Shown: in pieces, positions 1 through 64,000 of the stretch
Layout: every line of letters begins with the position of its first letter
Position numbering within the stretch: the stretch's first letter is position 1
Sequence record: KP869111
Strand: one strand, 5' to 3'
Origin: Escherichia coli O157 typing phage 13
Length of the DNA: 64,000 nucleotides
Program-made: the position numbers and the translations under genes
The notes under the pieces: model-generated
The model's database searches: none
Told to the model about the DNA's origin: nothing
The model's input: only the letters and a program-made list of their open reading frames with translations

Positions 1-587
1 CTAAAGCTGGTGTATTTGACTTCCAGGACCCGATTGATATCCGTGGTGCTCGTTGGGCCGGTGAAAGCTTTAAATCTCTGTTGTTCCAGATTGATAAAGA
101 AGCAGTTGAAATTGCTCGTCAAACCGGTCGTGGTGAAGGTAACTTCATTATCGCTTCCCGTAACGTAGTTAACGTACTGGCTTCAGTTGATACTGGTATT
201 TCTTACGCTGCACAGGGTCTGGCTTCCGGTTTTAATACCGACACTACTAAGTCTGTATTTGCCGGTGTACTTGGTGGTAAATACCGCGTATACATCGACC
301 AGTATGCTAAACAGGATTATTTCACCGTTGGTTACAAAGGCGCTAACGAAATGGATGCAGGTATTTACTATGCTCCTTACGTTGCACTTACCCCACTGCG
401 TGGTTCTGATCCTAAGAACTTCCAGCCGGTAATGGGCTTTAAAACTCGTTACGGTATCGGTGTTAACCCGTTTGCTGAAAGTTCCCTGCAGGCTCCAGGT
501 GCTCGCATCCAGTCCGGTATGCCATCTATCCTGAACAGCCTTGGTAAGAACGCTTACTTCCGCCGTGTATATGTAAAAGGCATCTAA
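1..587 (+). CDS. 23: Major capsid protein gp23, C-terminal portion (5' end lies upstream of window)
   Basis: ORF frame open from window start; C-terminal sequence ...YYAPYVALTPLRGSDPKNFQPVMGFKTRYGIGVNPFAE matches the T4 gp23 C-terminus; followed by gp24 as in T4. Confidence 0.9.
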   Translation, partial: KAGVFDFQDPIDIRGARWAGESFKSLLFQIDKEAVEIARQTGRGEGNFIIASRNVVNVLASVDTGISYAAQGLASGFNTDTTKSVFAGVLGGKYRVYIDQYAKQDYFTVGYKGANEMDAGIYYAPYVALTPLRGSDPKNFQPVMGFKTRYGIGVNPFAESSLQAPGARIQSGMPSILNSLGKNAYFRRVYVKGI

Positions 588-611
588 TCTTAATTGATTA
601 AATCTTATTTT

Positions 612-635
612 GGGAGACTTCGGTCTCCCATTTTT
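612..635 (+). terminator. Rho-independent terminator after gene 23
   Basis: GC stem GGGAGAC-UUCG-GUCUCCC (612-629) followed by a T-run; immediately after the gp23 stop. Confidence 0.6.
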
Positions 636-639
636 GGTT

Positions 640-909
640 TTATTTCTGTGCAATTTTGATGTAAGTTTTCAAAATATTTTGCCAATTAGGCATACCTTCT
701 TGGACATATGCCGGAGAACCATCTTTGTTTTTGAATGATGCAAGTTTATCAGTGGCCCAATAACCTTTAGCTCGAGCTTCAGAATCAACTTTCATCCATA
801 CTTTGTTGAAGGCATTACCATTAACTTTTGCACCATATTTTTCTACTAACTTAACTGCTTCAGCTTCCAGAACTTTTAAAGTATCTCGTAAGAAACGTGC
901 TTTAGTCAT
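640..909 (-). CDS. Hypothetical 89-aa early protein, antisense between late genes 23 and 24 (locus where T4 carries segD)
   Basis: ORF with strong SD (GAGGAG, 8 nt spacing) and upstream T4-type early promoter on the minus strand; no similarity recognised. Confidence 0.6.
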   Translation of the reverse strand: MTKARFLRDTLKVLEAEAVKLVEKYGAKVNGNAFNKVWMKVDSEARAKGYWATDKLASFKNKDGSPAYVQEGMPNWQNILKTYIKIAQK

Positions 910-934
910 TTTGTTTACTCCTCTGTAGTTGATA

Positions 935-969
935 AGTCTATAGTATCACATACCAAATACGTTGTAAAC
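935..969 (-). promoter_or_regulatory. T4-type early promoter (GTTTAC -35, 18-nt spacer, TACTAT -10)
   Basis: Minus strand reads GTTTACaacgtatttggtatgtgaTACTATagacttatcaac, matching the early-promoter family seen throughout the window. Confidence 0.5.
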
Positions 970-975
970 AATCTT

Positions 976-983
976 TATAAATA
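976..983 (+). promoter_or_regulatory. T4 late promoter TATAAATA upstream of gene 24
   Basis: Exact TATAAATA about 28 nt upstream of the gp24 ATG. Confidence 0.6.
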
Positions 984-1010
984 ATCTATATCACATAAGG
1001 AAAAAATGCA

Positions 1011-2294
1011 ATGAGTAAAATCCAAAAATTATTGCGTGAATCTACAACGTCTACTAGCAACTCAATTGGTCGCCCAAATCTCGTTGCTTTGACTCGCGCT
1101 ACGACTAAATTAATATATTCTGACATTGTAGCAACACAAAGAACTAATCAACCTGTTGCTGCTTTTTATGGTATCAAATATCTTAACCCAGATAACGAAT
1201 TCACATTTAAAACCGGTGCTACTTATGCTGGCGAAGTTGGATATGTAGACCGAGAAAAAATTACTGAACTCACAGAAGAATCAAAAGTCACACTAAATAA
1301 AGGTGATTTTTTCAAATATAATAATATCGTCTATAAAGTGTTAGAAGATACACCATTTGCAGATATTCAAGAAAGTGATCTAGAATTAGCTCTTCAGATT
1401 GCAGTCGTTCATTTAAAGGTACGGTTATTTTCAGATGCAGCGGTAACAAGCAAATTTGAAAGCTCTGATAGCGAAATTTCTGATGCAAGATTCCAGATTA
1501 ATAAATGGCAAACTTCAGTCAAATCTCGCAAACTTAAAACTGGTCTCACGGTTGAATTAGCGCAAGATTTGGAAGCGAATGGATTTGATGCCCCTAACTT
1601 CTTAGAGGATTTGCTTGCTACTGAAATGGCTGATGAAATTAATAAAGATATTCTTCAGTCTTTAATTACTGTATCGAAACGTTATAAAGTTACTGGAATT
1701 ACTGACACCGGATTTATTGACTTGAGCTATGCATCCGCTCCAGAAGCAGGTCGTTCATTATATCGAATGGTGTGTGAAATGGTATCACACATTCAAAAAG
1801 AGACAACTTATACTGCAACGTTTTGTGTAGCCTCAGCTCGTGCAGCTGCTATTCTTGCTGCTTCCGGTTGGTTAAAACATAAGCCAGAAGATGACAAGTA
1901 TCTTTCACAAAATGCTTATGGATTCTTGGCAAATGGATTACCTCTTTACTGCGATACCAACAGTCCGTTAGATTATGTTATTGTTGGTGTTGTAGAAAAT
2001 ATCGGCGAAAAAGAAATTGTAGGGTCCATCTTTTATGCTCCATACACTGAAGGAGTAGATTTAGATGACCCGGAACATGTTGGTGCATTTAAAGTTGTAG
2101 TTGATCCAGAAAGCTTGCAACCGTCTATCGGATTATTGGTTAGATATGCTTTATCAGCAAATCCTTACACAGTAGCAAAAGACGAAAAAGAAGCGAGAAT
2201 AATTGATGGTGGGGACATGGATAAAATGGCAGGACGTTCAGACTTGTCTGTTTTACTCGGTGTTAAATTGCCTAAAATTATTATAGATGAATAA
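1011..2294 (+). CDS. 24: Capsid vertex protein gp24
   Basis: 427 aa, same length as T4 gp24 and near-identical over its length as recalled; gp23 paralogue. Confidence 0.95.
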   Translation: MSKIQKLLRESTTSTSNSIGRPNLVALTRATTKLIYSDIVATQRTNQPVAAFYGIKYLNPDNEFTFKTGATYAGEVGYVDREKITELTEESKVTLNKGDFFKYNNIVYKVLEDTPFADIQESDLELALQIAVVHLKVRLFSDAAVTSKFESSDSEISDARFQINKWQTSVKSRKLKTGLTVELAQDLEANGFDAPNFLEDLLATEMADEINKDILQSLITVSKRYKVTGITDTGFIDLSYASAPEAGRSLYRMVCEMVSHIQKETTYTATFCVASARAAAILAASGWLKHKPEDDKYLSQNAYGFLANGLPLYCDTNSPLDYVIVGVVENIGEKEIVGSIFYAPYTEGVDLDDPEHVGAFKVVVDPESLQPSIGLLVRYALSANPYTVAKDEKEARIIDGGDMDKMAGRSDLSVLLGVKLPKIIIDE

Positions 2295-2295
2295 A

Positions 2296-2327
2296 CAAAA
2301 AAAAAGGGACCTTACGGTCCCTTTTTC
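2296..2327. terminator. Bidirectional terminator between gene 24 and rnlB
   Basis: A-run, stem GGGACC-UUAC-GGUCCC, T-run; convergent genes on either side. Confidence 0.6.
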
Positions 2328-2328
2328 G

Positions 2329-3327
2329 TTATGATACTAATTCAATCCATGCAGGACGCAGAACATCTTGCACCATTCGGACTAATTCTTTCTTAACAAG
2401 ATTCGGATTATCGGATGATGTTAATACAATACCTTCACGAGAAGTTTCTTCCAGAATATCTTGAACAGTCAATCCCATCACTTTGCCAAAATCTTTTGGC
2501 GTTACAGTCCCAATCTTAGAAATCACATTATTAACACGGTTTAATGTAACATAACAAGCTAGGACATCAAGCAAGTTTTTGTCAATTTCGGTTAATGGAA
2601 CCTGAGTTTTAATAGGCTTATCAGACTTTTTCTTTTCACTGAATTTAGAGTTCTTACACTTAATAGCTACACGAGTACCGTTTGGCAGCCATTTAGGGAA
2701 ACAAGGCTTCAGAACATAACCTTCTGCTGTATTATCACCAATAACATTAGCATCAAATACGCAATTATTTGCTTCGACAAGGTCTTCTGACGCAGTAGCA
2801 TTATAAGCGGCTAAGACGGAATCAAGGTCGTTTGGAATCATGATAAGAGCATCAAATGTGCCACGACCAAGCATTGGTGCCATTTTAAAACCGAATTCAT
2901 TACAGAAATCTTGCATTTCGTAATCAGTCAAATACGTATTATCACCACTTTCTGTATTGATAATGATATCGAACACATAAAAATCTTTTTCACCGTAGTC
3001 AACACCTTTCTGGATTCCACCACCAGCGAATTCACCGAATACTTGATATGATACGGCTCGAGCTGTGTACATGAATTCCTGAACGGCTTTAATAGCTTTA
3101 TCATACTTCTTGAGTACGATTTCATAACCATAAAAATCTTCTGCTGGAAGAATAGGGCCTGTGCGCTTGGCGCATGTGACGTTGTCACGTTCAATAATTA
3201 AACTAAAGTTGGTCCCATGGATTTTCTCACGTGCTACCCAAACACCAGTAGTCAAACCATTAGTGTAGAGTTTTTCAATAAACTTAGAGTTGTAGTGGTT
3301 TTCAAGACTGCTGTATTTCTTAAACAT
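2329..3327 (-). CDS. rnlB: RNA ligase 2 (Rnl2)
   Basis: 332 aa; N-terminus [21 protein letters not shown]... and the ligase motif [11 protein letters not shown] with the adenylylation lysine match T4 Rnl2. Confidence 0.95.
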
Positions 3328-3446
3328 AAATCACCATTATAAATAATAATATCAAAATAATTAGCAGAGACTCTGTCTCCGACCCGATGTTTAATTTGAA
3401 TGGATAGAACCTAGATTCATTATACCATCAAAAAATGTAAAGCATA

Positions 3447-3698
3447 TTAGAACTTGATTTCTATCCAATGCCCATCACGTTGGTCATGATTAATTTTGTA
3501 CTGAAAGCCGTTATCACGAAGCCATTGACCGACTTGCTCGGTGATAGTTAAATCATTCTTTGATGGATAGTACGTGAATTGTGTCTGGCCTTTGTCAGCG
3601 GCTTTCTCTGCCATCACAGAGAAGTTAGTAATAAAATCACTCAACAAATTGGCTTTAGTGGCCAGAGCCCTTTCTCTTAATTCCTGTGCAAAACTCAT
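3447..3698 (-). CDS. Hypothetical protein (T4 24.2 position)
   Basis: 83-aa ORF, tightly packed between rnlB and hoc as in T4. Confidence 0.5.
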   Translation of the reverse strand: MSFAQELRERALATKANLLSDFITNFSVMAEKAADKGQTQFTYYPSKNDLTITEQVGQWLRDNGFQYKINHDQRDGHWIEIKF

Positions 3699-3895
3699 TT
3701 CTTCACCTTTTTGTTAATCAAACGTTTACGGTATACAACTTTTTCTTTTGCTTTAAACTTTGACCGAGCTGTCTCGGCTTTAGTCCATAGTAATCCAACT
3801 TCTTTAGGTTGTAAACCGATTTTTTGAGCAATTTCTACGAATGAAAATCCCGCCTCATGTAATGTATAAACTTCAACTTCAGCTCTCATAATCAA
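3695..3895 (-). CDS. Hypothetical small protein with HTH-like segment (T4 24.3 position)
   Basis: 66-aa ORF overlapping the next gene by 4 nt; basic C-terminus. Confidence 0.5.
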   Translation of the reverse strand: MIMRAEVEVYTLHEAGFSFVEIAQKIGLQPKEVGLLWTKAETARSKFKAKEKVVYRKRLINKKVKK

Positions 3896-3961
3896 TCCAG
3901 TATTATTTGGTTTGTGCCATTATATACATCAATCTCAAGATGTGTTTTGTATGCTTTAAAA

Positions 3962-3986
3962 ACGAAGAAAGGGGCCGAAGCCCCTT
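3962..3986 (-). terminator. Stem-loop terminator downstream of hoc
   Basis: GGGGC-CGAA-GCCCC hairpin followed by U-rich tract on the minus strand. Confidence 0.5.
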
Positions 3987-3990
3987 ACGA

Positions 3991-5406
3991 TTATGGATAT
4001 GTATAGATGATACCAGTTTCTAAAGCAGTTTTATGGATGATGTATCCATTACGTGATTCTTGAACATCAACTTCTGGATAGTCTTTCATCATCTTCTGAA
4101 GAGTGTAACGATGCAGGTAGTATTTACTATCTGGATCGTCAATTTTCCAATCTTTACCTTCTTCAGTCATTTTTTGTATTTCATCCATAACCCACCAACC
4201 GCACCAGATGTAAGCTGAAGTACGATGTGGAAGAGGATGAACATAAGGTAATTCACCTTCTGGTTCAATTGGAGTCCGTTCAGCAATAACAACTTCAGCG
4301 GTTGAACTAATTGTCTTTGAAGTATAATTATCTTTAGTTAATACTGCTTCAACTTTAATTGTATGAGTACCCGCTGAGGAGGTATCAATACTGTAAGTAT
4401 TGGTAGAATTACTTTCTGCTACGTTGTCTTTCTTCCAAGAATATACAATATTAGTATCACCTGGAGCACCAGTAACAGATGCTGTTAAAGTTGCAGTTCC
4501 ACCAACAGTAGTATTAACTGATGGCGGAGATAAAGAAATGGTGGCACTATTAAATGTCGCATTATTAGTTACTACTGTTGCTTCTGCTGAAATTTCTTTT
4601 GTAACATAATCTGTTGCAGAAACAGATACGGTGCATTTAAGAGTTTTACTTCCGACCTCGGTTGGAGTGAATTTATACGTAGCAGAAGTTGCATCCGGAA
4701 TATTACTGTCATCCATTGACCACTGGAATGATGTAGTAGCACCTGGAGGTGCACTAGAGACATTTGCAGTTAAAGTAATAGGAACACCAAAGACCGTAGT
4801 CGGAGACTCAGGCGTAATTTTTAGTGTTGAAGAATTAGCCTTTTTATTTACAGTCAAAGAAACCGCTGATGATTCTACTGTTTTATCAACGTAATCAGTT
4901 GCAGTCACTGTGACAGAACAAGTTATAGACTTAGTTCCTTCGGATGTTGGTATATATTCAAAGGTTGATTGCTTTTGACCATCAACAGCGACCCCGTCAA
5001 CTTTCCATGTATAAGCAATAGCAGCACCACTAGGTTGATTGCTTACATTAGCAGTGAATGTTGTTGCTGTTCCAATTTCTACTGCCGCCGGAGAAGCCGG
5101 AGTAACAGCGACGGTAGAATTATTTTCTTTCTTATTAACAGTGATAGTTGTTGACGCTTCAGCTATTTCCGGATCTCCTGCGGAAAGTGTATTAGTTGCA
5201 ACCACTTTAATTTTTTTTGTTCCTGCTGGAGAAGCAAGAGTATAATCCATTGTAGCAGCCGTAGAATCCTGTGCTATATCATCTACAGTCCAGACGTATG
5301 TAATAGTACCATCCGGAGTTTCACCTGCAGGTGTAGCAGTGAATGTTTGTGAACCTCCAATAACCCCTGTAGGAGTTATTGGAGATAACGTGACAGTGAA
5401 TGTCAT
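3991..5406 (-). CDS. hoc: Highly immunogenic outer capsid protein Hoc (extended form, about four Ig-like repeats)
   Basis: N-terminus MTFTV...TFTATP and C-terminal capsid-binding tail ...PEGELPYVHPLPHR...TALETGIIYTYP match T4 Hoc; 471 aa versus 376 in T4. Confidence 0.9.
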   Translation of the reverse strand: MTFTVTLSPITPTGVIGGSQTFTATPAGETPDGTITYVWTVDDIAQDSTAATMDYTLASPAGTKKIKVVATNTLSAGDPEIAEASTTITVNKKENNSTVAVTPASPAAVEIGTATTFTANVSNQPSGAAIAYTWKVDGVAVDGQKQSTFEYIPTSEGTKSITCSVTVTATDYVDKTVESSAVSLTVNKKANSSTLKITPESPTTVFGVPITLTANVSSAPPGATTSFQWSMDDSNIPDATSATYKFTPTEVGSKTLKCTVSVSATDYVTKEISAEATVVTNNATFNSATISLSPPSVNTTVGGTATLTASVTGAPGDTNIVYSWKKDNVAESNSTNTYSIDTSSAGTHTIKVEAVLTKDNYTSKTISSTAEVVIAERTPIEPEGELPYVHPLPHRTSAYIWCGWWVMDEIQKMTEEGKDWKIDDPDSKYYLHRYTLQKMMKDYPEVDVQESRNGYIIHKTALETGIIYTYP

Positions 5407-5415
5407 AAGTTATCC

Positions 5416-6084
5416 TTATTTTAATGTTATGAAAGAAGAATTACGAGTTTCACGAATTAGAACTGATCCGTCGCGATTAATATAATAAATTAAGCTAAAT
5501 AATGTTTGGTGAGCAGAAGCATGTACAAAACTAGTTGGGCGAGATTTCCAATCTGGGGTTTCGGCTATCCATTGATAAATCCACCAAGGAACAGTAACAT
5601 ACCCTGGGCCTTTGCCTAATTTAATGAGTGTAGGACTAAAATTTTCAGGCAGAACAAATTTTACTTCTTTATTTACCTCTGACTCAGGCTCTTTTTCAGA
5701 TTCAACAACCTGAGTAATTGCTTCTTCGAATTTATCATGGTCGAATTCTTTTTCTTGTTCGACAACTTCTAATACTTCAACTTGTTCTGTTGGAGAATCA
5801 AACAACAGAATAGCTTCTTCTTTAACTTCTTCGTTGGTGAAATTAACACCATCCACATCATCTGCGGCAGTAATTAAATCAGTGATAGATAATCCATCAG
5901 TTTCAGGTAATGGTTCATCAGCCAGTGCGTTAAGAGCTTCTTCGATATCAATAACAATATTATCGAATGATTTTGTTTTCTTAACACTAATGCCAAATTG
6001 TTTCGCATATTCGAACAGTTTAGCTTTGGCTTCCTTTTTATCAGAAAGAGCACGTAACTCTTCAATATAGTCTTTATCGATCAT
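5416..6084 (-). CDS. inh: Putative inhibitor of prohead protease (Inh-like)
   Basis: 222-aa acidic protein at the T4 inh position between hoc and uvsW; identity inferred mainly from synteny. Confidence 0.55.
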   Translation of the reverse strand: MIDKDYIEELRALSDKKEAKAKLFEYAKQFGISVKKTKSFDNIVIDIEEALNALADEPLPETDGLSITDLITAADDVDGVNFTNEEVKEEAILLFDSPTEQVEVLEVVEQEKEFDHDKFEEAITQVVESEKEPESEVNKEVKFVLPENFSPTLIKLGKGPGYVTVPWWIYQWIAETPDWKSRPTSFVHASAHQTLFSLIYYINRDGSVLIRETRNSSFITLK

Positions 6085-6097
6085 GGTATTTCCTCAT

Positions 6098-6105
6098 TAT
6101 AAATA
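6098..6105 (+). promoter_or_regulatory. Candidate late promoter TATAAATA upstream of uvsW
   Basis: Exact TATAAATA about 30 nt upstream of the uvsW ATG. Confidence 0.45.
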
Positions 6106-6134
6106 TAACTATATTTATTACATGGTAATTTGAC

Positions 6135-7649
6135 ATGACTGACATTAAAGTACATTTTTATGATTTTAGTCACGTGCGCATTGAATGCGACGAAAGTACG
6201 TTTTATGAACTTCGTGACTTTTTTAGCTTTGAAGCTGACGGGTATAAATTTAACCCAAAATATCGCTATGGGCAATGGGATGGTAGAATTCGACTTTTAG
6301 ATTACAATCGTTTGTTACCATATGGACTTGTAGGACAAATAAAAAAGTTCTGTAACAATATGAGTTATTCTGTATGGATTGACCCTAAAATCTTTGAGAC
6401 TGAAGACCTTACCAGGGAAGATTTTGACGCATGGCTTTCTAAACAAGAAATTTATTCGGGCAACACCAAAATCGAACCACATTGGTATCAAAAAGATGCA
6501 GTATATGAAGGACTAGTTAATCGTCGTCGAATTTTAAACCTTCCGACATCAGCAGGTAAATCACTAATCCAAGCACTTTTAGCTCGGTATTATTTAGAGA
6601 ACTATGAAGGTAAAATTCTCATTATCGTCCCTACAACAGCATTGACAACCCAAATGGCTAATGATTTTGTTGATTATCGCTTGTTTAGTCATTCGATGAT
6701 TAAGAAAATTGGCGGTGGTGCTGATAAAGCGGACAAATCTAAAAACGACGCTCCAATTATTGTTGGCACATGGCAAACGGTAGTTAAGCAGCCTAAAGAA
6801 TGGTTCTCTCAGTTCGGTATGATGATGAACGATGAATGCCACTTAGCAACAGGCAAAAGTATTTCTTCAATCATCGCAGGATTAAATAATTGCATGTTTA
6901 AATTCGGTTTATCCGGCTCATTAAGAGACGGAAAAGCCAATGTAATGCAGTACGTAGGTATGTTCGGCGAAATCTTCCGTCCTGTTAGCACGTCTAAATT
7001 AATGGAAGACGGACAGGTAACTGAGCTTAAGATTAATAGTATTTTCCTTCGTTATCCGGACGAATTCACCGTTAAATTAAAAGGTAAAACATACCAAGAA
7101 GAAGTTAAAATTATTACCGGACTAAAACGTCGTACAAAGTGGATTGCTCAACTTTCGGTCAAATTGGCTAAGAAAGACGAGAACGCCTTTGTAATGTTTA
7201 AACACGTTACACACGGTAAAGAAATATTTGAAGCTATTAAAGAGCTTGGATACGAAAAAGTTTATTACGTATCAGGTGAAGTTGATACTGAAACACGTAA
7301 CGCGCTTAAAGTCATGGCAGAAAATGGTAAAGGCATTATTATTGTCGCATCATATGGAGTATTCTCTACTGGTATTTCAGTCAAGAATCTTCATCATGTT
7401 ATTTTTGCTCATGGTGTTAAATCAAAAATTATCGTACTTCAAACCGTAGGTCGTGTGCTTCGCAAGCATGGTTCTAAAGCTGTTGCTACAGTTTGGGATC
7501 TCATCGACGATGCAGGTGTAAAACCTAAATCATTAAATACTAAAAAGAAGTATACTCATCTTAATTACTTGTTAAAACACGGTATTGATCGTATCCAACG
7601 TTACGCTGATGAGAAATTTAACTATGTAATGAAAACAATTAATTTATAA
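6135..7649 (+). CDS. uvsW: UvsW DNA/RNA helicase (SF2)
   Basis: 504 aa; Walker A-like LPTSAGKS and DEAH-like MMNDECH motifs; T4 UvsW homologue by length and synteny. Confidence 0.92.
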   Translation: MTDIKVHFYDFSHVRIECDESTFYELRDFFSFEADGYKFNPKYRYGQWDGRIRLLDYNRLLPYGLVGQIKKFCNNMSYSVWIDPKIFETEDLTREDFDAWLSKQEIYSGNTKIEPHWYQKDAVYEGLVNRRRILNLPTSAGKSLIQALLARYYLENYEGKILIIVPTTALTTQMANDFVDYRLFSHSMIKKIGGGADKADKSKNDAPIIVGTWQTVVKQPKEWFSQFGMMMNDECHLATGKSISSIIAGLNNCMFKFGLSGSLRDGKANVMQYVGMFGEIFRPVSTSKLMEDGQVTELKINSIFLRYPDEFTVKLKGKTYQEEVKIITGLKRRTKWIAQLSVKLAKKDENAFVMFKHVTHGKEIFEAIKELGYEKVYYVSGEVDTETRNALKVMAENGKGIIIVASYGVFSTGISVKNLHHVIFAHGVKSKIIVLQTVGRVLRKHGSKAVATVWDLIDDAGVKPKSLNTKKKYTHLNYLLKHGIDRIQRYADEKFNYVMKTINL

Positions 7650-7674
7650 GGGCTTCGGCCCTTAGGAGATAAAA

Positions 7675-7905
7675 ATGGTACTTGAATTTAAACAATTTTT
7701 ATACGAAGCATCTATTGACGAATTCATGGGTAAAATTGCTAGTTGTCATACCCTAGAAGGGCTTGAAGAATTGGAAGCTTATTATAAGAAACGTATAAAA
7801 GAAACGGAATTAAAAGATACAGATGATATTTCTGTCAGGGATGCCTTAGCAGGTAAGCGTGCCGAACTTGAAGGCGATGATGAGGATGTGGAAGAAGACT
7901 TCTAA
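7675..7905 (+). CDS. uvsW.1: UvsW.1 small acidic protein
   Basis: 76 aa directly after uvsW, as in T4. Confidence 0.8.
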   Translation: MVLEFKQFLYEASIDEFMGKIASCHTLEGLEELEAYYKKRIKETELKDTDDISVRDALAGKRAELEGDDEDVEEDF

Positions 7906-7907
7906 TT

Positions 7908-7940
7908 AAAAAAAAAGGCCCGACCTTTTTGGAAGGGCCA
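7908..7940 (-). terminator. Stem-loop with T9 run (minus-strand terminator)
   Basis: GGCCC...GGGCC hairpin followed on the minus strand by nine T residues. Confidence 0.5.
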
Positions 7941-7965
7941 AAAACCATAGGCAAAAAAGGTAACA

Positions 7966-8133
7966 CTATAGTAAAAGTTGGGTTTCGTTCAATTGCTCTT
8001 CTGAACTTTCTGAAACCGGCAATTGTTGGACATAATTATAACAAGGACCAGGATGTGCTGGACCTTTGTCTGTTTCAACAACCAATGCAGAATCGATTGG
8101 AGTTTTACAGACAACACAAATCTTATCTGACAT
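7966..8133 (-). CDS. Hypothetical 55-aa Cys-containing protein (below the 60-aa ORF-track cutoff)
   Basis: Strong SD TAGGAGG 5 nt before ATG; late-promoter-like TATAAATA just upstream; CxxC...H...C pattern. Confidence 0.45.
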   Translation of the reverse strand: MSDKICVVCKTPIDSALVVETDKGPAHPGPCYNYVQQLPVSESSEEQLNETQLLL

Positions 8134-8165
8134 GATTGCCTCCTAAGTTGAAATTACATATCTAT

Positions 8166-8390
8166 TTATACAACTCTCATATGCATATCAATGCCCATAT
8201 CTTTAGAATAAAAATATTCATCAAGATATCCGGCAAATTTTCCTTTAATATAAAGGACGTCTTCACCACACGGGTGGTCTGCCAGGATACGAATATCCTG
8301 ACGACGTAGACGATACTTTTCCATTAAGAATTTAATTTCAGTTTCAAATTCTTCGTCATTATTAAAGGCATCTTCAATTGAATAACGCAT
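8166..8390 (-). CDS. Hypothetical protein upstream-adjacent to uvsY
   Basis: 74-aa ORF with ATGA overlap to the uvsY stop; T4 has small uvsY.-1/-2 genes here. Confidence 0.55.
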   Translation of the reverse strand: MRYSIEDAFNNDEEFETEIKFLMEKYRLRRQDIRILADHPCGEDVLYIKGKFAGYLDEYFYSKDMGIDMHMRVV

Positions 8391-8803
8391 TATTGCCCCG
8401 CTTCAAATTCTCGCATATCCTGGATATGTTTAAGTGCAAAACTACGAGACTTAACCGCGTCAAGTGCACCACTACAGAACTCAAGTAAAATTCCCCAGTA
8501 TTGTAAAGTAGTCTCTATTTTAAGCACATCTTTATCTGCAGCCAGGACAGTTTTCATTTCAGATTTCTCATATCGGTCCATACTGAATTCATCACCGTCA
8601 CCTCGTCCCGAGTAGTAGTCTAATCTTGCTTTTAGAGCAGTTTTCTTCTGAGTCTCTATACGCAACATTTCTTTACGAATAAATGAGTGCTTACGTAGCC
8701 ATTTGCTGTATAACTTAACATTATTCGCCGTCTCATATTGCAACTTTGTCGTATCAATAGCTAAGTCTGCGTCTAACTCTTCCTGTAAATCTTCCAGCTT
8801 CAT
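8390..8803 (-). CDS. uvsY: UvsY recombination mediator
   Basis: Start trimmed to the internal Met (MKLEDLQEEL...) giving 137 aa as in T4; near-identical to T4 UvsY as recalled. Confidence 0.9.
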   Translation of the reverse strand: MKLEDLQEELDADLAIDTTKLQYETANNVKLYSKWLRKHSFIRKEMLRIETQKKTALKARLDYYSGRGDGDEFSMDRYEKSEMKTVLAADKDVLKIETTLQYWGILLEFCSGALDAVKSRSFALKHIQDMREFEAGQ

Positions 8804-8856
8804 AATATTCTCTCTTTTAACTAATAATCTCCCGGCTGTATCGGAAGGACCTAAAA

Positions 8857-8884
8857 CCATTATACATAGGTTGCCTTGAAGCAT
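8857..8884 (-). promoter_or_regulatory. Candidate MotA-dependent middle promoter for uvsY
   Basis: Minus strand aTGCTTcA (MotA-box-like) followed 12 nt later by TATAAT, about 55 nt upstream of the uvsY start. Confidence 0.4.
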
Positions 8885-9282
8885 TACACTCTATTGCTTG
8901 ACGCTAACTGAAGTTTAATTTGTTCAATATCGTCAGGGTTGTCTACGACCGAAAATCTAATCTCTACTATAACCGTATAGTCATCATATACTGGCGTTAC
9001 ACTTACAGAAAGTTTGTCGATGCGTGGCTCATAGTTACGAACAGCTGCCTGGATATTACGCTCAATCGTATCGGCTGTAAGTGGTGTCATGTTCTCGAAA
9101 AGTTCATCGACCAAATCACATCCAAATTCAGGGTCGAAGGGGCGTGAGCCTTTTCTAGTTGTCACTATGCCAAGAAGACTATTTTTAATAGAACGAAGTC
9201 CTACAGAACGAGCAACGTCCTTGTTCCAATCCATACGCATTTCTGGGTCGATATCTGAATAAAGTTTATTGATATTAGACAT
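8884..9282 (-). CDS. 25: Baseplate wedge protein gp25
   Basis: 132 aa, same length as T4 gp25; conserved synteny. Confidence 0.93.
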   Translation of the reverse strand: MSNINKLYSDIDPEMRMDWNKDVARSVGLRSIKNSLLGIVTTRKGSRPFDPEFGCDLVDELFENMTPLTADTIERNIQAAVRNYEPRIDKLSVSVTPVYDDYTVIVEIRFSVVDNPDDIEQIKLQLASSNRV

Positions 9283-9908
9283 TATAGTAACTCAAAGAAT
9301 TCTTTGAGGCCTCGTATTGTGTGAACGTGTGACGCCCCACATTTGGGACATTTAATAGGGGTTGCTAGATAAATTGATGGTGATACTAAAAGATTTTTAA
9401 TATTGATCATGTCATCTTCCGTTATAAGGCCATAAAGGTCGTTTATTTCTGCTTCAGTTAAATCTTCAACAGGGATGGACTCTCCATTGACAAAAACGGC
9501 CTCAATACATGAAGCAATCATTAATGCGATATTTTTATCGTCAAATAATTTAGGTTGACGGAACTTAATTTTAATACCGCTGAACGAATACCAGGGATCG
9601 GCCTGTTCATCTAATTGAGTGTGCAATAAATTCATATAGACTTGAAATGAATGCCCACAGGAACAATTCCAGGTGTGTTCTTGATTCACTTCACCTAATG
9701 AATGTGCCCACAGATTTACCAACAATAACTCGGCTTCTTGTTTAGTCAAGTTTTTAGCATTAGAGCAATTAGTGATAATATTGTTCACTGCTGATTCAAT
9801 AGTACCGGTAGCCCGCGCACCTATGAGTCCTAAATATTCTTTTAAAGTAAAGGCTCTACAATTCACTTCTTTATCGCCTAAACGTACGGTAAACGTATAT
9901 TTGTACAT
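9282..9908 (-). CDS. 26: Baseplate hub protein gp26
   Basis: 208 aa as in T4; ATGA overlap with gene 25. Confidence 0.9.
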   Translation of the reverse strand: MYKYTFTVRLGDKEVNCRAFTLKEYLGLIGARATGTIESAVNNIITNCSNAKNLTKQEAELLLVNLWAHSLGEVNQEHTWNCSCGHSFQVYMNLLHTQLDEQADPWYSFSGIKIKFRQPKLFDDKNIALMIASCIEAVFVNGESIPVEDLTEAEINDLYGLITEDDMINIKNLLVSPSIYLATPIKCPKCGASHVHTIRGLKEFFELL

Positions 9909-9926
9909 GTTAACTCCTTTATTGTG

Positions 9927-9938
9927 TATTTATAAATA
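9927..9938. promoter_or_regulatory. Overlapping divergent late promoters (TATTTATAAATA)
   Basis: Plus strand TATAAATA (9931-9938) for gene 51 and its reverse-complement TATAAATA (9927-9934) for gene 26 share one palindromic core. Confidence 0.55.
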
Positions 9939-9955
9939 ATAGAAAAGGAGTAATT

Positions 9956-10708
9956 ATGGCTAATATAATTCGTTGTAAATTACCGGATGGTGTTCATCGT
10001 TTTAAGCCGTTCACTGTGGCGGATTATAGAGACTTTTTACTAGTTAGAAATGATATCGAACATCGTTCGCCGCAAGAACAAAAAGAAATAATTGCCGATC
10101 TGATTGATGATTATTTTGGCGAGTACCCTAAAACATGGCAACCATTTATATTCCTGCAAGTTTTTGCAGGCTCTATAGGCAAAACAAAAGTTCCCGTTAT
10201 TTTCACTTGCCCTAAATGCTCTAAAGAAAAAACTGCACCATTTGAGATATATCAAAAAGAACTAGTCGAACCTGAACTTGATGTTGCTGGTATAAAAATA
10301 CGTTTTTCTTTCCCTGAAAAGTTTTATGACAATAAAGCATTAATGATAAGTGAAAACATAAAAGAAATATATTATAATGATGAATGGTACCCATGGAATG
10401 ATTTGACTGAAGAGAACCAAATCCAAGTAATAGAAGCAATAGACATTGACTCGCTCGAGAAGGTTATTGCTTCTATGAATCCTATTAATTTGACCCTTAG
10501 ATTAGGTTGTTGTGAACGTCATGTTAAAACATACACTGATATCTTAGAGGTTTTTAAATTGTTAGTTAACCCTGATGAGATTTTTACATTCTATCAGATA
10601 AACCATTCACTAGTAAAGAGTCAATACACATTGGATTCTATTATGCAAATGATTCCTGTTGAACGTGGTATTGCTTTAACATTAGTAGAAAAGGACCATA
10701 AAAAATGA
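9956..10708 (+). CDS. 51: Baseplate hub assembly catalyst gp51
   Basis: 250 aa versus 249 in T4; position between genes 26 and 27. Confidence 0.9.
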
Positions 10709-11877
10709 CAGTATTCCAACGTCCAGGATATCCTAACTTAAGCGTTAAATTATACCAAGATTATTCTGCTTGGCAAGAAAATAGATACGTTGAACTCGCA
10801 GCAACAATAACAACTTTAACCATGCGAGATTCACTATATGGAAGAAATGAAGGGATTCTTCAATTTTATGACACTAAAAACATCCACACTAAAATGGATG
10901 GTAGACAGATAGTTCAAATCTCTGTTTCAAATTCAAACACACCTCTCCAAGTTAGAACTCGAATTTACGGATGTAGACATTATTCTGTGTCTGTGGACTC
11001 AAAAGGCGACAATATTATTGCAATTGAGCTTGGAACAATACATTCTATAGAGAACCTTAAATTTGGGCGTCCATTCTTCCCAGACGCAGGCGAATCTATA
11101 CGTGAAATGTTAGGTGTCATATACAAAGACCGTACGTTAATTACTCCGCCAATAAACACTATTAATGCTTATGTTCCTGATATTCCTTGGACAAGCACAT
11201 TTGATGATTATTTGGCATATGTCAGAGAATTAGGACTTGCTACAGCGAGTGATAAGTTCGTATTCGTATGGCAAGATATTTTAGGCGTAAACATGATTGA
11301 CTACGATACTCTTATTGGTCAAGAAGGCATTAAGATGATTGTAGGCGAGCCAAATACTGTAGGTCAGTATATTCAAGAGCTTGAGTATCCATTAGTATGG
11401 GATTTCACCTGGATGACTAAAGCCAACCAATTTACAAGAGACCCTATTAAAAACGCCACAATATTCGCTCATTCATTTTTAGATACATCTATTCCGGTTA
11501 TTGTTACAGGCGATGGTGATAATGCTATTGTTGTGTCAAGATCCGGCGGATATTCCGAAATGACCTATCGTAATGGATTTGAAGAAGCAAGTCGTCTTCA
11601 GACAATGGCTCAATATGATGGATATGCTAAATGCACTACTACAGGCAATTTTAACATAACGCCTGCTACTAAAATTATATTTGTTGACCAAAAGAACCAA
11701 TTCAAATCCGAATTTTACGTAGATGAAGTTATTCATGAGTTATCAAATAACAACTCACAAACTCATCTGTACATGTTTACCAACTCAATGGTGTTAGAAC
11801 CTGTTAACCCAGTTAAGGTTAAAAATGAACTTAAATCTGATTCTACCTCTAAAGAAAATAATTCTACCACAGTCTAA
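10705..11877 (+). CDS. 27: Baseplate hub protein gp27
   Basis: 390 aa versus 391 in T4; conserved synteny. Confidence 0.92.
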
Positions 11878-12358
11878 TAAAAAGGTAATGATTCCCAAAT
11901 TAGGGCTCAAACATTATAATCTTTTAAAGGACGTTAAAGGCCCTGATGAAAACATGAAAATCTTAGCTGATTCTATTTGTAAAAATATGAGTCCCGCAGA
12001 TTTTGATTTTGCATGTCTACACATATTGGAATTTAATAACAAACTTAAGTCTGAAGTTGAAAAAGACGGATTCACATATAAGCTAGATGACGTCTATGTA
12101 TGCCAACGAACAGAATTCCAATTCCAAGGCAATACTTTTTATTTTAGACCTCCAGGCAAATTTGAACAATTCGCTACAATCAGTGAAATGCTATCAAATT
12201 GCTTAATAAAAGTTAATGACGAAGAGAAAGAAATTTCTTTCCTTGAGATGCCTGCTTTTGTAATCAAATGGGCAGAAGACCTTTCGACAACTATTGCTAT
12301 TCCAGGCCCTAATGGTCCTATTAAGGGTATAGCAGAAATTATTGGATTGCTTGAATGA
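11825..12358 (+). CDS. 28: Baseplate hub distal protein gp28
   Basis: 177 aa as in T4; overlaps the gp27 3' end as in T4. Confidence 0.85.
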
Positions 12359-14127
12359 AACCTGAAGAAATGAAATCCATGCGTAGAAATAAGGTCATTG
12401 CCGATAATAAACCACAAAAAGTAGCTGCAACAGCAGCTACCGATTCATTAGAAGCATTGAATAACATTTCATCAAAACTAGACGATGTCCAAGCTGCGTC
12501 TGAACTCACATCACAAAGTGTAGAAGATAAAGGCAATGGAATTATTGAATCAATTGGAGACTTAAAGAATTCGACAGATAATACTGCTGAAGGCACAGAG
12601 CTTATCGCAGAAGTTATTGAAAAACAAACTGAAGTCACTAAAAGTATAAACGAAGTTTCTAATGCAATAAACTCTAAGTTAGACCGATTAGCTACATTAT
12701 TAGAGCAAAAATTACAAACATCTACCGCTATTCAAAATACAGGAGGCACCTCTCTTGAAGTAATTGAGAACGCAATACCTGTTAAAGTGGTTGAGAACGA
12801 AACTTCTGATGAGTTGTTTAAAGCATTACCTACACCTGAAAAGATTGATAATAAGCCAGACGAAGATTTCTTCCCAGCGCCGGTTCAAGAAAGTGCTAAT
12901 TCTACTTCCGATTCTAAAGGCGGAATTAGCTTTAAATTGAGCGATAAAATTGCAATGCTCACCAAAACAGTTCAAGCCGGGTTTAATAAATCAATATCCA
13001 TTTCAGACAGAATTGCTGGAATGCTTTTCAAATACACTATAACGGCTGCTATTGAAGCAGCAAAAATGGCTGCACTTATTCTTGGTATTGTTATTGGTAT
13101 TGATTTATTGATAGTCCATTTCAAATATTGGACAGACAAGTTCACTTCTGCCTGGGATTTATTTGATGAAAACTTTACTAAATTCTCCGATGAAGCTAAA
13201 GAGTGGGGTAAATTCTTAAGTGATATATTCACTTCTATTGACTCGATAAAACAATTGTGGGAAGCTGGAGACTGGGGTGGTTTAACCGTTGCTATTGTCA
13301 AAGGTGTAGGAACAGCATTAATGAACTTAGGTGAACTAATTCAATTAGGAATGGCTAAACTCTCCGCGTCTATATTGCGTGCTATAGGTTTTGGTGATAC
13401 CGCTGACGAAATAGAAGGACGTGCTTTAGAAGGATTCCAAGAAACTACTGGGAACAAATTAAAGAAAGAAGACCAAGAGAAAGTCGCTAAATATCAAATG
13501 AAGCGTGACGATGGGGAATTAGGAACCGTTTCTAAAGGTCTTGATATGTTACAACGCGGCAAAACATTCGTTACTAACTGGGTTCGTGGTAATGACAATA
13601 AAGAAGAGTTTAGTACAAGTGATGAGCGCGCTGCGGAATCAGCAAAATTAAAAGAGTTACCTGAAGAGGAACGTAAAGAGGCGTACATAAAAGCGAATGA
13701 AACTCGTGCTGCACTGGTTAGATTTGAGGATTATATCGATAAAATCGATATGACTAATCCAGAAAATGCTAAAAACGTCGAGAAGTCTTATGCTGATTTA
13801 AGTAAACTTATTAAAGACCCTGAACTTAATAAAACTCCTGTTGTTAAAAAGGAAATAGATGCTAGATTTGAAAAGCTAAATAATAAAATGGCTGAAGCCA
13901 AAAAGGCTCAGACAACAGTTAAGCCTGAATCTTCGACTAAATCTCCGGAAGCAAAACAAGTTCAGTCAATAGAGAAAGGACGTGCTTCTGAATCTAAACA
14001 ACAGCAACCGGTAGCGGCGATTAGTAACACAAATAATGTCGTCAAAAAGAATACCGTAGTCCAGAATATGACCCCTGTAACAAGTACAACGGCTCCTGGA
14101 ATTTTCCATGCCACCGGTGTTAATTAA
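12355..14127 (+). CDS. 29: Baseplate hub / tail length determinator gp29
   Basis: 590 aa as in T4; ATGA overlap with gene 28. Confidence 0.92.
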   Translation: MKPEEMKSMRRNKVIADNKPQKVAATAATDSLEALNNISSKLDDVQAASELTSQSVEDKGNGIIESIGDLKNSTDNTAEGTELIAEVIEKQTEVTKSINEVSNAINSKLDRLATLLEQKLQTSTAIQNTGGTSLEVIENAIPVKVVENETSDELFKALPTPEKIDNKPDEDFFPAPVQESANSTSDSKGGISFKLSDKIAMLTKTVQAGFNKSISISDRIAGMLFKYTITAAIEAAKMAALILGIVIGIDLLIVHFKYWTDKFTSAWDLFDENFTKFSDEAKEWGKFLSDIFTSIDSIKQLWEAGDWGGLTVAIVKGVGTALMNLGELIQLGMAKLSASILRAIGFGDTADEIEGRALEGFQETTGNKLKKEDQEKVAKYQMKRDDGELGTVSKGLDMLQRGKTFVTNWVRGNDNKEEFSTSDERAAESAKLKELPEEERKEAYIKANETRAALVRFEDYIDKIDMTNPENAKNVEKSYADLSKLIKDPELNKTPVVKKEIDARFEKLNNKMAEAKKAQTTVKPESSTKSPEAKQVQSIEKGRASESKQQQPVAAISNTNNVVKKNTVVQNMTPVTSTTAPGIFHATGVN

Positions 14128-14135
14128 GGATTATT

Positions 14136-15245
14136 ATGATTAGTGTAAAAGAAATAGTAGTAGATGCAAAGGATTTAAATAAAGCAATCCCAGTCTCAGA
14201 AAGTGCTGGGCAAAGCACTAAAACCGAAACAACTACTAAAACTTATGTTGCTCAATTTCCTACAGGAAGAGCAGCCGGAAATGACTCCACAGGAGACTTC
14301 CAGGTAACAGACCTTTATAAGAATGGATTATTATTTACCGCGTACAATATGTCTGCACGCGATTCAGGATCCCTCAGGAATTTACGTCCGGCATACGCCG
14401 GGACTTCATCTAATGGTATCATATCAGATTTAACTGATAATGTGAAAGATGCAGTGACTAAATTCTCAAACGGATTGCTTCCTGCCGGAGCTAATAAATC
14501 TACTATAAATAAAACTCCTGTTGCTAATATACTTTTGCCACGTTCCAAATCTGACGTTGATACAACTTCACATCGTTTTAATGATATCGGTGATAGCCTT
14601 ATTACTAAAGGTGGAGGTACTGCTACGGGTGTTTTAAGTAACATTGCTTCTACTGCAGTTTTTGGTGCATTAGATTCTATTACTCAAGGGCTTATGGCTG
14701 ATAATAACGAACAGATTTATACGACTTCTCGTAGTATGTATGGCGGTGCTGAGAACCGTACTAAAGTCTTTACATGGGATTTAACTCCGCGTTCAACTGA
14801 AGACCTTATGGCTATTATAAACATTTACCAGTATTTTAACTATTTCTCATATGGTGAGACCGGTAAATCACAGTACGCCCAAGAGATTAAAAGTTATTTA
14901 GACGAATGGTACCGTTCAACGTTTATTGAGCCTATGACGCCAGATGATGCAGTAAAAAATAAGACATTGTTTGAAAAGATTACTGCGTCATTAACAAACG
15001 TATTAGTTGTAAGCAACCCTACAATTTGGATGGTTAAAAACTTTGGTTATACATCTAAATTTGATGGATTAACTGACGTATTTGGTCCATGCCAAATTCA
15101 AAGTGTACGTTTTGATAAAACTCCAAATGGACAATTTAATGGTCTCGCTGTTGCTCCTAACTTACCGTCAACATTTACGTTAGAGATAACAATGCGAGAA
15201 ATTATTACATTAAACCGTTCTTCACTTTATGCGGGGACTTTCTAA
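14136..15245 (+). CDS. 48: Baseplate tail-tube junction protein gp48
   Basis: 369 aa versus 364 in T4; conserved position. Confidence 0.9.
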   Translation: MISVKEIVVDAKDLNKAIPVSESAGQSTKTETTTKTYVAQFPTGRAAGNDSTGDFQVTDLYKNGLLFTAYNMSARDSGSLRNLRPAYAGTSSNGIISDLTDNVKDAVTKFSNGLLPAGANKSTINKTPVANILLPRSKSDVDTTSHRFNDIGDSLITKGGGTATGVLSNIASTAVFGALDSITQGLMADNNEQIYTTSRSMYGGAENRTKVFTWDLTPRSTEDLMAIINIYQYFNYFSYGETGKSQYAQEIKSYLDEWYRSTFIEPMTPDDAVKNKTLFEKITASLTNVLVVSNPTIWMVKNFGYTSKFDGLTDVFGPCQIQSVRFDKTPNGQFNGLAVAPNLPSTFTLEITMREIITLNRSSLYAGTF

Positions 15246-16207
15246 TGTACTCTTTAGAAGAATTTAATAACCAAGCTATAAATGCAGATTTCCAACGAAA
15301 CAATATGTTTAGTTGTGTATTTGCTACTACACCATCGACTAAATCATCTTCACTAATTTCGTCAATTGGTAGTTTTGCTTATAATAACTTAGGGTTGGAT
15401 TCTGATTGGTTAGGATTAACTCGAGGTGATATCAATCAGGGTGTAACAACCCTGATTACAGCAGGAACACAGAAATTAATTCGAAAATCAGGTATAAGTA
15501 AATATCTGATTGGAGCAATGAGTCAACGTACGGTACAAAGCTTGTTAGGTGAGTTCACAGTCGGAGCTTATCTGATAGACTTCTTCAATATGGCATATAA
15601 TAATACAGGTTTAATGATTTATTCTGTAAAAATGCCTGAGAACCGATTATCGTATGAAACAGATTTCAACTATAACTCCCCGAACATCCGAATTACCGGT
15701 CGTGAAATGGACCCGTTAGTAATAAGCTTTAGAATGGATTCCGAAGCATCTAACTTTAGAGCAATGCAAGACTGGGTAAACTCGGTCCAAGACCCTGTAA
15801 CAGGTCTTCGTGCTTTACCACAAGACGTCGAAGCGGATATTCAGGTTAATTTACATGCACGAAATGGTTTACCACATACCGCTGTCATGTTCACTGGATG
15901 TATTCCTGTTAGCGTCTCTTCTCCTGAGTTAACGTATGATGGTGATAACCAAATAACAGTTTTTGACGTAACATTTGCTTATCGCGTTATGCAATCAGGT
16001 GCTGTAAATAGACAGGCTGCTTTAGAATGGCTGGAATCAGGACTTATTAGTAGTGTTTCAGGAATGTTTGGGAATAATCAAAATGATTCTGGGCTAGGAA
16101 GTGCAGTATCAAGACTTTCTAGATTAGGTGGGACTGCTGGAGGTGTGTCTAATATAAACACATTGACAGGTGTGGTGAATTCTGCATCAAGAGTTTTAGG
16201 TCTATAA
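15245..16207 (+). CDS. 54: Baseplate tail-tube initiator gp54
   Basis: 320 aa as in T4; follows gene 48. Confidence 0.9.
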   Translation: MYSLEEFNNQAINADFQRNNMFSCVFATTPSTKSSSLISSIGSFAYNNLGLDSDWLGLTRGDINQGVTTLITAGTQKLIRKSGISKYLIGAMSQRTVQSLLGEFTVGAYLIDFFNMAYNNTGLMIYSVKMPENRLSYETDFNYNSPNIRITGREMDPLVISFRMDSEASNFRAMQDWVNSVQDPVTGLRALPQDVEADIQVNLHARNGLPHTAVMFTGCIPVSVSSPELTYDGDNQITVFDVTFAYRVMQSGAVNRQAALEWLESGLISSVSGMFGNNQNDSGLGSAVSRLSRLGGTAGGVSNINTLTGVVNSASRVLGL

Positions 16208-16208
16208 G

Positions 16209-16237
16209 AAAAAAAAAGGGAGACGTTGTCTCCCTTT
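16209..16237. terminator. Bidirectional terminator between gene 54 and the alt-proximal gene
   Basis: A9 run, stem GGGAGAC-GUU-GUCUCCC, U-rich tract; between convergent genes. Confidence 0.6.
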
Positions 16238-16243
16238 AGGGGT

Positions 16244-16537
16244 TTATTTACGGAATGAAAGAAATGCTGGTGCTCGGAATGGAGTATCATCTTTAGAGTA
16301 TTTAACTAATACGACCATTGGTACCTCTGTTTCTAAATGACCTGTCAGTACACCGATAAAAATTTGATCAGTGTGTTCAGGGTCACGAAAGTTTTTAAGA
16401 GGTTCCATAGCAATATGGAATGCACCTGGGAATACTCGATTCAATTCGTCAATCACAGCTTCGTTAAAAACATCATCCGCTGGGATAGCATCTTCAACTA
16501 CTAGTTCTTGACCATTAAAGCGAAGCATAGATTTCAT
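16244..16537 (-). CDS. Hypothetical 97-aa protein (alt-adjacent)
   Basis: Start trimmed to MKSMLRFNGQ... with SD GAGGAG; early promoter just upstream; the longer ORF-track version lacks an SD. Confidence 0.55.
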   Translation of the reverse strand: MKSMLRFNGQELVVEDAIPADDVFNEAVIDELNRVFPGAFHIAMEPLKNFRDPEHTDQIFIGVLTGHLETEVPMVVLVKYSKDDTPFRAPAFLSFRK

Positions 16538-16559
16538 AACGTTCTCCTCATGTTGTTGA

Positions 16560-16596
16560 TAGGATGATAGTATCACACATCCATGTGCTTGTAAAC
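16560..16596 (-). promoter_or_regulatory. T4-type early promoter
   Basis: Minus strand GTTTACaagcacatggatgtgtgaTACTATcatcctatcaac; overlaps the alt stop region. Confidence 0.45.
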
Positions 16597-18683
16597 TATC
16601 CTTGAACAAATTTAAACGGAACCGATTCCAAATCCATTAAAGATGCTAACAGTTTCAATCCTTTAGGAGCACTAGTTTTTTCTACAAATGAGGAGAACGA
16701 TACCGGCTCATCCGATTCGATTTCACCCGTCATAGCAACCACCTCGCCTGTTTCCATGAGAACATCACCATCGTAAATTACAGCTTCGTCCAACTGGTCT
16801 GAGGACATAACTTCAGCTTGAATAAATTTAAGGTTGGATTCTAAACCTGCACCAGTGTCAGATGACGCATCTGTAATTTTATTTATCTGCAAGAGAATGC
16901 CTCTAGGCAAAATAATTTCTTGCTCATTAGGGTGATTACTCAACTGTCCTGGATAAATCACGTTAACTTTATGGGCGCCGTCAATAGCCCATCCAACGTT
17001 AACACGGATTTGTTCTGGTGCATGCATAGCTGTTCTTACTTGACTAGGAGAAATAGTAACACCTTCGTCATTATTGTCAATGTTAAGCTCTTTGCGAACT
17101 TCTTCAGGAGCAAGTCCAAGGGCAACGTTCTCTTTAAACCCGCCAAAAATAATAGGAGCTAATGAAGTAGAAACATAGTTTCTGAAGTAGAATACCTTAT
17201 TTTTAACCATTGCTTCGTAAATAGGCATTCTGATAGACTGGGCTCTATACAACGTTAGTCCTTCAGGTAAACGGTCTCCATTTAAAAACGCCGAATCAAG
17301 ACCATCAATAGCGCGTTTAACTTCATCTTCATCTGCAACATCATAAAAATCCGGTTTATAACGGCCTAACAACATATTATTGATATCGGTATACGCAGAA
17401 GAGGCATATTCACGAATAGCTCGTTTTTCAGCAACAGAGTATTGTTTAGGGTCCCGATTCATTGTTATATTAAAGGTGCCTCTAGCCGATTCTCGTGCAT
17501 AAGTATACATCACATTAGACAAGAACGCTGATTTACGTTGTTTCCAAGTTTTTTCAGATACTTCAGCTAAAACGTCGTCAGCCAGTTGGAAATTATCTCG
17601 TCTAAAATCTTCAAACCATTCGTCTTTAATAGAGTCTGCAATTTCGTTTGCAGCTTCAACAAAAGCAGCTAATGCTTTAACAGATGTTGTTTTTTCAGTT
17701 TTAATTTTCTTAGCAAACTTTTCTAAAGTTGGCTTAATAACACTACCATAAGAAACTTCATCAGCAAATCTAAAGGATTCATCAATACGATTATAAATCT
17801 TATTTTCGATATCAGCAACTAGAGTGCCTTTTGCTGTAGACGATGCCTGGGCTAGTACGATTTCATATGCTTCAGGAAGTAATTCAGCTGTAGCTGGGCC
17901 ACTAACTTCTTTAGCAGAATTTTCGTATTTCTGGAATAACTCGCCTTCTTGGCGGTCAGCTTCTAAAGATTGACTTGCTGCAATAGCGCGACGAGAAATT
18001 TTAGTACGAGCAATAACAGGCTTATCTTTACGTTTTTCTTCTACAGCAGCAATAGAACCAGCGATAGCCGTTTCTTTGGTGACTTTTTCGCCAGTCTTTT
18101 TACTCACATAAACTTCACCAACATCAGAATCTACTTTCGTGTACAACTCTGTGTTAATGTTAGGGATGCCTTTAATATCTTCAATGTTGGCATTTTTACG
18201 AACCATCATCACATAGGTGTGTTTACCTGTGAATTGATACATTGCAGACAATACTTTAAAACGACCACCAGTTTTAGTAGAAACTAAACGAGCAAGAAGA
18301 GTTTGAAGTTGTTGTCCACGTCCTTTCAATTTCTTGGTAGGGAATCGGAACAAAACTGCATCCATACGAAGAGCTTTAACCTGTTCATACACTGTATTGA
18401 AAATGGTGTTGATTGCATCAATAGGAGCAGGACCAAGACCATTTTTTAATTCAGCGAGATTACCCTTTTCAGAAAGACTCATAATAACGACATGAGCGTA
18501 TTTGTCACCAAGTTTAACTTGTTTTACAGCATCGCCTTCGGAAAGGTAAGAGAATAAACGAACTACGATGTTTGTATCGATATCACCAATTTTCCAGACT
18601 TGTGGAACTTTAGCTTTAGGGTTCAAATTGACGACAGGAAGACTGCCTTCAGATTCAAACACTTCATTTAATTGTTCAGACAT
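16596..18683 (-). CDS. alt: Alt ADP-ribosyltransferase (virion-packaged)
   Basis: 695 aa versus 682 in T4; recognisable similarity to T4 Alt in N- and C-terminal regions; T4 position between 54 and 30. Confidence 0.9.
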   Translation of the reverse strand: MSEQLNEVFESEGSLPVVNLNPKAKVPQVWKIGDIDTNIVVRLFSYLSEGDAVKQVKLGDKYAHVVIMSLSEKGNLAELKNGLGPAPIDAINTIFNTVYEQVKALRMDAVLFRFPTKKLKGRGQQLQTLLARLVSTKTGGRFKVLSAMYQFTGKHTYVMMVRKNANIEDIKGIPNINTELYTKVDSDVGEVYVSKKTGEKVTKETAIAGSIAAVEEKRKDKPVIARTKISRRAIAASQSLEADRQEGELFQKYENSAKEVSGPATAELLPEAYEIVLAQASSTAKGTLVADIENKIYNRIDESFRFADEVSYGSVIKPTLEKFAKKIKTEKTTSVKALAAFVEAANEIADSIKDEWFEDFRRDNFQLADDVLAEVSEKTWKQRKSAFLSNVMYTYARESARGTFNITMNRDPKQYSVAEKRAIREYASSAYTDINNMLLGRYKPDFYDVADEDEVKRAIDGLDSAFLNGDRLPEGLTLYRAQSIRMPIYEAMVKNKVFYFRNYVSTSLAPIIFGGFKENVALGLAPEEVRKELNIDNNDEGVTISPSQVRTAMHAPEQIRVNVGWAIDGAHKVNVIYPGQLSNHPNEQEIILPRGILLQINKITDASSDTGAGLESNLKFIQAEVMSSDQLDEAVIYDGDVLMETGEVVAMTGEIESDEPVSFSSFVEKTSAPKGLKLLASLMDLESVPFKFVQG

Positions 18684-18723
18684 AGTGTTTTCCTTTTAGT
18701 AATAATTTATATTTATGCCAAAA

Positions 18724-18739
18724 AGAGCCCGAAGGCTCT
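18724..18739 (-). terminator. Stem-loop upstream of alt
   Basis: AGAGCC-CGAA-GGCUCU hairpin followed by UUUUUGG on the minus strand. Confidence 0.45.
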
Positions 18740-18948
18740 TAATCCACAATCAGGAACAAAGTACGATAAACTTCAAAATTAGGGCCTTTTTCGTACTTAT
18801 CAAAATTGTCCATAAAAATATTATAGGAATCGTTATTAGGAAAATCTAATACAATTTGGGAACAAGAGGTGGAAACGTCACCACCATCTTTATTAGCGAC
18901 AACTACTGTTTCTAAATAAGCTTTCATTATAAACCTGTCTGGGACCAC
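18739..18948 (-). CDS. Hypothetical 69-aa protein between gene 30 and alt
   Basis: ORF overlapping the gp30 3' end; T4 has alt.1 here; no motif recognised. Confidence 0.45.
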   Translation of the reverse strand: MVPDRFIMKAYLETVVVANKDGGDVSTSCSQIVLDFPNNDSYNIFMDNFDKYEKGPNFEVYRTLFLIVD

Positions 18949-20420
18949 GGTCCAAATACGTCTTCAAATGAATCCGCTTCTGTTTTATCAAAACGGAACC
19001 CTTTAATAATTGGAAGGAAAATACCTACAGTACCTTCACGGCCTTTAGAATGAACCCAACCATTACATTCGCAATCAGCAATACGTCCAATCAATTTACC
19101 TTCACGAGCTTCAGCCATTAATCGTTCACGGTCTAAATCATGACGCTCATCTAAAGGAATAAGAACCTTTACACCATCAACTGTTTTATGAGTTGTATCT
19201 TTAAACCCTGAACCACAATCGGTTGTAATACGACGACAACGTGATACGAGTTCGACACCACCTAATTTGTTAGGGTCTTTAGAGTGTTCGTAGTATCCTA
19301 CAACTTCTAAAGCGATATCAATAACTTCTTTAAATTTAATTAGGTTCTTAGAGCGTTTGTTTTCCCAATATGAATCACGGTTTTTAAGGATAATACCTTC
19401 AAGACCTTGGTCAACATATTTTTTATAAACCACTTTAGCTTCGTCAAGATTACGAACTAACTGATTTTCAATTGGCTCAATTCGCTTAAAGCCTTCAGCC
19501 ATATTTTCAAGAGCAGCAAAACGAACATCGTATTTCTGACCTTTAATTTTGCCATCAGAATAGACTTCATCTAAAGGAACATAGTCCCAGGCTTGAAGAA
19601 CCATACCTTCCGCTTCTTTAGGAGAAATAGTCCCTTGAAGAGATTTATTTGCTAAACCGTTTGAAGTGCTACGGTCTGCAACTTGTACTTCTTCAGATTC
19701 TTCATTATCGCCAAATAAGAACGACAGGTCATTTCCTGAGCTCACAGCCTTTTTAATATCAAATGAATGATAAACCAATTCACCGTCGATTAAAACCCCA
19801 TTAGGGTGTCTTTCACGGGCTTCTTTAGTCATTTCCATTAGTTCATCTGCTAATAGGGTAAGACCATGGTATTCATTACCAGCACGAGAAAAGAATTGAA
19901 CACCGTCATCACGAACTTCAGCGAAACAACGAGCACCATCTGCCTTTAATTGAGCAAATGCAGGCCATTTAATATTTTTAGTAATCAATTTCTCGTCATA
20001 TGCAGATGCTAACATCTGCGGTTGCAATTGAATAAGTCCAGGCCATACCTTATTCGCGATAGACACTGAAGCACCTACTTCAAGGTCTCGCATCATTACA
20101 CGGCGTAGTACTTCAACATCATCAGGTTTACCGTCGGCGATATAACCCATGAGCTCTTTAATTGCTGCATTACCAGTGAGTTTACGAGTGGCCAATGTGA
20201 ACTCAATAAAATCCAACATGTCATCTAATTCAAGAAGGCCATACGCTTGAGACCTTTCACCTGGTCCTGGCCATTTCTTAATATAATACTGAATGCCACG
20301 TGCATACGTTAAACGATATACACGTTCAAGTAATTTGTTGTCCTTATTTTTCTTAAGGATTTCCTGTTTTGTTTTAGTAGAACCGATCGCAGCTATTTGG
20401 TTTAAAATATCTAAAATCAT
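18927..20420 (-). CDS. 30: ATP-dependent DNA ligase gp30
   Basis: 497 aa; N-terminus MILDILNQIAAIGSTKTKQEILKKNKDN... and the adenylation motif KADGAR match T4 ligase. Confidence 0.95.
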   Translation of the reverse strand: MILDILNQIAAIGSTKTKQEILKKNKDNKLLERVYRLTYARGIQYYIKKWPGPGERSQAYGLLELDDMLDFIEFTLATRKLTGNAAIKELMGYIADGKPDDVEVLRRVMMRDLEVGASVSIANKVWPGLIQLQPQMLASAYDEKLITKNIKWPAFAQLKADGARCFAEVRDDGVQFFSRAGNEYHGLTLLADELMEMTKEARERHPNGVLIDGELVYHSFDIKKAVSSGNDLSFLFGDNEESEEVQVADRSTSNGLANKSLQGTISPKEAEGMVLQAWDYVPLDEVYSDGKIKGQKYDVRFAALENMAEGFKRIEPIENQLVRNLDEAKVVYKKYVDQGLEGIILKNRDSYWENKRSKNLIKFKEVIDIALEVVGYYEHSKDPNKLGGVELVSRCRRITTDCGSGFKDTTHKTVDGVKVLIPLDERHDLDRERLMAEAREGKLIGRIADCECNGWVHSKGREGTVGIFLPIIKGFRFDKTEADSFEDVFGPWSQTGL

Positions 20421-20686
20421 TTGATATCCTCGATTTTGGTTACGGTTCTATTATAAGCCACTTCATCTAGAAGCGATTTCAGCGTTTTCTGATAAGTGGT
20501 AATCCATTTACCGAGTCCTTCAACATAATATTCTGAAATGTAGATGAACCCTTGTTCAACACACTCTTTAAATATTTCTGCGTCTTTTACTGAACGAAAC
20601 ACCGGCCAGTCTCGAAAGAACATGTTAACATGACCGTAGTCACGTGTGGTGTTTTTGCCATCTGTAATATCATGAACTACAAACAT
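20417..20686 (-). CDS. Hypothetical protein (T4 30.1 position)
   Basis: 89-aa ORF with ATGA overlap to gene 30. Confidence 0.5.
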   Translation of the reverse strand: MFVVHDITDGKNTTRDYGHVNMFFRDWPVFRSVKDAEIFKECVEQGFIYISEYYVEGLGKWITTYQKTLKSLLDEVAYNRTVTKIEDIK

Positions 20687-20695
20687 AATTAGCCC

Positions 20696-21511
20696 TTAAC
20701 AATTTATAGACCAAGTCCATTTAGACGAATCTAAAGGAAAGTTTTGAATCGTCCACCATGGCTGCATATCGGTTGGTCCTGGAGTTCGCCAAGTATACGG
20801 ATTCGACGGAGTGCCAATTTGATTAGGCCATGCACCTGGACTTGTTGCACCAGATTCTTTAAGCAAATCTGCCAATCGTTTTAAAAGGTCTTCACGATCT
20901 GAATCTGAATTATGCTCTGGCGGAACTAAACGAGATTCAATATCATCCCATGTGTGTACACGTTGTGCAGTGCGAGGAATATCATCACGTTCACCACGAG
21001 CCAACCAATAAATCGGTACATTAAGAATTTCTGCCGCATGGTCACAGTGATGAGCTAAATCGTCAACGTAACAAATCACGTTATACTTTGTTTTGGCTAG
21101 TTCGAATAATTGTTCTTTTGAAGAATCATGACCACACATCATTACTTCAGAGAAAGCGCCTGGGAACAAAGCATTCAAATTAAATTGTCTATTCAATCGA
21201 GCATCAATTGAATCGCCTAGTGCCGTCACGGCTACAAAATTATAGTCTTCTTTTAGTTTATTGATAACTCGAAGAGCATCTGAATAAGGCGCTAAGTAAC
21301 GAATAAAATCAGAGCTATTATATTTTTCTATTAATTGTTTACCAAGGTTATCGTCGGTATTGAACAGTTTACCAGGAGAAATAAATTTTTCGTCCTGAAT
21401 CATTTTTAAAATATGTTCTAATGGAAGATTATATTTTTGGGCAAAATAAGGAAGTCCAGATTGCCAACTTAAACATACACCATCAATATCAGTCAAAATA
21501 GTAGGCTTCAT
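20696..21511 (-). CDS. Hypothetical protein (T4 30.2 position)
   Basis: 271-aa ORF; size and position as T4 30.2. Confidence 0.6.
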   Translation of the reverse strand: MKPTILTDIDGVCLSWQSGLPYFAQKYNLPLEHILKMIQDEKFISPGKLFNTDDNLGKQLIEKYNSSDFIRYLAPYSDALRVINKLKEDYNFVAVTALGDSIDARLNRQFNLNALFPGAFSEVMMCGHDSSKEQLFELAKTKYNVICYVDDLAHHCDHAAEILNVPIYWLARGERDDIPRTAQRVHTWDDIESRLVPPEHNSDSDREDLLKRLADLLKESGATSPGAWPNQIGTPSNPYTWRTPGPTDMQPWWTIQNFPLDSSKWTWSINC

Positions 21512-21975
21512 AAAGAGTCTCTTAATAGGTTTAACACATCAATAAATTCAGCTTCAGTTAGTATTGTATCATCTTTTGTTAGGTGGCTAGCCATGCTGTG
21601 CTTCAAAATTTTTCCTTTAGAGGCTTGTAAGGCATCACGAAACCCCTTATTTTGGATCGCGGCTTCAAAATATGCATTTGTGTATAATTCTTTCCACGCT
21701 TCGGAGTATCTTGAAAATGGAACTCCTAACCAGAAGAGAGTCCCACGGTCCTGAGCTCTTGCATAAGACCTTCCAGCTTGCTGTGCAGCCAATCCAGACA
21801 ACCCAAATATACGTCTTTGTTGTTCAACATTTTTCACCTTACATCCTTGGAGAAATCCTTCAAGACCTCCGAATTGAATACCATCCATAACAAAAGGCCA
21901 TTGAGCAAAGTTACTTAATGCACATGACGGCCACTTGAAATTACTTCTTATTTCTAATTCAGACATCTTTAACAC
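21508..21975 (-). CDS. Hypothetical protein (T4 30.3 position)
   Basis: 155-aa ORF, translationally coupled to neighbours. Confidence 0.6.
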   Translation of the reverse strand: MLKMSELEIRSNFKWPSCALSNFAQWPFVMDGIQFGGLEGFLQGCKVKNVEQQRRIFGLSGLAAQQAGRSYARAQDRGTLFWLGVPFSRYSEAWKELYTNAYFEAAIQNKGFRDALQASKGKILKHSMASHLTKDDTILTEAEFIDVLNLLRDSL

Positions 21976-22174
21976 TTATAATTTCAACATCAGCCCAATG
22001 GTCGTATCCGGGTATACGGTCTTCGATAGATAAATTTCCGTCATTTTTAGGTAGTTTAATCGATGTGATATACGGTTCTAAATGGTCTTCTGTATGCGGA
22101 GAAACGTCTGTCACACGATAAGTAACTTCAACCATTTCCGTACCAAACAATTTCTGGATTAGTTTATTCAACAT
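21959..22174 (-). CDS. Hypothetical 71-aa protein
   Basis: ORF in the 30.x array; start overlaps the upstream gene stop (ATGTTGAATAA). Confidence 0.45.
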   Translation of the reverse strand: MLNKLIQKLFGTEMVEVTYRVTDVSPHTEDHLEPYITSIKLPKNDGNLSIEDRIPGYDHWADVEIISVKDV

Positions 22175-22307
22175 GTTTCAACCCTTTAATAGGAGATAAC
22201 TCTTTACCCATACGTATGTCAGAAGTCCCATCAACCCATTGAACAGCATACGCTTCATTGATAATTCCAGCGGCGGTTTTAAATTCATGGAGAACTTTAA
22301 AAATCAT
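22164..22307 (-). CDS. Hypothetical small protein with 5' end at or inside the N-run (boundary uncertain)
   Basis: Minus-strand frame open from the N-run to the stop at 22164; first in-frame ATG at 22307. Confidence 0.3.
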   Translation of the reverse strand: MIFKVLHEFKTAAGIINEAYAVQWVDGTSDIRMGKELSPIKGLKHVE

Positions 22308-22333
22308 CCCAGGGATTCCAACACCTTTTAATT

Positions 22334-22451
22334 NNNNNNNNNNNNNNNNNNNNNNNNNNNNNNNNNNNNNNNNNNNNNNNNNNNNNNNNNNNNNNNNNNN
22401 NNNNNNNNNNNNNNNNNNNNNNNNNNNNNNNNNNNNNNNNNNNNNNNNNNN
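22334..22451. other. Run of 118 N (assembly gap or mask)
   Basis: Unresolved bases; minus-strand reading frame stays open across the join. Confidence 0.99.
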
Positions 22452-22467
22452 CGTCCTTGGATGTAAA

Positions 22468-23082
22468 CTACTTAACGAAATTAATTTCTACCGGATGAAC
22501 GACAGGTTGAGCAGTGATATATTGAGTAATTGCTTTCATGACTAGAGCTTCAGAACCAGGATTTTTCTCAACGAATTCACGTGCTTGGTTATGAGCTTCA
22601 AGTTCACTTAGTAAACCACTTCGTTGGCATCCACGGTCTTGAGTACCCTGTTCAGATAAAAAGACGACGATGTATTTTTCATCGTCATACGGTTTAGACG
22701 GTTGAGCAAATGTTCCTTTACTTCCGAAAGGAGAGTTATGACGCCACATATCGCCGTGAGGAGTTTCAACCTTCGTATATTCGTGCGGGCCATTTTTCTT
22801 AATTTCTTGATGTGGAACTTCATAGATCTTAGGGTTAGGACATTCAATAAAATGCTCATCTAAATCAGTCGAGAATATTAAAGTAAAACAATTACTGAAT
22901 TTACCGACACCTGCCTGATAAATTTTACCTTCAGAAGTTCTAATTTCACAAACTGAGCCGGCATCAGTAACTTCTAAAACTTCAAAAGGCTCGATAAGGT
23001 CATATGAGAACATGTTTTTAAGGCGTGGAGTAATATCCCCATTTTTAAAATTCATTTTATAAAAAGTATTAACTTTAAACAT
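22468..23082 (-). CDS. Hypothetical 204-aa protein
   Basis: ORF with SD GAGGAA; preceded by intercistronic GGGAGC-CGAA-GCUCCC stem-loop. Confidence 0.6.
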   Translation of the reverse strand: MFKVNTFYKMNFKNGDITPRLKNMFSYDLIEPFEVLEVTDAGSVCEIRTSEGKIYQAGVGKFSNCFTLIFSTDLDEHFIECPNPKIYEVPHQEIKKNGPHEYTKVETPHGDMWRHNSPFGSKGTFAQPSKPYDDEKYIVVFLSEQGTQDRGCQRSGLLSELEAHNQAREFVEKNPGSEALVMKAITQYITAQPVVHPVEINFVK

Positions 23083-23117
23083 AATTTCCTCAGTGGGAGC
23101 CGAAGCTCCCAGTTAAA

Positions 23118-23483
23118 TTAGATATCAAATTCATTAAGAACTACATCAAAGATTGCTTCAAGATGTTCAGGTTTAGCTCGATGACTCAGGATATGACGAA
23201 TCCAAGTTTTAACCAGAAGTTCACGATTATCACCATTCCAGCAAGGATGAGTACCTAAATCGCGCTGACGGAAATCATCATCTAATGCAATTTTAAAATT
23301 TGAACCTTCCATCGTGATTGAAACCGTGATGCCATTTTCAAATCGCATATAAACGTAATTAGGAGTCATGCACTGTTCGATTTCACAAACTGTACCGTTT
23401 TCGTGTTTCCATAAGCAAATAACTTCAGAAGAACCAGCGATACCGTTAGAAACATATTTACGTTCGAAGTTGATGTAGTTCAT
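23118..23483 (-). CDS. Hypothetical 121-aa protein
   Basis: ORF with SD (CGGAGAAT) and its own early promoter. Confidence 0.55.
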   Translation of the reverse strand: MNYINFERKYVSNGIAGSSEVICLWKHENGTVCEIEQCMTPNYVYMRFENGITVSITMEGSNFKIALDDDFRQRDLGTHPCWNGDNRELLVKTWIRHILSHRAKPEHLEAIFDVVLNEFDI

Positions 23484-23513
23484 TTTATTCTCCGGATGTT
23501 TAAGTTGTTTGTT

Positions 23514-23554
23514 GGTACAGGTCTATAATAACATAACCTGTACCAAAGTAAACT
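23514..23554 (-). promoter_or_regulatory. T4-type early promoter with -10 inside a 9-bp inverted repeat
   Basis: Minus strand GTTTACtttGGTACAGGTtatgtTATTATagACCTGTACCaac. Confidence 0.5.
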
Positions 23555-23557
23555 GTT

Positions 23558-23926
23558 TTATGCAACTTTAATCCAATTGTCTAAATTTAAAACACCTTTG
23601 GCTTTCATTTTTTCGATCAGGTTATCTGCTGTAATGCGTCCATTTTGATACCATGTAACATCTTCAGAGTAACCAGTTTCTTCGTCAACATATGTTTCTG
23701 AACGAATTTTACCGGTAATAATAGTTTTTAATTCGTATGTGTCACCTGTGAAAAAGTTTGCTAACACAATTTTCCAAGAGAAATCATTTGAAGGACCTTC
23801 AGGGGTCATACAACTTACGAACTCAAATTGCTCTTTGTATAACATCCACTGGAATTCTTTAATTTCGATAGCTTTATAACCGTCGTGGTCTTTACATTTG
23901 ATGTATGAGTTCAGATTGATTTTCAT
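23558..23926 (-). CDS. Hypothetical 122-aa protein
   Basis: ORF with SD and upstream early promoter. Confidence 0.55.
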   Translation of the reverse strand: MKINLNSYIKCKDHDGYKAIEIKEFQWMLYKEQFEFVSCMTPEGPSNDFSWKIVLANFFTGDTYELKTIITGKIRSETYVDEETGYSEDVTWYQNGRITADNLIEKMKAKGVLNLDNWIKVA

Positions 23927-23959
23927 TTTATTCTCCGGTTGTTTTATTGATTAGGTGGT

Positions 23960-23996
23960 ACAAGTCTATAGTAACACATCCTACAGGAGAGTAAAC
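23960..23996 (-). promoter_or_regulatory. T4-type early promoter
   Basis: Minus strand GTTTACtctcctgtaggatgtgtTACTATagacttgtacc. Confidence 0.5.
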
Positions 23997-24027
23997 ATCT
24001 TTTTAATCTTTTTCTGCCCTAAACGCA

Positions 24028-24050
24028 CAAAAGGGAGACCGAAGTCTCCC
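24028..24050 (-). terminator. Rho-independent terminator
   Basis: GGGAGAC-UUCG-GUCUCCC followed by UUUUG on the minus strand, directly after the 59-aa ORF stop. Confidence 0.55.
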
Positions 24051-24055
24051 TAAAA

Positions 24056-24235
24056 TTATGCAACAACCTTTCCAAAACGAGAAGCATCATCTCGAAGAAC
24101 TGCACGTGCTCTGCGCATGATCTTCTCAACTGTTTGATTAATACGAGAGTTCGACCCACGCTTGTATCCAGCGCGTTTAGAGGTACCATCAACTTTCTTT
24201 TCAACTGCTTTCTTTGCTTTAGCTTGTTTTGCCAT
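24056..24235 (-). CDS. Hypothetical 59-aa lysine/arginine-rich protein (below ORF-track cutoff)
   Basis: ORF MAKQAKAKKAVEKK... ends exactly at the terminator hairpin; weak SD. Confidence 0.4.
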   Translation of the reverse strand: MAKQAKAKKAVEKKVDGTSKRAGYKRGSNSRINQTVEKIMRRARAVLRDDASRFGKVVA

Positions 24236-24503
24236 TATAAATTCTCTTTAAATGAAAATGCAGGACTTATTGACATTGCCTGCGCAAGCCCTCAAGGGGA
24301 ACATAGGTTTTGGATATTTAACGACAGGATAACCATAAACCCGTCATCATACCAACCACGACTTAGACAGATAACCTTTTTCTGACGCGTGATAGTACAA
24401 AATACATTCAAGAGGTACACCGTAAAATTGTCGGGGCGGTACTTCTAAAACATACCGATTCGCAAATCGATAATCAGACAATTCGACGGCTCCTCGATTT
24501 AAC

Positions 24504-24752
24504 TTACTTCAGGGTAATAATAAAATGACGTACTGCTTTACGAGCTGCTGAAGCCAGAGGCTTAGCATATTTCAGTTCATCTTTTGCTTCCAGTTCAGCA
24601 GCCAGAGTAGCCTGAGCAGGATTCAGATGTTTGAAATATCGCAGGATTTCCAGTGCTTCGGCTTCAACATCAATTGAAGCGCCGTAGTTTTCGTGACCGT
24701 TATTCCATGCGTTGCGTTGCAGTTCAAGAGCGTGTTGTAATTGTTTAATCAT
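24504..24752 (-). CDS. rIII: rIII lysis-inhibition accessory protein
   Basis: 82 aa, same length as T4 rIII and near-identical as recalled (MIKQLQHALELQRNAWNNGHENYGASIDVEAEALEILRYFKHLNPAQ...). Confidence 0.95.
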   Translation of the reverse strand: MIKQLQHALELQRNAWNNGHENYGASIDVEAEALEILRYFKHLNPAQATLAAELEAKDELKYAKPLASAARKAVRHFIITLK

Positions 24753-24876
24753 TTTAAATTCTCAATTCGAGATAATATTTAGTAGCCACGTTCGTCTGAA
24801 TTTCACCTTCTTTCGACAGGTCTCTCAGTTGTAGGCTACCGCTTAGAAGAGTGTTCTCTTCATATAGTTATTTATA

Positions 24877-25209
24877 TCACTTATAAAGACACGGAATAGC
24901 TTTATAGTGGCATGTTACGAATTTCTGTTTAATTTCTTTAGGTTGTTTAAGTCCCAAAGCCACAAATGGATGTGGAACATTTCGAATTTGTCCAACTGGT
25001 AGTGGAGTCAAATCACCGACTTCAACAAAACCTTCAGGAACATCAGGACCTACAGAATGAACTACACATAGTTCAGGAACTTCACCTTGAACACGTTTAC
25101 CGATCACAAGTCCTGATTCGGTAACTTCTTCATCACCTGCTTGAGCGGGTTCAGAAACCAGAATGACATATTCACCAACAGCACGAATTGGGAGTTGTAC
25201 TTCAGACAT
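24877..25209 (-). CDS. 31: Co-chaperonin gp31 (GroES-like)
   Basis: 110 aa versus 111 in T4; position between rIII and cd. Confidence 0.93.
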
Positions 25210-25266
25210 CTTATTTCCTTGTTGTTTGACGATAGATTAATAATACCATACTATTCGTAAAGCATA

Positions 25267-25575
25267 TTACATAAGAAGCAAACGTTCTACCGGAGTACCA
25301 TCAACCGAAATTACTTTATCAAGGCGGAAAGAACGCCACTGGCCTAACTTGGTATCGAATGCTCGAACTGATTCACGAGGTTCAGAACGAACTTCTGTTG
25401 CCGGATTGTTATTTTCATATTTGACTTCAAGTTCATCACGCGAAGCAAACATAGTGCGTACCTCGCCGTTAGCCTTTTCAAATACAACACAATGAACGCC
25501 TACAGACAGAATAGTTTTAATACGTTCACGAAGAACCATAGTTTCTTGTTCAGTTAAAATCATATTATTCACCAC
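25267..25575 (-). CDS. Hypothetical 102-aa protein (T4 31.1/31.2 position)
   Basis: ORF between cd and gene 31, overlapping the cd stop. Confidence 0.5.
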   Translation of the reverse strand: MVNNMILTEQETMVLRERIKTILSVGVHCVVFEKANGEVRTMFASRDELEVKYENNNPATEVRSEPRESVRAFDTKLGQWRSFRLDKVISVDGTPVERLLLM

Positions 25576-26146
25576 AAAAGTTTCGGATTTGTTCCCAATT
25601 CAGAGAACGAAGATTATTACGAGAGTACTGAATTACTTCAATACCGGCTTGTTTTAGAATGTCTGCCCAATTTTCAGGAGATCTGTCATATAATTCTGCG
25701 TATACAACCTTTTTAATACCTGACTGTGTAATAGCTTTAGTGCAATCAGGACATGGAGAAAGTGTCGTATACAACGTAGCACCTTCAATAGAATTACCTT
25801 TACGAGCTGCAAACAAAATTGCATTCAGTTCCGCATGGATTTCGTTATTAGCGGACCATGCACTATGAGCAGCCCGATGTTCTTTAGCCAAAACAAAATT
25901 ATCCACCCGTCCAAATGCTGTAGTGCCTTCTTTATGCCCAGCAACGATGACCGGGCTTGGTTTATTCTTCAACCAACCGTTTTCGGATGCATGTTCACAA
26001 CAGTTAACACCACCGGCCGGGCTACCGTTATACCCAGTAGAGATAATGCGTCCATCTTTTTCAATGACGGCACCAACTTTCCATGAACAACATTTTGATT
26101 CTTGAGAAATCAAATAAGCAATTTGAAGATATGTGCTAGCTTTCAT
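25565..26146 (-). CDS. cd: dCMP deaminase
   Basis: 193 aa as in T4; zinc-binding deaminase motifs HAELNA and PCxxC. Confidence 0.93.
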   Translation of the reverse strand: MKASTYLQIAYLISQESKCCSWKVGAVIEKDGRIISTGYNGSPAGGVNCCEHASENGWLKNKPSPVIVAGHKEGTTAFGRVDNFVLAKEHRAAHSAWSANNEIHAELNAILFAARKGNSIEGATLYTTLSPCPDCTKAITQSGIKKVVYAELYDRSPENWADILKQAGIEVIQYSRNNLRSLNWEQIRNFCGE

Positions 26147-27138
26147 TATTGAACCTTATTAATATAAGTTAACAGCTCTTTAGTTTGTTCCCAACTGATG
26201 CACGCATCGGTAACGGAAACGCCATAGGACATATTATCAGAAATTTTTTGATTTCCTTCATGTAGGAATGATTCTATCATAATTCCTTTGACCAAATCAT
26301 TAGCTGCTAAATTTTTACCAATACCAATTTGATTGCTATAATGCCCATCAGCGTTTGCATGGCTACAGTCAACCATTACATAATGATTCAGACCTACTGC
26401 CCTTGCTTTGTTAGAAGCTTCTTGAATATCAGAAGAATGATAGTTCGGGCCGTTGGTCCCGCCACGCAATACGATATGCGTATTCTGATTACCTTCAGCT
26501 TCAACAATGCCTACAGTACCATCGACGTCCATACCCATATACCGATGAGGCCAGGCGGCACTATACATCGCGTCTGTAGCTACTTTAATAGAACCATTGG
26601 TTGCGTTCTTGAAGCCTACGCACATCGGTAGACCTGAAGCAATTTCACGATGTGTCTGACTTTCAGTCGTACGGGCGCCAATAGCAACCCATGAGAAAAT
26701 ACCAGAAAGATACTTAATCGTGAATGGGTCTAATACTTCAGTTGCTAATGGAAGTCCCATACGTAGAAGTTTACGACACAATGTTCGTGCAACTATAAGA
26801 CCGTGGTTCATATCAAAACTTCCGTCAAGATATGGATCATTTACAAGACCTTTCCAACCTACGGTAGTTCGAGGCTTTTCAAAATAAACGCGCATCACTA
26901 ACAGAACATTAGGAAGACGAGTTTGAAGTTCAGCCAGACGTTTGCCGTATTCAACAGCAGCAATAGGGTCATGAATTGAACAAGGACCTACAACAATAAG
27001 TTTGCGTGGGTCTTCACCGTTCATAATCGAATTAACTTGTTCGCGATGAGAAGCCACTTGTGATGCGTAAGCTTCCGACAAAGGAATAATCTCAGCCAGT
27101 TCTTTTGGAGAAATAAGTTTTCCGACGACAGGTAACAT
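26146..27138 (-). CDS. 3-deoxy-D-arabino-heptulosonate-7-phosphate (DAHP) synthase, class I (AroF/AroG-like)
   Basis: 330 aa; signature RVYFEKPRTTVGWKGLVNDP, IGARTTESQTHRE, VGFKN, YGVSVTDACISWE shared with E. coli AroF/AroG; SD TAAGGA; ATGA coupling to cd. Confidence 0.88.
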   Translation of the reverse strand: MLPVVGKLISPKELAEIIPLSEAYASQVASHREQVNSIMNGEDPRKLIVVGPCSIHDPIAAVEYGKRLAELQTRLPNVLLVMRVYFEKPRTTVGWKGLVNDPYLDGSFDMNHGLIVARTLCRKLLRMGLPLATEVLDPFTIKYLSGIFSWVAIGARTTESQTHREIASGLPMCVGFKNATNGSIKVATDAMYSAAWPHRYMGMDVDGTVGIVEAEGNQNTHIVLRGGTNGPNYHSSDIQEASNKARAVGLNHYVMVDCSHANADGHYSNQIGIGKNLAANDLVKGIMIESFLHEGNQKISDNMSYGVSVTDACISWEQTKELLTYINKVQ

Positions 27139-27258
27139 AACAATCCTTAGGAGATATAAACAGATTCTGATTCAACAATACCTTTAACCGGATTAGACAG
27201 GCTAAGTTGGTAGTGCTCAGATTTATGACCATTCTCGATAGTAATGAGATAGCTCTCA

Positions 27259-27495
27259 TTATAGTGTTCCATATACTCGAGTTGCTTCAACAAGACCATC
27301 ACTGCCTAATTTAAGATTAGTAATTTGGTCACCATCTTTAGGATTAACGATTATGAGAAAAGAACGTGGAGATTCTTGAATAACTCGTAATGTTGCATCT
27401 TGGAAACGTTCAGACACTTTATTGATGAGTGCTTGAGCAAATTCTTTTACTTTAATCTGAAATTCGTGTACTGTAATTGGGTTTTCACTTAGCAT
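27259..27495 (-). CDS. Hypothetical 78-aa protein
   Basis: ORF with early promoter upstream; T4 cd.x position. Confidence 0.5.
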   Translation of the reverse strand: MLSENPITVHEFQIKVKEFAQALINKVSERFQDATLRVIQESPRSFLIIVNPKDGDQITNLKLGSDGLVEATRVYGTL

Positions 27496-27514
27496 TTCTA
27501 TTTCCTCATTTGTT

Positions 27515-27553
27515 GGTAGAGTTATAGTATCACAACTCCACCATGTTGTAAAC
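27515..27553 (-). promoter_or_regulatory. T4-type early promoter with inverted-repeat arms around -10
   Basis: Minus strand GTTTACaacatGGTGGAGTTgtgaTACTATAACTCTACCaac. Confidence 0.5.
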
Positions 27554-27555
27554 CA

Positions 27556-27831
27556 TTAAATTGCTTTGCATTCAATTTTTTGTGTACCGAAATTGATATC
27601 ACACTGGATAACTAAATCGCCGTCAAGATCAAATACCACTATGACGTGTGCAGACCCAGGGAGAAGAGTAATAGCAATAGAATCTACTTGGTCTGGGAGC
27701 AAAGCATTGAGTACATGAGTTAGTTGAGCATGAACTCTGAGTTCGGCTGCATTATCAAGCACTTCAAACATATTATTAGCAATAATCTGACTGAAGACTA
27801 CCTTTACAATTTCAGAATAAGTTGGGAACAT
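27556..27831 (-). CDS. Hypothetical 91-aa protein
   Basis: ORF in the cd-pseT small-gene array. Confidence 0.5.
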   Translation of the reverse strand: MFPTYSEIVKVVFSQIIANNMFEVLDNAAELRVHAQLTHVLNALLPDQVDSIAITLLPGSAHVIVVFDLDGDLVIQCDINFGTQKIECKAI

Positions 27832-27838
27832 AATTACC

Positions 27839-28063
27839 TCAGTGTACAGTATTTACTTTAACTCGAACAACAAATCGCTCGGTCGGTTCACCTACAGGAA
27901 CAAACTCTACATGATATTCACCTTTGTAACGAGTATTCAGATCATTACGAATTCCTGCGAGTTTGTTGATTAATGTAGGACTCATATTAAGTCCCACTAG
28001 TTTACGAAGCATTTTGTATGCTTCATCTTCGATTTCATGATGTTTATCGTACATAGTTTTCAT
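27839..28063 (-). CDS. Hypothetical 74-aa protein
   Basis: ORF in the cd-pseT small-gene array. Confidence 0.5.
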   Translation of the reverse strand: MKTMYDKHHEIEDEAYKMLRKLVGLNMSPTLINKLAGIRNDLNTRYKGEYHVEFVPVGEPTERFVVRVKVNTVH

Positions 28064-28234
28064 TTAACCATTCAATTGCCTGGTCGACGTTATCAAATAT
28101 ACCGCCGTCCAAACGTTCTTCATGCTCATAGTCCAGCACATCAATACCGAACTGTCCATTTACTAAAGGCCAGGCTACAAACAAATATTCTTTATGCTGT
28201 TCGATGGCCTCAATCACTTCATATAATCGTTTCA

Positions 28235-28235
<1 letters not shown>
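28044..28235 (-). CDS. Hypothetical 63-aa acidic protein
   Basis: ORF with ATGA-type overlap to the pseT stop. Confidence 0.45.
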
Positions 28236-29299
<1,064 letters not shown>

Positions 29300-29322
<23 letters not shown>

Positions 29323-29623
29323 TATTTATTCCTAAGAAAGTTTCAAGAATACGAATGTTATGCTCGCGCCGGTCTTTATTAATTTCAGCAACGTTTTTAT
29401 TAATTGACGTACTTCTAACGTTTGAAGAAATAAATTTAATCATATGACTTTTGAGTTGTTGCAAATCCAACCCTTTTTCTTTAGCAGCTTTACGAAGAGC
29501 TTTACCTGCTTCATCTAGGGCCTTTGCCGCATCTTTGTCATAATTGACAAGTGACGACGTTCCACGACAGATATCAATATACTCATCAGACCGTTTGATG
29601 TAATTCTCTAGTAATGTTTTCAT
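29300..29623 (-). CDS. Hypothetical 107-aa protein
   Basis: ORF with early promoter upstream. Confidence 0.5.
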
Positions 29624-29644
29624 TTAGATTTCCTCAATTATCCA

Positions 29645-29681
29645 TAGGAGCATTATACTCTGCTCCCGAGAGTTTGTAAAC
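29645..29681 (-). promoter_or_regulatory. T4-type early promoter with -10 flanked by inverted repeat
   Basis: Minus strand GTTTACaaactctcgGGAGCAgagTATAATGCTCCtat. Confidence 0.5.
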
Positions 29682-29905
29682 TATTTTACTAAAGATTCAA
29701 TATACTCATGAAGAGCTTTAGTCGCTACTGCCCACTTATTCTGATATTCATTTTTCAGATTAGCACGAGACTGAACTAACAAGCGGTCATTAGTCGGAGG
29801 CAAAGATTCTAATCGTTGAATCTGGCGCCCATAAATCATAGCCGCCATTTCAGATTCATAGATAAGCCCTTTAATGTATTCATGCTGTTCTTTAGTCATT
29901 GGCAT
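29681..29905 (-). CDS. Hypothetical 74-aa protein
   Basis: ORF overlapping the o-spanin stop. Confidence 0.5.
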   Translation of the reverse strand: MPMTKEQHEYIKGLIYESEMAAMIYGRQIQRLESLPPTNDRLLVQSRANLKNEYQNKWAVATKALHEYIESLVK

Positions 29906-30186
29906 TTTTCCTCTTTTAAACCACTACGATAATAACATAACATAGTCTTCTGGTCATGTATATATCTTTTTACGTCGTTTAACCAGATACGAAATTCTTG
30001 AGAGTCTTCAAATGGCATTCCAACCCATGGATTACCATCAATAACCTTTACTTGCCATTTCTGGTTATATTCAACAATAGATTCAGGCCATGGCGGATGT
30101 AAAGTTTCTTTAGGGCTTAAGGGCACATCCTGGGCACATCCAGCCAAAATGCCAATAGATAATACAACTGCGATTAATTTAATCAT
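29896..30186 (-). CDS. Putative outer-membrane spanin (lipoprotein; T4 pseT.2-like)
   Basis: Signal peptide with lipobox LAGC; 96 aa; immediately downstream of and overlapping the i-spanin-like gene. Confidence 0.6.
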   Translation of the reverse strand: MIKLIAVVLSIGILAGCAQDVPLSPKETLHPPWPESIVEYNQKWQVKVIDGNPWVGMPFEDSQEFRIWLNDVKRYIHDQKTMLCYYRSGLKEEKCQ

Positions 30187-30539
30187 TCTGAGAGCTTCCT
30201 GAGGTCTTCTGCAAAGGAATCGAAGGACCTGTTGATTTGTTTTTCGACCAATCCTGGTTTACTTGCCACCACGTTCTTCTTCTTCGAATCCTTACGGAGC
30301 TTTTCATTTTCGGCCTTAAGTTGGTCAACTAAAACACGGTTCTTATAAGTCATTTCTTCGATTGACTGATATTGAACCTTGAAGTCGTCTAATACTTTAG
30401 CATTGTTTTTAGCGGTCTCTTTGACAGAAGCTAATTCAGTATTCAACGAATCAACTTTGTTGTTTAAGACAACTATTGTTACCGTAGAAACTAGAGCAAA
30501 AGCTGCTACTATAGCGTAAATCGGATTTACTTTAAGCAT
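30183..30539 (-). CDS. Putative inner-membrane spanin (T4 pseT.3-like)
   Basis: N-terminal TM helix then charged coiled-coil region; 118 aa; paired with the lipoprotein gene. Confidence 0.6.
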   Translation of the reverse strand: MLKVNPIYAIVAAFALVSTVTIVVLNNKVDSLNTELASVKETAKNNAKVLDDFKVQYQSIEEMTYKNRVLVDQLKAENEKLRKDSKKKNVVASKPGLVEKQINRSFDSFAEDLRKLSE

Positions 30540-31027
30540 GTTTTAATAATCCCAATGATTTCATCTCGGGATAATCCATTGATAAGAACGGTTTTCAAAC
30601 CATCGCACTGGATTTTGTATGATTCAAACAATACACACAACTCTTCTGCTGTATGATATGGACTTGAGATTCCGAGACGGTTGAATTTGTCGGTAAGAGG
30701 GTCGCAAATAATGTAGAATTTTATACCTGCGATATGTACGTTTGGTTGACTAATATTAATGAACACATTAGCGTCATATTTAGTCAAATTGTTTTGAAGA
30801 AATTCTACCATGGCATTAACTGCTTCCGGCATTGCTTCACGTTTCTCTTCGGTGTAACGTGTTGAATATTCCTTTTGCTTTAACTTCTTTTTAGCATTTT
30901 TCGCTAGAGTAGTACGAAGGTCCGTAAGATAACCAACTGCACGGCCTTTCTTAAAGACCCGGATTCCATCTGTAGAATCACCAAATGCTGCCACAACCAT
31001 ATCGTTAGTAATCAATTGCATATTCAT
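30527..31027 (-). CDS. alc: Alc-like host transcription termination/inhibition protein
   Basis: 166 aa versus 167 in T4 and the T4 alc position between pseT and rnlA; identity inferred from size and synteny. Confidence 0.65.
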   Translation of the reverse strand: MNMQLITNDMVVAAFGDSTDGIRVFKKGRAVGYLTDLRTTLAKNAKKKLKQKEYSTRYTEEKREAMPEAVNAMVEFLQNNLTKYDANVFINISQPNVHIAGIKFYIICDPLTDKFNRLGISSPYHTAEELCVLFESYKIQCDGLKTVLINGLSRDEIIGIIKTCLK

Positions 31028-31049
31028 AATTTTCTCCTCGTGTTATTGA

Positions 31050-31087
31050 TAAAAGCCATAGTAACACCATCCTTGGTGTTTGTAAAC
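31050..31087 (-). promoter_or_regulatory. T4-type early promoter upstream of alc
   Basis: Minus strand GTTTACaaacaccaaggatggtgtTACTATggcttttatcaa. Confidence 0.5.
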
Positions 31088-31089
31088 CA

Positions 31090-32223
<1,134 letters not shown>

Positions 32224-32235
32224 TCAGTTAGTTTT

Positions 32236-32269
32236 TTTAAATTGTACCACAATCCTTGTGGTATGTAAA
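32236..32269 (-). promoter_or_regulatory. T4-type early promoter upstream of rnlA
   Basis: Minus strand GTTTACataccacaaggattgtggTACAAT. Confidence 0.5.
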
Positions 32270-32680
32270 CTACTTTTTCTTATGTTGGATATTCCAAGGC
32301 GGGTTGAACTTTTTGATAAAAAGCGGTTCTTCAAGGTCCATTGTTGCGATGGTCATTGAACCAAGTTCGTTGGTGACTGAAAGGTCAAAACATTGGCGGG
32401 CCCAGAATTCAACCTTTTTGCCTTGCATTAAGGCATCCAAAATCATAAGTGATTTTCTTGAATCTGAAGTCTGGTCTTTTCGATTTATGGCTGTTCGATA
32501 GTAGTTAATGCGTTTCTTTAAATTCTTGGTTTTACCAATATACACAAGTTCGTCATCTATAGCAATAGCGTATATGACATTTTTCTTATTAGGGACATCA
32601 ACTGTTTTAATTGTTGCATCTTCTAATAGCTCCAATTCTGTATATTTAATAAAGGAATATTCGGCGGCAATATCTTTCAT
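32270..32680 (-). CDS. denA: Endonuclease II (GIY-YIG family)
   Basis: 136 aa as in T4 EndoII; GIY-YIG-like VIYAI...VYIGKT; position between nrdB and rnlA. Confidence 0.85.
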   Translation of the reverse strand: MKDIAAEYSFIKYTELELLEDATIKTVDVPNKKNVIYAIAIDDELVYIGKTKNLKKRINYYRTAINRKDQTSDSRKSLMILDALMQGKKVEFWARQCFDLSVTNELGSMTIATMDLEEPLFIKKFNPPWNIQHKKK

Positions 32681-32706
32681 AATAAAGTGGGACCGAAGTC
32701 CCGTCC

Positions 32707-33882
32707 TTAGAAATATTTTTTGTATGAATTGATTACATTTTGGTCTACATCATTATCAATTTGTGCGACAAGATAAGAACTGATTTCAACTTCCTGAGGA
32801 GCTGCTTGAACTAAATCGGAGTTCAGATATTCACGAATCCAAGGATACGGATGCTTGGTCGGAGCATCAGTGATTGGGCATGGCAAACCACACTGTTTCA
32901 TACGAGACACAGTCAAGTAATCAACAAAAGCACACATACTCTGTGTATTGATACCTGGGCATGTACCTTCTTTAAAGAGGTGTGCAGCCCATTCCTTCTC
33001 TTGACTATTTACTTCCATAAAAATGTCAACTGCTTCTTGTTCACATTCTTTAGCAATTCGAACCCACTCATCGCCATCAGTACCAGATTGAAGTTGACGG
33101 ATAATGTACTGAGTACCCTTGAGGTGGAGTTGTTCGTCACGAGCAATGAACTTCATAATCTTTGCATTACCTTCCATAATTTCCATATTTTTATGGAAGT
33201 TGAAAGTACATGCAAATGATACGTAAAAACGAATAGCTTCTAAGGCATTGATAACATGCAAACAGAGATAAAGAGACTTCATTAAATCACGCTTGGCGTT
33301 AAACATTATTTCTTCGTACATCTCAATATCATTCTGCTGGCATGAGCCTATTGAACACTCATAAACTTCCTTAGCATTTTCCCAACGACGAGTCTTGTCT
33401 AGAACATCATCGTAATATTTACCTATTGATTCGGCTCGTTTCATGATTGCTTCGTCTAATACAATCTCATCAAATACTTTGGATGGATCAGTATAAAGAT
33501 TTCGCATAATATGAGTATATGAACGAGAGTGAATAGTTTCACTGAATGTCCATGTTGCAACCCACGTATCTAATGAAGGGTCGGAAATCAGTGCCATAAG
33601 TACCGCAGATGGGGCCCTGCCTTGGATAGAATCTAATAATGATTGATACTTAAGATTGTTTGTAAAAATGTCCTGTTGGAACTGAGGAAGCTTATTGAAC
33701 TGTGCAGAGTCCAACATCAAGTTTACCTCTTCGGGGCGCCAGAAAAATGACAAGGATTTTTCTATAAGTTCTTCAAAAACTTTATGTCGTTGAATATCGT
33801 AACGTGCAAGACCAAGACCGGAACCAAAGAACATCGGTTCGTTCAAAACATCGACTTGTTGTGTATTAAAAACTGTACTCAT
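32707..33882 (-). CDS. nrdB: Ribonucleotide reductase small subunit NrdB (uninterrupted)
   Basis: 391 aa continuous ORF with di-iron and tyrosyl-radical region; no intron. Confidence 0.95.
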   Translation of the reverse strand: MSTVFNTQQVDVLNEPMFFGSGLGLARYDIQRHKVFEELIEKSLSFFWRPEEVNLMLDSAQFNKLPQFQQDIFTNNLKYQSLLDSIQGRAPSAVLMALISDPSLDTWVATWTFSETIHSRSYTHIMRNLYTDPSKVFDEIVLDEAIMKRAESIGKYYDDVLDKTRRWENAKEVYECSIGSCQQNDIEMYEEIMFNAKRDLMKSLYLCLHVINALEAIRFYVSFACTFNFHKNMEIMEGNAKIMKFIARDEQLHLKGTQYIIRQLQSGTDGDEWVRIAKECEQEAVDIFMEVNSQEKEWAAHLFKEGTCPGINTQSMCAFVDYLTVSRMKQCGLPCPITDAPTKHPYPWIREYLNSDLVQAAPQEVEISSYLVAQIDNDVDQNVINSYKKYF

Positions 33883-33936
33883 TATATTTTCTCACTTAGT
33901 TATAACTCATCCATGAGTAAATTATAATCAAAAGTC

Positions 33937-36192
33937 TTAAAGCTTACAAGCAGAGCAATCTTCAGCTTTAGGTGTTTCTAATTCGTAGTCATCTGTACCT
34001 GACCCATCACGAGTGTTATGATAGTAGAGGTTTTTTCCGCCAAAGTACCAGAAGTAAAGCAGATCGTCAAGCATTACCGACATTGGCACTTTACCTTTCT
34101 CAAATACTGCAGGGTCATAGTAAGTATTAGCAGAAGCAGATTGGCACACCCATTTCAACATGATAGCAACTTGGGTCAAATAAGGTTTATTACCTTTCTT
34201 AGCAAGTTTCCACGCATAGTCGTAAAGACTCATGTTATGTTCGATATTAGGAACAACCTGTCGGAAGTTGCCTTCTTTAGATTCTTTAATACTTACTGGA
34301 CCGCGTGGTGGCTCAATCCCGTTTGTAGAGTTTGATACTTGACTGCTTGACTCACAAGGCATGAGTGCAGACAACGTTGAGTTACGAATTCCATGTTCTT
34401 TGAGTTCAGCTCGAAGTTCTTCCCAGTCACAGACGTAGTTCGGGGCTGCGATTTGGTCAATCTTTTTATTGTACCAGTCGATAGGTAATTCGCCTCTAGA
34501 CCATTTAGTGTCTGAATAATACTCGCAACATCCTTTTTCTTTGGCGAGTTTGATTGATGCTTTGATAAGGCCATATTGCAATCTCTCAAACAATTCATGA
34601 GTCAAATCGTTAGCGTCTTCATATGAAGCGAAGTTAGAAGCTAACCATGCGGCATAGTTCGTAACACCGACACCGAGGTTTCGACGCTTTTTAGCTTTTA
34701 AAGCTTCTGGAACCGGATAATCTTGATAGTCTAACAGGTTATCAAGTGCACGTACTTGTACTTCAGCAAGTTCATTAATTTTATCTTGGTCTTGCCAATC
34801 AAATTTATCTAATACAAAAGCAGATAATGTGCATAAACCAATTTCAGCATCAGGACCATTCACATCATTAGTTGGAATAGCGATTTCACAACATAAGTTA
34901 CTCTGACGAATTGGAGCTTTTTCACGAATAAATGGAGTGTAGTTGTTCGTGTTATCAACGAATTGTGGATAAATTCGAGCAGTACCAGAGCGTTCAGTCA
35001 TGAACAATTCAAAGAGTTCTAGTGCTTTGATTCTTTTCTTTCTGATTGACGGGTCTTTTTCAGCTTTCTCATAAAGCTCACGGAATTTATCTTGATCTTC
35101 AAAGAACGAGTAGTATAGTTCGCCTGACATTTCGTGAGGGCTAAATAAAGTAATATAATCATTTTTACCAAGGCGTTCCATCATAAGGTCATTAATCTGA
35201 ATTCCGTAGTCCATATGTCGAATACGGTTTTCATCCACGCCTTTGTTATTTTTCAGAACTAATAGGTTCTCTACTTCTAAGTGCCACATCGGATAATACG
35301 CTGTAGCAGCACCACCACGAATACCACCTTGAGAACAAGATTTTACTGCAGTTTGGAAATGTTTCCAGAATGGAATAACACCTGTATGTCGAACTTCACC
35401 CATACCAATCTTAGAACCTTCTGCACGAAGCATACCAACGTTGATACCAATACCAGCTCGTTTAGAAATATATTCAATAATTGATGCTGAAGTTTTGTTA
35501 ATAGATTTTAACGAATCACCGGCTTCAATAACTACACAACTAGAGAACTGGCGAGTTGGAGTACGAGCACCTGCCATAATTGGAGTAGGCAATGAAACTT
35601 GATGAGTAGAAACGGCGTCATAAAAACGAATAATATGTTTCAAACGGTCATGAGTTTCGTCTTGATGTAAGGCCATGCCAATAGCCATGATAGCAAACTG
35701 TGGAGTTTCATAAATCTTCCCAGTTGTTTTATCTTTAACTAGATATTTTTCTTTAAGCTGCATAGCACCAGCATAAGTCAGGTCAAAGTCTCGTTCATGT
35801 TTAATCTGTGAATCGAGATAAATGATTTCTTCTGCTGAATATTGAGACAACAGCTCAGGGTCATATTTGCCTTCATTAACACAGTAAGAAATATGGTCGA
35901 TAAAAGCAGGCGGTTCAAACTGCCCATATACATCTTTACGAAGTGCAAACATTAGCCCTTTGGCGGCGACATACTGATAATCAGGTTCTTCGACAGAAAT
36001 CGAGTTAGCTGCAACTTTAATACAAATCTTCTGAATATCTTTGGTGCTCATCCCATCGACAAGATGGGTCTTAATTTCTTCGTACAATTCATATGGGTCA
36101 ATTTGTGTTCCTTCACACTGCCAAGTTAAGACTTGAATAATTTTCTGTGCATCAAAATTTTGGGATACCCCACTGCTCTTAATTACTTGCAT
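33937..36192 (-). CDS. nrdA: Ribonucleotide reductase large subunit NrdA
   Basis: 751 aa versus 754 in T4; ATP-cone N-terminus and C-terminal Cys pair. Confidence 0.95.
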   Translation of the reverse strand: MQVIKSSGVSQNFDAQKIIQVLTWQCEGTQIDPYELYEEIKTHLVDGMSTKDIQKICIKVAANSISVEEPDYQYVAAKGLMFALRKDVYGQFEPPAFIDHISYCVNEGKYDPELLSQYSAEEIIYLDSQIKHERDFDLTYAGAMQLKEKYLVKDKTTGKIYETPQFAIMAIGMALHQDETHDRLKHIIRFYDAVSTHQVSLPTPIMAGARTPTRQFSSCVVIEAGDSLKSINKTSASIIEYISKRAGIGINVGMLRAEGSKIGMGEVRHTGVIPFWKHFQTAVKSCSQGGIRGGAATAYYPMWHLEVENLLVLKNNKGVDENRIRHMDYGIQINDLMMERLGKNDYITLFSPHEMSGELYYSFFEDQDKFRELYEKAEKDPSIRKKRIKALELFELFMTERSGTARIYPQFVDNTNNYTPFIREKAPIRQSNLCCEIAIPTNDVNGPDAEIGLCTLSAFVLDKFDWQDQDKINELAEVQVRALDNLLDYQDYPVPEALKAKKRRNLGVGVTNYAAWLASNFASYEDANDLTHELFERLQYGLIKASIKLAKEKGCCEYYSDTKWSRGELPIDWYNKKIDQIAAPNYVCDWEELRAELKEHGIRNSTLSALMPCESSSQVSNSTNGIEPPRGPVSIKESKEGNFRQVVPNIEHNMSLYDYAWKLAKKGNKPYLTQVAIMLKWVCQSASANTYYDPAVFEKGKVPMSVMLDDLLYFWYFGGKNLYYHNTRDGSGTDDYELETPKAEDCSACKL

Positions 36193-36279
36193 ATATTCCT
36201 CAGTATAGGTTGATAGACATTACTCCAAACGGGATAGTATTTATCCCGTTAATTTATTATACACTTTTAAACTGAAGCG

Positions 36280-36534
36280 TTAATTATCCTCAGCAATAAT
36301 TTCTTTGTATTCTTTAGGAGTCAAGACCGTAATATCGAAATAAACCAATGGTTCTTTTTCCATACCGTAACCACCACAAAATTCACGATATTCATAAATT
36401 CGTTCATGTGAATAACAAATGAATCGTTCACCTTTAACTGTGATTTCACTATTTGGTGAAGGGATATCCAGTTCACTTGGATTTTTCATTTCAAAAATTG
36501 TGGTGCCATATGAATTAATAAAACGTAAAATCAT
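36280..36534 (-). CDS. Hypothetical 84-aa protein between td and nrdA
   Basis: ORF abutting the td stop; T4 nrdA.1 position. Confidence 0.5.
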   Translation of the reverse strand: MILRFINSYGTTIFEMKNPSELDIPSPNSEITVKGERFICYSHERIYEYREFCGGYGMEKEPLVYFDITVLTPKEYKEIIAEDN

Positions 36535-38218
<1,684 letters not shown>

Positions 38219-38227
38219 TGTATTTCC

Positions 38228-38470
38228 TCAAACAGACTTTTTCACAATTTTCCAATCAGCTTTAAATTGGTCGACATCCGAGTGATAAATCCAGAATCCG
38301 GATGATATACCATCTTCGTAGAGTGGACATCCATCACATTCTTCATTCCATCCCATTTCACGTAAAGCTTCTTCAGCTTGTTCAAGGAGTTCAGCATCTT
38401 TACCAACGACGTTGAAGTACCATTTACCTCTAACTTCTGAATCTTTGATGCTCTGGCGTTGCAATCTCAT
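38228..38470 (-). CDS. Hypothetical 80-aa protein (frd.2 position)
   Basis: ORF with SD GAGGAG and early promoter upstream. Confidence 0.5.
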   Translation of the reverse strand: MRLQRQSIKDSEVRGKWYFNVVGKDAELLEQAEEALREMGWNEECDGCPLYEDGISSGFWIYHSDVDQFKADWKIVKKSV

Positions 38471-38493
38471 TTTATTCTCCTCTTCACTTTTAT

Positions 38494-38533
38494 TTGATAG
38501 GACTACTATAACATAGCCCTATCTTGTTATAAA
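38494..38533 (-). promoter_or_regulatory. T4-type early promoter, near-identical to plus-strand copy at 43158
   Basis: Minus strand GTTTATaacaagaTAGGGCTAtgtTATAGTAGTCCTAtcaaa. Confidence 0.5.
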
Positions 38534-38926
38534 CTACTTTTTAAAAGTTTTTTGCAAAAGTTTGATGATTTCGTCGACGTTGGTTTCATCTACGATACAA
38601 TGGATTTTTGTTACACCTAAAGTTATACCTTCGTTAGTAGGTTGAGGCTTTACTAAATCTACCTCAGTAAAGTATTTGAACTCGTCAGGATAAATCTCAA
38701 AATAAGTTTCAATTTCACCACCGGCAGAACATACAGTACCATCTTCCATAGTTACACTTACTACGTTTGACATATCGCTATCATAATCAGGTTCCATTCC
38801 GTTTACAACAAAACTAGGCCCGTGGAGTTCAATCAATTTTAACATCTTAGCGTTATTGTGTGGTGCTTCTTGAACAAAGTCATCTTTAAATAAAGGGTTA
38901 ATGATATAAGATTTTCCGATTTCCAT
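38534..38926 (-). CDS. Hypothetical 130-aa protein (frd.3 position)
   Basis: ORF with SD and early promoter upstream. Confidence 0.5.
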   Translation of the reverse strand: MEIGKSYIINPLFKDDFVQEAPHNNAKMLKLIELHGPSFVVNGMEPDYDSDMSNVVSVTMEDGTVCSAGGEIETYFEIYPDEFKYFTEVDLVKPQPTNEGITLGVTKIHCIVDETNVDEIIKLLQKTFKK

Positions 38927-38947
38927 TTTGATTTCCTCATGTTGTTG

Positions 38948-38984
38948 ATAAGTCTATACTAACACATCCAGGGAAGAAGTAAAC
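38948..38984 (-). promoter_or_regulatory. T4-type early promoter
   Basis: Minus strand GTTTACttcttccctggatgtgtTAGTATagacttatcaac. Confidence 0.5.
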
Positions 38985-39010
38985 AACTTTTTTTGGCAAT
39001 TTACAGATAC

Positions 39011-39034
39011 TCAAAAGGGAGACCGAAGTCTCCC
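39011..39034 (-). terminator. Rho-independent terminator after gene 32
   Basis: GGGAGAC-UUCG-GUCUCCC followed by UUUUG on the minus strand, just after the gp32 stop. Confidence 0.6.
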
Positions 39035-39040
39035 AATTTA

Positions 39041-39940
39041 TTATAGACCAGCTAACAGGTCATCGAGGTCGCCATCGTCAGAAGACGAGGAACTCATGAA
39101 GTCATCTTCAGTTTTTGCAGAACTAAAGGCTTCCATGTCTTTATCAAAATCGTCAAGGTCAGAAGCAACTTTATCTGCAACAGAAGCTGCGGCAGCTGCT
39201 GCACCGCCCAGAGCGGCAGTACCAAGAACTTGATTAAATTTAGTATTCAATTCTTCAAACGATTTGAACTTATCTTTAGAAGTCATTTCAGAAAGGTCAA
39301 CCATTTGTTCGAACAATTCTTTCTGGAAAGATTCATCATCAATGTTTGGAATCGCAGATTGATTCAGGAATTTAGATTCGTCGTAGTTACTGAAACCAGA
39401 AACCTGTTTAACTTTCAGCACAAAGTTAGCACCTTCCCATGGGCAAGTTACATCAACAGGAGTTTCACCCATTTCAGTATCAACTGCAATCATTGCATTG
39501 ATTTTGTCCCAAATCTTTTTACCAAAACGGTATTTGAATACTTTACCTTCATTATCTGGAGCTTGAGGGTCTTTAACAACCAGAATATTAGCCCAATAAG
39601 AAGTTTTACGTTTCAGTTGAGAATATTCAGTTTTGTTGGTATTGTACAGGTCATTTTTACTAATGTACTGACATACAGGACAAGAGTCATAATCGCCGTG
39701 TGTAGATGAACAGGTTTCAATATACCATTTGCCATTTTTCTTGAACCCGTGGTTAACAAGAATTGCAAATGGAAGTGCGTCATCTGTTTTTGCCGGCAGG
39801 AAACGAATTACCGCTTGACCATTACCGGATGCGTCGAGTTTCAGCTTCCATTCACCTTTATCTTCTGAAGAGAAACCTTTGTTACCATTCAGTTTAGCCA
39901 TCTGAGCAGCGAGGTCAGCAGTAGATTTACGTTTAAACAT
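39041..39940 (-). CDS. 32: Single-stranded DNA-binding protein gp32
   Basis: 299 aa versus 301 in T4; zinc-binding region and acidic Ser/Asp-rich C-terminal tail. Confidence 0.95.
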
Positions 39941-40019
39941 TATATTTACCTTTATTTAGATTATTTAATTTATTTACAGTTGGTTGCTACGACACTTATA
40001 CCTCGTAGCTGGTATGTTT
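39941..40019 (-). promoter_or_regulatory. Gene 32 mRNA leader (autoregulatory translational operator region)
   Basis: Minus strand has stem GCUACGA...UCGUAGC followed by AU-rich tract with repeated UAAAUAA motifs up to the ATG, as in the T4 gene 32 operator. Confidence 0.5.
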
Positions 40020-40027
40020 TATTTATA
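40020..40027 (-). promoter_or_regulatory. Late promoter TATAAATA upstream of gene 32
   Basis: Exact TATAAATA on the minus strand about 80 nt upstream of the gp32 ATG. Confidence 0.45.
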
Positions 40028-40056
40028 CGGTAATTCTAACATAGATAAAATAAAGC

Positions 40057-40710
40057 TTAATACTTACATGATTTGATTGTTTCTATGAACAATTTCTTAG
40101 CAGCATTTCCATCGATTTGAAGTATTTTTCGATATGCCTTTAATTTAGTAGAATAATTTTGCCAGACTAAGTTATCGGTGAGTTCGTCGTGCTTATCTAT
40201 AATATTCAAAAATGAGTCCAACAATAAGAAAGTCTCAAATGAAATTATATTGCTTTGTAGCAATTTGAATATGTAGCTCGTCTGAACGTTGTTATTATAA
40301 TCAAATATCTCTTGAAGCGCACTAACTTCAACTTTCTTACTGAAATAGTAGATGTTACGTACGTCTTCAGCAAACGTCTCTTTAGCTTGTTTGAGACGTC
40401 CAATATATTCCCTATAGAAAACTAATGCATCAGCGTCTGATATCTCACCAATCCATGCGTCTTGGTTAGCAACTAAGTTGCTTATGAATATCAAGGTGAG
40501 TTCCTTCAATTTATATTTCTCTGCTAGTTTTTCAAAGAAATATTTATCTCGGCGTTTTTGATACGCATTATCCGAAACACGCATGCACCAGTTATATTTG
40601 ATTACGTCATACCGACCATTAAAATGTTGTTTGCACATCAAGTATAGTTTGTATACCGATTTTCCGTTAATATAACGTTCTCCATCAGGAGGCATGCGTA
40701 TTTTAATCAT
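40057..40710 (-). CDS. 59: Helicase loader gp59
   Basis: 217 aa as in T4; position upstream of gene 32. Confidence 0.92.
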   Translation of the reverse strand: MIKIRMPPDGERYINGKSVYKLYLMCKQHFNGRYDVIKYNWCMRVSDNAYQKRRDKYFFEKLAEKYKLKELTLIFISNLVANQDAWIGEISDADALVFYREYIGRLKQAKETFAEDVRNIYYFSKKVEVSALQEIFDYNNNVQTSYIFKLLQSNIISFETFLLLDSFLNIIDKHDELTDNLVWQNYSTKLKAYRKILQIDGNAAKKLFIETIKSCKY

Positions 40711-41045
40711 AATAAGAAATCTAACGTATTAGTTTTTTCACCACGAGCAACTGATGGGCGAAGCATGTTTTCGTCAATTGCTTCGCTTGTAATTTTTTCA
40801 ACAATTCCTGTAGGAATAAATTTAGCAAATTGTGTTTCTGGAATAGAATTTTCTTCCAAGAAAGCAGTTGTTGCTTCTAAATAAGACATACCAAATTGTT
40901 CAACCATGGATTCGATAATGAATCCGTTTTCTTGTCGGTCAAGCAATTTAGCGATATCATCTTTATCGTGTTTTACTGCTAATTCTTGTTCAGATAAACC
41001 GGCCTCATCAACCGGTTTAATATCACTTAGTGAAAACTGTGTCAT
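40707..41045 (-). CDS. 33: Late transcription co-activator gp33
   Basis: 112 aa as in T4; ATGA overlap with gene 59. Confidence 0.92.
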   Translation of the reverse strand: MTQFSLSDIKPVDEAGLSEQELAVKHDKDDIAKLLDRQENGFIIESMVEQFGMSYLEATTAFLEENSIPETQFAKFIPTGIVEKITSEAIDENMLRPSVARGEKTNTLDFLL

Positions 41046-41292
41046 AAAGCTCGACTACCTCTTCGTTTTCAGCTTCAAATTGGTCACGAGCGTCTTTATG
41101 ATAAAGAGCTAACAAACGATTAAACATTTTTCCATCGACGCCAAGTTCTTCTTTAGCACGAGTACGAATGTCTTTAATCAGTTCATTATAACCAGAAATT
41201 TTAAGTTTGTTATCGGAAGCTTCCTTGACTAGTTTAGCCAGTTCTTCACCATGCACATCTTGATTAAATTCAACTGCTTCTTTCTTAGCCAT
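41023..41292 (-). CDS. dsbA: dsDNA-binding protein DsbA
   Basis: Start trimmed to MAKKEAVEF... (SD GAGGT) giving 89 aa as in T4. Confidence 0.85.
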   Translation of the reverse strand: MAKKEAVEFNQDVHGEELAKLVKEASDNKLKISGYNELIKDIRTRAKEELGVDGKMFNRLLALYHKDARDQFEAENEEVVELYDTVFTK

Positions 41293-41299
41293 GTTTACC

Positions 41300-42217
41300 T
41301 CAGAATTCATTAATTACACTTGTTAATTTAGAAAGACCAGATTTTACAAAATATGAATAAATCTTGCCTTTAGGTTGTTGTTTATATGAGTTATAATACT
41401 CTATAATGGTTGAAGCAATATTATCAGGGATATAATCAAAATCAATGAGAACCAAATTTTCTTGATACCGTTTATATTCTTCTGCACTTAATAATACTTC
41501 AGCTTGAGAACGGTCATTGGCAATTGCTTCAATAATCGATGTTTTCATGCTCGGAGTTCGTTCACCATCAACTCTGGTAAACCAGAAGTCGCCACGAACT
41601 CGAACAGATGCAACACCATCCTTACGGTCACCTTTAAGAATTTTAGTCATGCAATCAATTTCAGCAGAACCGTTCTTAATTTTAACCCATTTTTTCTGTG
41701 GTGGCGACCACTGTTTAACATTAGGATATTTGTGTAATTGTGTAAAGTCACCATCTGATGCAACAATACATACCTTATGACCGGCTAATGACAAATATTT
41801 AGTTAATACACCGATATGGTCATCCGCTTCATACTTGTCAATATCCATTACAACGTATGGCATGTATTTCTTAATCTCATCAACAACTTGATGGAGTGCA
41901 GTAAAATATCCTTCCCAATCCCACTTTGAAGCTTCACGATCGGTTTTACGATTTTTCTTGTAATAGTAAGCAAAATCACGTCGCCAATAACCTGAAGTAG
42001 CATTATCCATACACAATACAAATTTTGTATAGCCTTGCTTACGGAACATCACCACGTTTTTACGAATTGAATTCAAGATTACATGTCGAACCATTGGAAC
42101 AGTAATTTTATCGCCATCTTCAAAGTTGTTTAATGCGGCTGCCAATGCAATGTTACTAAAGTCAGCAAGTGCAATACCTTCTTTGTAATCTTCATCCAAC
42201 ATCATTTCTAAATCCAT
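41300..42217 (-). CDS. rnh: RNase H (5'-3' exonuclease / flap endonuclease)
   Basis: 305 aa as in T4; FEN-family acidic residues. Confidence 0.95.
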   Translation of the reverse strand: MDLEMMLDEDYKEGIALADFSNIALAAALNNFEDGDKITVPMVRHVILNSIRKNVVMFRKQGYTKFVLCMDNATSGYWRRDFAYYYKKNRKTDREASKWDWEGYFTALHQVVDEIKKYMPYVVMDIDKYEADDHIGVLTKYLSLAGHKVCIVASDGDFTQLHKYPNVKQWSPPQKKWVKIKNGSAEIDCMTKILKGDRKDGVASVRVRGDFWFTRVDGERTPSMKTSIIEAIANDRSQAEVLLSAEEYKRYQENLVLIDFDYIPDNIASTIIEYYNSYKQQPKGKIYSYFVKSGLSKLTSVINEF

Positions 42218-42242
42218 ATGAACCTCTTGTTCAGTTAGTCAA

Positions 42243-42279
42243 CTTGTCTATAGTAACACACTCATTTGAAAGCGTAAAC
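42243..42279 (-). promoter_or_regulatory. T4-type early promoter upstream of rnh
   Basis: Minus strand GTTTACgctttcaaatgagtgtgtTACTATagacaagttgac. Confidence 0.5.
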
Positions 42280-42282
42280 TGG

Positions 42283-42290
42283 TATAAATA
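42283..42290 (+). promoter_or_regulatory. Late promoter TATAAATA upstream of gene 34
   Basis: Exact TATAAATA about 30 nt upstream of the gene 34 ATG. Confidence 0.55.
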
Positions 42291-42320
42291 AGTATTATTG
42301 AAACAATAAAGGAAAAACGA

Positions 42321-42966
42321 ATGGCCGACATCAAACGTAAGTTCAGAGCCGAAGACGGTCTGGACGCCGGTGGCGACAAGATTGTTAACGTAGCATTAGC
42401 CGACCGTACAGTAGGTACTGATGGCGTAAACGTTGACTTCCTGGTACAAGAAAACACCGTTCAAGTATATGATTCTACGCGTGGATATAACAAAGGATTT
42501 GTTGTTCTTTATGACAACCGTTTATATCAAGCAATAAATGATATCGTGTCTCCTTCCGGGGCATTTAACCTTTTACAATGGCGTGCAGTTCGTACCGATG
42601 CACAATGGATAACTGTCGCTTCTGGGACTTATCAACTTTCTTCAGGTGAATCTATTTCGGTTAACACTGGTGCCGGCAATGATATGGTTTTCACGTTGCC
42701 AAATACGCCGGTTGATGGTGATACTGTTGTTTTGGCTGATATTGGTGGAAGAACCGGGACAGTTAAAGTACAGATTAACGCGTCTGTGCAGAGTATTTTA
42801 AACTTTAGAGGTGAACAAGTTCGTACAGTTTTAATGACGCGCCCACGTTCACAACTATTGTTTGTGTTTAGTAATCGTTTGTGGCAGATGTATATTACCG
42901 ATTATGGTAAAGAATCAATCACTGTTACACCTGCGACACCATATCAAGCACAAGCAAATGATTTTA
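42321..42966 (+). CDS. 34: Long tail fiber proximal subunit gp34, N-terminal 215 codons only (runs into N-run)
   Basis: MADIKRKFRAEDGLDAGGDKIVNVALADRTVGTDGVNVDFLVQENTVQ... matches the T4 gp34 N-terminus; frame is not continued after the N-run. Confidence 0.85.
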
Positions 42967-43066
42967 NNNNNNNNNNNNNNNNNNNNNNNNNNNNNNNNNN
43001 NNNNNNNNNNNNNNNNNNNNNNNNNNNNNNNNNNNNNNNNNNNNNNNNNNNNNNNNNNNNNNNNNN
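42967..43066. other. Run of 100 N at the junction between the two syntenic blocks
   Basis: Unresolved bases; sequence after it belongs to a different gene and to the opposite T4 orientation. Confidence 0.99.
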
Positions 43067-43125
43067 GCTACTATTGTTATCTCTCCGGCTGAAGAGACCG
43101 CACTGTTTAAAGCTAAGCATATTTC
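43067..43125 (+). CDS. 3' end of an unidentified CDS (possibly the upstream topoisomerase-subunit gene)
   Basis: Open frame from the N-run ending ...ATIVISPAEETALFKAKHISVAQLKIIAKTLL; T4 synteny would put gene 60 here; not verified. Confidence 0.35.
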
Positions 43126-43157
43126 TGTAGCTCAGCTTAAAATTATTGCAAAAACTC

Positions 43158-43187
43158 TTCTGTAAGTAGTTTACATCTTGATAGGGC
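43158..43187 (+). promoter_or_regulatory. T4-type early promoter (palindromic subfamily)
   Basis: GTTTACatcttgaTAGGGCTAtgtTATAGTAGTCCTAtcaaaac. Confidence 0.5.
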
Positions 43188-43226
43188 TATGTTATAGTAG
43201 TCCTATCAAAACAAATAGAGTCCACA

Positions 43227-43466
43227 ATGATTTATTACGAAAGTATCGGAACCAAAGTGGTTGGTAAAACCATTACTCGTGAAAAGTTTGCAAAGATATT
43301 CGATATGCGTTATAAAAAATCTGAACACAAAGGCATCCGATTCGAAGATGCGCACTGTACAATTTGCCCTTATAATGAAGACATAAACGGTACAATCGTT
43401 CCATTGGTAGAGGCTTCACATGATGACCTCTGGGATGAATATAATATCGCATGTCGTGAAATTTAA
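43227..43466 (+). CDS. Hypothetical 79-aa protein
   Basis: ORF downstream of an early promoter. Confidence 0.55.
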   Translation: MIYYESIGTKVVGKTITREKFAKIFDMRYKKSEHKGIRFEDAHCTICPYNEDINGTIVPLVEASHDDLWDEYNIACREI

Positions 43467-43494
43467 GTTAATGAATTAATCCGAGGAAAATATT

Positions 43495-44486
43495 ATGATG
43501 TTAGTTATTGGTTCTCGTGCACTTCACTATCACGGTCTTATTGATTCTAGCGCTATTAAAAATAGTGATTGGGACTTTATTGCGGACCAAGGTTCTTGGA
43601 ATGCATTCAAAAATCAAATGATGGGTGTATATGTTCACCAAGATAACCCTGATGTCCAAGTTTTCAAATGCTTCCATAATGGACGCGAAACTCATTTTGA
43701 AGCATATATTGTTCCGGCAATCACTAATGTCCGTGAATTAGTCGGTGAACTCACTCCTGAAGATTTCACGTCTTCTTATGACCTTTTAAAATACGCCAAG
43801 AAAAATTTGACTAAAGACCGTTTGAACGGGTTTTACTGGGCAACTCCTGAGATATGTCTTGCAATTAAGATGTCTCATCGTTTCAAGAAAAATAATCCAT
43901 TCTTTTTAAAGACTATGAACCATATTCAGTATCTTCGTGGTAAAGGTGTTACACTTAACGATGAACTTACTGAAATTATGCTGAAACGNNNNNNNNNNNN
44001 NNNNNNNNNNNNNNNNNNNNNNNNNNNNNNNNNNNNNNNNNNNNNNNNNNNNNNNNNNNNNNNNNNNNNNNNNNNNNNNNNNNNNNNNNNNNNNNNNNNN
44101 NNNNNNNNNNNNNNNNNNNNNNNNNNNNNNNNNNNNNNNNNNNNNNNNNNNNNNNNNNNNNNNNNNNNNNNNNNNNNNNNNNNNNNNNNNNNNNNNNNNN
44201 GAAGTTTGAATCACTTCCGGAAATGGTCAAATTGGCCGGTGTATATGAAGAAACATGTGTACTAGCGTTAGAACGTTCTCAGATTCCTAATGGCTTTGAA
44301 ATCCATCCTCGTGATAGTTTTATGATGGCATTAGAAAAGGTCTGTACTTCAATCACATCAGGCTGGTTCCGTGAGTATGCCTGGGAGAACTATGGCAAAG
44401 TAGTAAGTATGTATCAAAGCTTAGGACACGACGATTACGTCAAGCGTTTCAAACAAAATTTTCATATGGTAAAACCTTTCAAATAA
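43495..44486 (+). CDS. Hypothetical protein of about 259 aa, interrupted by an N-run (43989-44200)
   Basis: SD GAGGAAAAT before ATG; 5' and 3' parts are in frame if the N-run has zero real length. Confidence 0.5.
43989..44200. other. Run of 212 N
   Basis: Unresolved bases inside a CDS; flanks join in frame when the N are removed. Confidence 0.99.
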
Positions 44487-44498
44487 TTTCACCAAACT

Positions 44499-44528
44499 GT
44501 TTACAAGGTCTGTAGTTGTTGATACTAT
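44499..44528 (+). promoter_or_regulatory. T4-type early promoter
   Basis: GTTTACaAGGTCTgtagttgttgaTACTATAGACCTatcaaaac with inverted-repeat arms. Confidence 0.5.
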
Positions 44529-44565
44529 AGACCTATCAAAACAAATGAGTGAATGGAGATACAAA

Positions 44566-44766
44566 ATGACTACTTTGAATAAACGTTTCGGTAAAGCTAA
44601 ACCTGGCTGTGCAGCAGAACGTCGTTACATTTTCGCTCAGTTAGAAGATGTAGAGTATCAGATTAATCAAGTTCACATTACTGGCATCGAGCCTATGTGT
44701 GGCCTTGAAGCTCTTCGTGAAGTTCGTGACGGGTATCGTCGTGATATCGAAGAAATGTCAAAATAA
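44566..44766 (+). CDS. Hypothetical 66-aa protein
   Basis: Start chosen at the ATG preceded by SD GGAGA (MTTLNKRFGK...). Confidence 0.5.
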   Translation: MTTLNKRFGKAKPGCAAERRYIFAQLEDVEYQINQVHITGIEPMCGLEALREVRDGYRRDIEEMSK

Positions 44767-44796
44767 GTGTACAAACTGATAGGACTATGTTATAGT
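44767..44796 (+). promoter_or_regulatory. T4-type early promoter (palindromic subfamily, -35 GTGTAC)
   Basis: GTGTACaaactgaTAGGACTAtgtTATAGTAGTCCTAttaaaac. Confidence 0.45.
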
Positions 44797-44824
44797 AGTC
44801 CTATTAAAACATGAGGAGAATATT

Positions 44825-44924
44825 ATGAAATTAGGCGAAACCAACCGAATTGGTCTTTTAACAATATTTGTATCACTTTTTTACGCAGCTCTTTCTGTTG
44901 CAGTATTACAAAAGGCTTACAGTA
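44825..44924 (+). CDS. 5' end of a CDS with a hydrophobic N-terminus, running into an N-run
   Basis: SD GAGGAG; MKLGETNRIGLLTIFVSLFYAALSVAVLQKAYS; in frame with the rIIA body if the N-run is zero-length. Confidence 0.35.
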
Positions 44925-45024
44925 NNNNNNNNNNNNNNNNNNNNNNNNNNNNNNNNNNNNNNNNNNNNNNNNNNNNNNNNNNNNNNNNNNNNNNNNNNNN
45001 NNNNNNNNNNNNNNNNNNNNNNNN
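44925..45024. other. Run of 100 N
   Basis: Unresolved bases at the 5' boundary of the rIIA homology. Confidence 0.99.
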
Positions 45025-46554
45025 GAACGTGGTAATATCATGGCTGTTTATGGCGGTATTGTATATCCAATCGGAAGTGTTATTAAAGAACAAACATGGA
45101 TGATGACGCGATGCACTACAGCTTATATTAAATTCCCTATGGGTGAACTAGATGTAGCCCCGTCTCGTGAAGCATTGTCATTTGATAAACGTACAGTAGC
45201 AAATATCCATAAACGCGTTGCAGAAATCGATGCTAAATTGTTTGCTGAAGATTCTAAGAAATGGATTGATTGTAAATACCCACGTCATGTGTTCCGTGAA
45301 ATTGATTCTCTTGGCTATACCGCTCGTAAATACATGGAAAAGGCCGGGTCTAATATTGAATCACTGAAATACTCTAAAGAACAACTAACTTATTCTGAGT
45401 TGTACAAACGTTTTAAAATGGGGCCTGAGTGGTGTAATCTTGGCGTCGTATACGATATCGTTGAATCCCCTCGTCTTCGTCGTATTCGTGAAAGTGGTAG
45501 CTCATCATCAACCATTTCAATTAACAGCCTGATTGGCATTAACATTAAAAACGTTGAAATTGTTATTGACGACGTTAAGGGACGCGTTCCATTAATGCGA
45601 GCTCTTAATTCAATTGAAATGTCTAAAGACGAGGTTAAATTAACTGGTAAAGTTCCACGTGGTTTTGGTAAAAGCGTACTATTCGTTGACCCTACAGACG
45701 AAGATGCAATGAAACTTCTGGAACGCCTTAAAGTTATCTTTGATGGCGACAACATTAACATGTACAAGACTTCAGAGCTTTTACAAATCGTTAAGCCATG
45801 GATTGAAGTCAGGAAACGAACTAATGAGCCTCGTCCTAAATCCCCAAGTGCTCATCGGTTCTTTAAGAATGAAAATGATGTTTGGGTATCAGAAGATCTC
45901 TTTATTCCGGCAAGTGAAGCAGATGAAATCCAAGGTTATGCTATAGTTCGTAATCGTTCTAATGCTGAATGTCTTGACGCAGATAAAGGTTGGTTGAATT
46001 ATGATTCTAATTTCTTGACTCGTATTGCCGATTTGTCAGGTATTAAAGAGTTCACTGTAGTTCGCCCACAGATTGCTAAGAAAGTTCGTAAACTTGGTGA
46101 AGTAGAATGCTTGTTCGAAAAATCAATTAATGACTATATTACGCTAATTGATAAAGTGGATTATGATGAGTATGTATCACCAAGTCGTAGAGCACAGCCT
46201 TATTTGAATCATATTACTCGTAATGAAGAGCTTAACTTCCTTAGTAAGTATTTTAGCTCTAAGAACAAAGAAATCAGTAAAGATTTTGCAAAACTTTCAA
46301 CAGTAAATAATCGTTGGGGATGGAATCGATTCGCAGGTGCTGATAACAGAGACCTGAACAGGAAGTTAGAATTGTGTGCTAAAATTTTCGATAAGCTTAA
46401 AGATAATGCTTACGATTATGATGATAAAATGGTTATTGAATTTGAAACCAATTATCATATTGTGTCAGAATACATGGGACGACGTGGTACTCTTTCCAAA
46501 GAACAGGTCACTCAAATCGTTAAATTCATGAAGGCTGTGGAAGCAGCCAAATAA
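45025..46554 (+). CDS. rIIA: rIIA protein, C-terminal about 510 aa (N-terminal about 245 aa of the T4-length protein not present)
   Basis: ...AVYGGIVYPIGSVI...YIKFPMGELDVAPSREALSFDKRT... aligns to T4 rIIA from about residue 245 to the end; followed by rIIB. Confidence 0.85.
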   Translation, partial: ERGNIMAVYGGIVYPIGSVIKEQTWMMTRCTTAYIKFPMGELDVAPSREALSFDKRTVANIHKRVAEIDAKLFAEDSKKWIDCKYPRHVFREIDSLGYTARKYMEKAGSNIESLKYSKEQLTYSELYKRFKMGPEWCNLGVVYDIVESPRLRRIRESGSSSSTISINSLIGINIKNVEIVIDDVKGRVPLMRALNSIEMSKDEVKLTGKVPRGFGKSVLFVDPTDEDAMKLLERLKVIFDGDNINMYKTSELLQIVKPWIEVRKRTNEPRPKSPSAHRFFKNENDVWVSEDLFIPASEADEIQGYAIVRNRSNAECLDADKGWLNYDSNFLTRIADLSGIKEFTVVRPQIAKKVRKLGEVECLFEKSINDYITLIDKVDYDEYVSPSRRAQPYLNHITRNEELNFLSKYFSSKNKEISKDFAKLSTVNNRWGWNRFAGADNRDLNRKLELCAKIFDKLKDNAYDYDDKMVIEFETNYHIVSEYMGRRGTLSKEQVTQIVKFMKAVEAAK

Positions 46555-46563
46555 GGAAACATT

Positions 46564-47511
46564 ATGTACAATATCAAATGCTTGTCCCAAGAAGAACAGT
46601 TAGAAGCTTACGGCCTGGTTGAATCAGGCAAATGGACTCGTAAAGAAATTGCCGATTACTTCGACATTTCAACAGATACTCTTCGTAAGATTGTTAAGAA
46701 TTTTAAAGCAGAAGGCGTTGTCCCTGAAGCAAACGATGCCTCTTATGTAATCGAAGAAGTTCCAGAAAATGATGAACCTATTATCGGCGGACATCGTCCT
46801 GAAATCGTATGGAACGCGTCATCTAAATTTATTTCAATTATTGAAGGACGCGTAGCATACAATGCGACCCCATCAAGTCATGCAAATTTTGAAGAAATTA
46901 AAGCTAATCTGGTCGCAGGAAACCTTAGTAAAGCTGTCGAACTTATTAACATCAAGAAAGCTATTACTAAGTTTGTTGATGGTAATGTTACTATTGAAGG
47001 TGGTAGTTTATTTTATCAAGGTATAGAGATTCGTTCAGGGCTGGTTAACCGTATTATTGATTCCATGGAAAAAGGTGAAGACTTTAAATTCTATCTGCCA
47101 TTCCTTGAAAACCTGTTAGAAAACCCAAGCGAAAAAGCTGTACAACGTTTATTCGACTTCTTGGTTGCAAACGATATTGAAATCACTGAAGATGGGTATT
47201 TCTATGCATGGAAAGTAGTTCGTAAGGACTATTTAGACTGCTATAGTGGTACATTTGATAACTCCCCAGGTAAAGTTGTTTCAATGCCTCGTACTCGAGT
47301 TAACGACGATGATACTCAAACCTGTTCTCGCGGTCTCCACGTTTGTGCTAAATCTTATATTCGCCACTTTGGTTCAAGCTCAGATAAAGTTGTGAAGGTT
47401 AAAGTTCATCCACGTGATGTTGTATCCATCCCAGTTGACTATGGTGATGCTAAGATGCGTACTTGTCGTTATGAAGTAATTTCAGACGTTACTGAATTAT
47501 TTGCAGAATAA
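46564..47511 (+). CDS. rIIB: rIIB protein
   Basis: 315 aa versus 312 in T4; MYNIKCL... N-terminus and highly conserved C-terminal half. Confidence 0.93.
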   Translation: MYNIKCLSQEEQLEAYGLVESGKWTRKEIADYFDISTDTLRKIVKNFKAEGVVPEANDASYVIEEVPENDEPIIGGHRPEIVWNASSKFISIIEGRVAYNATPSSHANFEEIKANLVAGNLSKAVELINIKKAITKFVDGNVTIEGGSLFYQGIEIRSGLVNRIIDSMEKGEDFKFYLPFLENLLENPSEKAVQRLFDFLVANDIEITEDGYFYAWKVVRKDYLDCYSGTFDNSPGKVVSMPRTRVNDDDTQTCSRGLHVCAKSYIRHFGSSSDKVVKVKVHPRDVVSIPVDYGDAKMRTCRYEVISDVTELFAE

Positions 47512-47514
47512 TAA

Positions 47515-47540
47515 TTGGGGACTTCGGTCCCCTTTTTTTT
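47515..47540 (+). terminator. Rho-independent terminator after rIIB
   Basis: GGGGAC-UUCG-GUCCCC followed by T8. Confidence 0.65.
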
Positions 47541-47554
47541 CTTTAGGGGTAATT

Positions 47555-47842
47555 ATGATTCATCCATTTGACGTATCAGAATCCAAAATTGCTAATCTTC
47601 GTGGTCATCATAAGTGTAAATCAGTTTATTGTGCTAAATTGGTAAAACATCCTGGCGATGCACACTATGGCTGGTTAGAATGTGACGAAGTTGTTATTGA
47701 AATCCCACCGGTAGATGCAGAATATCTTGAAGAAGGTGACCGCATTTATTTTGGCGAACTACACATTAGAGGTATCTATGGTAAAGACGAACTTGGGACT
47801 GTTGAGGCTGAAGAGTCTTCCGACATTTATCCTGTCGAATGA
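47555..47842 (+). CDS. Hypothetical 95-aa protein
   Basis: Start at ATG with SD-like GGGGTAATT; Cys/His-containing. Confidence 0.5.
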   Translation: MIHPFDVSESKIANLRGHHKCKSVYCAKLVKHPGDAHYGWLECDEVVIEIPPVDAEYLEEGDRIYFGELHIRGIYGKDELGTVEAEESSDIYPVE

Positions 47843-47858
47843 GTTTTTGACTAGCGAA

Positions 47859-48335
47859 ATGAAGGTTAAGATCGCTGATACTGCTCGGTACTCGTTGAAA
47901 CAAGATCCAGGTCAAATAAAAGAAGACGTTGTTCGACGTTGTAAGGTTGCAGTCTTTGCAGAGTATGTAGTAGCAAATTGGCTAGACGGATATGTTAATA
48001 AAGGTAATGAAGACGTAGAAGACCCGTACACGTATGCATGGGACGTTTTAGCTCATCCTAAGTACTGTGGTCTACGCGTAGAAGTAAAGACCCATCAGAT
48101 GGATTCGAAATGGATTTCGGTTACCACAGGATACGGTGGTGATTATCCAGGTGGCAACGGAATCAACATAGGGCCCTTCTTGAACCATCGAGTCGCAGAT
48201 TGCATTATTATATTAGATGTCAAAGAAACCTCACCTGACGTCTTCTCTTATTCTATAAAGTTCGTGGGAGACCATGAAGACCTAAAGAAAATCGTCCGCA
48301 AGAGCAACTACAACGGGTGGTATCTTCATCTTTAA
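47859..48335 (+). CDS. denB: Putative endonuclease IV (DenB-like)
   Basis: 158 aa from the in-frame ATG; sits where T4 has denB after rIIB; the identification rests on position. Confidence 0.55.
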   Translation: MKVKIADTARYSLKQDPGQIKEDVVRRCKVAVFAEYVVANWLDGYVNKGNEDVEDPYTYAWDVLAHPKYCGLRVEVKTHQMDSKWISVTTGYGGDYPGGNGINIGPFLNHRVADCIIILDVKETSPDVFSYSIKFVGDHEDLKKIVRKSNYNGWYLHL

Positions 48336-48346
48336 TTTCATAAAAG

Positions 48347-48377
48347 TGTTTACAACTAAGTAGGACTATGATATAGT
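48347..48377 (+). promoter_or_regulatory. T4-type early promoter (palindromic subfamily)
   Basis: GTTTACaactaagTAGGACTAtgaTATAGTAGTCCTAtctaaa. Confidence 0.5.
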
Positions 48378-48403
48378 AGTCCTATCTAAAAGAGGATAAC
48401 ATC

Positions 48404-48667
48404 ATGAAATTTAAATTTTTCTACGCAAAACATAAAGTAACAGGCGAATTTGTTTCAATGTACAACACTGCAGATGACGAAGGGATGATTTATACCCATT
48501 TGGGTCTATCTCATTGGGACTCAGACGTGCCTTATATGTCATCTGAAGCCGAAATAACTCGTTTAGTTAATGGACATATGAACGACCATTTTAGTGTTAT
48601 CCTTTCTAAAGACCTTAAAGAGGTTATCAACAAAGGATATATGGAACTCGCGGAAGTTGAGATATGA
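48404..48667 (+). CDS. Hypothetical 87-aa protein
   Basis: ORF with SD GAGGA downstream of an early promoter. Confidence 0.5.
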   Translation: MKFKFFYAKHKVTGEFVSMYNTADDEGMIYTHLGLSHWDSDVPYMSSEAEITRLVNGHMNDHFSVILSKDLKEVINKGYMELAEVEI

Positions 48668-48859
48668 GCTCTAAAATGTGGATCGGAATATGGTTGCTTA
48701 GTATCCCAATGATTTGTATAATATTTTCAATTGTGTTGAGGTACTTATGAAAAATGCACTTCTTATTGTACTAAGATCAATTTGTGATACGGGTTTTTAC
48801 ATTGCATGTTCGTTCACTGGAACATGGTTGGCTTTAACATATTTTAATGTAATTTAATT

Positions 48860-48889
48860 GTTTACAACAAGGTAGGATTATGGTATAGT
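48860..48889 (+). promoter_or_regulatory. T4-type early promoter (palindromic subfamily)
   Basis: GTTTACaacaaggTAGGATTAtggTATAGTAGTCCTActgaaac. Confidence 0.5.
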
Positions 48890-48917
48890 AGTCCTACTGA
48901 AACATGAGGAACACAAA

Positions 48918-49118
48918 ATGGCTAAGCTTTTTAAAGATGTTGAAATTGGTGAAAAATTTGTTCTGAATAATGGTCAGCAGCTTATTCGTGTAGCTTCTAT
49001 CGCCGGACAAACTCATAACTGTATCGCCCCAACGTGTTGGACTCGATTTTTTATTGAAGATGACACTGAATGTTTAACTGTTGAAGAGCTTTTTGAACGT
49101 TCTGATATGACCGAATAA
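48918..49118 (+). CDS. Hypothetical 66-aa protein
   Basis: ORF with SD GAGGAA downstream of an early promoter. Confidence 0.5.
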   Translation: MAKLFKDVEIGEKFVLNNGQQLIRVASIAGQTHNCIAPTCWTRFFIEDDTECLTVEELFERSDMTE

Positions 49119-49194
49119 AATTGTACAAACTCTTGAGAGCAGAGTATAATGCTCTCATGGATTACAAAAACATTAATCAATTGAGGAAATTAGC

Positions 49195-49641
49195 ATGTCC
49201 AAATATTTAACTCGTAAAGACCTTCTGGCAGTTGGCGGTGAAGTTGTTGCAGTAGTTCGTAATGGCGAATACGGTTCTGAAGTTTCTAAAGAGTTTCGTT
49301 CTCGTGAAGGTTTTTACTTCTTTGTTAAAGGTTCATCTGATTGGCGACAAGTAGCAGCACGATTCTTTGTAGGACGTCAACGTTCTAAACAAGGGTTGGA
49401 TGCAATTCTTTCTCACATTCGTCAAGGCCGTTCGCAACTAGCCCGTACCATGGGCACTAATAATATTGAATATGATGTAATCTTTGTTGCAGCTAAGAAC
49501 ATGAAACCACTGACCACCGGTTATGGTAAAGGTCAATTGGCTCTGGCATTCACTCGCAACCATACATCAGAATATCAAACACTCACTGAAATGAACCGTC
49601 TTCTGGCTGATAATTTCAAATTCATTCTGCAGAGTTACTAA
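49195..49641 (+). CDS. ndd: Nucleoid disruption protein Ndd
   Basis: 148 aa versus 151 in T4; central region ...QRSKQG...LSHIRQ...RSQLART... and C-terminus KPLTTG...[13 protein letters not shown]...SEYQTL...EMNR...LADNFKF... match T4 Ndd. Confidence 0.88.
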
Positions 49642-49694
49642 TTTATACAGGCCCTATTAAGTTAGGCCTTTAATTTATTTTTGAGGTAATTAAA

Positions 49695-49841
49695 ATGGTA
49701 GCATGGATTATTGCATTGCTGTGTTGGTCGTTTTTATTCGTTAACACTTTAGTTACAGGCGAAACAACAGTATTTCAACAGGCCGTATCACAAGGTACCT
49801 TAGCGGTCTTAGCTCTTATTAACGTGTTAAAAGGCGAGTAA
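49695..49841 (+). CDS. Hypothetical 48-aa membrane peptide (below ORF-track cutoff)
   Basis: SD GAGG; single predicted TM helix; stop overlaps the next start (TAATG). Confidence 0.4.
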   Translation: MVAWIIALLCWSFLFVNTLVTGETTVFQQAVSQGTLAVLALINVLKGE

Positions 49842-49981
49842 TGATTAAGAAAATCTTAGCAGGAGCCTTCGGGCTCTTGTTGTTGCTTACGGTTCTGTAC
49901 TACGGTGTGATGTTTGGACTAATCCAAGTAGTGCTTTTCATTTCAGATGTTATAATGGATATTCGTTCATTAATATGGTGA
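49841..49981 (+). CDS. Hypothetical 46-aa membrane peptide (below ORF-track cutoff)
   Basis: Leu-rich hydrophobic core; translationally coupled; T4 has small membrane genes (ac, ndd.x) here. Confidence 0.4.
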   Translation: MIKKILAGAFGLLLLLTVLYYGVMFGLIQVVLFISDVIMDIRSLIW

Positions 49982-49985
49982 AAAT

Positions 49986-51394
49986 ATGCAATTGAATTCT
50001 CGTAATCTAAAAAGTATTATTGATAACGAAGCCTTAGCATATGCGATGTACACCGTTGAAAACCGTGCAATCCCAAACATGATTGATGGATTTAAGCCGG
50101 TTCAACGTTTTGTGGTCCATCGTGCGTTAGATTTGGCTCGTGGTAATAAAGAAAAATTTCATAAACTTGCGTCAATTGCAGGCGGTGTTGCAGATTTAGG
50201 TTATCACCATGGTGAATCTTCTGCACAAGATGCAGGTGCATTGATGGCTAACACATGGAACAACAACTATCCACTGTTAGATGGCCAAGGCAACTTTGGT
50301 TCTAGAACAGTCCANNNNNNNNNNNNNNNNNNNNNNNNNNNNNNNNNNNNNNNNNNNNNNNNNNNNNNNNNNNNNNNNNNNNNNNNNNNNNNNNNNNNAA
50401 AGCTGCAGCATCTCGTTATATTTTTGCTCGTGTAAGTAAAAATTTCTATAACGTATATAAAGATACTGAATATGCTCCAGCTCATGAAGATAAAGAACAC
50501 GTTCCACCAAAATTCTATCTTCCTATTATTCCGACAGTTCTTTTGAATGGTGTATCTGGTATTGCAACCGGTTACGCAACAAATATTCTGCCTCATAGTT
50601 TTAAATCGGTAAAAAAGGCTGTATTACAAGCTCTTCAAGGTAAAAATGTCACTAAGCCAAAAGTTGAATTCCCGGAATTCCATGGTGAAGTACATGAAGT
50701 TGATGGGCGTTATGAGATTCACGGAACATATAAGTTCACATCTCGCACTCAAATGCAGATAACTGAAATCCCATATAAATTCGACCGTGAAACGTATGTG
50801 AGTAAGGTTCTTGACCCGTTGGAAGACAAAGGTCTAATCTCATGGGAAGATGATTGTGGTGAACACGGCTTTGGGTTTAAGGTGAAGTTCCGTAAAGAGT
50901 ACTCGCTTCCTGATGATGAAGAGCTACGTCATGAAAAAATCATGAAAGATTTTAGTCTCATCGAACGTCGTTCACAAAACATCACAGTGATTAATGAAAA
51001 GGGTAAATTAGCAGTCTACGATAACGTAGTGGACTTAATCAAAGATTTTGTTGAAGTCCGTAAGACTTACGTTCAGAAACGTATTGACAACAAAATCCTT
51101 GAATCTGAAAAAGCATTTAAACTGGCTTTTGCTAAGGCACACTTCATCAAAAAAGTTATCAACGGTGAAATCGTGATTCAGGGCAAGACTCGTAAAGCTT
51201 TGACTGAAGAGCTAGCACAAATCGAAATGTATAAAGAACATGTCGATAAACTGGTAGGTCTTAACATCTTCCATATCACTTCCGATGAAGCACGTAAACT
51301 AGCAGAAGAAGCTAAAGCTAAGAAAGAAGAAAATGAGTATTGGAAGTCTACTGATGTTGTGACAGAGTACACTAAAGACTTGGAGGCACTTTGA
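49986..51394 (+). CDS. 52: DNA topoisomerase II medium subunit gp52, interrupted by an N-run (50315-50398)
   Basis: Both halves recognised as T4 gp52 (GyrA-like); halves sum to about 441 aa versus 442 in T4, so the 84 N stand for only about 1 nt. Confidence 0.9.
50315..50398. other. Run of 84 N inside gene 52
   Basis: Flanking codons are off by one frame, consistent with about 1 missing base rather than 84. Confidence 0.99.
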
Positions 51395-51465
51395 GTGCTA
51401 TAGCCTTAGGATTTCTCGGTGCAATAGCTGTACTAGTGATTTGGCTGTATTGGTTGGACAAACAT

Positions 51466-51490
51466 GATTAGGGAGCTTCGGCTCCCTTTT
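51466..51490 (+). terminator. Rho-independent terminator after gene 52
   Basis: GGGAGC-UUCG-GCUCCC followed by UUUUG. Confidence 0.55.
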
Positions 51491-51512
51491 GTGCATTTTT
51501 CTCACAAAACAG

Positions 51513-51540
51513 TTTACATGCGCTTCAATCATGATATTAT
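51513..51540 (+). promoter_or_regulatory. T4-type early promoter upstream of motA
   Basis: GTTTACatgcgcttcaatcatgaTATTATagacctatcaaaac (17-nt spacer). Confidence 0.5.
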
Positions 51541-51579
51541 AGACCTATCAAAACAAAACAACCAAATTGGAGAAATAAA

Positions 51580-52212
51580 ATGTCTAAAGTTACTTACATC
51601 ATCAAAGCTTCTGAAAACGCTCTGAATGAAAAAACTGCTGCAATAATGGTTTATATCATTAAGAACAACTTCACCACTGCTGCCAATGTCCGTGAAGCTC
51701 TGGAAGCAGAATACAATGCATCAGTTGTTAACTCTAACATTGGTGTATTGATTAAGAAAGGTTTAGTCGAAAAATCTGGTGATGGACTTGTGGCAACCGG
51801 CGAAGCAATGGATATTATCCAAAAAGCTGCAGACCTATTTGCTCAAGAAAATGCTCCAGAACTTCTTCAGAAACGTAACACCAGAAAAGCACGTGGAGTT
51901 ACTCCTGAAATGCATGAATTAGCAAACTTTGTTTTTGAAAATATTAAAGATAAAGTTGAAGTTAAAGAAATTGGTGAAAACCGTAGTAACTTAGAAGTTC
52001 GATTTGCAAAACGAGTTCTAGGCATTCGCCAAATTGAAATTCGACGAGATGGCGCTCTTAGAATCTTTGCATACAACATGTCAGAAACTGAATCAAAGCT
52101 GTTTACTTCTCTTGAAAATGATGTTAAGATTAAGATCGGTGGTAAATATACTTACATTGACTTCCCTAATGTGTCCAAAGAAATCATTACCCTTGTAACT
52201 AACGTACTGTGA
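51580..52212 (+). CDS. motA: MotA middle-transcription activator
   Basis: 210 aa versus 211 in T4; MSKVTYIIKAS... and VVNSNIGVLIKKGLVEKSGDGL match T4 MotA. Confidence 0.92.
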   Translation: MSKVTYIIKASENALNEKTAAIMVYIIKNNFTTAANVREALEAEYNASVVNSNIGVLIKKGLVEKSGDGLVATGEAMDIIQKAADLFAQENAPELLQKRNTRKARGVTPEMHELANFVFENIKDKVEVKEIGENRSNLEVRFAKRVLGIRQIEIRRDGALRIFAYNMSETESKLFTSLENDVKIKIGGKYTYIDFPNVSKEIITLVTNVL

Positions 52213-52222
52213 GGAATACGTA

Positions 52223-52552
52223 ATGAATAAGCTGAATATTATTAACGAACTTCGTAAATGTGCAGAACCTACTCAGGAAGGATGGGATATTTGGTACCAC
52301 GGTGCTTATTTAGGGACAATTGTAAAGATTAAAGCAGGCCAATATACGGTTATTCGTGAAAATAATGACGCGCCATTTGGTCTTCGTAAAAACTACATGG
52401 CAGCGATCAGTTCGTTTGTTGATGCAGCTTACGAAATCTATAAAGAAGATTATAAAGAGTATCAGCAGTCACAACCGGTTATTCGTTCGATTGGTGTAAA
52501 TAAACAAGCACAAAAATCTATTTGGCAACGTATTAAGGAATGGTTTAAATGA
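52223..52552 (+). CDS. Hypothetical 109-aa protein
   Basis: ORF with SD GAGGAA in the motA-asiA interval. Confidence 0.5.
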
Positions 52553-53010
52553 AATCATTTAAAGAACGTTTAGAGCTATTAGATTTGGCCTTGTCTCGTG
52601 AGACTCCTGAAAGTCTAGCAGAAAAATTCCAGTCCTACGGTTATAATTATTCTGCTGATGATATAATGAATGAAGTTCCTGAAATCTGTTGGCAAACGTG
52701 CTATTGGAACAATGACCAAAAAGTTCAACGTGTTATAGTATGTGCAGCTAATAGGTTTAAATTGAAGAGCGGTGGAACTCTGGTTATTCCTGGAGTTCGT
52801 CATTACTCTAAAGATATGGCTGAAGTACTTGATATAGTTGGTCCTCAATTAGTCTCGCAACAAGTTTGTGGCGATGACCAAGGCTTTATCGACCAATACT
52901 CTAATTACTGGACTCGTGAAGAAGCAATGATTATTGCAACATATGCTGGACAGGTACGTATTGAACGTGGCGGAAGTGAGAAAGAACTTTATTCAGAGGA
53001 CCTTTATTAA
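52549..53010 (+). CDS. Hypothetical 153-aa protein
   Basis: ORF with ATGA overlap to the upstream gene; no motif recognised. Confidence 0.55.
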
Positions 53011-53291
53011 TGAATATTAAACAACTCCAGAAAGATGCTATTGAATCACGTATCCAAGATATCAAACGTCTTAATCATATGATGGAAGAAAACTATGGTA
53101 TGTATGCTAATCAGCCTGGTTGGGATGCTTTAGACCATCCTTATTTGGTTAATTTATGTAAAGGTGATACGTTAGCAATTATTCGTGATGGGTTAAAACC
53201 TTTCTTGCGTGACATGTATATTAAAATGAACGAAGAAATTATTAGCTCGTTGCAATATCAATTAAGGAAATTAGATGATGAGAATAATTGA
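53010..53291 (+). CDS. Hypothetical 93-aa protein
   Basis: ORF translationally coupled (TAATG) to the upstream gene. Confidence 0.5.
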   Translation: MNIKQLQKDAIESRIQDIKRLNHMMEENYGMYANQPGWDALDHPYLVNLCKGDTLAIIRDGLKPFLRDMYIKMNEEIISSLQYQLRKLDDENN

Positions 53292-53493
53292 TTCTAAAGC
53301 GGATTATTTTAATTCTGTTAATGATAAGAATAAAGCTTTAATTCGCCACTTTATTACTGAGATGGGATATACCGACTCTAAAGATTTGAAAGAGCACATT
53401 ATCGAATGTTCTGTGGCTAAAAAGTTTTCTTTCACAGACAAATGTTTAAACGAGGTTATAAATCATTATGAACAATCTTGTAGCAAAACATGA
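53275..53493 (+). CDS. Hypothetical 72-aa protein
   Basis: ORF overlapping the upstream stop; could correspond to an Arn-like small protein but not verified. Confidence 0.45.
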   Translation: MMRIIDSKADYFNSVNDKNKALIRHFITEMGYTDSKDLKEHIIECSVAKKFSFTDKCLNEVINHYEQSCSKT

Positions 53494-53576
53494 TTTCAAT
53501 AAGGCTTCTGTCCATAAGGACAAGAAGAAATCAGAACTTCAATCTAAACGCAAACAAAAACATAAGGGTAAAGACT

Positions 53577-53876
53577 ATGCTTACTAAAATCAAAGAAAAT
53601 CCTGCCACTGAACTTGTTATTCGATGTGAAGAACTTGCAGAGCTTTATCAGGTTAACCGAGAAGTGTGTCGTAGTGTTATCGTAGATATGGCAGACGAAG
53701 TATGTTCTCGTATTCCTTTTAGTGTCGATTTCAATCACATGAAGCCTGGTGAAATCACTATCGTCTTTGGTTCTGACTATACTGAAGAACGGGCTCTTAA
53801 TGTCCTAGAATATGAAATGTCATTCTTCGACATACAGGACTACATTGATAGTTATAAGGAACAATATGAGTCATAA
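53577..53876 (+). CDS. Hypothetical 99-aa acidic protein
   Basis: Start trimmed to the ATG with SD AAGGGTAAAG (MLTKIKENP...). Confidence 0.45.
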   Translation: MLTKIKENPATELVIRCEELAELYQVNREVCRSVIVDMADEVCSRIPFSVDFNHMKPGEITIVFGSDYTEERALNVLEYEMSFFDIQDYIDSYKEQYES

Positions 53877-54027
53877 TCTTCAGAACGTAGTAGAGGCCGA
53901 ACGTGAGCGTGAGGCTTTAGTCTATAATGAACTATTAGTTCCATTCTTGGCCTTACACTCGTATGAACAGGAAGACTACATTGATTACGTTAAAAGCGTA
54001 GAAAAAGCCGTTTACAATCAACACTGA
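53866..54027 (+). CDS. Hypothetical 53-aa protein
   Basis: Start trimmed to the ATG with SD AAGGAA (MSHNLQNVVEAE...); overlaps the upstream stop. Confidence 0.4.
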   Translation: MSHNLQNVVEAEREREALVYNELLVPFLALHSYEQEDYIDYVKSVEKAVYNQH

Positions 54028-54073
54028 TAATGGTACTATATCCATATCAACTAAGTGGAATGAATAAAACGTT

Positions 54074-54346
54074 ATGAATAAAGACATTGAAATCGTACGT
54101 GAAATTATTACTATTGCTTCTATTTTGATTAAATTCTCTAGGGAAGATATTGTTGAAGACCGAGCAAGTTTCATCGGATTCTTGAATGAGATTGGAATTA
54201 AAAAAGATGGTCGGCAGCTAAATCAGAATTCGTTCAGAAAACTAATTACAAATTTAACTGCCGAAGAAAAGAAAACACTGATTAGTGAATTCAATGAAGG
54301 TTTTGAAAATATTTATCGTCATTTAGCGATGTATTCTAACAACTAA
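54074..54346 (+). CDS. asiA: Anti-sigma-70 factor AsiA
   Basis: 90 aa as in T4; MNKDIEIVREIITIASILIKFSREDIVE... near-identical to T4 AsiA as recalled. Confidence 0.93.
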   Translation: MNKDIEIVREIITIASILIKFSREDIVEDRASFIGFLNEIGIKKDGRQLNQNSFRKLITNLTAEEKKTLISEFNEGFENIYRHLAMYSNN

Positions 54347-55006
54347 TTATTTAGCCCTTCCTAGTATTCGGATCGCTTGGTTGCATATAGCCGCTAAGCG
54401 ATCTTCCTCAAGTATATTACTCCCCTTATACCAATACATCGTCACAGTTCCAGCATAGATGTTATCCAAATTAAAGTATGGACAACTATACATATAAGAA
54501 AGTTCGGCAGTCTTAGATTTTGTAGGCAAAAATGCAAATTCTGATTTAGATGAGAAATGACGGCCACTTAAATGAATTATATATTCATTGGCCGTTTTAT
54601 CCACTGGGAATCCGCCAAGGGACTTTTCAGAAATTGTGCTAGGTAGTTTGCCTTCATAAGCTATAAGGTCGACAAAATAATTTAAGTTTTTAGGTCTGAA
54701 AGAATACACAGCACTAAAATCTGCACCAGATGAGATATGAACTATTTGCAGTTGTTCTAGAGCCGCAGATTCAAAACGTAAAGCTCGTTCTTTTTGGATT
54801 ATTTCAGTATAAGTATCATACTTAGCTCTTACATAATAATCCAGCAAAATACTTCCTTTGTACCATATTAGTGCCATTAGGAACAAAAGAATAATTACCG
54901 CTACTCGGGACATTAAAACCTTTCCAGTAGCGTTATCTTTGAAAATACGATCTAGCAACCCAAATAGAATATCACTAGGCGAAAATGATACTTTTGGTGT
55001 TGCCAT
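54347..55006 (-). CDS. t: Holin T
   Basis: 219 aa versus 218 in T4; FSPSDILFG...DNATGKV and the periplasmic domain match T4 holin; convergent with asiA. Confidence 0.93.
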   Translation of the reverse strand: MATPKVSFSPSDILFGLLDRIFKDNATGKVLMSRVAVIILLFLMALIWYKGSILLDYYVRAKYDTYTEIIQKERALRFESAALEQLQIVHISSGADFSAVYSFRPKNLNYFVDLIAYEGKLPSTISEKSLGGFPVDKTANEYIIHLSGRHFSSKSEFAFLPTKSKTAELSYMYSCPYFNLDNIYAGTVTMYWYKGSNILEEDRLAAICNQAIRILGRAK

Positions 55007-55015
55007 AATACCTCC

Positions 55016-55567
55016 TTACTTAAAGATATTTATAATCGCTTTGATAATAGATTTGTTTTCAAGGTCAGGGAATTTAGGGAATTCGCCGCCAAGATGTTCA
55101 TGTTTTTCTAAAAGGGCAAAGAATTTTTTGAGCTCTTTAAATTTTCGTTTTTCTTCTCTACTAGCAACCTCTGCGTCAATAAGAGAACTTAAAACACTGA
55201 ATAATTTATAGAGTTCATGAATTTTCTTATCACGTTGAACTACGCGTTTATATGCTTCATCTTCCTTCCACCCGTCGTCGGTCCAAATGTCAAATTCACC
55301 GGGTTCTTCTGTAGTAACATTTTGAAGAGCACCTGGAGTGTCAATAACAATTTTTTGCTTATCATAAGTCCATACCGTTTTTCCACGATGGTCTTCAACA
55401 TATACCCATTCTTGCTCGCGTTCGTCAAATATAACAGCATAGCCTTCTTTAGGGTCTAAAGGTTTTTTTGGTGTCGAATGAGCCGGAAATCCTACGCCTT
55501 TTAATGGTTTATAATTTTCTTCTTTGTAAAATTCTTTAGTGTCAAAATAATAGTGATAGAGTTTCAT
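55016..55567 (-). CDS. 38: gp38 tail-fiber assembly chaperone (T4 type)
   Basis: Start set to MKLYHYYFDTKEFYKEENYKP... (T4-like N-terminus); the ORF-track start 18 nt upstream lies inside a hairpin. Confidence 0.85.
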   Translation of the reverse strand: MKLYHYYFDTKEFYKEENYKPLKGVGFPAHSTPKKPLDPKEGYAVIFDEREQEWVYVEDHRGKTVWTYDKQKIVIDTPGALQNVTTEEPGEFDIWTDDGWKEDEAYKRVVQRDKKIHELYKLFSVLSSLIDAEVASREEKRKFKELKKFFALLEKHEHLGGEFPKFPDLENKSIIKAIINIFK

Positions 55568-55598
55568 ATTATAAAAAAGGGACATAAGTCCCTTCTCC

Positions 55599-58500
55599 TT
55601 ATGCTAAACGAACGATATAGTTAAAAGCAACGTTTTTAACTGTGTTTTCTGTATTTCCTGTGGCATTTACAGTTATTGTATGTCCATGGGAACCAATTGC
55701 AACAGTATGAGAATGAGCACCAATACCTACCGAATGGGTATGAGCACCAATACCCACAGTATGAGCATGGTTACCTGTGGTACTTGTGGTTCCTGACCAA
55801 GAGTGTGTATGGTTACCTTCTGAAGAAGTTTTGGCTATATTCGACCCTGCAGTAGCACCGTTCACGGTTCCAGTGAATTTAGCGTTGGCGTTTGCACCTA
55901 CACTATTATATCCGTCATAGAATATGTTATTGGGTATGCCAGCTTGTATCTGAGGACCTGAGCGCGCATGTTGGTGGTTACCTGCAGCACTTGTAGTTCC
56001 ACNNNNNNNNNNNNNNNNNNNNNNNNNNNNNNNNNNNNNNNNNNNNNNNNNNNNNNNNNNNNNNNNNNNNNNNNNNNNNNNNNNNNNNNNNNNNNNNNNN
56101 NNNNNNNNNNNNNNNNNNNNNACCGTATGGTTATGGTTACCTGTGGTATTACTGGTTTTAGTACCATAATCAAAGCTTGAAGATGTTTTAGTACCATAAT
56201 CAAAGCTTGATGTGGTTTTAGTACCTAAATCAGTATTAGATGCTGAAGCACTATGGTTATGAGACTTAATACCATCAGCTTCTGTACTTAATACATCACG
56301 CCCAGATGGTTTACCTTTAATCGTCTGACCACGCATATCGGGCAGAGTGCCGGAAGGATACACCGCAGCTAACTTAGGATACAAGCCAGTATCAAATGTT
56401 TGACCTTCCATTATGGCATAACCTTCAGGAGGTGTATCAGTAGGCCAAGGAATCGGAGCACCAATAGGATAACTTGAGACAATATCTGTCTTAAGGTTAT
56501 TTATTGTGGTATTCAAGTTAGCAAAATTACCAGAACCGCCGGTGATATTACCATCAGTACCAATACGAACATTACCAGCGCCTAATTTACCAGGAGAGTA
56601 NNNNNNNNNNNNNNNNNNNNNNNNNNNNNNNNNNNNNNNNNNNNNNNNNNNNNNNNNNNNNNNNNNNNNNNNNNNNNNNNNNNNNNNATCACCGTTTTTA
56701 TTAAATTCCCAACCTAAATCCTTTATAATTGCGCCAGTAGAAACGCCGTCACCACCTTCGTGATAGTGAACTCTAAAGTTACCACCATTAATTAAAGTAC
56801 CAATAGAATAGCAACTATTATTTTGAACGTATCTTTGTTTCACAATAGGAACATAAGTGCTTGTATCTGTTCTATCAATATTCATATAGAACGGAGCACG
56901 AACGTTTTCATTATTCTGAGAAGCAAAAGAACCGGCTCCAGCAGGTCGTGCAGTATCAGTACATTCAGCGTCGATATATGCCGATTGTCCTAATTGCATA
57001 CGGTAATTAGGAGAAATGCGACTATGACTAGTTATAACAACAAGTTTATTATCATTATCAACGGTCACCATATTACCGCCAGCACCATCATCACCTAACG
57101 TAACAGAATGGCGCATTTGAACCATACCGTTGTTAAGAGAAACACTCAATGGGCGAAGGTTAGAAATACCACCATTTTCACCTGCATCTTTAAGTGTAGG
57201 TATAATATGCAAAGACGCTTCAGAACGACGGAAAATAGCTCCATATTCAGCATTGTAAATACGGAAAGCATCTGCGGTATTGCCGATTTTAACTTGACCG
57301 GTAATAGAACCACCGCCGGATAAAACAAGCCCGTTATCCATAGTAACTTGTCCGGATAATGTACTTAATCCATTAACTCTAAGACTTCCATCGGTGATAA
57401 TGCTCCCTCTTGCATTCAGTTGTCCATTAATTTGTGTTACAACAGGTCCCACAGTTTCTGAACCGGTTGGAGCTACGCGCTGAGAATAAAAATAATATCC
57501 CTGGCCGTCAGCTACTTCAAAAACTGTTTCACGATTACGATCGCCAGATGCGTTAAATGAATTACCCCATGCTTTAACAGTTACATAGCTTTTATTCTGA
57601 CCAGCACGAGTACCGCCTTCCCACAAAATTTGCTTAGTGCCATCAATTGTAGTAGTTGGAGCGAATGTTAGCCCAGCAGTAGAATTATTAGCTGCTAAAT
57701 ATATGCCGTTATATATTGAAAGCTGCTTAACAGATGTAATACCGCCATCAGCATAAAACATTACATTATTAGAGCCAGTTACTAGTTTAAGAATACCCGG
57801 GTTAATTTCCATACCTTGTTGGGTATTGATATTCATCTGACCTGTACCACGGAAATAGTGGTTCATTTTACCACCAGCATTGTACCCGATATGGGTTTGT
57901 CCGTCTCCAGCATTGTTATTATCAGCTTGTGTTTGAACAGACAAGAGAGCAGCATTTGTACCAGGCATAATCCATGTGGTGCCTTGGTCCTCGGAACGAC
58001 CAAATATACCTTTACGAGTACTACGGAAACTGTCAGGAGTAATAGAAGCAACAGAATTCCAATTACCTACTAAATCATAAACACCCTGCTTAATGTATTT
58101 TAAACCAGTGGCAGCATCACCCAAAGCAATATATCTTTCTCCCATTGGAGTAGGAGAGCCGTAGTTATTGGTATTTTCATCAGTGGTAATTGTGCCAATA
58201 GCAAGTGAACGACGTAATACCATTGCGCCATCATTACGAAGACCCATTAATTTAGTAGTAAGTGTATTTCCGGTCCACCAAGAAATTTCATCATTCTTAC
58301 CAGTTTGAGCTGAAGCGATTTCATGGTAAATAGTTCCACCTGATTTAGCTCGAACTTTACGAAGATAGTTTATACCATTTTCTTCACCTGTTCCAGGATA
58401 AACATATTGAACTAATGACTGTGAATCATATTGTCCGAATGCTTTTGTGTCTAAAACAATGGTTTTCGTATTAACTTGTGGAGCAGAAACTATACCATTA

Positions 58501-59081
58501 GCGGAGTTAATATTGCCTGACGCAGAAATATTACCTGCGCGGACCTCAATACTACCAGAATCTACAATAAAATTACCATTACGGTTAAAGACCCAGTGTT
58601 TAGAATTGTCTGGAGCTGTAGAATCAATATAATGAACTCTAAATGAGCCTTCGCTTACTAATGTACCTACTGAAAAAGTACCGTCTTTATAACGTTGCTT
58701 AATCAAAGGGTGGTATTCAGAAGTTGAAGTAGTTGAACTCAAATCTGTAAAGATAGGGGCTTTATTTGTGTGTTGGTTAGCCCAAGCGCCATTTCCAGCA
58801 GTTTTTGGCAAGAATTCAATATACTTTCCTGCATAAACAAACTGGTTTCCATTAAGATTATACGTGCCGTTTTGTAAATAATCACCATTTTGAGTTACAT
58901 TACCGTTAATATCCCCGCCCTTAGCAAAGCCTAGGCTAATAATATTACCGAGGTCATCTTTAGTAAAAAGAGTTCGATCTTTTAAGTTTATCGCTAATTC
59001 GCCTTCGGCTAATTGTGCTGCAGTAGGATTAACTCCTGCTACTTTGCTTCTTTTAAATTGTATCTGTTTTAATGTAGCCAT
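55599..59081 (-). CDS. 37: Long tail fiber distal subunit gp37 (two N-runs inside)
   Basis: Large ORF between genes 36 and 38; C-terminal tip rich in G-x-H-x-H motifs as in the T4 gp37 needle domain. Confidence 0.9.
56003..56121. other. Run of 119 N inside gene 37
   Basis: Unresolved bases; reading frame maintained across it. Confidence 0.99.
56155..56244 (-). repeat. 30-bp tandem repeat (about 2.5-3 copies) inside gene 37
   Basis: gttttagtaccataatcaaagcttga(a/t)g(a/t)t repeated at 56155, 56185, 56215; encodes repeated DYGTKT(S/T)SSF decapeptide near the receptor-binding tip. Confidence 0.8.
56601..56687. other. Run of 87 N inside gene 37
   Basis: Unresolved bases; length is a multiple of 3 and frame is maintained. 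Confidence 0.99.
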
Positions 59082-59089
59082 AAGTCCTC

Positions 59090-59755
59090 TTAATAATAGC
59101 CGAAATCTTGAACAGAATCTTTAATTACAATCTGGTCGAAACGAGGAACATGATTAGCCTCAGACGCCGGATTCTGTGAGAAAAAGTTTGGTGCTGTTAA
59201 AGTACCAGTCATGGTATCGCCTTTACGCAATACACGGGAATTTGCGTTATCCGTAACAATATTTATTCGTCCATCAACATAATCTTTTCTAGTAAGGTCA
59301 TTCGCTGCTATAGGAGCAGCCGCATCACTTCTTACTTGACCAGCTGCCGACACAACGCCTTTTGTATTAATATCACCATTACGTGTATTAATTACTACAG
59401 TTCTACCCGCTGTTCCTTGTGATGATTTAAAACCAATACCATACCACGAAACAATATCAATATTTGCTGTAACAAAAGTAGCTGCATCTCCATTACCAGG
59501 ATAAATACCAGATTGATTTGTATTGTTTATAGCATATGGTATTTGAACACCGCCGTTAAATGTTACCTTTGATGCATAAGTACCACCATTTGCTTTAGAA
59601 ACGAAATCATTATCAGCAGCTTGTGGCTTATTATATTCTGAATAGAGTTTAAACGTTTTATACAGGACGTCATCACCTGCTGGCATTAAAGGGAAATTAC
59701 CTTGATGCCATATAACGGCACCGCCAGTTGTACTACCAGCTTTTAAATCGGCCAT
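59090..59755 (-). CDS. 36: Long tail fiber distal connector gp36
   Basis: 221 aa as in T4; position between genes 35 and 37. Confidence 0.92.
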
Positions 59756-59779
59756 AGTTGTCTCCTTATATGTATACCA

Positions 59780-59787
59780 TATTTATA
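59780..59787 (-). promoter_or_regulatory. Late promoter TATAAATA upstream of gene 36
   Basis: Exact TATAAATA on the minus strand about 25 nt before the gp36 ATG. Confidence 0.55.
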
Positions 59788-59794
59788 CAAAAAT

Positions 59795-59816
59795 GGGAGA
59801 CCGAAGTCTCCCTAAA
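59795..59816 (-). terminator. Rho-independent terminator after gene 35
   Basis: GGGAGAC-UUCG-GUCUCCC followed by AUUUUUG on the minus strand. Confidence 0.55.
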
Positions 59817-59817
59817 T

Positions 59818-61009
59818 TTATTCTGGTGCTTCTTTAAATTCTTGACCAAATACCTTACCAGTATCAGTTGAAGATTGAGTAGGTAATGTCATTATGTCTG
59901 GAGCACTTAAAGATTCTGAAACATAATTTACACGAATACCATTCGTACCAAACTCAGCAGGTTTTGAAACGCTTCCATTACATGATACTTCAGTGAATAT
60001 AACGTTTCTTAATCCACCTTGCCCGACTGGAGCTGTACGATAACAATAAATCGTGAACCCGTCAGCACCAGCAGGAATTTCTACGTAGTCTTCATATATC
60101 TTCCATTCACCTGCAGCCCCATCAAAGTTTATATCCTTAAATGAAATAGGTGAAGTAGAAGGAGATTTAAAGAAACGAATAGAAAGTCGTGTCGTCCCTT
60201 GTGCTAACAAATCGGCATCGGCCATTAGTTGGAATTTCATATAAAGGAAATCTCCAGGCTTCAATTTATACCCAGCGAGAGGTGTAATAACAGATGCTGT
60301 AGGCATCCTTTTAATTTCGTTATTAGTACCTCCAATGGCAGATAAAAATGTGTCTGACGATTCATACGTACGTCTAGGGAAGCCGGTAGCACCAATATCA
60401 TCGATCGTGTCGTACACAACATCAAGTGGTGTACTATAGTCGGTTGAAGTTTTCTTATTACTATACTTAATATGTTCTAGTGCTATAGCATTCTTACCAG
60501 AAATATAAAATGCAGAATAAGAAATGTCCACTATATTTAAAACTTGTTGAGCTAATGGAATAGCAGAACTCCCAGCTTTAGTAAACCATGCAAGAACTTC
60601 TGGTGGAAAGTTTGTTTTAGCGTTAGTAACAAGAGCAAATATAAAATTTGAAGCATATGTGTCCATGAAAGTAACAAATGCACTTGACGTGGCGTCGTTT
60701 TCAGTAGAGAAATTATATGTCTTAGATTCAACTACTGCACCTGTTGTAGGATTTATTACACGAACGTTTAATCCAACGGAAAAAACCTGGGACCCAAGTG
60801 GATTATCCTGGAACTTAATATAAGCAGGAGATGTTGATNNNNNNNNNNNNNNNNNNNNNNNNNNNNNNNNNNNNNNNNNNNNNNNNNNNNNNNNNNNNNN
60901 NNNNNGGGCAAGAGCCCGCTATGCTTAATTTAAATCGTACTGAATTGCTTTCCGATAAAAATGGCGTTTGGACGTATCCTTGTCCAAACTTAGCCATAAA
61001 TTTTTCCAT
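59818..61009 (-). CDS. 35: Long tail fiber hinge protein gp35 (N-run inside)
   Basis: MEKFMA...LSESNSVRFK... start and position between 34 and 36; the two parts join in frame if the 67-N run is removed (about 374 aa versus 372 in T4). Confidence 0.85.
60839..60905. other. Run of 67 N inside gene 35
   Basis: Unresolved bases; zero-length join restores the frame. Confidence 0.99.
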
Positions 61010-61017
61010 AATACCTC

Positions 61018-64000
61018 TTATTCAATCCACTCGAATTTAACAGATTTATTCACAGGGTCTGGAATAATGCGGACATTACCAATCCTTAAGAAATCCCTTA
61101 TTGTCAAGTTTCCGATTGTTGCATTATCAGAAGGTAAAGCACCAATATCAGATGGCTGAGGAGGGTTACCCCCATCAAATACTTGAACAAAACTTGACCA
61201 AGAATTTTTAGTTTTCTGCCATGTACGAGTCCAACGGGTTGTACGTGCTTCTGGGGTTGTTGGATAAGTAATCCAATCTTGGTAAAGTGAATCAAGTGTA
61301 TTACCAAACTGAGTCAATGTACCAGGAGATTTAACTTCTTCGCCACGTTCTAAGTATGGAAGCCCAGTCACTTCATTAGTTTTTTCAACCATTTTAAAAT
61401 AACCTGGGAACTGGTTATAAGTGGCTGAATCGTTAATATCAATTGACCAGAATCCTACATTATCAGATGTTGGCGCACGGGTATATAAATCGGATGTTTT
61501 AGTACCCTGAGAACGAATTCTCGAGTTAACAGTCAAACCGCCAGAATTTATAGTAGCACCATTGGCAATGATTAAGCCTTCACCAATTGTAATCTGACCG
61601 GATTGGTTATTAATTGATAATGGACGTAATCCATTAAATCCACCGGTCTGATCACCAGATGCAGTAAGCATAAAATATGTGCTGCCGCCATCATTGCGAA
61701 TAAAGAATCCATAATCACCACTAATTGCTCTGAAAGCATTTGCAGACTTGCTAATGAATTCACCATTGGCTGTAACTGAACGACCAAATGTTGCAACGCC
61801 ATTCGCATTTAACGTGCCTGAAGCGTTAACATTTATTGGCATCACAGTACCATTAATGCTAAACGTTATATTCCCAGCTTTATTACGTTGAGAATAAAAG
61901 TGATTAGATGTTTCATCGCCAACTTCAAATACAGTAGAACGTGTTGTATCTGAACCACCACCAAATTCATTTCCCCAAACTCTGATAGTCATAGTTTGAG
62001 CAGGATTTGTTCCGGTCTGAGGTCCTTTTTCAAAAATCAGTCGAGTAGCTGTTCCAGAGTTAGAAATAGTTAATGTACTATTTGCCGAAACTGAACCACC
62101 AAACGTAGCAGTACTAGATGATACAAGAGGGGCACTCAGATTCGTTTGTTGGGTTAAGGTTAGTGAACCATTAACCGTCTGTGCAATGTCCCTACGAATG
62201 AACTGAGATGAATCTAGACCATCTAATAAATTACTATCTATGGCTTTAGCTTTCAACGGCAAATAGTTAGCAAGTACACGGTTTAATTCATATGGAGATA
62301 TAGCATAGCTATTTTTTTCATATGATTCTAAAGGTTGCGTTGAACCAACTGTATCATTACCAACGAATGTAATAGAACCAGATGAAGTTTTAACGAATCC
62401 ACGAATCGCCGTAGTAGCAGCCCATGTTGGTTCAGACTGGACAATCCATTTTAAATTCTTAGGAGATACAGCAGTATTAGCAGAAGTTCCTGTTACAGTT
62501 TCAGCCCGAGTAGCAACCTTAATTACGCCTTCAGACGTTTCAGTGGACTTAGTCCCTAAAAGCTTTTTAGGAGTAATAAGAACATCATCTAAAGTTCCTG
62601 CATTAGATTCTGCCTGAGTCGCTACGCGAAGTGTACCACGTTGTGTTTCATTTGCTTTAGAAATATCAAGAGTATAATGGTTCCACAAGGTTCCTTCTTC
62701 AATAAGTCCGGAATCAGAATTAACACTGGTACGGTCAGAAGAATCAAAATGAGTTTTAATTTTCAGTGGAGTTGAGATACGAGTATCGTCAGTTCCAGTA
62801 TCAAATTCAACTTGCGTAGCAAGTTCGGCTATGCCGGATAATCCTTCCGTAGCTTTCCTATCATTTAACGTCTTAGGCGTTACTGCACGTGTATAATCAG
62901 TCCCAGCATTAGTTTCTGCTTGCGTAGCAATTTCAATTAAACCAATACGTCCATCAGTAGAAGTTTTCTTATGTAGTGTTTCAGGAGTTACTACAGCGTG
63001 AGAATAACCTGCTTGTGATTGACCAGCAATTACTTCACTATCAACAGCTAAAATTACTGCACCTTGTTGAGCATAAGTTGCTTTATATTGGTCAAGGGCT
63101 TTAGGAGAAATAGTTAAATTATTTACGGTTTTATTATAAACGTTAGTGCCTGCAGCACCACGAGTTTCAGCAGGAGTAGCAGAAGTAGTTGATACATATT
63201 TAACTATACCTGATAGTGTTTCAGAACCCTGACGTGCCTGCAATTTCTTAGGTGTAATAATCGTTGTGTCATCAAGACCAGCATCGGTTTCAGTCTGAGT
63301 AGCAATTTCAGCAAGACCGCGACGAGTTTCAGTTGCTGTACGCTCATTTAGTTTTTTAGGCGTAACAATAGTATCGTCCACAAATGATGCTGTGGAATTC
63401 TGGTTAACTTGTGCTGTTGTAGCAATTTTAGCGATACCACGTCGAGCTTCAGTTGCTGTACGATTTGCCAATGTTTCCGGAGTAATAGCCACTTCTTTAG
63501 CTGGAGTATTCTCTAAATCAACATTTGCTTGCGCTTGAGTAGCAAGAGCAATAACACCTAAACGAGCTCGTGTAGCATCATTTCCAGCATCAACACGTTC
63601 TACCGTAGGGACATTCTGTTGCACAACCCAATAGTGAGTGTCAGAATCAGTGTCTTCGATATACGCTAATTCTAATACAGGAACATATGAAGTAGTGCCA
63701 TTGAATTCTAGTTCAGTAACAGAGACCCATTGAGCATCAGGTGGATATTCAGAACGTTTAGGGAACTGAAGCAATGCAACAGAAGAAGCAATTGTATCAC
63801 CTTCGGCAGCTTTAATTTTTACTGTTTGGCCTTTACGCATGTAGTTCATTGAAATTTTAACAGTGTCACCACTCAAAATTCTGGTAGGCAGCGTAAGATT
63901 AATAGTTCCGGTTGTAGCGTTATTTGTGCCAAAAATAAGAACTTCTTCATTTGGACGAATATTTGAATCCGCACGGATAATACGAAGACGTGATTTCTGG
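61018..64000 (-). CDS. 34: Long tail fiber proximal subunit gp34, C-terminal about 990 codons (5' part beyond window end)
   Basis: Frame open to the window edge (the ORF-track M at 63876 is a TTG, not a true start); ...SGDTVKISMNYMRKGQTVKIKAA... through ...KFEWIE matches T4 gp34 from about residue 300 to the C-terminus. Confidence 0.93.
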   Translation of the reverse strand, partial: QKSRLRIIRADSNIRPNEEVLIFGTNNATTGTINLTLPTRILSGDTVKISMNYMRKGQTVKIKAAEGDTIASSVALLQFPKRSEYPPDAQWVSVTELEFNGTTSYVPVLELAYIEDTDSDTHYWVVQQNVPTVERVDAGNDATRARLGVIALATQAQANVDLENTPAKEVAITPETLANRTATEARRGIAKIATTAQVNQNSTASFVDDTIVTPKKLNERTATETRRGLAEIATQTETDAGLDDTTIITPKKLQARQGSETLSGIVKYVSTTSATPAETRGAAGTNVYNKTVNNLTISPKALDQYKATYAQQGAVILAVDSEVIAGQSQAGYSHAVVTPETLHKKTSTDGRIGLIEIATQAETNAGTDYTRAVTPKTLNDRKATEGLSGIAELATQVEFDTGTDDTRISTPLKIKTHFDSSDRTSVNSDSGLIEEGTLWNHYTLDISKANETQRGTLRVATQAESNAGTLDDVLITPKKLLGTKSTETSEGVIKVATRAETVTGTSANTAVSPKNLKWIVQSEPTWAATTAIRGFVKTSSGSITFVGNDTVGSTQPLESYEKNSYAISPYELNRVLANYLPLKAKAIDSNLLDGLDSSQFIRRDIAQTVNGSLTLTQQTNLSAPLVSSSTATFGGSVSANSTLTISNSGTATRLIFEKGPQTGTNPAQTMTIRVWGNEFGGGSDTTRSTVFEVGDETSNHFYSQRNKAGNITFSINGTVMPINVNASGTLNANGVATFGRSVTANGEFISKSANAFRAISGDYGFFIRNDGGSTYFMLTASGDQTGGFNGLRPLSINNQSGQITIGEGLIIANGATINSGGLTVNSRIRSQGTKTSDLYTRAPTSDNVGFWSIDINDSATYNQFPGYFKMVEKTNEVTGLPYLERGEEVKSPGTLTQFGNTLDSLYQDWITYPTTPEARTTRWTRTWQKTKNSWSSFVQVFDGGNPPQPSDIGALPSDNATIGNLTIRDFLRIGNVRIIPDPVNKSVKFEWIE

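Follow-up and report, generated by a model that had tools for sequence, protein, structure and literature searches.

Bacterial CCA-adding enzymes heal and then extend tRNA 3' ends. Bacterial RlaP adds one or two NMPs to damaged RNA 3' ends (PMC12776372, PMC7824862), and the MenT toxins are tRNA-modifying nucleotidyltransferases (NTases) (PMC7450476, PMC10435456). In the phage lineage studied here, RlaP is gp224, a homologue of T4 NrdC.11, and is encoded elsewhere in the genome, away from the locus described below. The locus also carries elements that resemble the PeSL (promoter-early stem-loop) cassettes of T4-type phages described by Arbiol et al. (2010) and Comeau et al. (2014). In the hyperplastic regions of T4-type phages, a PeSL combines a sigma-70-like promoter with a stem-loop, and the stem-loop may overlap the -10 box (PMC2839356, PMC4122927).

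The window analysed is a stretch of 64,000 nucleotides from Escherichia coli O157 typing phage 13 (sequence record KP869111). An earlier note on this DNA described three genes upstream of rIIA, each behind an early-promoter copy, one of them encoding an unrecognised protein of about 259 aa interrupted by a run of Ns that appeared to have zero length; this would amount to a novel three-gene insertion between gene 60 and rIIA. By megablast, the window was nearly identical to Mosigvirus genomes, the best matches being E. coli O157 typing phages 3 and 6. The whole genome of typing phage 3 (tp3; NC_041863) was used as the reference, and the window was aligned to it. The resulting correspondence and the features of the locus are given in Table 1.

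Table 1. Features of the locus, with the stretches of the window that align to tp3
Feature	Window position	Strand	tp3 position	Remarks
Aligned stretch	1-42966		43295-383	Reversed; alignment to tp3
100-N scaffold spacer	42967-43066		383 to 75027	Non-collinear joint, gp34 5' end (contig A, reversed) to small contig
Aligned stretch	43067-43214		75027-75174	Alignment to tp3
3' end of ipI-like internal virion protein gene	43067-43165	+	75027-75125	Last 32 codons and stop; 100% identity to tp3
Aligned stretch	43168-43988		82065-82885	Alignment to tp3
PeSL-type copy 1	43168-43213	+		-35 TTTACA, TG-extended -10 TATAGT inside 13-bp hairpin; 10/12 promoter match; -18 kcal/mol, z -5.6
79-aa ORF (phrog_3723)	43227-43466	+	82124-82363	First gene of two-gene unit; 100% identical to tp3 CDS
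318-aa DUF7277 + DUF7275 protein gene, predicted pol-beta-fold nucleotidyltransferase	43495-44486	+		Residues 1-165 and 225-318 visible; assembly gap inside
Visible halves of the 318-aa gene	43495-43988 and 44201-44486	+		Two halves, one gene
212-N assembly gap within the 318-aa gene	43989-44200			177 nt in tp3 (codons 165/166-224)
Aligned stretch	44201-44924		83063-83786	Alignment to tp3
PeSL-type copy 2	44498-44543	+		TTTACA-17-TACTAT; other stem sequence, same architecture; hairpin -16.5 kcal/mol, z -4.3
66-aa ORF (phrog_6200)	44566-44766	+		GGAG Shine-Dalgarno 8 nt upstream
PeSL-type copy 3	44766-44811	+		87% identical to copy 1; hairpin -15.5 kcal/mol, z -4.1
Gene for 101-aa predicted membrane protein (phrog_9798)	44825-44924	+		First 33 codons; cut by contig end
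100-N scaffold spacer	44925-45024		83786 to 149951	Non-collinear joint to rIIA contig
Aligned stretch	45025-64000		149951-168578	Forward; alignment to tp3
rIIA without first 228 codons	45025-46554	+		Contig end, not gene start

The window was non-collinear with every complete relative at both 100-N runs, and the contigs joined there are neither adjacent nor consistently oriented in tp3. Three genes are truncated exactly at these runs. The gp34 gene breaks off behind codon 215, and its other part lies at window positions 60906-64000 on the opposite strand; the ipI-like gene lacks its first 63 codons, and the third is rIIA. The block of small genes therefore does not adjoin an intact rIIA 5' end, since a 100-N spacer lies between the two and the first 228 codons of rIIA are missing. 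The 100-N runs of the window mark joints between contigs and do not mask short stretches, and the region from 43067 to 44924 is a small contig of a Mosigvirus (an RB69-like T4-type phage) that the draft scaffold placed between unrelated contigs. Because the alignment to tp3 breaks, and genes are cut, at the 100-N runs, the position of the block next to rIIA is an assembly artefact; in tp3 the block lies 66 kb from rIIA.

An insertion upstream of rIIA had drawn support from T4, in which, as the earlier note correctly stated, rIIA.1 alone lies between gene 60 and rIIA, and in which the proteins of the block have no homologue. Such an insertion would nonetheless have to be flanked by truncated genes at non-collinear contig ends, and the complete relatives have a homologue of rIIA.1 before rIIA. 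In tp3, a clear homologue of T4 rIIA.1 and the topoisomerase genes lie before rIIA, as in T4. This homologue, tp3 gp128, aligns with T4 rIIA.1, and its gene is what truly adjoins rIIA upstream in this lineage; rIIA.1 and the 66-aa ORF of the block, although both about 66 aa long, are not related. These results make an insertion at rIIA extremely improbable.

In complete relatives the gene order is 57A, 57B, ipI-like, 79-aa, 318-aa, 66-aa, 101-aa membrane protein, 2OG-oxygenase-like, membrane protein, hypothetical, nudE and e. The true home of the block is the hyperplastic early region between 57A/57B/ipI and nudE/e. The gene 57B is Acb1. Both Acb1 and internal proteins, known anti-defence genes, adjoin the block.

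The alignment to tp3 also corrected the length of the large protein. The earlier note took the two visible halves for one gene, and this was upheld; they join in frame, and tp3 carries an intact gene of 957 nt, encoding 318 aa, whose sequence on either side of the gap is 99.6% and 100% identical to the window. The tp3 product (YP_009592833.1, annotated as a hypothetical protein) is 100% identical to the visible parts of the window protein. The length of about 259 aa and the zero-length N-run were not upheld, as the gap spans 177 nt in tp3. Removing the Ns leaves the halves in one frame, a point that had seemed to favour the three-gene reading; the cause is that 177 nt is a multiple of three (59 codons), not that the gap is empty, hence the impression of zero length. 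Within the 59 hidden residues lie 15 that are invariant in an alignment of 57 family members (E168, Y172, H174, P175, L177, F184, F185, Y190, H194, D195, H198, P207, Y209, Y212 and V219), so that a zero-length join would destroy the protein. That a near-identical relative encodes these residues in the gap is further evidence against the reading of the earlier note.

The N-run could also be taken at face value. Its 212 bases are not a multiple of three and would leave the halves out of frame, in which case the gap would really be about 212 nt long, a frameshift or insertion would have disrupted the gene in this phage, and the gene would be a pseudogene. However, among the eight N-runs of the window (118, 100, 212, 100, 84, 119, 87 and 67 bases), the other internal runs, of 118, 84, 119, 87 and 67 Ns, correspond to 66, 1, 2, 3 and 3 nt in tp3, and every one of them exceeds the real gap, by 52-117 nt. 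The length of an N-run in the window carries no information on the true length of the gap, and the flanks match those of a phage with an intact gene. Disruption of the gene is thus very improbable. Judging from the relative with the identical visible protein, the gene is probably intact in typing phage 13. Claims of an unexpected neighbour or a split gene across any N-run of the window are suspect.

The 318-aa protein had been said to match nothing, which proved incorrect. Pfam searches placed residues 2-101 in DUF7277 (PF23942; E 1e-27, 97.1 bits, profile positions 1-87 of 87) and residues 120-305 in DUF7275 (PF23940; E 2.5e-78, 262.7 bits, profile positions 1-188 of 188), both above the curated cut-off of 27, and phrog_2141 matched positions 1-316 of 318 (E 4.5e-150). 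The two Pfam families and the PHROG match likewise speak against a novel insertion, and the large protein is simply a member of this family, with the same two-domain architecture of about 300 aa. Homologues were present in 733 phage records, from T4-like phages of Enterobacteria, Aeromonas, Acinetobacter and Stenotrophomonas to Phapecoctavirus, Pseudomonas phiPsa phages and phages of Streptomyces, Gordonia and Vibrio. The family comprised 2163 clusters at 90% identity and 1600 at 50% identity, nearly all of about 300 aa. Its members carry the annotation hypothetical protein in hundreds of phage genomes, and some Acinetobacter phage records label the homologue "putative nucleotidyltransferase".

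Other searches with the large protein yielded little. No T4 homologue was found at E<1 by tblastn or with a family HMM against six-frame T4, and tblastn detected no paralogue in tp3, including among the proteins of about 320 aa in the nrdC.x region. When the PDB was searched at the sequence level, the single sequence and a profile returned only a spurious match to PsaB, and NCBIfam and PADLOC scans gave no meaningful match. Literature searches for DUF7277/DUF7275, the PHROG, the accession and phage NTase counter-defence returned nothing on this family. Neighbouring genes in distant phages provided no functional linkage, as contexts varied: PNKP, ligase and metallophosphatase genes were found in one jumbo contig, SIR2 in another and SprT in another, and the 79-, 66- and 101-aa ORFs were not linked to the large gene in these phages.

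An AlphaFold2 model of the 318-aa protein (pLDDT 93.6, pTM 0.88) displayed the alpha/beta NTase fold of the pol-beta superfamily. The pol-beta motif hG[GS] corresponds to I5-G6-S7, between a strand at residues 2-5 and a helix at residues 6-12 of the model; D25-W-D27-F lies at the start of a strand at residues 26-31, and E69 lies in a strand at residues 64-73. G6, S7, D25, D27 and E69 were invariant in the 57 sequences. In a broader set of 146 sequences at about 40% identity, G6 and D27 were invariant (146/146 each), S7 was present in 142, position 25 held D in 144 sequences and E in the other two, and 144 sequences had E or D at the third acidic column. With its catalytic motifs conserved and its fold evident in the model, the protein is predicted to be a pol-beta-superfamily nucleotidyltransferase. 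Foldseek matched the model to 5uvd and MenT1, each with E of about 1e-3. In a Pfam scan of the 146 members at E<=5, the recurrent matches, all below threshold, were to NTase families alone (DUF6036, DUF4269 and AbiEii). Invariant polar residues also marked the C-terminal domain (K125, H128, K139, H194, D195, H198, E240, E241, E248, R249 and R281).

These features suggest how the enzyme might act. D25, D27 and E69 would bind Mg2+ and NTP, the helical C-terminal domain, basic and rich in invariant residues, would bind the acceptor substrate, and an NMP would be transferred from the NTP to the acceptor so bound. Our guess for the acceptor, to which we give somewhat less than an even chance, is an RNA 3' end such as the acceptor end of tRNA. 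An RNA 3' end is favoured because the nearest structures are those of the tRNA-modifying MenT toxins, and because phages use RlaP and CCA-adding NTases on damaged RNA ends. The enzyme may serve host take-over or counter-defence early in infection; its catalytic activity, substrate and biological role are put forward from sequence, model and analogy. Taken as a whole, the reading of a misplaced contig that carries a 318-aa gene of this family, whose product would be an active NTase, is probable.

The protein differs in several ways from the MenT and AbiEii toxins (DUF1814, PF08843; MenT1 8an4, MenT3/TglT 6j7n, MenT4 6y56). It had no PF08843 match at E<=1, and only one of the 146 members had one, at E 0.021, which is not significant. 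Its C-terminal domain is larger than that of the toxins and unrelated to it, the protein is phage-encoded and early-expressed, and no antitoxin is conserved across the family. An invariant K125-x-x-H128-R129 on the helix after the core may be analogous to the C-terminal motifs III and IV of these toxins, which hold a catalytic Lys and Asp (for instance MenT3 K189 and D211). RlaP (tp3 gp224, T4 NrdC.11) is likewise a pol-beta NTase that phages encode; it has about 330 aa, is helical towards its C-terminus and offers a functional precedent. Identity with RlaP (PF10127) was rejected, as the 318-aa protein had no PF10127 match and no BLAST similarity to gp224, while the positive controls, tp3 gp224 and T4 NrdC.11, matched PF10127 with E 6.4e-13 and 4.6e-12, respectively. 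We tentatively entertain the possibility that proteins with DUF7277 and DUF7275 form a large class of phage early enzymes in which a MenT-like NTase core is joined to a C-terminal domain of new structure, rich in invariant residues, and which modify or repair RNA or tRNA 3' ends, or act on a nucleotide-derived defence signal, in the service of host take-over or counter-defence. If true, T4-type phages would have a second, RlaP-independent RNA-end NTase.

The main rival to an RNA acceptor is a small molecule. ANT(2'') and LnuA scored almost as well as the MenT toxins in the structural comparison, and an NTase of the ANT(2'')/Lnu kind would adenylylate a hydroxyl of a metabolite, an antibiotic-like compound or a defence signal rather than RNA. 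The 318-aa protein is, however, far larger than ANT(2'') and Lnu, whose matched chains have 175 and 158 residues. Its large extra domain has many invariant Lys, Arg and His residues (K125, H128, K139, R165, R249 and R281), which is more typical of the binding of nucleic acid or polyphosphate, and no link to the ANT or Lnu families was detected at the sequence level. More generally, ANT(2'')-Ia (4xje), LnuA (4wh5), JHP933 (4ok0) and TM1012 (2ewr) are chains of 156-225 residues that lack the DUF7275 domain and have no sequence-level relation to the phage protein. A small-molecule acceptor is therefore unlikely, though a real contender.

The C-terminal domain could instead add a second activity. 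An NTase joined to a metal-dependent phosphohydrolase, in the form of a very divergent HD-like C-terminal domain, would echo the bacterial CCA-adding enzymes, and the C-terminal residues do form an H...HD..H...EE pattern. When this pattern was considered as an HD phosphohydrolase, the H...HD...D motif on an HD helical fold was absent, and the bifunctional enzyme is improbable. The protein belongs to a large, conserved, early-expressed phage family with intact NTase residues. Its place beside the anti-defence genes named above makes it a plausible, though not outstanding, candidate for an enzyme of counter-defence or RNA modification.

A 46-nt promoter/stem-loop repeat occurs in three copies within 1.7 kb of the locus. 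Every copy has a -35 TTTACA separated by 17 nt from a TG-extended -10 (TATAGT or TACTAT) and scores 9-10 of 12 as a promoter, and in every copy a hairpin of 11-13 bp surrounds the -10 (-15.5 to -18 kcal/mol, z -4.1 to -5.6). The copies precede the 79-, 66- and 101-aa ORFs. The earlier note had assigned each of its three genes an early-promoter copy of its own, which holds for the 79-aa and 66-aa ORFs but not for the 318-aa gene; the third copy precedes a fourth ORF, that of 101 aa. The missing copy is a further point against the insertion as first described.

The 318-aa gene starts 28 nt past the stop codon of the 79-aa ORF and has its own GAGGAAA Shine-Dalgarno, with no promoter between the two. 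Given this spacing, and with no promoter copy before the 318-aa gene, that gene and the 79-aa ORF form one bicistronic unit. The arrangement recalls a toxin-antitoxin-like or enzyme-regulator pair, such as MenT1 with MenA1, a 68-aa ORF upstream, or AbiEii with AbiEi, and the two genes also lie side by side in several T4-like genera, as in Enterobacter phage IME523. Yet the 79-aa family was found in 241 phage records versus 733 for the NTase; the small ORF is absent beside the NTase in distant phages and is conserved only within enterobacterial T4-like genera. A PADLOC scan gave no match, and an operon spacing of 28 nt is the norm in T4-type early regions. A functional pair is distinctly unlikely. 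The three PeSL-type cassettes would drive three units, namely the 79-aa ORF with the 318-aa gene, the 66-aa ORF, and the gene for the 101-aa membrane protein with the genes downstream.

Like PeSLs, the cassettes are intergenic repeats of about 46 nt (TTTACA-N17-TATAGT) with a hairpin that overlaps the -10, and they flank ORFans in a hyperplastic region. The RB49, PST and nt-1 types in the literature have other stem sequences than the one here (GATAGGRCTA / TAGTCCTATC), and the promoter and terminator activities are predicted. All features that define a PeSL were found, namely a repeated intergenic sigma-70-like promoter with a stable stem-loop, flanking ORFans and recombination between copies (definition in PMC2839356). 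The recombination is reflected in copy 1, a hybrid that matches the tp3 copy at 75129 in its left part and the tp3 copy at 82066 in its right part. The 6.9 kb between these tp3 copies, with two tRNA genes and 19 annotated ORFs, is missing from the window and likewise from phage NRG-P0074. By its sequence, the hybrid copy at this 6.9-kb indel reads as a textbook PeSL-mediated indel.

The earlier view that the genes are genuine was borne out by the conservation of the 79-, 318- and 66-aa ORFs in 241, 733 and 145 phage records, respectively, T4-like phages included, and their association with early promoters was upheld as well. No homologue of any of the four proteins, the 101-aa protein among them, was found by tblastn against six-frame T4. 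The three small genes are ordinary accessory ORFans of the hyperplastic region, and hundreds of phage genomes already list their products as hypothetical proteins. The 79-aa homologues adjoin the NTase gene in several T4-like genera, and those of the 66-aa ORF include some in Tequatrovirus at 97% identity. For the 66-aa ORF, an alternative start at ATG 44545 would give 73 aa, but this start has no Shine-Dalgarno sequence, in contrast to the start listed in Table 1.

The 100-N runs at 42967-43066 and 44925-45024, which flank the misplaced block of small ORFs (43067-44924), are contig joints. The gene for gp34 was split between two places on opposite strands of the window, and the first codon of rIIA present was codon 229. 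Findings that cross either of the two runs are suspect. In the record of the complete relative, typing phage 3, the gene for gp34 spans the record ends, so its annotated CDS is truncated, at 943 aa, and 135 nt are duplicated at both ends of that record (1-135 and 168444-168578). The sizes of five internal N-runs were judged against the 100%-identical typing phage 3 sequence, and the gap sizes given in the window are large overestimates.

Coordinates and sizes of features in the window and in typing phage 3
Feature	Location	Strand	N in window	Size in typing phage 3	Remark
gp34 5' part	window 42321-42966	+			codons 1-215
gp34 remainder	window 60906-64000	-			near window end
Extra promoter/stem-loop copy	window 38490	-
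Extra promoter/stem-loop copy	window 48348	+
Extra promoter/stem-loop copy	window 48860	+
Gene 57B	typing phage 3, L006 24305-24760				upstream of the block's true position
N-run	window 22334-22451		118	66 nt
N-run	window 50315-50398		84	1 nt
N-run	window 56003-56121		119	2 nt
N-run	window 56601-56687		87	3 nt
N-run	window 60839-60905		67	3 nt

Both the window and phage NRG-P0074 are without the 6.9 kb that typing phage 3 has at 75175-82111, where tRNA-Met, tRNA-Arg and 19 annotated small ORFs lie. The indel junction lies within a 35-nt stretch common to two promoter/stem-loop copies, and the hybrid repeat corresponds to window 43168-43213. This arrangement is consistent with recombination mediated by the promoter-early stem-loop (PeSL) cassette. 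The three extra copies of the motif in the window show 6-10 mismatches over 45 nt. Typing phage 3 contains at least nine copies, all on one strand.

The product of 57B matched Acb1, an anti-CBASS nuclease (PF23474, E 1.3e-58). On sequence grounds 57B is Acb1, and its public product name, 'RNA ligase', is a mis-annotation. Known anti-defence genes are present in the real neighbourhood of the block.

Several Tequatrovirus phages, namely teqdroes, slur08, phiD1 and Ozark, also carry the 66-aa ORF of the block (phrog_6200, window 44566-44766), with 97% identity, and T4 itself had no homologue of it. This distribution suggests recent cassette exchange between genera.

A homologue of the DUF7277/DUF7275 domains of the block's 318-aa protein was located in a 341-kb metagenomic jumbo-phage contig (loci noted at 444-1367, 6195-6974 and 8716-10134 of piece L013). 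A PNKP-like kinase/phosphatase, a metallophosphatase and an ATP-dependent ligase lie within about 4 kb of this homologue, neighbours that have an RNA/DNA end-repair flavour in this one lineage only.

Follow-up and report, generated by a model that had tools for sequence, protein, structure and literature searches.

An rIIA fragment behind a hydrophobic leader in a typing-phage genome very probably reflects a contig join

Does the phage whose DNA was analyzed here (a stretch of 64,000 nucleotides, hereafter the window) encode an rIIA protein that has exchanged its N-terminal ATPase-like domain for a hydrophobic leader, or is this arrangement a product of the assembly? The question arises at positions 44925-45024, where exactly 100 N, according to a count of the N-runs across the window, separate a hydrophobic 33-codon start from a sequence homologous to T4 rIIA. 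The first-pass annotation had offered two readings of this locus, namely a truncated rIIA with a membrane-anchor-like N-terminus, or a chimeric join at which about 0.6 kb is missing. From comparison with near-identical genomes, we are almost certain that the join is a scaffold artefact, i.e. an arbitrary concatenation of draft contigs that harbors no real short rIIA feature. The features on which this assessment is based are listed in Table 1.

Table 1. Features of the rIIA locus, N-runs of the window, and position of the window blocks in the TP3 genome.
Feature	Window coordinates	Strand or orientation	Basis or correspondence
Promoter-like site TGTACA-17 nt-TATAGT (44768-44796)	44768-44803	+	sigma-70-like, promoter scan
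SD GAGGAG (44813-44818) and first 100 nt of a 101-aa gene, cut by the contig end	44813-44924	+	identity to TP3 83687-83786
Gap of unspecified size, very probably between contigs non-adjacent in the genome (TP3 83786 / 149951)	44925-45024	.	mapping onto TP3
rIIA, 3' two-thirds, codons 229-737 and stop	45025-46554	+	100 % identity to TP3 from 149951 on; T4 rIIA alignment; phrog_612
rIIB, intact, 315 aa	46564-47511	+	colinear with TP3 'RIIB lysis inhibitor', 948 nt
Second 100-N run, arbitrary contig join	42967-43066	.	TP3 383 minus joined to 75027 plus
N-run, 118 N	22334-22451		66 real bases in TP3
N-run, 212 N	43989-44200		177 real bases in TP3
N-run, 84 N	50315-50398		1 real base in TP3
N-run, 119 N	56003-56121		2 real bases in TP3
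N-run, 87 N	56601-56687		3 real bases in TP3
N-run, 67 N	60839-60905		3 real bases in TP3
Block	1-22333	minus	TP3 43295-20964
Block	22452-42966	minus	TP3 20897-383
Block	43067-43988	plus	TP3 75027-75174, then 82065-82885
Block	44201-44924	plus	TP3 83063-83786, 100 %
Block	45025-50314	plus	TP3 149951-155240, 100 %
Four blocks	50399-64000	plus	TP3, colinear to 168578
PeSL-like repeat copies	43179-43213, 44777-44811, 48361-48385, 48873-48910	+
PeSL-like repeat copy	38497-38523	-

The first base after the N-run, 45025 (GAACGTGG...), opens codon 229 of the Mosigvirus rIIA. It corresponds to nt 685 of the gene (offset 684 nt, frame 0), and the translation starts with ERGNIMAVYGGIVYPI. The rIIA homology does extend from the edge of the N-run to the C-terminus, as initially described, but it begins at residue 231 of T4 rIIA by alignment, not at about residue 245. 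More specifically, the fragment aligns to T4 residues 231-725, the latter being the C-terminus (38 % identity, E = 2e-113), and matches only positions 228-724 of the 725 positions of phrog_612. The window thus holds the C-terminal 69 % of a T4-type rIIA gene, with rIIB directly downstream, which is its usual position and also that found in T4. The 504-aa ORF at 45040-46554 is rIIA read from the internal Met234, and no record of its exact product was found.

Bases 45025-47600 are 100.0 % identical to two E. coli O157 typing phages, phage 3 (TP3; KP869101 / NC_041863, Mosigvirus) and phage 6 (TP6, likewise Mosigvirus), and for the window in general the identity to both is about 100 %. In these two N-free records rIIA codes for 737 aa, and the gene is annotated as 2214 nt in TP3, TP6, and p000v. 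The TP3 protein (YP_009592963.1, 737 aa, compared to 725 aa for T4 rIIA, NP_049616.1) matches phrog_612 over its full length (1-724), and the window fragment falls short of full-length rIIA homology (about 725-740 aa). Since the fragment is short, yet the identical TP3 protein is full-length, the shortfall is a property of the assembly and not of the gene. The N-terminal 228 codons are lacking in the window as a result of the starting point of the contig and not of a truncation of the gene, and the abrupt edge of the rIIA homology is a contig end devoid of biological meaning. The 684 nt (228 codons) absent here directly adjoin GAACGTGG on its upstream side in TP3/TP6, in frame and contiguous, and the same is observed in p000v. 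At the breakpoint of the window, TP3 is uninterrupted, with GCTCCATGGGGT on the left side immediately followed by GAACGTGGTAATATC on the right side. A truncated rIIA would leave no place at this position for some 600 bp coding for the N-terminal part of rIIA; such sequence is found there in TP3/TP6, which are 100 % identical to the window, rather than having been seen in this isolate itself.

Residues 1-228 of TP3 rIIA contain ELITNCIDG, DFGPGM, and GGFGLGSK (within residues 45-125), which we take to be Bergerat-fold/GHKL ATPase-like motifs (N-box E..N..D, DxGxG, and GxxGxG, respectively). These motifs bear out the earlier proposal that the missing part of rIIA is the ATPase-like domain, and they are absent from the window (no significant match in a tblastn search with TP3 residues 1-228). 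In a PDB sequence search, residues 17-55 weakly matched the N-terminal ATPase domain of endoplasmin (GRP94; E ~0.004). A match of the N-terminal 228 aa to a designed TIM barrel, also from a PDB sequence search, was discarded as spurious, and Pfam scans of full-length rIIA and of the rIIA fragment gave nothing meaningful. Judging from these sequence comparisons, the real phage would have an ordinary 737-aa rIIA with GHKL-type ATPase-like motifs in residues 1-228, and the ATPase-like domain would be retained in the phage, only the assembly lacking it.

The region upstream of rIIA comprises, in TP3, TP6, and p000v, a 201-nt rIIA.1-like ORF, a 1101-nt ORF, and the gene of the topoisomerase large subunit; the order rIIA.1-rIIA is present in T4 too. 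From the neighborhood formed by gp39 topoisomerase, rIIA.1, rIIA, and rIIB, the window shows the downstream rIIB, and TP3 146001-149266 is unmatched in the window. The absent 5' sequence of rIIA presumably lies elsewhere in the source record or was left unassembled.

On the left side of the N-run, the promoter, SD, and 33-codon hydrophobic start reported in the first-pass annotation were all found (TGTACA-17-TATAGT, GAGGAG, and ATG 44825). The 33 codons opened by this ATG, MKLGETNRIGLLTIFVSLFYAALSVAVLQKAYS, are most hydrophobic at residues 10-28 (Kyte-Doolittle 2.27). Positions 44825-44924 are identical to nt 1-100 of TP3 FDG79_gp255 (83687-83992; YP_009592835.1). This gene, located downstream of the tRNA genes in the hyperplastic region, codes for a hypothetical protein (phrog_9798). 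The gp255 protein is 101 aa long (MKLGETNRIG...AYSMDGVPGFVFLSPFLLFVGALLLYATTSF...ECRGK), has two predicted TM segments that correspond to peaks of hydropathy (residues 10-28 and 37-55), and matches phrog_9798 at positions 1-101 of 101 (E = 8.8e-68). A Pfam scan of gp255 gave nothing meaningful, with only a sub-threshold match to PcfK. The window shares with the TP3 gene codons 1-33, the promoter-like site, and the SD, and differs from it in the last 68 codons, which fall beyond the end of the contig. Both the promoter-like site and the SD are predicted signals of the gp255-type gene itself and not of rIIA. The -10 hexamer is enclosed by an 8-bp stem-loop (TAGGACTA at 44780-44787 and TAGTCCTA at 44796-44803), and the site is among the copies of a dispersed PeSL-like repeat. 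Within the window, we found no trace of the 5' 684 nt of rIIA, of its 3.3-kb upstream neighbors, or of the 3' end of gp255.

Every N-delimited block of the window was mapped onto the whole N-free TP3 genome (Table 1). Of the eight N-runs, the two with exactly 100 N break the colinearity with TP3, and the remaining six, which differ in length, preserve it. The flanks of the run at 44925-45024, each 100 % identical to TP3, are separated by 66,164 bp in that genome (83786 vs 149951). The suggestion of a chimeric join with about 0.6 kb missing is therefore only partly retained: the join is in all likelihood chimeric and the missing piece of rIIA amounts to 684 nt, but the two contigs are 66,164 bp apart. 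A megablast search with 44200-47600 against 50,697 phage records matched 268 of them, and in none do the two flanks of the gap occur together at a single locus. A search of viral contigs for the junction, with the gap set at 100 bases, found no match, and the 49-mer to the left of the gap matched neither viral contigs nor genome contigs. No repeat common to the breakpoints TP3 83786 and 149951 was found, and the sequence gives no reason for an assembler to break there. By NCBI convention, a run of 100 N denotes a gap of unknown length.

The second run of exactly 100 N shares these features, as the flanks of both runs map apart in a complete, near-identical genome. This run (42967-43066) cuts gp34, the gene of the long-tail-fibre proximal subunit, after codon 215. 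Positions 1-214 of phrog_972 are found at 42321-42965 (+) and positions 299-1246 at 61018-63999 (-), the remainder of gp34 lying on the opposite strand (61018-64000). A gp34 split onto opposite strands is incompatible with a viable phage. Since this run joins opposite orientations and splits gp34, 100 N marks concatenation, not adjacency. The lengths of the N-runs differ from the real gap sizes, which makes them unusable for frame or distance arguments in this window. Indeed, the 84-N and 67-N runs taken at face value would frameshift a topoisomerase gene and a tail-fibre gene (net 83 and 64 nt, respectively). ORFs listed across N-runs, e.g. 43495-44265 and 42321-43130, are mechanical artefacts.

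We propose that the window is part of a multi-contig draft of a Mosigvirus essentially identical to TP3/TP6. Contigs or scaffolds would have been strung together without regard to order or orientation, each join being marked by the conventional 100-N spacer. The left contig would end 100 nt into the gp255-type small membrane-protein gene and the right contig would begin at rIIA codon 229. In the real phage, the gp255-type gene and rIIA would be unrelated, complete, and ~66 kb apart, and the fusion protein would not be encoded. The run at 44925-45024 resembles the scaffold gaps of draft assemblies in its exactly 100 N, its non-colinear flanks, and the second such case in the same window; no difference from such gaps was observed, which makes it an ordinary case. 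The variable N-runs of the window, colinear yet wrongly sized, resemble the estimated-length N-runs of Velvet scaffolds, and a Velvet-type draft is the probable source of the window. For the typing phages, de novo assembly with Velvet gave 1-7 contigs per phage, and typing-phage group 2 consists of TP3, TP6, TP7, and TP13 (PMC4429339). Typing phage 7 (KP869105) is a Tequatrovirus. Fusions, truncations, gene orders, and any other features read across the N-runs of the window are unsafe, above all at the runs of exactly 100. In particular, the call of a 504-aa "truncated rIIA" by automatic annotation could put a false domain-loss variant into databases.

Besides concatenation, the gp255 region might have come to lie beside rIIA through a genuine rearrangement or a large deletion, in the isolate or in a defective sub-population, the N-run hiding a short stretch. 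We consider this very unlikely. Deletions in rII are classical in T4, T4-type phages possess dispersed PeSL-like repeats through which deletions can arise, and the window itself contains one such jump (TP3 75174 to 82065) within a contiguous block. Nevertheless, the breakpoints TP3 83786 and 149951 are in coding sequence and share no homology, and a repeat-mediated deletion at 44925-45024 was rejected because neither breakpoint lies in a PeSL-like repeat or is homologous to the other. In addition, a deletion of 66 kb would deprive the phage of replication genes and of the late sigma factor, given that TP3 83787-149950 holds the DNA polymerase, the clamp, the clamp loader, the primase, the helicase, recombination nucleases, and the late sigma factor. 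A real absence of these genes would be lethal. The other 100-N run, with its opposite orientations and its split gp34, also speaks against a real rearrangement, such a genome not being viable. Even less probable, in our opinion, is a stock holding a real recombinant or defective genome in which a gp255-type start is joined to rIIA codon 229 through a junction left unclosed by the assembler; this would represent an rII-type deletion or rearrangement yielding an ATPase-less, possibly membrane-tethered rIIA.

We give hardly any credence to a phage that encodes rIIA residues 229-737 fused to the 33-residue hydrophobic leader, which would be an rIIA anchored in the membrane and lacking the ATPase-like domain. 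Such a reading is favored by the hydrophobic 33-codon start located, with an SD and a promoter-like site, just left of the fragment on the same strand, but this leader opens a distinct 101-aa gene that is conserved, and the flanks, 66 kb apart in identical genomes, are adjacent in none of the 268 relatives. The start had been described as in frame with rIIA if the N-run had zero length. The real bases at 44825-44924 number 100, corresponding to 33 codons plus 1 base, and with a zero-length gap the ORF reads ...AYS-R-T-W-stop, ending after three codons. A gap of 100 N leads to the third frame (NVVISWLF...), the frames joining only at a gap length of 2 mod 3. There is consequently no continuous ORF at a gap length of 0 or 100, and the bases between the flanks are N, so the fusion junction was never observed. 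With frames that differ, a leader that is gp255, and flanks 66 kb apart, the anchored, ATPase-less rIIA of the first-pass annotation is refuted. It is just as hard to believe that the N-run masks exactly 100 real bases, rather than a gap of unspecified size: stretches are masked as N in some collections, but other N-runs of the window put 67-119 N for 1-3 TP3 bases inside essential genes, and the flanks would, even then, still belong to genes 66 kb apart.

The dispersed repeat mentioned above (35-50 nt, TGATAGGrCTATGTTATAGTAGTCCTAT) occurs in five copies in the window and in at least nine in TP3. It includes a promoter-like -10 hexamer, TATAGT, within an 8-bp stem-loop and is located just upstream of small early-type genes. 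It is similar to the promoter-early stem-loop (PeSL) cassettes known from T4-type phages (PMC2839356, PMC4122927). In the N-free block 43067-43988, the jump from TP3 75174 to 82065 is situated exactly inside a PeSL-like repeat (window ~43168-43214) and drops ~6.9 kb of TP3, comprising tRNA-Met, tRNA-Arg, and about ten small ORFs. None of the phage records in the collection contiguously covers this 75174/82065 junction, and the jump reflects either a genuine deletion mediated by PeSL or a collapse at the repeat during assembly. Finally, the TP3 record itself has a 144-bp terminal overlap (1-144 vs 168444-168587), because of which the TP3 gp34 annotation (165596-168427) is cut by the linearisation point, with 1-1131 unannotated.

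Follow-up and report, generated by a model that had tools for sequence, protein, structure and literature searches.

Matched decapeptide and nonapeptide repeats in the needle stem of gp37, the long tail fibre distal subunit of an Escherichia coli O157 typing phage

The window, that is, the whole stretch of 64,000 nucleotides analysed here, was taken from the sequence record of Escherichia coli O157 typing phage 13 (KP869111). Positions 45025-64000 were found to be 100% identical, N-runs aside, to the genome of E. coli O157 typing phage 3, a Mosigvirus (NC_041863.1 / KP869101.1). The typing phage 3 sequence is a genome that has already been published and annotated, and the gp37 repeat treated below is an object already known. 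Gene 37, which encodes the distal subunit of the long tail fibre, was located on the minus strand at 55599-59081 from the open reading frame list and its translation. As read in the window the gene has 1160 codons, a figure that includes the padding of two N-runs; the true gp37 is 1093 amino acids long. The segments of gp37 that are free of N were 100% identical to FDG79_gp106 of NC_041863.1, annotated as 'long tail fiber protein distal subunit'. Downstream of gene 37 lie a gene for a gp38-type tail fibre assembly chaperone of the Tfa family (55016-55585, minus strand), which matched phrog_105 ('tail fiber assembly', E = 3.6e-50) and bears the same label in NC_041863.1, and a holin gene; gp36, gp35 and gp34 lie upstream. 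On the strength of the gp38/Tfa-type chaperone gene and the gene neighbourhood, the locus was assigned to the T4-type arrangement, in which the C-terminus of gp37 is itself the adhesin. A Tfa/gp38 gene accompanied this family of tips in every case examined.

The preliminary description of this DNA had recognised the C-terminus of gp37 as a T4-type needle of His boxes and iron, and homology searches bore this out. The C-terminal 278 residues of gp37 are the part that matches the T4 tip crystal chain 2XGF; comparison with 2xgf_A using phmmer gave E = 1.4e-87, with query residues 20-297 aligned to chain residues 2-242, end to end and including the C-terminal strand. The needle is preceded by a collar (knob) domain at true residues 846-893 (56319-56462, coordinates converted by hand), which was detected with Pfam PF07484 (E = 8.9e-11; 42 bits against a curated cut-off of 24) and aligned with the collar of 2XGF. 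This domain, and all features of the tip that follow, are on the minus strand.

Eight HxH motifs were found in the tip, three on the ascending and five on the descending strand, flanking a variable head. His box 1 (SHNHS, 56253-56261) marks the stem base on the ascending strand and aligns with H883/H885 of T4. The decapeptide array of three units (56142-56231) makes up the part of the ascending stem strand that lacks His, and directly downstream of it lies His box 2 (GNHNHT, 56127-56135). His box 3 (GNHQHA, 55968-55976), the last of the ascending strand, has a true spacing of 14 residues from His box 2, and the two together make up one 14-residue distal module. The head, or tip domain, between His boxes 3 and 4 (55812-55967) spans 55 residues from HxH to HxH and aligned poorly to the T4 head. 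On the descending strand, His boxes 4 (GNHTHS, 55803-55811) and 5 (GNHAHT, 55761-55769) are again 14 residues apart and form the descending partner (55761-55811) of the 14-residue distal module. They are followed by a nonapeptide array of three 9-residue steps, TVGIGAHTH / SVGIGAHSH / TVAIGSHGH (55680-55760), which contains His boxes 6-8; Tandem Repeats Finder reported a period of 27 for this region at 55692-55769. The C-terminal strand, which returns into the collar (55602-55679), is near-identical to the C-terminus of T4 gp37.

The three tandem 30-nt units that had been noticed in gp37 were confirmed. Tandem Repeats Finder reported a period of 30 at 56154-56232 (2.6 copies, 87% matches, score 123), and in register with the peptide the units, of 30 nt each, occupy 56202-56231, 56172-56201 and 56142-56171. 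In pairwise comparison 25/30, 20/30 and 19/30 nucleotides were identical. An exact direct repeat of 26 nt recurs at 30-nt spacing across both unit junctions, which is far above chance. The middle unit is hybrid-like, joining the head of a DYGTK unit to the SSF tail of the first unit. The placing of the repeat had to be corrected. It does not stand immediately before the GxHxH region, as had been thought, but between His box 1 and His box 2; and where it had been assigned to the tip of the adhesin, by homology it belongs to the ascending stem strand, at about T4 residues 893-912, against a T4 tip at residues 932-959 (PMC6957217).

Eight N-runs were counted in the window by script, two of them in gene 37. 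The first, of 119 bases (56003-56121), is represented in NC_041863.1 by 'TC'; the second, of 87 bases (56601-56687), by 'AAA', one Phe codon. The flanks of both runs thus all but abut in the deposited genome, with 2 and 3 nt between them. Both had been counted with the repeat region, but only the first falls within 55599-56300, the part of the gene concerned. The extra bases, 117 and 84, are both multiples of 3, and masking of real in-frame insertions was considered. This was rejected on account of two other N-runs, at 50315 and 60839, whose 83 and 64 additional bases throw gp52 and gp35 out of frame; that both gp37 runs are in frame is accordingly put down to coincidence. Runs of 100 N at 42967 and 44925 connect pieces that do not lie side by side in the deposited genome. 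A search of the flanks found no repeat longer than 15 nt for 7 of the 8 N-runs of the window, and this, with the two short bridging sequences in NC_041863.1, refutes the proposal that the runs are assembly breaks induced by repeats. The N-runs are scaffold padding of the wrong length and have no bearing on the repeat.

The state of the record bears on whether the repeat, or its copy number, might itself be an artefact of assembly tied to the nearby N-runs. The window is a scaffold-like draft, one of its eight N-runs ends 20 nt from the array, and in the source study short reads were assembled with Velvet into 1-7 contigs per phage (PMC4429339). The array is nevertheless free of N, the finished genome has 2 and 3 nt in place of the neighbouring runs, and two GenBank entries, those of typing phages 3 and 6, carry the identical sequence, with a RefSeq copy of each. 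The three-unit architecture also occurs in lambda and in 197 of the 291 phage records matching the array region, the 197 being those that cover at least 80% of the query. Because a stretch of equal length is present across the phage collection records, the array is not regarded as an assembly artefact, and the chance that it is one can be called negligible.

Published work was used to place these features in the needle. The chain doubles back at the head, so that the needle is six-stranded (PMC9603124; PMC12609058). [quoted passage not shown] The tip of this phage shares with that of T4 the collar, outgoing and returning HxH stem strands, decapeptides that separate His boxes 1 and 2, GIGAHxH units close to the C-terminus, the C-terminal strand and a gp38 chaperone gene downstream. 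The 2XGF fold is an interdigitated trimer with six His at each site in octahedral coordination of Fe. Decapeptides, nonapeptide steps and HxH motifs number 2, 2 and 7 in T4 and 3, 3 and 8 in this phage. Exactly two stem indels were found against 2XGF: 10 residues are missing from T4 at the middle decapeptide and 9 at VGIGAHTHS. From His box 3 to His box 4 the head is 55 residues here and 37 in T4, and the two are hardly alignable. Since the receptor contacts of T4 map to its tip, and since the head of this phage is longer and unrelated to that of T4, receptor specificity most likely resides in this divergent head, as judged from the alignment.

In T4, G921 touches F970 of another subunit (PMC6957217). 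From that contact an antiparallel register of i + j of about 1891 was inferred, by which the decapeptides of T4 (893-912) would face His boxes 5-7 (980-1000) and the seven irons would be evenly spaced. An AlphaFold2 monomer model of a close homologue (P0003), built with an alignment of 46 sequences, gave pLDDT 51.8 and pTM 0.18, and such a model of a single chain is not informative about an obligate metal-bound trimer.

The preliminary description had presented the array as a source of host-range variation. In the form considered here, the decapeptides would be a tip repeat prone to slippage or recombination, and rapid changes of copy number would alter the host range. Such events could act on the 26-nt direct repeat with its 30-nt spacing, units 1 and 2 are 80-93% identical in DNA in the T4-like clade, the only one where this was seen, and copy number across the family ranges from 1 to 4. 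Duplications in the C-terminal region of gp37 are also reported, according to secondary citations of Tetart 1996, to have expanded the host range of T4, and they may or may not have included this segment. The collection records argue otherwise. Among the matches listed, every one that spans the array has equal spans in query and record. Stem and head have one and the same overall length in the 40 closest relatives listed, apart from a discrepancy of 1 nt in one of them, and all close relatives listed have three units. Copy number thus did not differ among the close relatives listed.

The DNA of the units pointed in the same direction in most lineages, where it has diverged at synonymous sites: in most genomes the units of one array share only 50-70% of their nucleotides and yet encode near-identical peptides. 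A search for concerted evolution was negative, since the identity of paralogous units in one genome (0.52-0.66) did not exceed that of orthologous units in different genomes (0.64-0.69). Arrays whose units are divergent in DNA but alike in peptide, with paralogues no closer than orthologues, are accordingly old, and in most lineages they appear stable. Ongoing homogenisation or turnover of the units was dropped as a candidate on these identities, with the T4-like clade as a possible exception. Furthermore, the array lies in the stem, outside the part that contacts the receptor in T4 (932-959; PMC6957217), and copy number did not vary on its own among the cultured phages or cluster representatives described below. 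A rapidly changing host-range repeat is for these reasons considered unlikely. What stands of the original proposal is that natural homologues do vary in copy number, between 1 and 4 units; what does not stand is the array as a free-running source of variation, as its copy number is tied to the number of nonapeptides.

That tie was examined by counting decapeptides and 9-residue HxH steps in homologous tips, with the two numbers expected to be equal everywhere. Three sets were scored. The first consisted of 100 unique C-terminal domains from database homologues and IMG/VR loci, and the second of 107 scorable representatives of 50%-identity clusters obtained by an exhaustive profile search. The third comprised 11 cultured phages, namely T4, F26, G2285, SP18, BCH953P2, CkP1, JenK1, 9g, lambda, a P1-like phage and a Felixounavirus; the genera Tequatrovirus, Mosigvirus, Gaprivervirus, Karamvirus, Nonagvirus and Lambdavirus are covered in addition to the last two. 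The counts were equal in 98/100 unique homologues, as (2,2) in 42, (3,3) in 50 and (4,4) in 6, with 2 off the diagonal; in 107/107 cluster representatives, for n = 1-4 and many different head lengths; and in 11/11 cultured phages, the divergent Felixounavirus being only a rough fit. The homologues share descent, and the counts are to be read as events that are not fully independent. The make-up of the expanded arrays differs: n = 3 occurs as A, B/A-hybrid, B, and n = 4 as A-B-A-B or A-A-A-B. Expansions with such different make-up must have arisen more than once, and the matching is therefore not merely a matter of shared ancestry.

The two exceptions, L005 (3 decapeptides and 2 nonapeptide steps; 83% identical to the gp37 of this phage) and L047 (2 and 3), are intact open reading frames, both from uncultured IMG/VR contigs. 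A mismatch of one unit may be tolerated in them, or the sequences may be defective.

The spacing of His boxes 1 and 2 was quantised, at 32, 42 and 52 residues among the 100 unique homologues and at 22, 32, 41/42 and 52 among the cluster representatives. A 14-residue module (HxHSLSGSTSSAGx) was present 0, 1 or 2 times, and its number on the ascending strand equalled that on the descending strand in 100/100 and 107/107 cases. With n decapeptides and m such modules, the outgoing strand has a spacing of 12+10n residues from His box 1 to His box 2, and its last His box follows 14m residues further on; on the returning strand, the first and last His boxes are 14m+9n residues apart; and the number of HxH motifs is 3+n+2m. 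For this phage n = 3 and m = 1, giving 8 HxH, and for T4 n = 2 and m = 1, giving 7. The rule that pairs the numbers of decapeptides and nonapeptides is strongly supported by these comparisons of sequence.

The reading preferred here is that the DxGTKTxSSF decapeptides serve the stem of the gp37 needle as a structural module, neither contacting the receptor nor hypervariable; a probability of about 0.8 is given to it. Each chain would run from the collar to the head and then double back, the trimer forming an antiparallel needle of six strands, which a row of irons would hold together through the HxH motifs that bind them. The outgoing strand would present His box 1, n His-free decapeptides and His box 2, and at matching height the returning strand would present n 9-residue steps of the form xVGIGAHxH. 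One decapeptide and one nonapeptide would together make one extra rung and hence one extra iron layer. Physical pairing of the two is suggested by the topology, the one published contact and the co-variation of the counts. The stem of this phage would be one rung, or about 2.5 nm, longer than that of T4 and would hold an eighth iron per trimer. Copy number would change by unequal recombination, and a change would be retained only where both arrays, which are about 400 nt apart, change together. The 10 and 9 residues per rung imply some drift of register, for which this scheme does not account.

The sequence of the decapeptides is also compatible with a surface function. The Ser/Thr-rich units could be exposed along the side of the stem and, besides their structural part, do some binding of their own, either in weak contacts with LPS sugars or in docking of gp38/Tfa during folding; avidity would then rise with copy number. 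In favour of this, the units vary at positions 6-9, which are rich in S, T and N, with D-x-G-T-K and the terminal F almost invariant, and a Tfa/gp38 gene always accompanies the family. Mutagenesis in T4, on the other hand, maps contact with LPS and OmpC to the tip subdomain (PMC6957217), and pairing of the strands is the simpler account of the strict match with the nonapeptides. An additional binding role is thus held to be quite improbable, and the structural reading is retained.

The same layout is found beyond T4-type phages. Stf of lambda (orf-314) and many prophage fibres of E. coli and Shigella have HxH spacings of 42, 14, head, 14, 9, 9 and 9; lambda Stf has three decapeptides and 8 HxH motifs, with a Tfa chaperone gene downstream. 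It differs in its N-terminal shaft and the sequence of its head, and it is the side fibre of a siphovirus, whereas gp37 here belongs to the long tail fibre of a myovirus. These fibres make up the 'T4- and lambda-based RBP family', of which O157 typing phage 3 is a listed member (PMC9659904). The tips of the long and short tail fibres (LTF and STF) of the Felixounavirus Bas63 likewise have a collar, a six-stranded needle, a head and rows of HxH; they have 6-7 HxH and are more divergent in sequence, and the parts consulted of their description contain no rule relating decapeptides to nonapeptides (PMC12609058). The gp38 adhesins of the T2/T6 type (PMC3157838) have glycine-rich motifs and hypervariable segments, and their host range changes through recombination at the conserved motifs on either side of the variable segments, which is the classical picture behind the original proposal. 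They are unrelated proteins, each encoded by a separate gene and capping gp37; in this phage gp38 serves as a chaperone, and the C-terminus of gp37 acts as the adhesin.

The description of the Bas63 tips (PMC12609058) had already noted that the number of HxH motifs varies with the length of the needle. A search of open-access text found no phage paper that spells out DYGTK or DLGTK, which is no proof that the pairing rule is unpublished. The strand-matched repeat grammar is accordingly put forward as a tidy but modest addition. For the window itself the finding has small weight, since the phage genome is published and the repeat is a conserved element of a tip of solved structure. A practical gain is the caution that N-runs of a scaffold cannot be read as hidden sequence, as their wrong lengths disrupt even essential genes.

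For the family as a whole, a wider proposal may be made, although it is a tentative one and is considered somewhat doubtful. The length of the needle would be a quantised and evolvable trait of all tips of the T4/lambda type, altered by whole iron rungs through paired indels of 10 and 9 residues and, separately, by paired 14-residue modules. Tips of the L005 and L047 type would then be transient intermediates, and the number of rungs would tune the reach of the head through O-antigen or capsule and would thereby play a part in host range. The pairing rule provides a simple and checkable grammar for a very widespread receptor-binding tip, with more than 2,000 homologues in phages and prophages. 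In the design of chimeric tail fibres for host-range engineering, the two arrays should stay matched whenever a stem is swapped or resized.

The window was compared with the deposited genome of Escherichia coli O157 typing phage 3 (NC_041863.1; Mosigvirus), and the two were not colinear. Window positions 20000-42966 corresponded to NC_041863.1 383-23297 in reversed orientation, while 45025-64000 corresponded to 149951-168578 in forward orientation. Because order and orientation differ in this way, the two runs of 100 N, at 42967-43066 and 44925-45024, are arbitrary contig joins, consistent with the Velvet drafts of 1-7 contigs per phage described by the source study (PMC4429339). Two other N-runs, of 84 N (50315-50398) and 67 N (60839-60905), stand where the finished genome has 1 nt and 3 nt, respectively; the first disrupts the reading frame of gp52 (DNA topoisomerase II subunit) and the second that of gp35, so the neighbouring ORF calls are artefactual.

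The portion of NC_041863.1 corresponding to window 20000-42966 includes a gene annotated as an aroF-like DAHP synthase. Beyond the window, kpsF (annotated as arabinose-5-phosphate isomerase), glmU and phosphoheptose isomerase are annotated consecutively at NC_041863.1 120941-123829 (16942-19830 of locus L002). These are sugar-nucleotide and LPS-precursor genes, which are unusual in T4-like phage.

The head of gp37, between His boxes 3 and 4 (window 55812-55967), spans 55 residues versus 37 in T4 and can scarcely be aligned with the T4 head. Database proteins from Shigella and E. coli (P0001, P0003 and P0004), with 87-89% identity overall, have near-identical heads. Several homologous prophage tail-fibre proteins (P0060, P0063, P0071, P0074 and others) carry discordant source names, including 'phage terminase large subunit' and 'tape measure protein', as well as unexpected Pfam combinations; these entries appear to be mis-annotated, or to be fusions at contig ends.

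Two database homologues have stems of extreme architecture: P0090, with three decapeptides and two 14-residue modules giving 10 HxH, and P0245, with one decapeptide and two modules; the strands are matched in both. Among the homologues scored, decapeptides and nonapeptide steps were unequal in number only in two IMG/VR loci, L005 (IMGVR_UViG_3300030021_000020; 3 versus 2) and L047 (IMGVR_UViG_2713896732_000001; 2 versus 3). Both ORFs are intact, each on an uncultured contig, and their fibres may be evolutionary intermediates or else defective.
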